A stretch of 32,000 nt of DNA from Gemmata obscuriglobus (GCF_008065095.1 NZ_CP042911.1:3390001-3422000); one strand, 5' to 3'. Counted from the stretch's first letter, positions 1 through 32,000 are shown. Program-made: numbers and translations. The notes: a model not told the origin generated them from the sequence alone.

Positions 1-96
1 TGCGGCTTCGGCCTCGGCGATCGCGCGGCTGATGACAGCGGCTTCGTTGAACGCCGGGATCACCAGACTCAACCCGGTGCGCGTGAACGTGCCCAT
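1..96 (-). CDS. glycosyltransferase family 2 protein, first 32 codons only (gene runs off the left edge)
   Basis: Reverse-strand ATG at 96..94, preceded by AGGGGG. It translates MGTFTRTGLSLVIPAFNEAAVISRAIAEAEAA. A hydrophobic stretch followed by VIPAxNE is the usual GT2 N-terminus. The fragment is too short for more. Confidence 0.4.
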   Translation of the reverse strand, partial: MGTFTRTGLSLVIPAFNEAAVISRAIAEAEAA

Positions 97-181
97 CGCG
101 GCCCCCTGGAAAACAGCACGGCGGACGGGGAATAGCGAGACGGCGAAGCGGCGTAAAGGGCACCCGCCATCGAAATAGCAC

Positions 182-212
182 TTGCCAAATACGGTAACCA
201 GGGTAGAAATAG
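182..212 (+). promoter_or_regulatory. candidate sigma70-type promoter / Rrf2 operator region upstream of iscR
   Basis: TTGCCA (182-187), 16 nt, TAGAAA (204-209), about 50 nt upstream of the iscR GTG. Flanked by GAAATAG direct repeats (172-178, 206-212) and an AGCACTT/AAGTGCT inverted repeat (177-183 / 221-227). Motif-based only. Confidence 0.3.
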
Positions 213-259
213 ATCAGGTGAAGTGCTGATTCACGACCTGACCACTTCGAGGGCGAGCC

Positions 260-769
260 GTGACGCTGCTGAGCCGCAAGGCGGACTATGCCCTCCTGAT
301 TCTCTCGTACCTGTACCAGAACAAGAGCGGTGGGACCGCTCGCGCGATCGCCGAGCAGTTCGGGCTGAGCCGGTCGTTCGTGGCGAACATCCTGAAAGAG
401 CTGTGCCAGAGCGGGTTCGTCGCCAGCCACCGCGGCGTGAAGGGCGGGTACGCCCTCTCCCGCGACGCCGCCGGCGTGAGCCTTGCGGAGCTGCTCGAAA
501 CCGTGGAAGACGGGTTCCGGCTCACGGTATGCAACACCGTCCACGCGGACGGGGCCGAACCGTGCTCGCACTCGTCAACGTGTACCGTAAAAGGGCCGAT
601 GGCCGGGGTGTACCAGCGGCTCATGGGCGTGCTCCGCGACGTGACGCTCGCGGAACTCTTCGACCCACAGAGCCCCCCGCCCGCCCTCCACGCGCTCCCG
701 CTATTGGCGGGCAGTTGCTCGCCGACGTCCCCGGTCGAACCGTTCCCGGCGCAGGCGGTCGGCACCTGA
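260..769 (+). CDS. iscR: Rrf2-family transcriptional regulator, IscR-like
   Basis: 169 aa, GTG start. Has an Rrf2 winged-helix N-terminus ([32 protein letters not shown]) and three clustered Cys ([18 protein letters not shown]) suited to Fe-S ligation. Lies immediately upstream of iscSUA. Confidence 0.85.
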
Positions 770-795
770 CAGAACACCCCCAACGCGGAACCGCT

Positions 796-2013
796 ATGTC
801 GAAGATGCCGGTTTACATGGACAACAACGCCACCACCCGCACCGACCCGCGGGTGGTGGACGCGATGCTCCCCTACTTCACCGAGAAGTACGGCAACGCG
901 GCCAGCCGCAACCACCCGTTCGGGTGGCACGCCGAGGAGGCCGTGGAGACGGCCCGCGGGCAGATCGCCGCGATCATCGGCGCCAGCGCGAAGGAGATCA
1001 TCTTCACGAGCGGCGCGACCGAGAGCAACAACCTTGCGATCAAGGGCGTTGCCGCGATGTACAAGAAAAAAGGCAACCACATCGTCACCCAGGCGACCGA
1101 GCACAAGGCCGTGCTCGACACCTGCAAGCGTCTGGAGCGCGACGGGTTCCAGGTCACGTACCTGCCCGTGGATAAGTACGGCCAGGTCCACGCCGAGCAG
1201 GTGCGGGAGGCGCTGACCGAGAAGACCGTGCTCGTCTCGATCATGGCCGCCAACAACGAGATCGGCAGCCTGTTACCGATCAAGGACATCGGGCGGTTGT
1301 GTAAAGAAAAGGGTGTGCTGTTCCACACCGACGCCGTCCAGGCCGTTGGCAAGGTCCCGCTCGACGTCGAGGCGATGGGCATCGACCTGCTGAGCCTCAC
1401 CGCCCACAAGATCTACGGCCCGAAGGGCATCGGGGCGCTCTACGTCCGCAAGAAGGACCCGCGGGTGCGGCTGGAGCCGCAAATCGACGGCGGCGGGCAC
1501 GAGCGCGGGATGCGGTCCGGGACGCTGCCGGTGCCCCTGATCGTGGGGCTGGGGACCGCGTGCGACATCGCCAAGAACGAGATGGGCGAAGAGGTCGCGC
1601 GGACGTTCGCCCTCCGCGAGCGGCTGCGGAACGGCATCATGTCGAAGCTGCCCGAGAGCTACCTGAACGGGCACCCGACCGAGCGGCTGCCGGGCAACGC
1701 CAACATCAGCTTCGCCTATGTGGAAGGCGAGGGCCTGATGATGGGCATCAAGGACGTGGCGGTGTCGAGCGGGTCGGCCTGCACGAGCGCGAGCCTGGAA
1801 CCGAGTTACGTGCTGCGGGCGCTGGGCGTGGGCGACGAACTGGCGCACTCCAGCATCCGGTTCGGCATCGGCCGCTTCAACACCGAGGCCGAGGTGGACT
1901 TCGTCGTCGAACTGGTCACGCGCGAGGTCACGCGGCTCCGCGAAATGTCCCCACTGTACGAGATGGTGCAGGCCGGGATCGACCTCAAGTCGATCGAGTG
2001 GGCTGGGCACTGA
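796..2013 (+). CDS. iscS: cysteine desulfurase IscS (class I, PLP-dependent)
   Basis: In-frame ATG at 796 inside track ORF 223..2013. The upstream part of that ORF overlaps iscR and is Arg/Pro-rich. N-terminus [17 protein letters not shown]-lysine context [12 protein letters not shown], active-site loop [17 protein letters not shown]. Confidence 0.95.
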
Positions 2014-2078
2014 GTGATCCGATCTGCCGACCTGAATCTTCGCGGCCGGGCGCCGCATCGAACTTATAGGAGTGCGAC

Positions 2079-2513
2079 ATGCCGTACAGCGAAAAGGTTC
2101 TCGAGCATTACAACAACCCGCGCAACGTCGGCAGCTTCGACATGAAGGACCCGACGGTCGGCACCGGGCTCGTCGGCGCCCCCGAGTGCGGCGACGTGAT
2201 GCGGCTCCAGATCAAGGTGAACCCGGCCACCGGGGTGATCGAGGACGCGAAGTTCAAGACCTTCGGGTGCGGCTCGGCGATCGCGTCGAGCAGCCTCGCG
2301 ACCGAGTGGCTCAAGGGCAAAACGGTCGACCAGGCGCTGGCGATCAAGAACACCGAGATCGTCGAAGAACTCGCGCTCCCGCCGGTCAAGGTTCACTGCT
2401 CGGTGCTCGCGGAAGACGCGATCAAGGCCGCGCTGAAGAACTACCAAGAGAAACAAGACGCCGACGTTGCCGCGACCGAACACGCGGAGCAGCCCGAGCC
2501 GGCCGGGGTGTAA
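2079..2513 (+). CDS. iscU: Fe-S cluster assembly scaffold IscU
   Basis: 144 aa. MPYSEKVLEHYNNPRNVGSF N-terminus and the three ligand-Cys contexts GAPECGDVM, FGCGSAIASSS and LPPVKVHCSVLA. Short acidic C-terminal tail. Confidence 0.95.
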   Translation: MPYSEKVLEHYNNPRNVGSFDMKDPTVGTGLVGAPECGDVMRLQIKVNPATGVIEDAKFKTFGCGSAIASSSLATEWLKGKTVDQALAIKNTEIVEELALPPVKVHCSVLAEDAIKAALKNYQEKQDADVAATEHAEQPEPAGV

Positions 2514-2583
2514 CGTGACCCGCCGGTGAGCGTATACTGCATTCAGCCGAACGACTCGCACCCTTAAACGAAAGGCTACCGCA

Positions 2584-3006
2584 ATGTCCACCGCCACCGC
2601 CACGGCTCCCGAAACGCAACAACTCGGCCTCGCGGGCAACGCCCCGGCCGGCCCGCCCCCGATCATCGTGACCGAGAAGGCCGCCGCTGAGGTGAAGCGG
2701 CACATCGCCAGCATGATCGAGAGCAAGGAGATGGAACCAGACGGCAAGCTGTACCTCCGCGTCCGGGTTCAGGGCGGCGGGTGCAGCGGGTTCCAGAACA
2801 AGCTCGACCTCGACGCCAAGTACGACGAGAAGACGGACCACAAGTTCGACTTCCACGGCGTCGAGGTGGTCGTGGACAAGCGCTCCATGCTGTACCTGTC
2901 CGGCGCCACGGTCGATTTCCACGACGACCTGAACAAGCGTGGGTTCACGATCAACAACCCGCAGGCCAAGAGCACCTGCGGCTGTGGCAGCTCGTACACC
3001 ATGTAA
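2584..3006 (+). CDS. iscA: HesB/IscA-family Fe-S cluster insertion protein
   Basis: 140 aa. GGGCSGF motif and C-terminal CGCGSSY motif characteristic of A-type carriers. About 30 aa N-terminal extension. Confidence 0.85.
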   Translation: MSTATATAPETQQLGLAGNAPAGPPPIIVTEKAAAEVKRHIASMIESKEMEPDGKLYLRVRVQGGGCSGFQNKLDLDAKYDEKTDHKFDFHGVEVVVDKRSMLYLSGATVDFHDDLNKRGFTINNPQAKSTCGCGSSYTM

Positions 3007-3103
3007 GCTGGCACATGCTGCGTTTGTGTTGGTTCCCGGCGGGCGGCCAGTGGGCCGTTCGCCGCACCGTACGTGCGCGGCATCGGGCCGGCCTCTGAAC
3101 ACC

Positions 3104-3631
3104 ATGACCGACTACTTTCACCGCCTCGGCCTTCCGAGGCGGTTCGCCGTTGATGCCGCGGATCTTGAACGAGCGTATCTCGCGCGGTCGCGTGCCGTTC
3201 ACCCGGACTACCACCTCGCCGGCTCGTCCGCCGACCTGAATGCGAGCCTGGATCTGTCGGCCGCACTCAACGAGGCTTACAATAACCTCCGCGACCCGTT
3301 CCTGCGGGCTGAGCATTTGCTCGGCCTGATGGGCGGGCCGAGTGCGGCCGAGCAGAAGCAAATGCCGCCGGCCTTCCTGGCTGAGATGCTCGATGCCCGT
3401 GAGGAACTGGAGGCCGCGAGAGGTTCACCGACCAAGACCGAGCAACTCGAACAGGCGTTCGGCAGCCGCCTCGCCGGTGTACTTGATGATGTTGCGGCGG
3501 CGTTCGGTCGTTTGGAACCGGTTGCGGCAGATTCACCCGAACGCGTGAACCTTTTGGCCCGGATTCGTGGTCTATTGAACGCGGCCCGCTACATCCGTGG
3601 TCTCATTCGCGATCTCAATGCCGAGCAGTAA
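3104..3631 (+). CDS. hscB: Fe-S co-chaperone HscB (J-domain)
   Basis: ATG at 3104 in frame inside track ORF 2939..3631. MTDYFHRLGLPRRFAVD start, HPD tripeptide (AVHPDYH), LRDPFLRAEHLL helix and a C-terminal helical domain, all collinear with HscB. Confidence 0.8.
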   Translation: MTDYFHRLGLPRRFAVDAADLERAYLARSRAVHPDYHLAGSSADLNASLDLSAALNEAYNNLRDPFLRAEHLLGLMGGPSAAEQKQMPPAFLAEMLDAREELEAARGSPTKTEQLEQAFGSRLAGVLDDVAAAFGRLEPVAADSPERVNLLARIRGLLNAARYIRGLIRDLNAEQ

Positions 3632-3642
3632 AGGAGCGGCCC

Positions 3643-3945
3643 GTGTACGATCCGGCACAGATGAAAAAGCTGAAGACGATGCGGGAACTCGCGCCGGAGG
3701 GGATGGCGGCGTTCGATGCACTCAACGCGGCGGTGTTCAAGGACGGGGCGTTGTCGCTCAAAGTGAAAGAACTCATCGCAGTCGCAGTGGCCGTGACGAC
3801 GCAATGTCCGTATTGCATCGACGCACACGTTAAGAAGGCAAAAGCCGCGGGTGCGACGGATGCCGAACTGACGGAGGCGACTCTCGTCGCCGCGGCATTG
3901 CGGGCGGGCGGGGCGGTGACACACGGCACCCACGCCATAAGTTGA
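3643..3945 (+). CDS. carboxymuconolactone decarboxylase / AhpD-like family protein
   Basis: 100 aa. CPYCIDAH (CxxC-x2-H) core in the context VAVAVTTQCPYCIDAHV, typical of the AhpD-core CMD family. Starts 12 nt after hscB. Confidence 0.8.
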   Translation: MYDPAQMKKLKTMRELAPEGMAAFDALNAAVFKDGALSLKVKELIAVAVAVTTQCPYCIDAHVKKAKAAGATDAELTEATLVAAALRAGGAVTHGTHAIS

Positions 3946-3954
3946 CAGAGACCA

Positions 3955-4027
3955 GGGCGTTTAACTCAGCGGTTAGAGTGCCTCCCTTACAAGGAGGAAG
4001 TCGGGGGTTCGAGTCCCTCAACGCCCA
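3955..4027 (+). tRNA. tRNA-Val (anticodon UAC)
   Basis: 73 nt cloverleaf folded by hand. Acceptor GGGCGTT/AACGCCC, D-arm ACTC-AGCGGTTA-GAGT, anticodon stem CCTCC/GGAGG with loop CTTACAA, T-arm GGGGG-TTCGAGT-CCCTC, discriminator A. No encoded CCA. Confidence 0.9.
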
Positions 4028-4540
4028 CTGACAGAAGTCCGATCGACTCAGGCCTTCGCGACAATCTCACGATAGAGGGCTATCGTGTCTCGTGCCAAAT
4101 CCGCATCCCAATTTACCGCCACCAAAAAACGCAACGACGGCGCCCGATGCTGAGTGGGCGGCTGTATCACCTTGAGCGAGTGCCCTTCCTTCGCGCTGCA
4201 TACGGATTTCCGGCCCACTTGGTTGCCTTGGGCGGCTCCGCAAACGAGGAAGATGCGGGTGAGGAAGGAGCCGTAGAAACTGGCGGAGCGGTTACTTCGG
4301 GCTCTGGGCCAGGACTAGTGTTCGACATTGAACACTTCGGATCAAATCTGAGTGAACGGTTATTCCACTCGCCTCGAAGGCATCGGCGCGGCCCCGGGAG
4401 TTCATCCCCATTGGCGCAGAGCTTTGCGAACCAAGCGCCGCTCTCCAAATTTGGCGAGGTGCCGGCGCAGGTCGTTGAGCAAACGAGCCGGTTCGGAGCT
4501 TGGCGCATCAGTTGCGAGCTGGTCTAATCACATTCGAGCC

Positions 4541-4640
4541 GTCGAAATAGGGCACCGAGTTGAGCCCCAAGCACGAGGGGCGAAATGGTCCTGTGTTATT
4601 GGGCTTGGGCAAAGTCTCGCACACCAAACACGGGTTCGGC
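4541..4640 (+). repeat. degenerate attC-like site (R0) at the tRNA-proximal end of the array
   Basis: Ends in a perfect GTTCGGC (4634-4640), followed 16 nt later by an ORF start, as in the other units. The 5' end GTCGAAA matches only 5 of 7, an inner GGGCACC is shared with R5, and there is a GCCCCAAGC/GCTTGGGC stem. Otherwise diverged. Confidence 0.3.
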
Positions 4641-4656
4641 AACACGAGGTGCAGCG

Positions 4657-5010
4657 ATGGCAAAGCACGTTGGTGCGGGCTTCTTGGTCGCGCGCCTGCT
4701 CGTCGCCACCTTGGGGGCTGCGACGAGCGGGTGGACCCTCGTCGTAGCCTTCGCCTTCGCAAGCATGACGGGCGTGTCCCCGAGCGGCAGCCCGCAGTGG
4801 TGGGCCGCCGCGCTTGGTAGGCTCTTCCTGTCATCGTCCGAGTCAGTGATCGCGTGGCTGTTGTCGGCCCTGCTGCTCGCGTGCGCCGGTATCGGTGCCC
4901 GTGACCTCGTGGTACTCCTGTACCGCCTCGGCTCCGGCCTCGCAAACGCCATTGCCCGCTCCCCACGAGCCCCCGGCCCGATACCGCCCATGAACGGGGC
5001 GGGCGGTTAA
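4657..5010 (+). CDS. cassette ORF 0: small hydrophobic membrane protein (117 aa)
   Basis: ATG at 4657 with GAGG 8-11 nt upstream. It is in frame within track ORF 4585..5010. About three predicted TM stretches (FLVARLLVATLGAA, WTLVVAFAFASM, VIAWLLSALLLACAGIG). I recognise no family. Confidence 0.5.
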   Translation: MAKHVGAGFLVARLLVATLGAATSGWTLVVAFAFASMTGVSPSGSPQWWAAALGRLFLSSSESVIAWLLSALLLACAGIGARDLVVLLYRLGSGLANAIARSPRAPGPIPPMNGAGG

Positions 5011-5036
5011 CGTGGCCGGTACCATGTATCGGGTCG

Positions 5037-5128
5037 GCCGAACACGGCGCTGCACCTGACACCGCCATCGGCATTGTGACGCACCGCTCACCTGGATCCT
5101 GGCGGTGCAAGTGAGCTTTATGTTCGGC
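5037..5128 (+). repeat. attC-like site R1
   Basis: 92 bp. GCCGAAC...GTTCGGC terminal inverted boxes, inner pairings GCT/AGC, CACCTG/CAAGTG and ACCGCC/GGCGGT with bulged bases. Matches R2 at 90 of 92 positions. Confidence 0.7.
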
Positions 5129-5129
5129 G

Positions 5130-5456
5130 TTGAAGCCCCGAGCCAAAACTACCCGTGCCCATGAAGTTCTCCGCTGCGACACAAGAGAGAACCACATGGA
5201 CCGACGGTGCAACCACAGCCACTACTGGACGACGTCGCCCGTGTCGGACCGCAAGGCGGGCTCCACAACCTTGCATCTCCACGGCAAGTTTGAGATCACC
5301 GAACAGGCGACACAGGCGACCGTTGTCGCTGAGGTGATCTACTGGGATGCGGCTCCGGGTTACTTTTTGCAGACATTCGGAAGTGAGGTACCCGTTGACG
5401 TCATTGAGGAATTGATCGCCGAAGCCAAAGAAAAGATTGTAAGCGTTCACAGTTGA
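5130..5456 (+). CDS. cassette ORF 1: hypothetical protein, 3' end disrupted by the IS66 insertion
   Basis: TTG at 5130 or, more plausibly, ATG at 5196 (MDRRCNHSHYW...). The reading frame enters the IS at 5439 and ends VSVHS*. Joining 5438 to 7044 restores ...EAKEKIRYF* with the stop at 7053-7055. Confidence 0.5.
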   Translation: MKPRAKTTRAHEVLRCDTRENHMDRRCNHSHYWTTSPVSDRKAGSTTLHLHGKFEITEQATQATVVAEVIYWDAAPGYFLQTFGSEVPVDVIEELIAEAKEKIVSVHS

Positions 5457-7035
5457 TGCGGGTGTATCTCAACAGCCAGCGAAAGTTGGGTTCATCATCG
5501 GTGGTTGTTGAGCCGGGACCGGGATCAGTGTTGGTGGCTTTGCCCCGGTACGGTGTGCGGTGACGGCGTCGGTGAGGAATGCGAGCACGTTGCGGCCCTG
5601 CCGGCGACACGAGGCCAGGACCGTGAGGATCCGCTCCACGAACCGGCTACCGCGTTCGGAGTCGGTGCCGTAGCTGGTCTTGCGCCAGCACACGGCGTGA
5701 CGCAGGGCCCGCTCGGCCGCGTTGTTGGTCGGTTCCACCCCGCCCACGCGTGCGAACGTCCACAGGGCCGGCTCCACCGCCAACAGCTCGCGGCACACGG
5801 CCCCGGTCTTGGGGCACCCGCACCGGCCCCCGTGCCCCAGGTGCGTGCGGAACCGGGCCCGCACGGCGCGGGCGTACACGCGAGCGAACGTGGACCGGGC
5901 TAACGTCCCGTCCCGCACCCGGAACCAGTGCCCGAACAGTTCGTCGGAACAGGCCAACAGGGCGGCCCCGATCGGGGATCCGTCGTTGCCCCGATCGATC
6001 ATCGCCTGGAAGTCCCGCCGCAGGTGCGCCCAGCACACCTGGCGCCGATGCACCGGCAGATGCGTGTACACCGGATACCGATCGGTCGTGTGGACCTGGG
6101 CGGACCCGTCCCGCAGGTCGTCGAACGCGCTCCGGCCCCGGGTGGCGCGGATCAGGAATGCGACCACCGAGGTGCTCACCGCGACCCACAACCAGGCCCG
6201 CTGGCGCCCTTGCGTCCAGCCCGTTTCGTCCACGTTCGCCGGGTGCCCGCGGGTGTACGCGAGAGCCGCTTCGGCCACCGGGGCCAGAGCCGCCGCGGTC
6301 GTGTGCTGGAGTTTGCACACCGTGGCCGGACGGATGGGCAACCCGAACAGGTCGTCGAACAGTTGGCTCACCACCCGCTTGCCCAGGCGGCACGAACCGG
6401 TGAGCATGGCGGCCACCGCCTGGACCCGGGGACCGTACCCGGGAGCCGCGTCGGCGGGCACCGGTGCGGTCGTCACGGCGCCGCAGTGCGGGCACCGGAG
6501 CCGATGGCACCGATACTCGGTCACCTGCGGCCGGACGACCGGGATCTCATGCACCTGGTGAATCGACGGGTTCGGGTCGTCCCCGGTGAGTGGGCACGCA
6601 CACCCGCGGCAGGTGTCCGGTTTGAGGGTGTGGACCGTGTCGGGCGGCAGCACGGTGCGCTCGGCCTTGGGGTGCCCCGATTGACCGCCGCGCCGCTTCC
6701 CCGAGGGACTCTTGGGCGGGGCCGGCTTCACCTGCGGACCATCCGACGAGGGCGGTTTCGACGAGTTGCTGGAATTCTGGTTGAGCCGGGTCTGAAGGTC
6801 GGCCACCGTGACCTGGAGAGCCGCGACCGTGGCCTGCAACTGCGCAACCGTCGCTTCCAGCGCACGAATGTACGCCACCACCGCTGGCGGCAGGTCACTC
6901 GGTAGCTCCGGCGGTTGAGGAACAGATGTCATCGCGTCCGTTCGATTACGGAACACCGGCTCTTGAGGCAACCCCGCGCAGAATCGAGTCACAAAGGCCT
7001 GGAAAATGCACGGCCCGCACCCCGTGAACGGTTAC
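5439..7035 (-). mobile_element. IS66-family insertion sequence, single-ORF (ISBst12-like) type, apparently intact
   Basis: 1597 bp. Imperfect terminal inverted repeats GTAAGCGTTCACAG (from 5439) and GTAACCGTTCACGG (reverse complement from 7035). Flanked by a perfect 8-bp direct repeat AAAAGATT (5431-5438 and 7036-7043), the target-duplication length usual for IS66. Confidence 0.9.
5469..6992 (-). CDS. IS66-family transposase
   Basis: 507 aa; the likelier start is M21 at 6932 (MTSVPQPPEL). Has an N-terminal leucine-zipper-like LEATVAQLQATVAALQVTVADLQ, the SKPPSSD motif, a Cys-rich zinc-finger region (CRGC...CPHCG) and a DDE core with NVDETGW. No tnpA or tnpB-like ORFs are present. Confidence 0.9.
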   Translation of the reverse strand: MTRFCAGLPQEPVFRNRTDAMTSVPQPPELPSDLPPAVVAYIRALEATVAQLQATVAALQVTVADLQTRLNQNSSNSSKPPSSDGPQVKPAPPKSPSGKRRGGQSGHPKAERTVLPPDTVHTLKPDTCRGCACPLTGDDPNPSIHQVHEIPVVRPQVTEYRCHRLRCPHCGAVTTAPVPADAAPGYGPRVQAVAAMLTGSCRLGKRVVSQLFDDLFGLPIRPATVCKLQHTTAAALAPVAEAALAYTRGHPANVDETGWTQGRQRAWLWVAVSTSVVAFLIRATRGRSAFDDLRDGSAQVHTTDRYPVYTHLPVHRRQVCWAHLRRDFQAMIDRGNDGSPIGAALLACSDELFGHWFRVRDGTLARSTFARVYARAVRARFRTHLGHGGRCGCPKTGAVCRELLAVEPALWTFARVGGVEPTNNAAERALRHAVCWRKTSYGTDSERGSRFVERILTVLASCRRQGRNVLAFLTDAVTAHRTGAKPPTLIPVPAQQPPMMNPTFAGC

Positions 7036-7174
7036 AAAAGATTAGGTATTTCTAGGGCCGATTGGCGTAGCTTTGGGCTTATGTAGGCGGCTTGCGTCGC
7101 AAGCGTTATAACCTTCGCCTTTCATGGCTTGATGGATGATGTCTGCGATGTCGTAGAAACGCACATCAAGGCAA

Positions 7175-7266
7175 GCCGAACCCGGCGCTGCACCTGACAC
7201 CGCCATCGGCATTGTGACCCACCGCTCACCTGGATCCTGGCGGTGCAAGTGAGCTTTATGTTCGGC
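7175..7266 (+). repeat. attC-like site R2
   Basis: 92 bp, GCCGAAC...GTTCGGC, two mismatches to R1. Confidence 0.7.
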
Positions 7267-7283
7267 CACCGAAGGGCGGTTGC

Positions 7284-8030
7284 TTGTTTCACATCCTGAC
7301 AGCAACGGACGCCGACCAGCGGTTGGCAGAGCTGGAGCGGTTCATCCAGCACTGGTACGGCCCCCGCCGGCCGGAGTTTGGGGAACCCGACGCGCTCGCT
7401 GGCTACCCCGAACTGCCTGGCTCGCTCCGGCGGTTTTACTCGTTCGCTGGCCAATGGCCGTCCCCAAACCCAGACAGCGATGCCGAGTATTTCTACACCG
7501 GGGGGAGCGGACACCACCTGCTCCCACTCGCCCAGGCCAGCCCGACCGTGGACGGGCGGCTGCGGTTCTTCATGGAGTACCAGGGGGACTGGTACGGGGT
7601 GACGACGCCGGGCGAGCCGGACCCGCCGGTCTGGATCACCGGCCGGTGGGACGAGGAGGGCGCCCCGGAGGGGACCGAGGACGGCCCCGAGCCGCAGGCC
7701 AAAACGCGGCAGGTGTCCGCCGCGCTGTCCAGGTTCCTCGTCACCCACTGTCTGATGACGACGGTGTACGAGTGGGACAACTCCCCACATCCGCGGACGA
7801 GTTCGCATGCGGTCGATACCGCCCTGGCCGACTGGCTCCGGCGAGAGCGGGCGTCCGCCGAGGTCTTGTGGGCGGCCGAGCCGGGCGGGTGCCCGAACTA
7901 CGAGGGGTCGTTCCTCCTGCTACACGGGCGGGTTTTGGTCCACGACACGGGCTCGGGGTTCCTCAAGTTCGGGGCGCGGCACCCGGAAGGTATCGAGCTG
8001 CTCCGAGGCGTGATCGGTGACGCGGTCTAA
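7284..8030 (+). CDS. cassette ORF 2: hypothetical soluble protein (248 aa), largest cassette
   Basis: TTG start 17 nt after R2, stop 6 nt before R3. No TM segment or signal peptide. The N-terminal LAELERFIQHWYG...LPGSLRRFYSFAG loosely recalls SMI1/KNR4 (SUKH) proteins, but I cannot verify that. Confidence 0.55.
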   Translation: MFHILTATDADQRLAELERFIQHWYGPRRPEFGEPDALAGYPELPGSLRRFYSFAGQWPSPNPDSDAEYFYTGGSGHHLLPLAQASPTVDGRLRFFMEYQGDWYGVTTPGEPDPPVWITGRWDEEGAPEGTEDGPEPQAKTRQVSAALSRFLVTHCLMTTVYEWDNSPHPRTSSHAVDTALADWLRRERASAEVLWAAEPGGCPNYEGSFLLLHGRVLVHDTGSGFLKFGARHPEGIELLRGVIGDAV

Positions 8031-8036
8031 AGGCAC

Positions 8037-8129
8037 GCCGAACCCGGCGCTGCACCGGACCGCTGTAAAATACGTACTGTTGGGATCGTCTCGCTCATCG
8101 TCGCGGTGCCGGTGAGCTGTTCGTTCGGC
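8037..8129 (+). repeat. attC-like site R3
   Basis: 93 bp, GCCGAAC CCGGCGCTGCACC...GGTGCCGGTGAGCTGTTC GTTCGGC. The central part is diverged. Confidence 0.65.
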
Positions 8130-8157
8130 GGGGAAGCCCGAGCCAGCGGAGTCGCGG

Positions 8158-8583
8158 ATGGGTGGGAGCGAAGCGGTGACGTACTGGCTCGTCCGCGGCG
8201 GTGTGGCGGCGGCCGGGTTGGTTGCCATCCTGGGCACCGTGTCCAGCCATTTCTTCATGCCCGAGCTGTACTACGACCACCTGCCCGAGCCGCCCCCGCT
8301 GCGGGCGCAATTGCCGTCGATCGCCGCCGGGTTCGGGGTCGGGACGTTGCTGCTCGTGCCCCACCGGGTTACCATGCGCGGATGGCTGTTCTGGCCCCGA
8401 CTGGCGGTGTCGGCGGCGGTCGGCCTGTTCCTGGTGGGGGCCGGGCTGTCGGCTATCGCCGCCGGTGCGCGGGGCGGCCGTGACCCGGCCATCTTCCCGG
8501 CTGGTGTAGGTTTGCTACTCACCGGGGTGAGCGTGCCCGGCTCCTTGTGGTGGCACAGGCGCCGAACCCGACGCTGCGCCTGA
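8158..8583 (+). CDS. cassette ORF 3: membrane protein (141 aa, about 4 TM segments)
   Basis: ATG 28 nt after R3. Hydrophobic stretches VAAAGLVAILGTV, IAAGFGVGTLLLV, LAVSAAVGLFLVGAGLSAIAA and VGLLLTGVSV. The stop lies inside R4. Confidence 0.6.
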   Translation: MGGSEAVTYWLVRGGVAAAGLVAILGTVSSHFFMPELYYDHLPEPPPLRAQLPSIAAGFGVGTLLLVPHRVTMRGWLFWPRLAVSAAVGLFLVGAGLSAIAAGARGGRDPAIFPAGVGLLLTGVSVPGSLWWHRRRTRRCA

Positions 8584-8651
8584 CACCGCCCGCTGATTTG
8601 TGACGCATCGCTGACGGTATGATGGCGCTGCAGGTGAGCTGTTCGTTCAAC
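8561..8651 (+). repeat. attC-like site R4
   Basis: 91 bp, GCCGAAC...GCTGCAGGTGAGCTGTTC GTTCAAC (3' box variant). Confidence 0.65.
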
Positions 8652-8666
8652 CCCAGAGGGGATCGA

Positions 8667-9023
8667 GTGAGGAAGCGCGGACGAATCGGGGTGACGTTCT
8701 TGATCCTGACCGTGGTGCTGGTGGCCGGATTGGCCGTCGCGGGTCGCCAGCCCGAGCCTCCACCGCTCCTCACGCTCGATGATGCCGTCGGGTTCGAAGT
8801 CGCGGGTGGGTGGCGGGTGGTGCAGTCACCGGACCTGCCCGGTCCGTATCGGCGGGGCGGGTTGCCGCACCAGGCAGCCAAGGGCCAAGGTGGCGGCGCG
8901 CGGTGGCGCAACCGAATGGGAGAGGCGAGCCATCAGTTCGTGCCGCAGCAGGGTGCCGAACAACTCGCCGTTCCTTTGGAGACAGTTGACGGGCGGCTCA
9001 CCGTCGCGGTTCTCGCCCGCTAG
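8667..9023 (+). CDS. cassette ORF 4: N-terminally anchored or secreted small protein (118 aa)
   Basis: GTG at 8667, 15 nt after R4, with GAGGGG upstream. VRKRGRIGVTFLILTVVLVAGLAVAG forms a signal-anchor. In frame within track ORF 8619..9023. Confidence 0.5.
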   Translation: MRKRGRIGVTFLILTVVLVAGLAVAGRQPEPPPLLTLDDAVGFEVAGGWRVVQSPDLPGPYRRGGLPHQAAKGQGGGARWRNRMGEASHQFVPQQGAEQLAVPLETVDGRLTVAVLAR

Positions 9024-9030
9024 CGCAGAC

Positions 9031-9121
9031 GCCGAACCCGGCGGGGCACCTGACGCCGCCGGCTAATTTGGAACGCGCCGCTCATCCGGTGGTGGCAGCA
9101 CAGGTGAGCTGTAAGTTCGGC
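9031..9121 (+). repeat. attC-like site R5
   Basis: 91 bp, GCCGAAC CCGGCGGGGCACCTGAC...GCACAGGTGAGCTGTAA GTTCGGC. Confidence 0.7.
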
Positions 9122-9138
9122 CCCAGAGGCGGTCGTCA

Positions 9139-9549
9139 ATGTCCTACGACTTGGTTTTCTGGCGGCAGACGGTCGCGCGTACCGCCTCGCCGGTCGATAC
9201 GTACCGCTGCCTCTGCCGCAGCGAGTCGGTGGATGACATCGGCGAACTCACCGCGGCGGAGATCCACGCCGCGTTCGCGGCCGAGTTTCCGGACTTAATC
9301 GCCGAGCCAAACGAGTTGCTCGGCCCGATGTTCTCGGTGATGCTCTACGCCCGCCCGGTCCGAGCGGTGTTCGCGATCTGCTCGCGGAAGGTGCTGGAGC
9401 GGCCAGAGGTCGTCGAGCGGATCATCCGGGTTGGCCGGGACAGCCTGGGGTGTTGTTACTTCAACCCGCAGTCGGGCGAGTTCTCGGTACCACTCGAGGC
9501 CACACTTGGTCGGCTGAGCCCAGACGCCGAACCCGACACCGACGGCTGA
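9139..9549 (+). CDS. cassette ORF 5: hypothetical soluble protein (136 aa)
   Basis: ATG 17 nt after R5 with GAGG upstream; starts MSYDLVFWRQ. The C-terminal PDAEPDTDG* is encoded by R6. Confidence 0.6.
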   Translation: MSYDLVFWRQTVARTASPVDTYRCLCRSESVDDIGELTAAEIHAAFAAEFPDLIAEPNELLGPMFSVMLYARPVRAVFAICSRKVLERPEVVERIIRVGRDSLGCCYFNPQSGEFSVPLEATLGRLSPDAEPDTDG

Positions 9550-9603
9550 TTCGGTCGCTTCGCTCATCCGGTGATGGCGGTGCAGCTCAGCTTATCGTTT
9601 GGC
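9526..9603 (+). repeat. attC-like site R6 (short variant)
   Basis: 78 bp, GCCGAAC...CGCTCATCCGGTGATGGCGGTGCAGCTCAGCTTATC GTTTGGC. The 5' inner arm is shortened. Confidence 0.6.
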
Positions 9604-9620
9604 CACAGAGGGCGCCTCAA

Positions 9621-10100
9621 ATGGCGGAAGCACCGCCGGAACTGCGAGCGGAGTTCGACTCGCTGTTCGTCGCGCCGTTCGCGACGCGCCGCTGGGCATC
9701 AGCGCGAGGCCGGTCACACTGGGTCGAGTTGGAGGGCTGGCAGGACGCGATGGCCGGCCCGCTGTCGGCCATCGCGGAGGCTGGGAGTTGCGAGTACGTC
9801 TATTTCCGTGACGACTGGTACTTTGCAACCGTCAACGACCCGGCGACCCTGCGGGCACGGCTGCTCGAATGGCACGCGGGACTAGCGGCCGGCGTCGAAC
9901 GGTTCGCACCGGCCACACCCGAAGAGGCCGCCGATCAGGAATTCATGCGGGCGGTGGTCGGCCGGATGCGGGAACTGGTCCAGCGGGCGTGTGCGCTGGA
10001 GGAAGTCCGCTGTCACGCCAAACCCGGCGCCGCACCTGAGACCACTGGCTGCTTTGTGACGCGCCGCTCATCCGATGATGGCGGCGCAGGTGAGCTGTAG
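9621..10100 (+). CDS. cassette ORF 6: hypothetical soluble protein (159 aa)
   Basis: ATG 17 nt after R6 with GAGGG upstream; starts MAEAPPELRAEFDSLF. In frame within track ORF 9450..10100. The ORF reads through almost all of R7 before stopping. Confidence 0.55.
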   Translation: MAEAPPELRAEFDSLFVAPFATRRWASARGRSHWVELEGWQDAMAGPLSAIAEAGSCEYVYFRDDWYFATVNDPATLRARLLEWHAGLAAGVERFAPATPEEAADQEFMRAVVGRMRELVQRACALEEVRCHAKPGAAPETTGCFVTRRSSDDGGAGEL

Positions 10101-10107
10101 GTTAGGT
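10017..10107 (+). repeat. attC-like site R7
   Basis: 91 bp, GCCAAAC...GGCGGCGCAGGTGAGCTGTAG GTTAGGT. The 3' box fits the canonical GTTRRRY consensus. Confidence 0.7.
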
Positions 10108-10125
10108 AACCCGAGGGCTTCGGCG

Positions 10126-10557
10126 GTGGACGAGTTGCCGGACCACCTGCGGCGGTACCCGACCTGCGCCGGGCGTGACGCTCTGGCGGCCCGACTCGGC
10201 CTGACCATGGACCCGTTCTCGCAGGATTGGGAGTGGGAGGTCGCCGACCCGGCTCGCTTCGACGGTTGGCTGGCTGTATACCGCGACGAGCCGCTGTCCG
10301 ACGATGAGCGCTTCTCGCTGGCGGAGATGCTGATCCAGTGCGTCGATGACATGGTGCCGAGTTATGGTCCGCCGGCAGAGGTGGAGGAGTTGGCCCAGTG
10401 GCAGGCGGTCGCCGCGCTGCTCCGCGCGCGGCCGCGGCTGCACGCCAGCCGTATCGCGTACTGGTCGGTGTTCGGGCACGACGAGCCGGAGGAGCAGTTC
10501 CGGGTGTCTGTCCCGATGCGGCGGGTATGGGCGGCGGTGCAGCCGGCGCTGGGGTAG
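10126..10557 (+). CDS. cassette ORF 7: hypothetical acidic soluble protein (143 aa)
   Basis: GTG 18 nt after R7 with GAGGG upstream; starts VDELPDHLRRYP and contains DPFSQDWEWEVADPARFDGWL. In frame within track ORF 10075..10557. Confidence 0.55.
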   Translation: MDELPDHLRRYPTCAGRDALAARLGLTMDPFSQDWEWEVADPARFDGWLAVYRDEPLSDDERFSLAEMLIQCVDDMVPSYGPPAEVEELAQWQAVAALLRARPRLHASRIAYWSVFGHDEPEEQFRVSVPMRRVWAAVQPALG

Positions 10558-10566
10558 CAAAGGCAT

Positions 10567-10658
10567 ACCGAACCGGTACTGCACCGGGCACAGCAATGTG
10601 ATCTGGGGCGCACCGCTCGTCCGATGATGGCGGTGCAGGCGAGCTTTGATTGTTCGGC
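10567..10658 (+). repeat. attC-like site R8
   Basis: 92 bp, ACCGAAC...CGCTCGTCCGATGATGGCGGTGCAGGCGAGCTTTGATT GTTCGGC. Confidence 0.65.
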
Positions 10659-10676
10659 AGCGGAAGTGAGGCCGGC

Positions 10677-11087
10677 GTGGAAGCGTTTGAGGTGCGGCTC
10701 AACGGGGACCGAATCTGCCTCGCAGGCGTCGCCGACGGCGTTCTAACCGTCAACGTCCACATTGTCGGTGGGCCCGAGCGTGGGCGCCGCTTCCACCTCA
10801 GTGTCGGCGGGATCGACAGCGCTTCGGACGAGCACCTGAGCTGGCCCGTCCCGGGTATCGGAGTCGGGGCGGAGGTTCTGGTTCGAGTGATCGACACGGA
10901 CGCCGTCGATCCGCCGGAGCAGCGGGGCCGAGTCGAGCAGCGCACACAACTGGAGCAGTTCCGCGAGTGCCTGCGTCTCTTCAGCGAGCGGATGAGCAAC
11001 GACGAGCGGCGGCAACTCCTCCGCGAACTGGTCGCCGAGCTTGAGCGCCCAGACGCCGAACCTGGCGCTGCACCGGACCGCGGTTGA
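10677..11087 (+). CDS. cassette ORF 8: hypothetical soluble protein (136 aa)
   Basis: GTG 18 nt after R8 with GAGG upstream (the track ORF starts at TTG 10650, inside R8). Starts VEAFEVRLNGDRICLAG. The C-terminal PDAEPGAAPDRG* is encoded by R9. Confidence 0.55.
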   Translation: MEAFEVRLNGDRICLAGVADGVLTVNVHIVGGPERGRRFHLSVGGIDSASDEHLSWPVPGIGVGAEVLVRVIDTDAVDPPEQRGRVEQRTQLEQFRECLRLFSERMSNDERRQLLRELVAELERPDAEPGAAPDRG

Positions 11088-11144
11088 ATACGCACTTTGG
11101 TGACCGTGTCGCGATGTGCGAAGCCGCTGAACTGGTTGTTCGGC
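11055..11144 (+). repeat. attC-like site R9
   Basis: 90 bp, GCCGAAC CTGGCGCTGCACCGGACCGC...GTT GTTCGGC. The 3' inner arm is diverged. Confidence 0.6.
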
Positions 11145-11175
11145 GGCAGAGTGCTTCCGGTGGTGGCAAGGTTCG

Positions 11176-11383
11176 ATGGGTGAAGGTCTGCACGCGCTGG
11201 CCTCGACCTACCGCAGTTTGGTCGAAAGGGACTTCCCGACCGCGGGCGTGCATCCCGACACGGTGACGCGAGGGCTGTGGCTGCAGATCCGCGCCGGGGA
11301 GGTAGCCAAGGCGAAAGCACTTTTGAGGCACTACGTTCAGCTCGCACCATGGTGCGCTGCACACGGTTGCCGAACAGACTCTG
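11176..11383 (+). CDS. cassette ORF 9: short hypothetical ORF whose 3' end runs into a truncated attC and an IS remnant
   Basis: ATG 31 nt after R9; starts MGEGLHALASTYRSLVERDF. In the track it is fused artificially to IS66-remnant sequence (11176..11634). Confidence 0.3.
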
Positions 11384-11390
11384 ATGTGCA
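11369..11390 (+). repeat. truncated attC-like site (R10, 5' box only)
   Basis: GCCGAAC at 11369-11375, followed by ...GATGTGCACC (compare GCGCTGCACC in the other sites). Repeat similarity then gives way to transposase-like coding sequence. Confidence 0.3.
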
Positions 11391-11696
11391 CCCGCGGGCG
11401 CCCGACCCACGTGGACGAGACGGGTTGGAAGCAAGGAGCCAAGTGTGCGTGGCGGTGACCACGTCGGCGGTGGCGTTACTGATCCGCAAGATGAGGGGCC
11501 GAACCGCCTTCGATGAGCTGCGGGGTGGGCCGATGGCGGATCACGCGGCCAACCGGTACCCGAGGTATGCGCATCTGCCCGAGTACACACGCCAGTTGTG
11601 CGGGGCGACCAGTGGCGCGACTTTCAAGCGATGATCGACCGAGCCCACGGGCGCTCGGGGATTGGGGCCGATCTGCTGGAGTGTTCTGACATCCTG
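11384..11696 (+). pseudogene. IS66-family transposase remnant (internal fragment, at least 2 frameshifts)
   Basis: Three frames together give CTRGRPTHVDETGWKQGAKCAW / VAVTTSAVALLIRKMRGRTAFDELRGG...RYPRYAHLPEYTRQLC / RDFQAMIDRAHGRSGIGADLLECSD. This is collinear with roughly residues 245-355 of the intact transposase at 5469..6992 (YTRGHPANVDETGW...WVAVSTSVVAFLIRATRGRSAFDDL...RDFQAMIDRGNDGSPIGAALLACSD). I saw no IS termini. Confidence 0.75.
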
Positions 11697-11939
11697 CGTC
11701 GAGGACGAGGCAGCGGGCGGGGCGCGGGTCGTGCGCCGAGTTCGCCTTTCGGTCCGCGAACCCGCCGTTTAGGGACTCCGGGAGCTTTCCCGGCGTCACG
11801 TCTGTCGGGTACGCCCCGGTGCGAAGTTCCCACGAAGCCGCCCGCGCTTCGGAGATGAGGGGTACGAGAGCGAATGCGCGCGAGCAGGTGGCGCGAGGCA
11901 ACCCTCAAGGTGGAGGCACGTGACACGAGTGCCCGGAAA

Positions 11940-14900
11940 TCACTTCAGTGTGCCCAGGTAGGCCAGTAGGTCGGCGATTTCGGTGTCCGCGAGTTTGTCC
12001 AGTAACCCGGCGGGCATGAGCGACAACTCGACCGGCTTCTTCGAGGCGATGTCGGCGCCGGCGATGCGGGCGGTGGTGTCGGCCCCGGTTTGCAGAATGA
12101 TGCCGTCGGTCGCCTCATACACCGGCACGCCGATGAAGCTCTTTTCGTCGGTGGTGGTGATGCGAACAGCCCGGTAACGCGGCGGGATGTCCTTGCTGGG
12201 TTGAAGGATCGCGGTGAGAAGGTCGTCGCGACCGAACCGCTTGGTGACCCCGATCAGCGACGGCCCGACCGCGCCGCCGCCGTCGTGGCACGCCGCACAG
12301 GTCGCTTTGGTGAACGCCGTCCGCCCGCGCGCGGCGTCGCCCGTGGTCCAATCGACTCTCGCGAGGCGCTTGCCCCACGCGGCTGCGTCGAACCCGTCGC
12401 CCGCGTCGAGTGCCTTTGCTTCATCGGGGTACGTTTTCACGAACCAGGCCGTCCACGCCTTTTCGTCCGGTCCGAACTTCTGCTTGCTGTACTTCTGGAG
12501 TAGCGTCACGAGCGTGTCCCGGGTGCGGAGATCGGTCTTCGGGTCCGGGAACCGCCGCAGCGCTCGCACCGCGGCGGCGGCAACGAGTGAGGGTTCTGCG
12601 TCGAGCGACTTGGCCAATGCGCTTGCTGACCCGCGGACGATTTCTGCGTCAAGGGATTTGAGACCGACGAGGAATTTGGGGACGTCGCACGGGTCCGGCT
12701 GGCGTGTGGCCACCCGTAACACGGCTTCCTCGAATCCGCCGCGGTCCCACAGGTTTTCGAGCGTCGCACCCGCTTCAACGCGGGGCAGTTCGGCGAGTAG
12801 CGCGACCGCGCGCGGCGTCCATGCGTACTTGGGGTTGTCCTTCGCACGCTCCAGAAACTTCAGTGCGGCGGTCTTCGGTGGGAGTTTCAACGGTCCCACC
12901 AGGGCCGCGTGTTCCGGCTGTCCGAAGTCTTTGTGTTCGAGGACCGCTCGCGGCAGGTCGGGGTATTGTGTTTCCAGTTGCCGCAGCAACTCGTCGAACC
13001 GGAGCGGCCAGTGGCGGTCCAACGTGACGCCCTGCGCTGTGATTTTTCTCTGGAGCCGCAGCAGAATAGTGGCGATTTCGTCGGCGGTGGCCCAGACGGC
13101 ACGCGAGTCCGCACGGGCGAGCGCGACGAGGTAATGGAAGTCGTCCGCTTGGGGAGTGCTGTCGGATATCTCGGGCGCCGCGCCGCGGAGCGAGCGCCGG
13201 TCGAGGGGACCGAGTGCGGTGAGCACGCGGGTCAGTTCGAGTAGCACGACGCGGGGCAGGGCGGGTTCGCGGAGCGCCTGCTTGACGATCGCGACGCCCA
13301 ACAGCGCGGCACGCTCCTTCGGGACCGGCTCGCGGAACGTGTACCCTTCCCACACCGTTCCGGTCGCGTCCTTCGCGGTCAGGTCTCCGTGTGTCAGGTG
13401 AACGATTCGCAGCGCCGCGAGCAGGTCTGCGGGCTCGGCCCGCGGGTTGTTGAGAACCCCGGACGCGACCTTCAGCGCCCAGTTCTGGTCGCGTGGTGCG
13501 ACCACGAGCGCGACCGCGAGTTGCGCCGGGGTTGGCGGCTTTCCGTCCGGAACGTCGCCAACGGGTACCGTCAGCGCGACCGCTGCTCGCGCCGCCGCAG
13601 CGCGGATCAGCGGATCGCGCGAGGCGAGGTTCGGTTTTACCGCGTCGATCAGTTCTTCGCCCCAGGCAAGTTTGTCACGGTGGCGCAGGAGCAACTCCAG
13701 GGCCTCGCGCCGGCGTCGCAGTTCGTCCGGCGATGGGGCGGGCCGGCGCGGGGACGGCTCGGCGTCGCGCAGCCAGAGGTCGGCGCGGTCTTTGGTGTAC
13801 TCGATCGCGCGCCGAGCGATCGGAAGCGGCTTCGGCTCCGGCTCCGCTCCGCCTCGATCGAAGGTGATCCGGTACACGCCGCCGCGGGTGCCGCGCCCGC
13901 CGATGCTGACGAACAGTTCGCCGGTCTTGGGATGAATTGCGAGCGCGGTTGGCGCGAACCCACTCGTGCCCGTCGCTTCTGCAAACACCTCCGGTTTCCC
14001 TTCATACGTCGAACCGGCCGCAGTGAGCGGAACGAAGTGGATGCGGCCAAAAGTCCAGTCGGCGAGGAAGAACCCGCCGCGGTACTTTTCCGGGAACTGT
14101 GTGTGTCGGTAACACGCGACCCCGGTTGGTGATCCACGGCCGAGATCGGCGATCGGCTTCACGACGTCAGGGAAGTGGGGCGGTTTGCGCCACGTTTGCG
14201 AGAGTTGCGGGGAACGCCAGCCGTAGTTCCCGCCGGGGACGATGTGCAGGAACCGGCATCCTTCGTACCACGGCAGCCCCGAGCACCGCTCGTTGTCGGA
14301 GTCGAAGGTGAACGGCTCGCCGTCGGGGTTGAAATCGAACGAGTACGGGTTGCGGAACCCGTCCGCAACGATTTCCACGGTCTTGAAGTCGGGGGAGAGA
14401 CGCAGCACCGCGCCGGCGATCGGTTCGCCGATCGGGGAGCGGACGTCTGTGGCGGTGCCTTTCTTGACGCCGGCGTTGTTCCCACACAGCAGGTAGAGCC
14501 AGCCATCGGGGCTGCGGCGCAGCGCGTGCGCGTCGTGCTCGCCGCCGGTTTTCAGTGCCAGTAGTAACTCGGGGGCTGGAAGCTTGTCTTTTCCGTTGTA
14601 CCCGCGGTAGCGCTTCAAGCCGCCGTCCGAGACGACGAAAAGTGAGTCCCCCTCCGCGAGGAGCCCCATTGGGCCTTCCTTGAGCCCGTCGATGAGATCG
14701 ACGGCGCGGTCCGCAACACCGTCGTTATCGGAATCCACCAGCGCGCGAACGTACCCGCGGGAGGCAATCAGCACGCGGCCCGCGTCGTCGACGGTCATCG
14801 TGTAGGTGTCGGGCGCGAGCGGGTTGTCGGCGTACAGCTTCGCGCTGAAGCCCGGCGGGAGTCGCAAGTCGTTTACGGGGGCCGGTGGCGCGGCGGCGTT

Positions 14901-14984
14901 GGCCGCGAGGAAGAGCAGGGCCGGAACCATCGGTTCACCTCCGGGAGCGGCAACCAGCTTACCGTTCTTTCCGAAATGTTGCAC
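11940..14984 (-). CDS. PVC-type putative membrane-bound dehydrogenase domain protein with HEAT-like repeats and a C-terminal c-type heme domain
   Basis: 1014 aa; the probable true start is M19 at 14930 (MVPALLFLAANAAAPP signal peptide). The N-terminal LPPGFSAKLYADNPLAPD beta-propeller-like domain resembles the Pirellula/Verrucomicrobium dehydrogenase domain. C-terminal CAACH heme motif followed by GPSL. Confidence 0.8.
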   Translation of the reverse strand: MQHFGKNGKLVAAPGGEPMVPALLFLAANAAAPPAPVNDLRLPPGFSAKLYADNPLAPDTYTMTVDDAGRVLIASRGYVRALVDSDNDGVADRAVDLIDGLKEGPMGLLAEGDSLFVVSDGGLKRYRGYNGKDKLPAPELLLALKTGGEHDAHALRRSPDGWLYLLCGNNAGVKKGTATDVRSPIGEPIAGAVLRLSPDFKTVEIVADGFRNPYSFDFNPDGEPFTFDSDNERCSGLPWYEGCRFLHIVPGGNYGWRSPQLSQTWRKPPHFPDVVKPIADLGRGSPTGVACYRHTQFPEKYRGGFFLADWTFGRIHFVPLTAAGSTYEGKPEVFAEATGTSGFAPTALAIHPKTGELFVSIGGRGTRGGVYRITFDRGGAEPEPKPLPIARRAIEYTKDRADLWLRDAEPSPRRPAPSPDELRRRREALELLLRHRDKLAWGEELIDAVKPNLASRDPLIRAAAARAAVALTVPVGDVPDGKPPTPAQLAVALVVAPRDQNWALKVASGVLNNPRAEPADLLAALRIVHLTHGDLTAKDATGTVWEGYTFREPVPKERAALLGVAIVKQALREPALPRVVLLELTRVLTALGPLDRRSLRGAAPEISDSTPQADDFHYLVALARADSRAVWATADEIATILLRLQRKITAQGVTLDRHWPLRFDELLRQLETQYPDLPRAVLEHKDFGQPEHAALVGPLKLPPKTAALKFLERAKDNPKYAWTPRAVALLAELPRVEAGATLENLWDRGGFEEAVLRVATRQPDPCDVPKFLVGLKSLDAEIVRGSASALAKSLDAEPSLVAAAAVRALRRFPDPKTDLRTRDTLVTLLQKYSKQKFGPDEKAWTAWFVKTYPDEAKALDAGDGFDAAAWGKRLARVDWTTGDAARGRTAFTKATCAACHDGGGAVGPSLIGVTKRFGRDDLLTAILQPSKDIPPRYRAVRITTTDEKSFIGVPVYEATDGIILQTGADTTARIAGADIASKKPVELSLMPAGLLDKLADTEIADLLAYLGTLK

Positions 14985-15040
14985 GACGCAACCGCCCGCT
15001 TGCCACTAATACTGGTGACCCCGTTCGCCCGGGAGAAGCT

Positions 15041-17314
15041 ATGCCGCGCCTCACGCTCCGCACCCTGTTGGCGTACCTCGACGACACGCTCGCGCCCGTG
15101 GAAGCTAAAAGCCTCGGCCGCAAGGTCGCCGGCAGCGACGAGGCCCGCGAACTAATTGACCGCATCAAGCGGGTTACCCGGCGGCGCGGGTTGAGTACGC
15201 CGGTCCCGACCGACGCTGACGACGAGACCGCCGACCCGAACACGGTGGCCGAGTACCTCGACAACACGCTCGACTCGGCGACCGTTAAGCAAGTCGAAGA
15301 GACTTGCCTGGGGTCCGACGTTCACCTCGCAGAGGTCGCGGCCGTCCACCAGATTCTGACGCTGGTCCTGACCGAGCCGGTGCGTGTGCCGCCGCGCGCC
15401 AACCGGCGCATGTACGGACTCGTTCCGCCGCCCGCGTCGCGCCCGAAGCGACGACCGAACAAGAAGTTGCTCCCGGTGAGCGGCACTCGACCCCCCGAAC
15501 CGGACCGCTCCGAGGCCGACGACGCCGACGCGGCCCTGCTCTTGGGGTTGAAGCGCTACGCCGCGTCCGACACCTGGGCCGGGCGTCTCGCACTGGTGGG
15601 CATCGGAGGGGGGCTCGCGCTGATACTCGTATGTGCCGTCTACATGTCGCTGCCGCACCGCGGGCCGAGGCCGCCCGAAACCACACCCGGCAACTCGTTC
15701 GCGCAGCTCAACACCGCCCCGCCCGCCACCGGACCAGAGGAGGGCGTTCCGAAGCCGAAAGAGGTCGAGCCCAAGCCGAAAGAGGTCGAGCCGAAGCCGG
15801 CCACGAAAACGACGGACGAAGAACCGGTTGTTCCCACGCCGAAGGCGCTCGACCCGACCGAGCTATCGGCGGCCTTGGGGGCCGCGGTGGCGGGGGAGGT
15901 GGTAGCCGCTGCGGCCGCCGCGGGACCCAACCTCTCCGACCCGATCGCTCCCCCCGACGACAAGGTCGCCGAAATCGGTCGCGTCGAAACGAGCCGGGTG
16001 CTGGTGGTTGCACAAGACCCCGGGGCCGCCGGGCAGTGGCTTCGGTTGAAGACCAAACCCGAGGACGACGCCCCCATACTTGCGAACGTCCCGGTCATGG
16101 CACTGCCGGGATACAAGGCGCACCTGCTGATCGGACAGCGTGACAAGCAGGTCCAGGTGCTGTTGTGGGGGAACGTGCCGGAACAGGTGCCGTACCGCGT
16201 GTTCGAGTCCCGGGTGAAGTTCCACCAACCGCCCACCGGGTTCGACGCCGACCTCACGCTCCTCGGCGGGCGCATCTACCTCAAGAGCAAAGCGATCGGT
16301 GCGGACAAGAAGCCCACTAGCGCAAAGGTGCGCGTGCGGGTTGCGCGCGAGGTGTGGGACATTACCATTCCGAACGCGCAGGCCGACGTCCTTGTGGAAC
16401 TGGTCTCGTGGTTCGAGCCCGGGACGATGTACGCGCGCAAGGACGGAGCCGCACCGCGCCAGGAGGCGCGAGTCGCGGTGGTCGCCGGAACTGCATCGCT
16501 GACCGCGCCGCGACGGTTCAAGACGGTGCCGAAGCTCGAACGCAAAACTCAGGTCGACTGGAACTCGGGTTCCGGTTCGCTGTCTGATCCCAAGCCGATC
16601 CCCAACGATCTGGAAGCGGACCCCAACCCGCCCCTCGACGGTGAGATCCTCAAAATCATTACTCGCACCCTGTCGGATGCGGCCAACAAGGTGGCTGACA
16701 AGAATGTGGTACGTCAGGTCGTCGAGGGCCGCCTCGAACCACCCCCGGGAACCCCGGACCGCGACCTCGTTGCGCGGCTGGCGGTTTACACTCAGGCCGC
16801 GCTTGCGGACTGCACTCCGACCGGCGGCGAGCACCTGAAGCCGCTCGTGGACCTGCTGCGGTCCGAACTCCCGTGGCTGGCGCGGCAGTCGGTGGTGACG
16901 GCGCTGACCGCGTGGGTGGCGCGCGATCCGGGGAACACGGCGATCCTGCGGTCGGTTCTGGTGAGTAAGGGGTTGGGTGAGGAGACCGAGAACGAAGACG
17001 CCGCGGACCGGTTGCTGCGGCTGCTCCGCGGGTTCGTGTCGCCGACCAAGCCCGACCCGGACCGGCTCGACGATTTGGTCAAGTATTTGGGCGACAAGGA
17101 GATCCCCGTCCGCGAGGCGGCGCTGTGGAACGTCCTCGCCGTGGAACTGGAGACGTGGGTGCCGCTCCCGCTGGAGCGCGGGAACGTCAACATCGGCGCC
17201 GTCGGCGCGGCGGTGAACAGCGAGGAGTACAAAAAGTTCCTGGCGAGTTGGCGAACGAAAATTGATGCGCTCAAGAAGCGTCCGGCACCGGTTCCCTTGC
17301 CACGCCCAAAGTAA
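15041..17314 (+). CDS. hypothetical membrane-anchored protein (757 aa) with a proline-rich linker and a C-terminal helical-repeat domain
   Basis: ATG at 15041 in frame within track ORF 14885..17314. Single TM segment (LALVGIGGGLALILVCAVYM), a PKPKEVEPKPKEVEPKP linker and HEAT-like helices near the C-terminus. Divergent from the dehydrogenase gene. Confidence 0.7.
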   Translation: MPRLTLRTLLAYLDDTLAPVEAKSLGRKVAGSDEARELIDRIKRVTRRRGLSTPVPTDADDETADPNTVAEYLDNTLDSATVKQVEETCLGSDVHLAEVAAVHQILTLVLTEPVRVPPRANRRMYGLVPPPASRPKRRPNKKLLPVSGTRPPEPDRSEADDADAALLLGLKRYAASDTWAGRLALVGIGGGLALILVCAVYMSLPHRGPRPPETTPGNSFAQLNTAPPATGPEEGVPKPKEVEPKPKEVEPKPATKTTDEEPVVPTPKALDPTELSAALGAAVAGEVVAAAAAAGPNLSDPIAPPDDKVAEIGRVETSRVLVVAQDPGAAGQWLRLKTKPEDDAPILANVPVMALPGYKAHLLIGQRDKQVQVLLWGNVPEQVPYRVFESRVKFHQPPTGFDADLTLLGGRIYLKSKAIGADKKPTSAKVRVRVAREVWDITIPNAQADVLVELVSWFEPGTMYARKDGAAPRQEARVAVVAGTASLTAPRRFKTVPKLERKTQVDWNSGSGSLSDPKPIPNDLEADPNPPLDGEILKIITRTLSDAANKVADKNVVRQVVEGRLEPPPGTPDRDLVARLAVYTQAALADCTPTGGEHLKPLVDLLRSELPWLARQSVVTALTAWVARDPGNTAILRSVLVSKGLGEETENEDAADRLLRLLRGFVSPTKPDPDRLDDLVKYLGDKEIPVREAALWNVLAVELETWVPLPLERGNVNIGAVGAAVNSEEYKKFLASWRTKIDALKKRPAPVPLPRPK
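15752..15793 (+). repeat. 21-bp tandem duplication inside the 757-aa gene
   Basis: AAGCCGAAAGAGGTCGAGCCC then AAGCCGAAAGAGGTCGAGCCG, followed by a partial third unit AAGCCGG. Encodes KPKEVEP x2. Confidence 0.9.
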
Positions 17315-17332
17315 CCGACAGGCTGATACGCG

Positions 17333-17360
17333 CCTCCGCAGTCGAATGTGATCGCGGAGG
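17333..17360. terminator. hairpin between convergent genes (possible bidirectional terminator)
   Basis: CCTCCGC (17333-17339) and GCGGAGG (17354-17360) with a 14-nt loop, between the stop of the 757-aa gene (17314) and the recJ stop (17384). No clear U-tract. Confidence 0.3.
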
Positions 17361-17383
17361 TGAGAGCAGGTGCTGACCATACT

Positions 17384-19186
17384 TCACACCAGTTTGGCCG
17401 TTTTCCCGGGCTTCAGGTCGATCACCTGAAGCTCCAGCTTGCGCGAGCCCTTCCACTCGTTGATTTTCGGCGTGAACGCGAGGCAGCAATCCCCGCCCGC
17501 GCTCATGAGTTCTTCCATTCGGTCGGCCATCCCCCAGGCCACGCAGCGGATTGTTGTGTCGCCCTGGCGCACCCGGAAGTCCATGTGCCGCTGGATTTCG
17601 CCCGTACCGATCAATCGCGCGGCTTCCACTTTGAGTCCCGCCGCCAGGAACTTCGGTCTCGGGTTGCCCGCGCCGTAGGGTTCGAGCTTGTCCAGATCGT
17701 TGATCAGGCCGAACGTGAGCGCGGAGAGCGGTACCTCGGCATCAAGGGTCAACGTTTGGGCCGGAGCACCGCCTGGGTAGTGGCTCCGAACGTACGCATT
17801 GAACCGATCGCGGAGGGCCGGAATGCGGTCGGGCCGGACTTTCAATCCGGCGGCGGCGGCGTGGCCCCCGTGTCCCTCCAGGATGTCGTCGCATGCGACC
17901 AGCGCCGTATGCAGCGCGAAGCCCGTCACACTTCGCCCGGAACCGGTGGAGACCGCTTCATTGGGCTGCATCGCGATGACCAGTGCGGGCTTGCCGAAGT
18001 AATCGACCAGACGGCTCGCGACGATTCCGACGACGCCCGGGTGCCATTCGGGTGAGCCGACCACGATCGCCGGGTCGTCGGCGAACTGTTCCTCCACCAG
18101 TTCTTTTGCGGCCTGGGTGTATTTGCGCTCGCGGGCCTGCCGGTCGCCGTTTTGGGCTTCGAGCTGCTCGGCGAGCTGTCGCGCCTTAGTGGGCGACTGA
18201 GTGGTGAGCAACTCGACCGCGAAACTGGCGCAGCCGAGCCGCCCGGCCGCGTTCAACCGCGGCGCGAGCTTGAACCCCACGTCTTCCGCCGTGAGCACCT
18301 GATCGGGCTTCACACCGCTGGCGTCGAGGAGCGCTTTCAGCCCGACGGAGGGGTTCGCTTTGATCCGCTCCAACCCGTGCCGCACGAACACGCGGTTCTC
18401 GTCGCGCAGCGGGACCACGTCGGCGACAAGGCCGAGTGCTGCCAGTCCCACCGAATCGAGTAGCACCTCGCGCAGGTCCGCCGACACTTTTTCTGAGCCG
18501 CTCGCGCGCTGCGCAACCGCCCACGCCAGTTTGAACGCCACACCGGCGCCGGACAGATCACCGAACGGGTACGGTTCCGCAGCACGCAGTCGCGGGTGAA
18601 CCAGAACGTCGGCCACCGGCAGCAGCGGCCCGTCGAGGCCCATCTTCATTTCGTGGTGGTCGGTGACGATCAGCTCGAGCCCGAGATCGCGGGCGGTCTG
18701 CGCTTCCGCGATACTTGCGATCCCGCAGTCCACGCTGATAACGAGTTGAACCCCGTTGCGGTACAGCTCGTGTAGCCGCTCGGAGTTTAGCCCGTACCCT
18801 TCGGACAGGCGCAACGGGACGTGGAACTGAACGTCGGCGCCGAGCTTGCCGAGCACGCGCAAGAGGATGGATGTGCCGGTGACGCCGTCCACGTCGTAAT
18901 CACCGTACACGCAGATCCGGCGCCGGGCGGTGACCGCCCGAACGACTCGCTCCGCGGCCTCTTTGACGCCGGGCAGAGCGAGGGGCGGGTGCAGCGCGCC
19001 AAGGGGAGAATCCAGGAACCGGCGGGCGGCTGCCGCGTCCCGGACGCCACGGTTGAGGAGCAACTGCGCGACCACGGACGACACCCGTGCGGAGCCGGCA
19101 AGTCGGTTGGTCGCACTGGAGTCGGCCGGGAGCAGGTGCCACTGTTTTTCCGCACGCGCCACGTTCCTGTTCCTCGACTGCATCAA
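17384..19186 (-). CDS. recJ: single-stranded-DNA-specific exonuclease RecJ
   Basis: 600 aa. DHH-family motifs ICVYGDYDVDGVTG, VISVDCGI and IVTDHHE, DHHA1 motif GHGGHAAAAG, and a C-terminal OB-like region. Confidence 0.95.
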   Translation of the reverse strand: MMQSRNRNVARAEKQWHLLPADSSATNRLAGSARVSSVVAQLLLNRGVRDAAAARRFLDSPLGALHPPLALPGVKEAAERVVRAVTARRRICVYGDYDVDGVTGTSILLRVLGKLGADVQFHVPLRLSEGYGLNSERLHELYRNGVQLVISVDCGIASIAEAQTARDLGLELIVTDHHEMKMGLDGPLLPVADVLVHPRLRAAEPYPFGDLSGAGVAFKLAWAVAQRASGSEKVSADLREVLLDSVGLAALGLVADVVPLRDENRVFVRHGLERIKANPSVGLKALLDASGVKPDQVLTAEDVGFKLAPRLNAAGRLGCASFAVELLTTQSPTKARQLAEQLEAQNGDRQARERKYTQAAKELVEEQFADDPAIVVGSPEWHPGVVGIVASRLVDYFGKPALVIAMQPNEAVSTGSGRSVTGFALHTALVACDDILEGHGGHAAAAGLKVRPDRIPALRDRFNAYVRSHYPGGAPAQTLTLDAEVPLSALTFGLINDLDKLEPYGAGNPRPKFLAAGLKVEAARLIGTGEIQRHMDFRVRQGDTTIRCVAWGMADRMEELMSAGGDCCLAFTPKINEWKGSRKLELQVIDLKPGKTAKLV

Positions 19187-19447
19187 GGGGCCGATCCTTA
19201 TTTAGAACGTGTGTTCAGTGACGTGACAAGGCCAACCCGCTCTCGCGATACCCCGGCACGTCCGGCGCGCGCGGCGCATGCGCCCCGTCCGGGGCGTTCG
19301 GCGTTACGTGCGCCACCGGGCCACGGGGGAAGAATTCGAGTCCTTTTGCGCTCCGGCGGTTCACGAACCGGTTGCGGGGACGACGATGCGTGTAGTGACC
19401 GAGTGGCTGCCACCTGTAGACTTCCAACACGTCGGAGGATAGTTATC

Positions 19448-20029
19448 GTGAACGCCGCGTTCCTGCTCATGTCCACGGCCGCTCTGGCCGGTGCCGACGT
19501 GGCCCCGCCGCCCGCGGCGCCCGCTCCGGCCGTAATCAGCTCCGGCGCCGGGTGCAGCAACTGCGCGGTTCCGGTCGCGCCGTGCAACGACTGCGGCAAG
19601 ACCAAGGTCGGGCTGCTCGACAAACTCAAGGCCCGGCTCGGCGGGATCGGTAAGAAGTCGCACGACTGTGGGTGCGCCCCGGCCCCGGTCGCGCCGTGCA
19701 ACGACTGCGTGACCACCACGGTTTCCGCTCGCCCGAACCTCCTCGACAAACTGAAGTCGCGGATGGGGCACAAGAAGGCGTCGGCGTGCTGCGGCCCGGT
19801 GTGCGATCCGTGCGCGGTAGCTCCGCTGTCCGTGGTCCCGCCGACCCCGACGCCGGGCACGACCCCGCCGAGCACCACTCCGCCGAAGGAGATGCCCAAG
19901 CCGCAAGAGGCTCCCAAAACCCAACCCAAGCCGAAGACCACCAAGGACGAGGCTGCGGTTCCGCTACCGCTTCCGGCCGCTCCGGTGACCGGGGCCAGCG
20001 GTCTGGCCGGCGTTGGTAACCCCTACTAA
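19448..20029 (+). CDS. secreted Cys-rich / Pro-rich repeat protein (193 aa)
   Basis: GTG at 19448 preceded by GGAGGA; in frame in track ORF 18821..20029, whose upstream part is antisense to recJ. Signal-like FLLMSTAALAGA. Two copies of VAPCNDC...LLDKLK(A/S)R, then a PTPTPGTTPPSTTPPKEMPKPQ tail. Confidence 0.7.
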   Translation: MNAAFLLMSTAALAGADVAPPPAAPAPAVISSGAGCSNCAVPVAPCNDCGKTKVGLLDKLKARLGGIGKKSHDCGCAPAPVAPCNDCVTTTVSARPNLLDKLKSRMGHKKASACCGPVCDPCAVAPLSVVPPTPTPGTTPPSTTPPKEMPKPQEAPKTQPKPKTTKDEAAVPLPLPAAPVTGASGLAGVGNPY

Positions 20030-20059
20030 CGGGCTCCCGACCGCGTTGCGATCAACTCG

Positions 20060-20104
20060 CGCCCCCGGGCGGTCCTTTGGACCGGCCCGGGGGCGGTGTT
20101 TTTT
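20060..20104 (+). terminator. intrinsic terminator
   Basis: Perfect 11-bp stem CGCCCCCGGGC (20060-20070) / GCCCGGGGGCG (20085-20095), followed by GTG and TTTTTT (20099-20104), 30 nt after the stop at 20029. Confidence 0.75.
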
Positions 20105-20191
20105 GAGTGTGTTTCCAACTCTGCTCTTCCACCGGCCCGGTGCCGGATTAGTATTGGCTGTAGACTGGACACGCCAACGGGATTAGCACGG

Positions 20192-20770
20192 ATGAACGCG
20201 GCATCTCCGGGGCTCGGGGCCGAACTCGCTAACAAAATCGCCCGTCTCGTCGAGGAGCGGGGCTGGAACCAAGAAGACTTCGCCCGCATCTCGGGTCTGA
20301 ATCGTCATACGGTTAGGCAGATATTGCAGGGCGGACCGAAACGCCAACTCCGTAACACGACCGTGAGCCAGTGTGCAGACGCGTTGGGGTTGACCGTCAG
20401 TGAGTTGCGCACGCTTCCGCTTGAACGCCTCCTGCCGCGGATGCACGGGAAACCGGCGGACGACGATGAGTCACTCAAGCTGCTAGACGAGCGTGCCCAG
20501 TTGCCCGACCTGGTCGGGTGGCTGGAGCGCAACCGCAACCGCGCGGCCGAACTGCGACCTGACGAGGTGCTGGAACTGCTCGACATGCAGGCCCCCAGTG
20601 GCCCACTGGTCAAACTGGGGGTCGAGACGTGCGTCGACCTCATTGAGCGGCGCCGCCACCTCGTATGCAAGGTAAAGGAAATCGCGGGGACGGAATATTT
20701 CGAGTTTCTGGAACAGTTCGTTAAACTGATCCACGATAAGGTGAAGCCGACCCCGAGTAAACGCGTCTGA
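20192..20770 (+). CDS. XRE-family helix-turn-helix protein (192 aa)
   Basis: ATG at 20192 in frame in track ORF 20096..20770. HTH segment NQEDFARISGLNRHTVRQILQG. I do not recognise the C-terminal ~110 aa. Confidence 0.7.
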   Translation: MNAASPGLGAELANKIARLVEERGWNQEDFARISGLNRHTVRQILQGGPKRQLRNTTVSQCADALGLTVSELRTLPLERLLPRMHGKPADDDESLKLLDERAQLPDLVGWLERNRNRAAELRPDEVLELLDMQAPSGPLVKLGVETCVDLIERRRHLVCKVKEIAGTEYFEFLEQFVKLIHDKVKPTPSKRV

Positions 20771-20977
20771 GCCGTCGCTTGCTGCGATCGGCCAAAAAAC
20801 TCAACCGCTTCACGGCGACGCGGTTCGTCTGAATCACGGTGCGCGTTGTGCCGCGCGTGCGCTCTTCGTGTTGCCGTAGAAGGTGCTGCGAATCGCGACG
20901 CCGCACCGCGAGAATTCAACACAAGGGGCCGCCCGCCGTTCGCACTCGGGACGGGTTACCGTTTCGGAGTTTCGTCC

Positions 20978-21643
20978 ATGTCCGCTGCCCCAAGCCTTCC
21001 GCGCCCGTTCAACCCGCCGCCGCGCCTCAGGGACACGCGCCTCCCCCCGCCCGGGGAGGTTCCGGCGGTGCTGACCCGAGGCGAACCGGAAACGCACGCG
21101 TACTTCTCCGAAATCGAACGGCTCTGGTCGTCGGACCGTGCCCAACTCGAGACCGACCTGCGCGCGCACGGCGAATCACTGGAAAGCACACACTGGCAAC
21201 GGTTGAATCAGGTCAAGTATCCGCCGCACTGGCACACGTGTGTTCTGGTCGAGTGCTACGGTACGTTGCAGGGGATGATGGCGGTCGAGAACCTGTTGCG
21301 GCCCGCGCGCCTGACCCCTGCGGCGTGGGTGCTGTACGTCGATTACATTGAACTGGCGCCATGGAACTACTGCGTGCCGCAGAACCGTGCTTTACCGCTC
21401 GTCCGCGACGCACGCTTTAAAGGTGTGGGGGTAACGCTGCTGGGCGAGGCCGTCCGGATGAGTGTCGGTACGACGGCCGGTGGGCGGGTGGGGTTGCACG
21501 CGCTTCCTCAGGCCGACGAGTTTTACGCGCGGTGCGGTATGACCCGCGTCGGACCCGATCCGCTCTATCACGACCTAGTTTATTGGGAGTACGCGGACGG
21601 CGCGGCCGCGGCGTGCTTAACCGCCTTGGGACTTTCCGCATGA
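20978..21643 (+). CDS. GNAT-family N-acetyltransferase with a ~100-aa N-terminal extension
   Basis: ATG at 20978 in frame in track ORF 20846..21643. Acetyl-CoA-binding-type segment ARFKGVGVTLLGEAVRMS, then LHALPQADEFYARCGM, consistent with GNAT motifs A and B. Confidence 0.65.
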   Translation: MSAAPSLPRPFNPPPRLRDTRLPPPGEVPAVLTRGEPETHAYFSEIERLWSSDRAQLETDLRAHGESLESTHWQRLNQVKYPPHWHTCVLVECYGTLQGMMAVENLLRPARLTPAAWVLYVDYIELAPWNYCVPQNRALPLVRDARFKGVGVTLLGEAVRMSVGTTAGGRVGLHALPQADEFYARCGMTRVGPDPLYHDLVYWEYADGAAAACLTALGLSA

Positions 21644-22395
21644 CCCCGCACCAGAAACCCGGACCGGACGTTTGGGACTACACCGGCCTCGTGGCCGTCG
21701 GGCGCGCGACGAACCGTCCGCTCACCCCTCCAACCGAAGAGGAAGTTCGGCGACTCGAACAAGCGTGGAACGACCCGGCCCGGTACAGACGGCGGGACGT
21801 TGTGTGGGCGGGCGGCGCGGCGGCGCGCGCCGACGCTCGCGCGGACGCGGGGCTCACGCTGGTTCCATCGCGGCAAGATATCGCGGCGCTGCCCCGCTGG
21901 GCGCGGGTTGCGTTCGCGGCTCGTTGCGCGCGGCGTGTGCTGCCGGTGATCAAGAAACTGTGGACCGACTCGCCGAAGCCGCTCCTCCCGTCGCTCGACA
22001 AAGCGGTCCGTGTCGCCGAAACTGCGGCCGCTGATCGCAACGTGGGTGGCGGGTCGGTCGCTACCACCCATGTCGCCCGTGCCGACGGCGCGGCCGATGC
22101 TGTGGCCGCTGTGTGCGCAGCGGACTCCGCTCGGGCCGCGGCTTACGCCGCTGATGCGGCCCACGCGGACGTGGTGCGCGGCGCCGTTACCGCGGCCGTC
22201 ACCTGCTTGCTTCGTGCGAGTACCGTCGGCAACGTGGGGCACCTCGCCGCCCCGGCGCGTGACTTCGATGCCCTCGCGCGGCGCGCAAAAAGCGAACGCT
22301 GGACCCACGACACGCCTGTGCCCCCGTCCACATTCGGGCCGATGTGGGACGGCACCCCGCCGGAGTGGTGGACCGACGATCTGTTCCGCTCCTAG
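21640..22395 (+). CDS. hypothetical Ala-rich helical protein (251 aa), start overlaps the GNAT stop (ATGA)
   Basis: ATG at 21640 overlaps TGA 21641-21643. Central PRWARVAFAARCARRVLPV, then Ala-rich helices (AADAVAAVCAADSARAAAYAADAAHAD). C-terminal FGPMWDGTPPEWW. Confidence 0.6.
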   Translation: MTPHQKPGPDVWDYTGLVAVGRATNRPLTPPTEEEVRRLEQAWNDPARYRRRDVVWAGGAAARADARADAGLTLVPSRQDIAALPRWARVAFAARCARRVLPVIKKLWTDSPKPLLPSLDKAVRVAETAAADRNVGGGSVATTHVARADGAADAVAAVCAADSARAAAYAADAAHADVVRGAVTAAVTCLLRASTVGNVGHLAAPARDFDALARRAKSERWTHDTPVPPSTFGPMWDGTPPEWWTDDLFRS

Positions 22396-22399
22396 CCGC

Positions 22400-22418
22400 A
22401 GGCCGACACCGTCGGCCT
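22400..22418 (+). terminator. possible terminator hairpin
   Basis: AGGCCGAC-ACC-GTCGGCCT, 5 nt after the stop at 22395, followed by a T-rich but interrupted tract (ACTCTGTGTTTGTTG). Confidence 0.35.
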
Positions 22419-22622
22419 ACTCTGTGTTTGTTGCCCGCCCGGCATTGGCTGCGCGTCTGCGGTTGCGTTTCCCCGAAGAATTTTGCTCTGGTGCTTGCAT
22501 CGCGCGCCGGCCGTGAGTAGAACACGTTTGATTTTTACAGCCCAGCGGCCTACCACACGGTGTTGAGCTTGCACCCGGGCCGCTGTCACCGAACCTGCCC
22601 TGTTGGGCAAACCGAGGAACCG

Positions 22623-22733
22623 ATGCCAGAGTTCATGACGAGTTGGGGCTTCATGGGCGGGATGGTCGTCGCCCTGTTGGTGCTCATCGGCCTGATGCTG
22701 TTCCTCCGCAACAACAAGAAGGATGAAGATTGA
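22623..22733 (+). CDS. candidate 36-aa single-TM small protein
   Basis: Below the track size cutoff. ATG preceded by GAGGAA at a 4-nt spacing. Translates MPEFMTSWGFMGGMVVALLVLIGLMLFLRNNKKDED*, a hydrophobic core followed by a charged tail. Confidence 0.35.
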   Translation: MPEFMTSWGFMGGMVVALLVLIGLMLFLRNNKKDED

Positions 22734-22811
22734 GCCCGGTCCGCACCGGTCAAAAACAAGCGGGCCGCCACGAACGGCGGCCCGACCCGATGCACTCCTT
22801 TTTGCCGATCA

Positions 22812-23915
22812 TCACGGCCGGTTCGACCGGCTGGTCTGACCCGCGAACTGTCCGACCGTCACTTCCAGAGCGACCGCCTTTCTGTCGCGCCACACACTTA
22901 GCCGCACTTTCTGGCCCGGCGGTAGTGCCGACACCAAATTGATCAGGTGGTTCTCGTCCCGCAGCGTGACATCTTCGATTTGAAGGATCACGTCGCCGAC
23001 GCGCAACCCCGCGGCCGCGGCCGGGGTGTTCGGGTGAACGATTTCGACCAGCGCGCCGCTGACGCGGCTGAGGCCCAGGCGCAGGGCTTCGGCGGGTTCC
23101 AGCGCGCTCGCCAACTGCACACCCAGATACCCCCGCGTGACCGTACCCTTCTCGATCAACTGCCCCGCGATCCGCTTGACGAGGTTCGCCGGGATGCTGA
23201 ACGACACCCCGCTGCTGCTGCCGCTCTTCGATGCTATGGCCGTGTTAATCCCGACCACTTTACCGTCGAGATCGACCAGCGGGCCGCCGCTCGAACCGGG
23301 GTTGATCGCGGCGTCGGTTTGGAGGAACTCTTTGATGCGTATGGTCGAACCGAGCGAGATCTGGCCGCGGTCGGTCGCGGAGATGATTCCGTGGGTCACG
23401 GTCTGATTCAGGCCGAACGGGCTACCGAACGCGAGCACCCATTGCCCCCGCTTGACGCGCGAACTGTCGGCGAGCGTCGCCGCCGGCAGGGAGTCGTCTT
23501 CGATGTTAAGGAACGACAAGTCGGACTCGGGGTCCGCCCAGATGCGCGCCGGCTGAACGATGCGCCCGTCGGACAGCGTGACGTACACCTTCGACGGGGC
23601 CGCGGCGCCGACGACGTGGTAGTTGCTCACCACGACCACACCCGCTGCGCCCGGGAACTTCACGATCACACCGGAGCCGGATTCTTCAACCGGGTCGCTC
23701 TTCGTTGAGCCGGGCGCAGCCGGCTTGACCGCGTCCACCGCGACCACCGACGAACTAAAGTGCTTAATGATGTTCTGGAACCGGTCGTGTGGTGCGACGG
23801 CAGCATCACCGGGTTGGGCCGAGGCGCGTTCACCACGCACGAGAGACTCGGCCGCAGCCCCGCCCAAGAACGCGAACGCAGCGCACACCGTCGCGAAGAG
23901 CACCTTGTTCCGCAT
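22812..23915 (-). CDS. htrA: HtrA/DegP-family serine protease with a PDZ domain
   Basis: 367 aa. Signal-like N-terminus, His context SNYHVV, Ser context TDAAINPGSSGGPLVDLDGKVVGINTAI, and a C-terminal PDZ-like region (GYLGVQL...GDVILQIED). Confidence 0.9.
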   Translation of the reverse strand: MRNKVLFATVCAAFAFLGGAAAESLVRGERASAQPGDAAVAPHDRFQNIIKHFSSSVVAVDAVKPAAPGSTKSDPVEESGSGVIVKFPGAAGVVVVSNYHVVGAAAPSKVYVTLSDGRIVQPARIWADPESDLSFLNIEDDSLPAATLADSSRVKRGQWVLAFGSPFGLNQTVTHGIISATDRGQISLGSTIRIKEFLQTDAAINPGSSGGPLVDLDGKVVGINTAIASKSGSSSGVSFSIPANLVKRIAGQLIEKGTVTRGYLGVQLASALEPAEALRLGLSRVSGALVEIVHPNTPAAAAGLRVGDVILQIEDVTLRDENHLINLVSALPPGQKVRLSVWRDRKAVALEVTVGQFAGQTSRSNRP

Positions 23916-24060
23916 AGGTTCGTCGCCTTGAACAGAAGTTGACCGGTTGTACGAGAACTGTCCGTCACCCGCAGTGCAACCGCTTCCACTCTACTCTTCG
24001 GCGGAGTCCGTTCGCGCCGGGCGACCGGGCCGGAGCAAATAATTTCTCCGAACGGAGCGG

Positions 24061-24104
24061 CACAAAACGAATAGAGCCCGCGGGCCTTTTTACCCGCGGG
24101 CTCT
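24061..24104 (-). terminator. intrinsic terminator downstream of the dksA-like gene
   Basis: Perfect 12-bp stem AGAGCCCGCGGG (24073-24084) / CCCGCGGGCTCT (24093-24104). On the - strand it is followed by ATTCGTTTTGTG. Lies 22 nt past the stop at 24126. Confidence 0.6.
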
Positions 24105-24125
24105 TTACAGTCGGCGCATCCGGTT

Positions 24126-24590
24126 TTATTTGCTCAAATCGCTTTCCAGGTCCGAGATCCGAACTTCGCGTTCGCCCATCGGGTCCCCGTCGGTGATCCG
24201 ATCCCAGCCGTTCGCACCGTAATCCGCGGACCACCCGCCGTCTCGCTCCATCTCACGCTGGCAGTCCACGCAGAACGTGCTGAATGGCAGGGCGTTCAGG
24301 CGGGCAACAGGGATCTTGATCGAGCACACCTCGCACTTGCCGTAAGTCCCCGCTTTGAGCCGGCGGAGCGCACGCTCGATCTGCGCCAGCTCTTTTGCCT
24401 CAAGTTCTGCCAATGTGGACGAAATTTCCTCACCACTCGCGTCAAACGCCGCATCCGCCGCGTCGCCCGAAGCGGATGAATGCTTGACGTGGGCCAGTTC
24501 TTCGAGTTCAAGGCCGAGCCGCTTACGGAGTTCCGTGCGGCGTGTGATCAGACTCTTATGAAGTCGCAGTAATGCGTCTTGGCGAGCCAT
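24126..24590 (-). CDS. dksA: DksA/TraR-family C4 zinc-finger protein
   Basis: 154 aa. Coiled-coil N-terminal part and CEVCSIKIPVARLNALPFSTFCVDCQ (CxxC-x17-CxxC). Confidence 0.8.
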   Translation of the reverse strand: MARQDALLRLHKSLITRRTELRKRLGLELEELAHVKHSSASGDAADAAFDASGEEISSTLAELEAKELAQIERALRRLKAGTYGKCEVCSIKIPVARLNALPFSTFCVDCQREMERDGGWSADYGANGWDRITDGDPMGEREVRISDLESDLSK

Positions 24591-25161
24591 GGTGTTGTAC
24601 CTCCCGGGGGTTCAACATGCTTACGGTCGTAACTATTGGATCCTGTGCGTTTTAGATCAGGCTCACCGGGCATAAGATTCGCGCAGTTTCAATTAGCTCT
24701 GCGTCAGGTCTATTTCCCGGTCGGATAGTGAAGTATAGGCGCCGACCAAGTGTACCTTTCACCGAACAGGATCAGATTCTGAAGGGTCGGTGCAAAAAGC
24801 AATGCACGATGCGTGCCATACCGGAGTCTTGACGCCGATTCCGTGCCAGTATAATCGTCGGCAACCGCAAATAGTTTCAGTATTTCAGACGAATATGCCC
24901 AAGTTTCGTTGGTGTCGTGCGCGTTGTGCCAATGGTAATGTGTGAATTAGGGCGTAGGCGAAAAGTCAACTGTTGGCGATAGTTGTCTGTATGGCCAGAG
25001 ACGCGACCAAGTAGTTCGGTTGCGAAATGTCCAGAAATGCAGCATGCCGGGTGCAAAATTGCACGACCAGGAGGATTGAAATTCCCGCTCGAGTCAACAA
25101 CGCAGTGGCGAAACGGATCTGACCGCTCGCCATCCCGCGTATTATCTTGATCTGAAAGACT

Positions 25162-26265
25162 TTACGACTGAAGGTTTTGGAGCATTTCACGAAGCGGAAC
25201 CAGTCGCTGCCCGCGCACGTCTTCGATCTTAAGCGCCTTGAGGAACCGACGCCGTAACTCGCTTTGGAGGTCCTCAATGGCGCTCGGCGCGGTGCTGGAA
25301 AGCGGAATGCTACCGCCTGCGCGGCGGTCGTGTCCGCCGGCACGACCCAACTTACCGACCACCTGGCGGAGGATCTCGCCCGCTCTCGCATTCTCAATGG
25401 CCGAGCGTACCGAGAGTATGAGTGAGTCCTCGTACACCCCGCCGCAAAATGCGTAATCCACGCGCTCGAACCGGATCATGAAGTCCACGACTTCTGCGGC
25501 CTGTTCGGGTTGCGGGAGCGGGTTGACCCAACTCATCATGAGCCGGTCGTAAATGAAGGAGCTTTGCATCGCCTGGAGCGTGCATTCAAAGTACGAGTGT
25601 GGGAGCCGGGCGTTGCGGATCCGCGCAATGATGTCCTTGTCGGCGATGGGGTACAACGCGATCAGTGCCGCGTCGTCGGACGAACTGGCCTCTCGCGGGA
25701 AGCCGGTCACTTCCGTTTCGATCCCGTAGAGGAGAGCGGTGGCGACCTTTTCCGGGATCGGGGCGCCTTGCTCCAACAGGTACTTGGTAACGAGCGTGCA
25801 GGTGGCCCCGTGTGCGGACCGGATGTCTGTGAACGTCACGCCTTCGAGGTCACCGGGGGTGTCGTGGTGGTCCAGGACGGCGTACAACTTCACCGAGTCG
25901 GGGAACGTGTGGCGCCCGGTGCGGGGTTGGCTGTCGACCATGACAACCGCGTCGTTCGGCCCCCAGTTCATCTTTTCAACGGGCACCAGATCGAGGCGGA
26001 GCACGTCCACCATCGCGCGGTTTTCGGCACGGCTGATCAGCCCGTCGCGGGTAATGAGGGTGGGCTTTCCGAGTCGCGTTTCGACGAGGTGGGCGAGCCC
26101 CAACATGCTGCCGAGACTGTCGGGGTCCGGCTGAACGTGTGAGACGAAGATAACGCGGTCGAAAGACGAGAGACCGAGGAGAAACCGGTCCGAGCGTCGC
26201 AAACCGGTGGACGACGTTTTCAGGTTCGGGCTGCTACTGTCCGGGTCGGCGCTACGGCGCGCCAT
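25162..26265 (-). CDS. DHH/DHHA1-family phosphoesterase (NrnA-like candidate)
   Basis: Probable start is M59 of track ORF 25162..26439 (ATG at 26265, AGAGGA upstream). Motifs HVQPDPDSLGS, VMVDSQ, VLDHHD, GATCTLV and a C-terminal GRAGGH. Confidence 0.8.
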   Translation of the reverse strand: MARRSADPDSSSPNLKTSSTGLRRSDRFLLGLSSFDRVIFVSHVQPDPDSLGSMLGLAHLVETRLGKPTLITRDGLISRAENRAMVDVLRLDLVPVEKMNWGPNDAVVMVDSQPRTGRHTFPDSVKLYAVLDHHDTPGDLEGVTFTDIRSAHGATCTLVTKYLLEQGAPIPEKVATALLYGIETEVTGFPREASSSDDAALIALYPIADKDIIARIRNARLPHSYFECTLQAMQSSFIYDRLMMSWVNPLPQPEQAAEVVDFMIRFERVDYAFCGGVYEDSLILSVRSAIENARAGEILRQVVGKLGRAGGHDRRAGGSIPLSSTAPSAIEDLQSELRRRFLKALKIEDVRGQRLVPLREMLQNLQS

Positions 26266-26617
26266 GGGTGTGGTCCTCTGATACAAGCGGACACGCACGC
26301 TCCGTGTGCAGCGCGTTCGCCGGGGAGGGCGGTGGGCCGTTCCGAATGCCCCGTACCGTTCTACCTTACGACCGGGGCGTTGCCAAGCACGGATCAGGCC
26401 AGCGGATGCGAGAGCCGCCTGGGACATTCTACAGAACAAATGGCCGCGCGAAGAACGTGGGTGCCGCGGGATTCTCGATGAGAGAAGTATGAGTGGCTGT
26501 CACGCGAGCGCCGCATGGGAATGGCCGTTACCGGGGACCTGTCCCGGATCGACAAATGTGTGATTAGCCGCGGGCCTGGTCGGACGCGGGCCCGGAACGT
26601 TTCTTCGGAGCCTGCCC

Positions 26618-27166
26618 TCAGCCGCCGGCCGCTTTCTTCGCCAACTCTCGGAGCTTGAGGACGGTGTTCCAGTTGCGGGCGGTGTTCGGTACGCCGATGC
26701 CCTTGTCGAACTTCTCACCCAACTTCGATGTGCCCAGACCGAACGGGGTGTGCAGGTACACGACGCCCCCGACGAGTTCGATCGCTTCACCTTCGACCGC
26801 GTGCGTTCGTAGCGCTTCGAGCGATTCCGCTTTCGGCACCTCACCCAGGACCACGGCGTGGACGTGCTTCCCTTCTTTGAAGTCGGGGAACGGGTTGTTC
26901 GCGATTAGCGCTTCCCACTCTTCCAGGGTCGGGGCGTAGATCGCTTTCGTGAAGCCGAACTTCTCCTCGCAGAGTTTTGCTGCGGTGGCAATCACTTGCT
27001 TCCGAGCGAGGTGGCTGCGGAGGACGGCGTTGCCGCTGTTGATGTACGTGGCAACGTTCTCGAACCCCGCTCCCGTCAGAGCCGCGCGCAGCGGGGCGAC
27101 GGGAAGTTGTGTGGCGCCTCCGACACCTCGGAACAAGATGATGTACGCAGTTTTCGGTTTCGGCAT
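26618..27166 (-). CDS. DUF1697-family protein
   Basis: 182 aa. N-terminus YIILFRGVGGATQLPVAPLRAALTGAGFENVATYINSGNAVL matches the DUF1697 pattern as I remember it. Confidence 0.7.
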   Translation of the reverse strand: MPKPKTAYIILFRGVGGATQLPVAPLRAALTGAGFENVATYINSGNAVLRSHLARKQVIATAAKLCEEKFGFTKAIYAPTLEEWEALIANNPFPDFKEGKHVHAVVLGEVPKAESLEALRTHAVEGEAIELVGGVVYLHTPFGLGTSKLGEKFDKGIGVPNTARNWNTVLKLRELAKKAAGG

Positions 27167-27276
27167 GGGGCCGATTTTACGGGACTGGTAGGGGCTTCGA
27201 CCCAGGGCTCCGCAAATTCACACACGACCGCCTGGGCGATCGTGGCTCGTCAAGAAAAGCGGCCACGGTTGCGCAT

Positions 27277-29211
27277 TTAGGTCGGGCGGGTGAGCGGGCG
27301 TGCGGCAAGAACCACGGCGGCTTCGCCCGGGATCTGCCAGTTGTCGTCGGTGTCGAGCGGGGCGGTTCCTTGGCCGCCGTATTTCGGTGCCTCGCTCGAC
27401 CAGATCGGGTGCCAGTGCGCGTCCACGTCCGGGGGGGCCAGGAGCGGTTCCGGGGCCGGGTCCAGGTGCAGGTCGCGCCCCAGGTTCACGACCAGCAGCC
27501 GGTCGCCGCCCGCGGGGACGAAGAAGCGGAGCACGAACGCCGACGCGCTCAGGACGGCGCCGTCAACGACCGCCGAGCGGAACGCGGGGTCGGTTTTCCG
27601 GAGCTTGAGCAGGTCGGCGTGGAGCGCGAGCCACTCCGGGCGGGAGTCGCGCTCCGCCGGATCGAGCTTCGACCGTTCGAACGTCTTCGGGTCCGCCGGG
27701 TCCGGGATCAGGCTCATGCCGTCCGGCCCGGCCTGGCTGCGGAAGCGGCGCATCGCCTCGCGGCGCCCGTTGAACACCAGCGCCGCGAGTTCGGGGTGGT
27801 GGTCGGCGAAGTACAGGAACGGGCGCGTGCTGGCGTACTCCTGCCCCTGGAACAGCATCGGGGTCGACGGGATGAGGAGCAGGTACGCGGTCAGCGCGCG
27901 GAACCGGGCCGGGCTGGTCAACTGGTTCACGCGGTGCCCGCGCCCGGAGTTCGCCACCTGGTCGTGGTTCTCCAGGAACGCCACGAACCGGTGGCGTGGG
28001 ATGTCGAACGCCGGGCGGCCGCGGCGCCGGTTGTGCCAGCGGTACTGCTGCCCCTGGTACAGGAACCCGTATTTCGCGGCGCTCACGAGTTCTTGCGGCG
28101 TGCCGCTGTAGTCCATGAAGTATCCTTCGTTCTTACCGCTGAGAGCGACCCGCGCGGCGTGGTGCAGGTCGTCGTTCCAGATGGCGTCGAGCCCGCACCC
28201 GCCGTTCTCCGGGGGCCGCACTAGGTTCGCGTCCTGCGGCTCGTTCTCGCCCATAACGTAGATGGTGCGCCGGCCCGCCGCGGCCCGCGCCCGGCGGGCG
28301 ATCTCGGTGAGGATGTGAGTCGGCGAGTCGTCGTAAATGGCCTGGGTCGCGTCGAGCCGCAGCCCGTCGATGTGGAACTCCTCGACCCAGTACGCGGCGT
28401 TCGCGATGAAGAACTCGCGCACCGGCCCGGAGTCGGGGCCATCGAAGTTGAACGGCTCGCCCCACTCGGTTTTGTGAACCGTGCTGAGGAACTGCGGGGC
28501 GAACTCGCGGATGTAGTTCCCGTCCGGGCCGAAGTGGTTGTACACCACGTCGAGGATCACCCCCAGCCCGAGGGCGTGGGCGGCGTCGACGAACCGCCGG
28601 AAGTCGTCCGGGGCGCCGTACAGCCGGGTGGGGGCGAACAAGCAGGTGCCGTCGTAGCCCCAGCCGAAGTGCCCCGGGAAGTCCGCGACCGGCATCACCT
28701 CCACGGCGGTGACGCCGAGTTCCGCGAGCTGCGGGAGCCGCGCCGCTGCCGCCGCGAACGTGCCCTCGGGGGTGAACGTGCCGATGTGCATTTCGTAGAG
28801 CACCTGGCCTTCGTCGGTGATGCCGGGCCAGCCCGCGTCGGTCCATTCGAAGCGCGTGTGGTCGACGACCTGTGACGGGCCGTGCGGGCCGCTGGGCTGG
28901 AACCGCGACGCCGGGTCGGGGAACAGCGACGACCCGCCGTCCAACTGGAGCCGGTAACGCGCGCCGTCGCCGATCCCCGCGGCGAACCCGGAGAAGTACC
29001 CGTCGGGCTCGCGCGTGAGTTCGATCGGGGGGCCGGCTTCCGGCACAACTTCGACCCGCGAGCGGATCGGCGCCCAGACGCGGAAGTGGGTGCCGTCGGT
29101 TGTGAGCTCGGCCCCGACCGGGAACCGGCGAACGTAATCGGACGCCATTGCTCTCCTCAAGCTCTGTGGACCAGTGCGTTCGCCCGTGCTCGCGGGGCTG
29201 GCCCGCGTCAC
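27277..29211 (-). CDS. treZ: malto-oligosyltrehalose trehalohydrolase (GH13)
   Basis: Likely start is M22 at 29148 (MASDYVRRFPVGAEL...THFRVWAP). GH13 regions VILDVVYNHFGPDG, GLRLDA, GENEP and WNDDLHH. Lies directly downstream of treY. Confidence 0.9.
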   Translation of the reverse strand: MTRASPASTGERTGPQSLRRAMASDYVRRFPVGAELTTDGTHFRVWAPIRSRVEVVPEAGPPIELTREPDGYFSGFAAGIGDGARYRLQLDGGSSLFPDPASRFQPSGPHGPSQVVDHTRFEWTDAGWPGITDEGQVLYEMHIGTFTPEGTFAAAAARLPQLAELGVTAVEVMPVADFPGHFGWGYDGTCLFAPTRLYGAPDDFRRFVDAAHALGLGVILDVVYNHFGPDGNYIREFAPQFLSTVHKTEWGEPFNFDGPDSGPVREFFIANAAYWVEEFHIDGLRLDATQAIYDDSPTHILTEIARRARAAAGRRTIYVMGENEPQDANLVRPPENGGCGLDAIWNDDLHHAARVALSGKNEGYFMDYSGTPQELVSAAKYGFLYQGQQYRWHNRRRGRPAFDIPRHRFVAFLENHDQVANSGRGHRVNQLTSPARFRALTAYLLLIPSTPMLFQGQEYASTRPFLYFADHHPELAALVFNGRREAMRRFRSQAGPDGMSLIPDPADPKTFERSKLDPAERDSRPEWLALHADLLKLRKTDPAFRSAVVDGAVLSASAFVLRFFVPAGGDRLLVVNLGRDLHLDPAPEPLLAPPDVDAHWHPIWSSEAPKYGGQGTAPLDTDDNWQIPGEAAVVLAARPLTRPT

Positions 29212-29240
29212 GGGTGTGTCGCATCACATGGGGGCCGGAA

Positions 29241-32000
29241 TCAGGTTCCTGTATCGCAGATGAGCAGCGCTACCGGGAACCCCTTGAGCACTTCAGACAG
29301 CGGAAGCTGTGCGTCGCGAGAGCTAATTAACTCACCGGTGAGCAGGTTCTTCCATGCCGCGTCGGCCCACTCCGACGGGAGCGTTAGCGCGGTGCCCCCC
29401 CAGCCGTCACGGAGGGACGCCGGGAGCCGCGTCGTCACCACCAGGGCCGCGCCGGTGCCGCTGGTGCGCAAGAACGCGAACGCGTTGGCGCCGCGCTCGC
29501 CGGTCGCCTCAACGGGCACGTAATCGCCGTGGGCGAACAGCTCCTGCTGGTCGCGGCGACACCGGAGCGCGGTGGCGGTGACGAACAGCTTCGCGCGCGG
29601 GTCGGCGAGGTTGCGCGCTAGGTCCGCCGCGGCGGTGCCCTGTGTGTCGAGTTCGTGCAGCCAGCTCGCGCGGGCGGTGTAATCGACCGGCCGGCGGTTG
29701 TCGGGATCGACGAGCGAGAGGTCCCAGCTCTCGGTCCCCTGGTAGGTGTCGGGCACGCCCGGCGCGGTACAGCGGATCAGGGTCTGGGCCAGGGAGTTGA
29801 TCCGCCCGAGTCCCGCGACGCGGTCCGCGAACTCGTCCAGCTCCAGGAGGAACGTGTCCGATTGCTGCGGGTCGAGTGTGCGGTCGATGAACGCCGCGAC
29901 CGCGGCCTCGTACTCCGCGTTCGGGTTGATCCAGCTCGTGTGGACTTTAGCCTCGGCGAGGGCCTTCTTCATGTAGTCGCGGATGCGCTGCCGGAACTCG
30001 TCCGACACGCCCGCGCGGCCGGGCCAGGCGCCGACGAGCGTCTGGTACAGGAGGTACTCCTCGTTCGCGTCCGGTGCGAGCCGGTCGTCCACTTCGGTCT
30101 TGTGAGCGCGGTTGTACCCGGACCAGCGCGACACGTGCTGCGTCCACTCCGCCGTCAGTTCCGAGAGGACGTTGAGGCGCGCGCGCACGTCCTCGCCGCG
30201 CTTGGTGTCGTGGGTGGAGAGCGGCGACAACCCGCCGGGGGCCGCGGCCCGCGCGTGCAGGAACGCGTGGACCTGCTCGGGCTTCCACCCGAACTTGCCG
30301 GGCTCGCCGCCCACCTCGTTGAGCGACACCAGCCGGTTGAACACGTAGAACGCGGTGTCCTCAACGCCTTTGGCGGCCACCGGCGAGGTGACCTGCTGAA
30401 ACTTCCCGGCGAACCGGCGCTGCAGCGCGTGGTACTCCTCCGAAGCCGGTCCGCTCGGCGAATCCTTCAGCAGAACGGTGTCGCGGATAAAGTCGAACAC
30501 GGCCTTCCCGAGCACCGGGTTGCGCCGGTACGCCCAGCGCGTGGCCTTGCCCACCACCGCTTTGTCCGTGTCGCCGACTGAGCCGTTCACGTAAGAGCGG
30601 TACACCGGGAAACACGCGACCACCTCGCGGAGCGCCTTTCGGATGCCGTTGAGGGTGAAGTCGCGGCTCCGGCGGTCGAGCCGGGCGATGCGGTCCAGTT
30701 GATGGGCCAGCGCGTTCAACTCGCTCGCGAGCGCGCCCTGTGTCGCCTGCCGCTTCGACCGGTACACCACCTCCGGCCACGGGTCGTCGAGGCCGGTGAA
30801 CTGCTGATAGAAGTTGGTGAGCGCCCCTTCGCTCGCGGGATCGACGAACAGCCCGTTGAGCGCGTGAATGAACTCGTACCCCGTGGTCCCCGCGCACTCC
30901 CAGGCGGCGGGCAGCTCCTCACCGTCGCCCAGGATTTTCTCCACGACGACGTAGAGCCCACCGGCCCCGTTGTGGCCCGTGCCGTCGTCGGTCGGCCCGG
31001 GCGGCGTGCGTCCCACGCTCGTCTGAAGGCGCGCGAGGTACTCTTTCGGATCGAACAGCCCGTCCGGGTGGTCGATGCGCAGCCCGTCGGCAATGCCCTC
31101 ACGGAGCCACCGGAACCAGGTGGAGTGGACGGCGGCGAACACCTCCCGGCGCTCGGTGCTGAGGGCTGCCAGGTCGTTCACATCGAAGAACCGGCGGTAG
31201 TTGATTTCGTCCGAAGCGACCCGCCAGAAGCACGGCCGGTACGCCTGGGCCTCAAGCAACTCGTCCAGCGCCGCGAAGCTGGTCGGATCGCCCGGCGTGC
31301 CCGCCAGTTTCGTCAGCGTGCCGGCAACGGCCGCCGCCGCTTCCGGGAACCGTTCGGCGAGTTCGCTTAAGCGGCGGCGGATCGCGATCACCTCCAGCCG
31401 GCCTTCCGCTTGTCGGGCCTCGTCGGGATCGGTTCGCGGGGGGAGCCCCTGAACGGCGTGTAGGATGCTGGCGAGTTCGATCGCGGACGGGTGCTCAGCG
31501 CCGTGCCGCTCGCGCACGTCCCGGGACGCCGGGGCGAGCACCTGTCCGTAGGTGCGTGGGTCGAGGGGGAGCCGGTTGTCGTGAACGCGAACATGGAACC
31601 CGCCCTCTTCGAACACCGGCTGGAACTCGCCCGACTCCAGCACCGCACCATACTGGTCGCCGAGGACCGGCAGGAGCAGACGGCCGGCCATTTGCGGGCG
31701 GGGCGAGTCGTGCCACGCGATGTCGAAGGCCGCCGCAAAGGACGACGCAGGGCCGTGTTCGAGCACGTCCGCCCACCACGCGTTCCCGGTCCCCACGCTC
31801 ATGTGGTTGGGCACGGCGTCGAGGAGCAGCCCCATGCCGCGGTCGCGCAGCGCGCGGGAAAGTTCTGCGAGGTCGGCTTCCGATCCGATTTCGGGGTTCA
31901 GCGCTGAATGGTCGAGGACATCGTACCCGTGCGTACTACCCGGTCGGGCCTTCAGGATCGGTGACGCATACAGATGCGTGACGCCGAGGGCGTGTAAATA
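29241..32000 (-). CDS. treY: malto-oligosyltrehalose synthase (GH13), N-terminus beyond the right edge
   Basis: The frame stays open upstream of the track ORF start (31835) to the window end: ...THLYASPILKARPGSTHGYDVLDHSALNPEIGSEADLAELSRALRDRGMGLLLDAVPNHM. Also has GLRIDHPDGL and the long TreY-specific C-terminal region. Confidence 0.9.
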   Translation of the reverse strand, partial: YLHALGVTHLYASPILKARPGSTHGYDVLDHSALNPEIGSEADLAELSRALRDRGMGLLLDAVPNHMSVGTGNAWWADVLEHGPASSFAAAFDIAWHDSPRPQMAGRLLLPVLGDQYGAVLESGEFQPVFEEGGFHVRVHDNRLPLDPRTYGQVLAPASRDVRERHGAEHPSAIELASILHAVQGLPPRTDPDEARQAEGRLEVIAIRRRLSELAERFPEAAAAVAGTLTKLAGTPGDPTSFAALDELLEAQAYRPCFWRVASDEINYRRFFDVNDLAALSTERREVFAAVHSTWFRWLREGIADGLRIDHPDGLFDPKEYLARLQTSVGRTPPGPTDDGTGHNGAGGLYVVVEKILGDGEELPAAWECAGTTGYEFIHALNGLFVDPASEGALTNFYQQFTGLDDPWPEVVYRSKRQATQGALASELNALAHQLDRIARLDRRSRDFTLNGIRKALREVVACFPVYRSYVNGSVGDTDKAVVGKATRWAYRRNPVLGKAVFDFIRDTVLLKDSPSGPASEEYHALQRRFAGKFQQVTSPVAAKGVEDTAFYVFNRLVSLNEVGGEPGKFGWKPEQVHAFLHARAAAPGGLSPLSTHDTKRGEDVRARLNVLSELTAEWTQHVSRWSGYNRAHKTEVDDRLAPDANEEYLLYQTLVGAWPGRAGVSDEFRQRIRDYMKKALAEAKVHTSWINPNAEYEAAVAAFIDRTLDPQQSDTFLLELDEFADRVAGLGRINSLAQTLIRCTAPGVPDTYQGTESWDLSLVDPDNRRPVDYTARASWLHELDTQGTAAADLARNLADPRAKLFVTATALRCRRDQQELFAHGDYVPVEATGERGANAFAFLRTSGTGAALVVTTRLPASLRDGWGGTALTLPSEWADAAWKNLLTGELISSRDAQLPLSEVLKGFPVALLICDTGT

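Follow-up and report, generated by a model that had tools for sequence, protein, structure and literature searches.

An integron gene-cassette array with a putative attI copy and no neighbouring integrase in Gemmata obscuriglobus

Positions 4634–11350 of a 32,000-nucleotide stretch of the Gemmata obscuriglobus chromosome (the window) very probably constitute an integron gene-cassette array that begins at a copy of the resident integron's attI site and would be acted on in trans by an integrase encoded elsewhere in the genome. The array comprises ten cassettes, the last of them truncated, and nine attC sites, and starts about 600 bp 3′ of a tRNA-Val gene (Table 1). The 32-kb window contains no integron integrase (IntI) or IntI remnant (best tblastn E value 0.85; no hit in a Pfam search of the flanking genes), and intI is likewise missing from the 4.6 kb that precede the array and the 20 kb that follow it. 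Because IntegronFinder defines a CALIN by at least two attC sites without a nearby intI, the locus, with nine attC sites clustered on one strand, is classed as a CALIN (Cury et al. 2016), here with an orphan attI; intI does not adjoin the attC array as it does in a complete integron. With an insertion-site copy of its own but no integrase, the gene for which heads a larger array 2 Mb distant, the locus illustrates a known kind of element well and is not a new system. An earlier interpretation made from the DNA alone (the sequence-only reading) had proposed a cassette array beside tRNA-Val with no integrase in the window. That proposal is upheld by the attC structural features that could be tested here and by the presence of the same attC family beside integrase genes, but it missed the attI start, the distant integrase and the IS-derived distal end.

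Table 1 Features of the cassette array and its surroundings, in window coordinates
Feature	Position	Strand	Basis or remark
tRNA-Val, anticodon TAC, upstream landmark	3955..4028	+	ARAGORN; Rfam tRNA, 72 bits
Conserved non-coding spacer, tRNA to attI	4029..4577		Orthologous DNA of two G. algarum genomes 88–91% identical
attI-like site, second copy	4578..4640	+	Putative; predicted crossover between G4634 and T4635
Cassette 0 ORF, 117 aa, hydrophobic, ORFan	4657..5010	+	GC3 0.82
attC 1, canonical	5037..5128	+	Bottom-strand DNA fold −24.7 kcal/mol, z −3.8; model R1 94.8 bits
Cassette 1 ORF, split by IS 12 nt before stop	5196..5438	+	Restored 84 aa, ...EKIRYF*
IS66-family insertion sequence, inside cassette 1	5439..7035	-	Pfam DDE_Tnp_IS66, DUF6444, zf-IS66
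attC 2, canonical	7175..7266	+	98% identity to attC 1 over 92 nt; fold and covariance model
Cassette 2 (c2) ORF, 248 aa, GobsT_28830	7284..8030	+	Conserved family, no matching fold
attC 3	8037..8129	+	Canonical bottom-strand fold; published Planctomycetes attC HMM full length, E 2.8e-4
Cassette 3 ORF, 141 aa, hydrophobic	8158..8583	+	GC3 0.86; no family match
attC 4, R′ mutated to GTTCAAC	8561..8651	+	Alignment and covariance model
Cassette 4 ORF, 118 aa	8667..9023	+	Cassette common to G. algarum
attC 5	9031..9121	+	Alignment and covariance model
Cassette 5 ORF, 136 aa	9139..9549	+	85% aa homologue in Gemmata sp. MAG array
attC 6, defective, about 13 nt of L″ arm deleted	9526..9603	+	Alignments A1, A2; no canonical fold
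Cassette 6 ORF, 159 aa, runs through own attC	9621..10100	+	GC3 0.76
attC 7, GCCAAAC ... GTTAGGT	10017..10107	+	Alignment and covariance model
Cassette 7 ORF, 143 aa	10126..10557	+	Cassette common to G. algarum
attC 8	10567..10658	+	Alignment and covariance model
Cassette 8 ORF, 136 aa	10677..11087	+	GC3 0.77
attC 9, final site	11055..11144	+	Model R1 53 bits; published Planctomycetes attC HMM full length, E 1.9e-5
Cassette 9, truncated, no attC of its own	11145..11350	+	ORF start 11176
IS66-family transposase relic, internal fragment, frameshifted, array end	11351..11700	+	70% nt identity to 5943–6280, inverted

The nine repeats are real attC sites. They are co-oriented imperfect palindromes of 78–93 nt on the + strand, and a covariance model built here finds exactly the nine that the sequence-only reading had listed, with nothing else significant in 32 kb; as these nine sites belong to the model's seed, their scores match by construction. 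The 5′-arm pattern is exact in seven of the nine repeats (shuffle expectation 0.98 ± 0.95), and at up to two mismatches it yields eight matches, one of them unrelated, at 20888. The distances between successive 3′ boxes had all been given correctly (488, 533 with the IS removed, 863, 522, 470, 482, 504, 551 and 486 bp). Published attC architecture has a 5–6-nt unpaired central spacer in each arm and, on the R″-L″ arm, two or three extrahelical bases at positions 16 and 23/24, which are separated by a 6-bp stem, with a conserved bottom-strand T at 23/24 (PMC5027507). The Gemmata sites follow this layout: 5 nt are unpaired in each arm (CCGGC and TGTTC), and 3 bp are followed by extrahelical base 16, a 6-bp stem and extrahelical base 23, beyond which lie another stem and the variable loop. 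R boxes of 7 bp and of the form GCCGAAC ... GTTCGGC occur in six of nine window sites and 140–143 of 150 relatives; AAC and GTT are near-invariant across the family, and at position 4 G/C replaces the Y/R of the consensus RYYYAAC ... GTTRRRY. Position 23 is a top-strand A (bottom-strand T) in 147 of 150 sequences and position 16 a top-strand G in all 150, the extrahelical base at 16 on the bottom strand being C rather than the usual G.

Covariation and strand asymmetry point the same way. Across 150 family members, in an alignment fitted to the model and so favouring structure, 95.6% of cells pair, compared with at most 37% with slid partners, and cells with double changes number 221 versus 64 in shuffles and are spread over 10 pairs. 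Site lengths in the window, like those of relatives (68–113), lie within the 57–141-bp range for attC. The bottom strand is the stabler in 100 of 148 sites (mean difference −0.66 kcal/mol, p = 5e-6); for the nine window sites alone it is the stabler in six and the top strand in three. Enrichment of G:T pairs on the bottom strand was not seen in the family. The sequence-only HMM part of the published Planctomycetes attC model, transcribed from the supplement of Ghaly et al. 2021, matches two of the nine window sites (8037–8129 and 11055–11144) over its full length on the + strand, and the other seven are missed because their R-box and L-box sequences differ from the model consensus. The window sites share with the Planctomycetes class (PMC8352920; model consensus length 103) the layout, the top-strand G at 16 and A at 23, and the conserved AAC and GTT, but have GCCGAAC/GTTCGGC where the model has GCCUAAC/GUUAGGC and also differ in L-box sequence.

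Comparison between loci suggests that the resident integron's attI has a second, diverged copy here, at which the array begins. In G. obscuriglobus (L136) and G. algarum (L135), the DNA that immediately precedes the first cassette next to intI aligns with positions 4578–4631, with 41 of 47 aligned positions identical, 6 gapped positions and a score of 50–52 (z about 12), against 18.6 ± 2.5 and a maximum of 30 in shuffles. The candidate site stands at the proximal end of the array with GTT at its predicted crossover, and its homologue separates intI from the first cassette. Upstream of the junction the backbone is 88–91% identical to that of two G. algarum strains, and interspecies homology stops exactly at GGTTCGGC (4633–4640). 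In the three genomes compared (G. obscuriglobus and two G. algarum), the first cassette is different each time; the G. algarum pair share 97.8% backbone identity and yet carry unrelated first cassettes, which argues for recent turnover here, at least within the genus. Two metagenome scans for the junction returned nothing. The sequence-only reading had placed a degenerate attC copy at 4541. We rejected this candidate: the stretch consists of the conserved backbone plus the attI homology, receives no covariance-model score, folds no better than shuffles and resembles an R box only in its last 18 nt (ACCAAAC-ACGG-GTTCGGC). ORFs in the spacer upstream of attI have no Pfam match, no coding-like GC3 and no IntI similarity; the spacer has no Rfam match. 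The 3′ end of tRNA-Val is not directly repeated elsewhere in the window. A scan not tuned to Planctomycetes found no promoter upstream of the array.

The genome does encode an integron integrase. P0246 (WP_010036109.1) scores 427.3 bits against TIGR02249 (cut-off 265) over profile positions 1–315 of 315, and its translation, read by eye, contains the R, K, HxxR, H and Y catalytic motifs of a tyrosine recombinase and the IntI-specific insertion. Its gene heads the main array, about 2.02 Mb away from the locus in the window; attI comes directly after intI, and then at least 20 attC sites that belong to the window family. [quoted passage not shown] With intI transcribed toward attI, the main integron (and not the window array) shares the atypical layout of the Treponema denticola type (PMC3607928), whereas the Gemmata IntI is most similar (65–72% identity) to IntIs such as that of Methylomonas.

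We propose that the − strand of each attC would fold into the canonical hairpin and that IntI, encoded 2.0 Mb away, would act in trans on the window array, with cleavage predicted between the G and the TT of the R′ box. Excision would occur by attC × attC recombination and insertion at the local attI by attI × attC recombination, and the array would probably be transcribed from upstream. The comparisons between genomes are consistent with such recombination activity. In G. obscuriglobus the satellite array is partly decayed: one attC lacks its L″ arm, two others have mutated R boxes, an IS66-family element interrupts cassette 1, and an IS66 relic has removed the distal end. The same defects lend some weight to a less probable alternative, in which the array was once served by an integrase but no longer recombines in G. 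obscuriglobus and is decaying, the differences between genomes being old. Bottom-strand folding, proposed earlier as a check, gives the canonical structure as the minimum-energy fold in only three of the nine sites (in attC 1 an R box, a 4–5-nt unpaired spacer, 3 bp, a bulge, 6 bp, a bulge and a stem) and fails to do so in the other six. The window sites also score 53–95 bits, compared with 80–110 bits in the main array, and since they score lower despite their place in the model's seed, the window array may now be inactive in G. obscuriglobus. Nevertheless, three of the attC sites are intact, as is the R box of attI, the genome retains a full-length IntI covering the whole TIGR02249 profile, and old differences sit poorly with unrelated first cassettes beside 97.8% identical G. 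algarum backbones. We favour an array on which the distant IntI would act.

Cassette content is mosaic between genomes. Cassettes 4, 5 and 7 are found again in other arrays with changed neighbours, and the blocks of homology end at attC sites. In G. algarum, L001 10175–10746 is 92% identical to window 8561–9131, with different neighbouring cassettes, and L001 11220–11866 is 92% identical to window 10017–10664. The exact cassette 5 protein maps to about 4.62 Mb in CP025958.1. The relative order of cassettes 4 and 7 is the same in both species, as would be predicted by differential deletion through RecA-dependent homologous recombination between attC repeats that are 80–98% similar, the upper figure being reached by attC 1 and 2. 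This integrase-free explanation is improbable: it does not account for an attI that is joined, exactly at GGTTCGGC, to a different first cassette in each of three genomes, and attI and attC sites have only about 18 nt in common.

The IS inside cassette 1 belongs to the single-ORF type of the IS66 family. It encodes a 507-aa transposase (5469–6992), is flanked by an 8-bp target duplication, AAAAGATT (5431–5438 and 7036–7043), and ends in terminal inverted repeats GTAAGCGTTCAC and GTAACCGTTCAC that start with GTAAGCG, duplication and repeats both having been read directly. An 8-bp duplication and terminal repeats beginning GTAAGCG are typical IS66 ends. The distal end of the array is cut off by a second, relic IS66 element, which tblastn matches to transposase residues about 234–352 in three frames. 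The GCCGAAC at 11369, earlier taken for a truncated attC, lies inside this frameshifted relic and encodes Ala-Glu of the transposase motif VAEAAL, and was discarded. As a 99.9% identical copy of the intact IS lies 9 kb upstream of intI and the relic bounds the window array, the array might have been detached from the main integron by a chromosomal rearrangement (for example, IS66-mediated) and not be a separate platform; Cury et al. (PMC4889954) give rearrangement among the origins of CALINs. We judge this highly improbable. A simple split leaves attI at both loci unexplained, the two attI copies have diverged to the extent described above, and the first 10 kb of the main array contain none of the window cassettes. 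The tRNA-Val-side attI copy is, moreover, in the same place in G. algarum, so that the arrangement is older than the species split.

A reading of the repeats as terminator hairpins or as elements of the REP or MITE kind, with no relation to integrons, is effectively refuted, for although they are intergenic imperfect palindromes that no Rfam model matches, they have attC-specific bulge geometry and no terminator-type T-runs, no solitary or opposite-orientation copy occurs outside the array in the window, all 337 members of the family from loci of Gemmata and Gemmataceae lie within co-oriented arrays, and in G. obscuriglobus and relatives the family directly adjoins integron integrase genes.

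The window array shares with CALINs (PMC4889954) at least two co-oriented attC sites, one ORF per cassette, the absence of intI within 4 kb and of an intI pseudogene nearby, cassettes of unknown function and, as for about half of CALINs, an IntI elsewhere in the replicon. It differs in keeping the putative copy of the resident attI at its proximal end, an element outside the CALIN definition and rarely known, and in occupying one and the same chromosomal position in two species whose cassettes differ. With the sedentary type represented by the Vibrio cholerae superintegron (VCR) it has in common attC sites about 90 nt in length that are homogeneous, typical of the species and equipped with long variable loops, as well as mostly ORFan cassettes, host-like codon usage and content that varies between close relatives, but it has no adjacent intI and only ten cassettes; the true sedentary integron of G. 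obscuriglobus is the intI-headed array 2 Mb away.

Each interval contains a single + strand ORF, as had been read, with coding-type GC3 (0.72–0.88). The ORFs look promoterless, each has its own GAGG-type ribosome-binding motif, and none of the ten matches a known family, in agreement with the ORFan cargo proposed earlier. The cassette 0 ORF has no Pfam, NCBIfam or PADLOC match and a 55% homologue in a G. algarum array. Cassette 1, 533 bp when restored, has a G+C content of 0.50–0.57 compared with 0.64–0.72 in the other cassettes, and the cassette 3 product is probably a membrane protein. None of the 59 homologues of the cassette 2 protein has a Pfam domain, and its confident AF2 model (pLDDT 90.9, pTM 0.90) matches no solved or viral structure in PDB and BFVD at E ≤ 0.001; an 82% homologue of this protein is encoded in another attC array.

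The repeats beside tRNA-Val are attC sites, and the array that they form is a genuine cassette array of the integron type. It counts formally as a CALIN (an attC cluster without a nearby intI) and has a copy of attI at its proximal boundary. The sequence-only reading had proposed such an array from nine co-oriented imperfect palindromes, and all nine lie where it placed them, with every one of its spacings correct and, as it claimed, one plus-strand ORF per interval; third-position G+C of these ORFs (0.72–0.88) resembles that of host genes. The 5′-arm pattern, allowing at most two mismatches, matches eight times in the window (seven of the nine repeats exactly, and one unrelated site at 20888) compared with 0.98 times in shuffles, and Rfam at gathering and permissive thresholds returned no match on the repeats. 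The bottom strands of 5037, 7175 and 8037 fold into a 7–8-bp R box, a 4–5-nt internal loop, 3 bp, a one-base bulge, 6 bp, a second one-base bulge and a longer stem with a variable loop. This structure fits the canonical attC description, in which an R box, a 5–6-nt unpaired central spacer and a variable terminal structure are accompanied by extrahelical bases. These occupy positions 16 and 23/24, with a 6-bp stem between them, on the arm opposite the AAC of the bottom strand (PMC5027507).

A covariance model built here from 20 repeat copies finds only the nine sites in the window, all on the plus strand, and 337 further sites in Gemmata, Gemmataceae and other Planctomycetota loci, in co-oriented arrays every time. 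Among the 150 best matches, in an alignment that was fitted to the model and thus favours structure, pairing occurs in 95.6% of cells compared with at most 37% when partners are slid, and both sides have changed in 221 cells compared with 64 in shuffles. All 150 sites have G as the first bulge base of the top strand, and 147 of 150 have A as the second, corresponding to T on the bottom strand; the bottom strand is the more stable in 100 of 148. The consensus of the published Planctomycetes attC model shares its layout and bulge bases with the Gemmata sites; its HMM part, transcribed from the supplement of PMC8352920 and run with nhmmer, matches 11055–11144 (E = 1.9e-5) and 8037–8129 (E = 2.8e-4) at full length, on the plus strand and with exact ends, and this sequence-only part of the model gave no match to the other seven sites. 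Some sites are damaged: about 13 nt of the L″ arm are missing from 9526, and the R boxes of two others are altered. Single matches to the attC pattern also occur in loci L008, L042, L100 and L109 (Haloferax) and in various other phyla. Integrons are known in archaea, and these single-site matches may be chance or unrelated attC sites.

Features of the cassette array, its surroundings and the main integron (window coordinates unless a contig is named)
Feature	Position	Strand	Remarks
isc operon (iscS, iscU, iscA, hscB) and CMD-family gene			in the window, before the repeat region
tRNA-Val(TAC)	3955–4028		before the repeat region
tRNA-Val to attI interval	4029–4577		about 550 bp
Second attI (aligned stretch)	4578–4631
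End of homology with G. algarum, GGTTCGGC	4633–4640
attC sites (starts)	5037, 7175, 8037, 8561, 9031, 9526, 10017, 10567, 11055	+
Cassette 1	5129–5438 and 7044–7174	+
IS66-family element	5439–7035		duplication AAAAGATT; 12 nt before the cassette 1 stop codon
Cassette 2	7284–8030	+	GobsT_28830
Cassette 4 with preceding attC	8561–9131
Cassette 7	10017–10664
Transposase relic	~11351–11700		array end; frameshifted piece from inside a related transposase gene (70%), diverged
1014-aa heme-binding protein gene		−	after the repeat region, followed by recJ and more housekeeping genes
G. obscuriglobus intI	CP025958.1 ~6.642 Mb		next come, in the same orientation, an attI junction and 20 or more attC sites

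Two further repeat copies in the sequence-only reading did not survive comparison. The 'truncated copy' at 11369 lies inside the insertion sequence relic at the array end. The 'degenerate copy' at 4541 has no covariance-model match and folds no better than shuffles, and homology of the neighbouring sequence to the intI-side attI indicates that it is conserved backbone at whose end lies a second attI that has diverged. This attI aligns with the 47 nt directly upstream of the intI-side first cassette in G. obscuriglobus and Gemmata algarum (41 of 47 aligned positions identical, 6 gapped positions), scoring 50–52, with 500 shuffles scoring 18.6 ± 2.5 and at most 30. The 600-bp backbone resembles only the attI of Gemmata itself; the intI–attI spacers of integrons in other Gemmataceae or Planctomycetota have no similarity to it. 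As the proposed comparison with relatives reveals, two G. algarum genomes, with backbones 97.8% identical to one another, share this site but already carry other cassettes at the first base past the crossover. Identity of 88–91% from tRNA-Val to 4640 ends exactly at GGTTCGGC, past which the first cassettes are unrelated in all three genomes. Neither of two metagenome scans recovered the backbone–cassette junction. The interval between tRNA-Val and attI, likewise 88–91% conserved in G. algarum, has no coding signature, Rfam match or promoter match, and might hold the promoter of the array; scans for sigma-70 promoters and terminators upstream of and inside the array gave nothing above chance. 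Downstream of intI in G. algarum (L135), two copies of an attI palindrome motif (GTGTTA...CACACTAAA) occur at 11083–11125 and 11495–11534, the first degenerate and the second exactly where the contig stops, and the attI region has a 14–15-nt imperfect inverted repeat just 5′ of the crossover.

No second copy of the tRNA-Val 3′ end was found, and there is thus no sign of a tRNA-integrated island. We also rejected as a gene a 525-aa minus-strand ORF (10013–11590) antisense to three cassettes; its codon-position G+C (0.63, 0.77 and 0.60) is that of a wrong frame, marking it as a high-G+C artefact in a window of 66% G+C.

The window contains no integrase, as first noted and as tblastn with IntI probes confirms, and the genome also has a complete integron whose attC sites are of the same family. 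In several contigs of Gemmata, Gemmataceae and Planctomycetota the probes located IntI genes adjoining attC sites of this family; the matches of the IntI1 probe were confirmed with NCBIfam. With one of these genes as seed, a further search led to the G. algarum integron integrase, whose 90% cluster contains WP_010036109.1, 'integron integrase [Gemmata obscuriglobus]', which matches TIGR02249 over the entire profile at 427 bits. The attC sites of this main array score 64–110 bits with our model, and 19 of them reach 80 bits or more. Cassette 5 of the window maps to about 4.62 Mb of CP025958.1, placing the window array about 2.02 Mb from the complete integron. From these sequence comparisons we infer that IntI may act on the window array in trans. 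Our literature search found no paper mentioning G. obscuriglobus together with intI, and a 2008 survey names other Planctomycetes, with Gemmata absent.

In the main integron (L136, CP025958.1:6631959–6652927, positions 10001–20969) intI points toward attI and is co-directional with the 20 or more cassettes. The same atypical layout is described for Treponema and is found also in loci L011, L038, L012 and L075, whereas locus L094 has the classical divergent layout. Compared with TIGR02249, the IntI of a Gemmata sp. MAG (L011, 1204–2058) is short by about 40 residues at the N terminus, matching from profile position 43; it is possibly the product of a truncated gene, because it is only 65–72% identical to other IntIs. 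Logan contigs encoding an IntI identical to it were set aside as metagenome-derived and not from G. obscuriglobus.

Cassettes of the window recur elsewhere in other company. The blocks holding cassette 4 and cassette 7 are each 92% identical to G. algarum array blocks with different neighbours, cassette 5 has 87% nucleotide identity in the Gemmata sp. MAG, and all these shared blocks end at attC sites. An 82% homologue of cassette 2 occurs in another attC array, from a metagenome. Integrons in Planctomycetes, CALINs and trans-mobilization of CALIN cassettes are already described, and the window array points to no new type of genetic system; its one new feature, a modest one, is the conserved orphan attI. 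We tentatively propose, at slightly less than even confidence, that Gemmata integrons are multi-platform, with a conserved second attI beside tRNA-Val that lacks its own integrase and actively captures and sheds cassettes through a single IntI 2 Mb away. On this view a CALIN could be a functioning satellite platform for cassette insertion, as opposed to debris, with cargo including protein families of unseen folds such as cassette 2. The attI copy, its conservation at the same site in two species and the divergence of cassettes right from the first base past the crossover make the choice between debris and a platform served in trans testable. The array is a clean, well-bounded case of an integrase-less cassette array staying connected to an integron, and one genome supplies defined substrates: two attI copies, one IntI, and attC sites both intact and decayed.

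The IS66-family element interrupting cassette 1 has a 99.9% identical partial copy (L136, 1–925) about 9 kb upstream of intI, and is multicopy and probably active. The cassette that it struck is also low in G+C (0.50–0.57 compared with 0.64–0.72 in other cassettes and 0.66 in the window), which suggests that it was acquired more recently, from a donor of lower G+C.

None of the ten cargo ORFs, which the sequence-only reading called ORFans, matches Pfam, NCBIfam or PADLOC, with only sub-threshold noise even in Pfam down to E = 10. The locus flags about ten functionally uncharacterized Gemmata-specific proteins, cassette 2 among them. Cassette 2 has 59 homologues, and its family has invariant W24, G26, H78, E98, Q100 and D113–P114; its confident AF2 model (pLDDT 90.9) matched no solved structure in PDB and no viral structure in BFVD. 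A 46% homologue is a lone gene outside any array (L133). Assignment of cassette 2 as a SUKH/SMI1-KNR4 immunity protein is unsupported by Pfam and the fold search. In related Gemmata-type arrays (L132, L002 and L136 15577–16170), cassettes encode SMI1_KNR4/SUKH, DUF4284, DUF6891, DUF4240 and ankyrin domains. SMI1_KNR4/SUKH domains, at least, belong to families tied to toxin immunity, hinting at the kind of cargo that Gemmata-type arrays gather.
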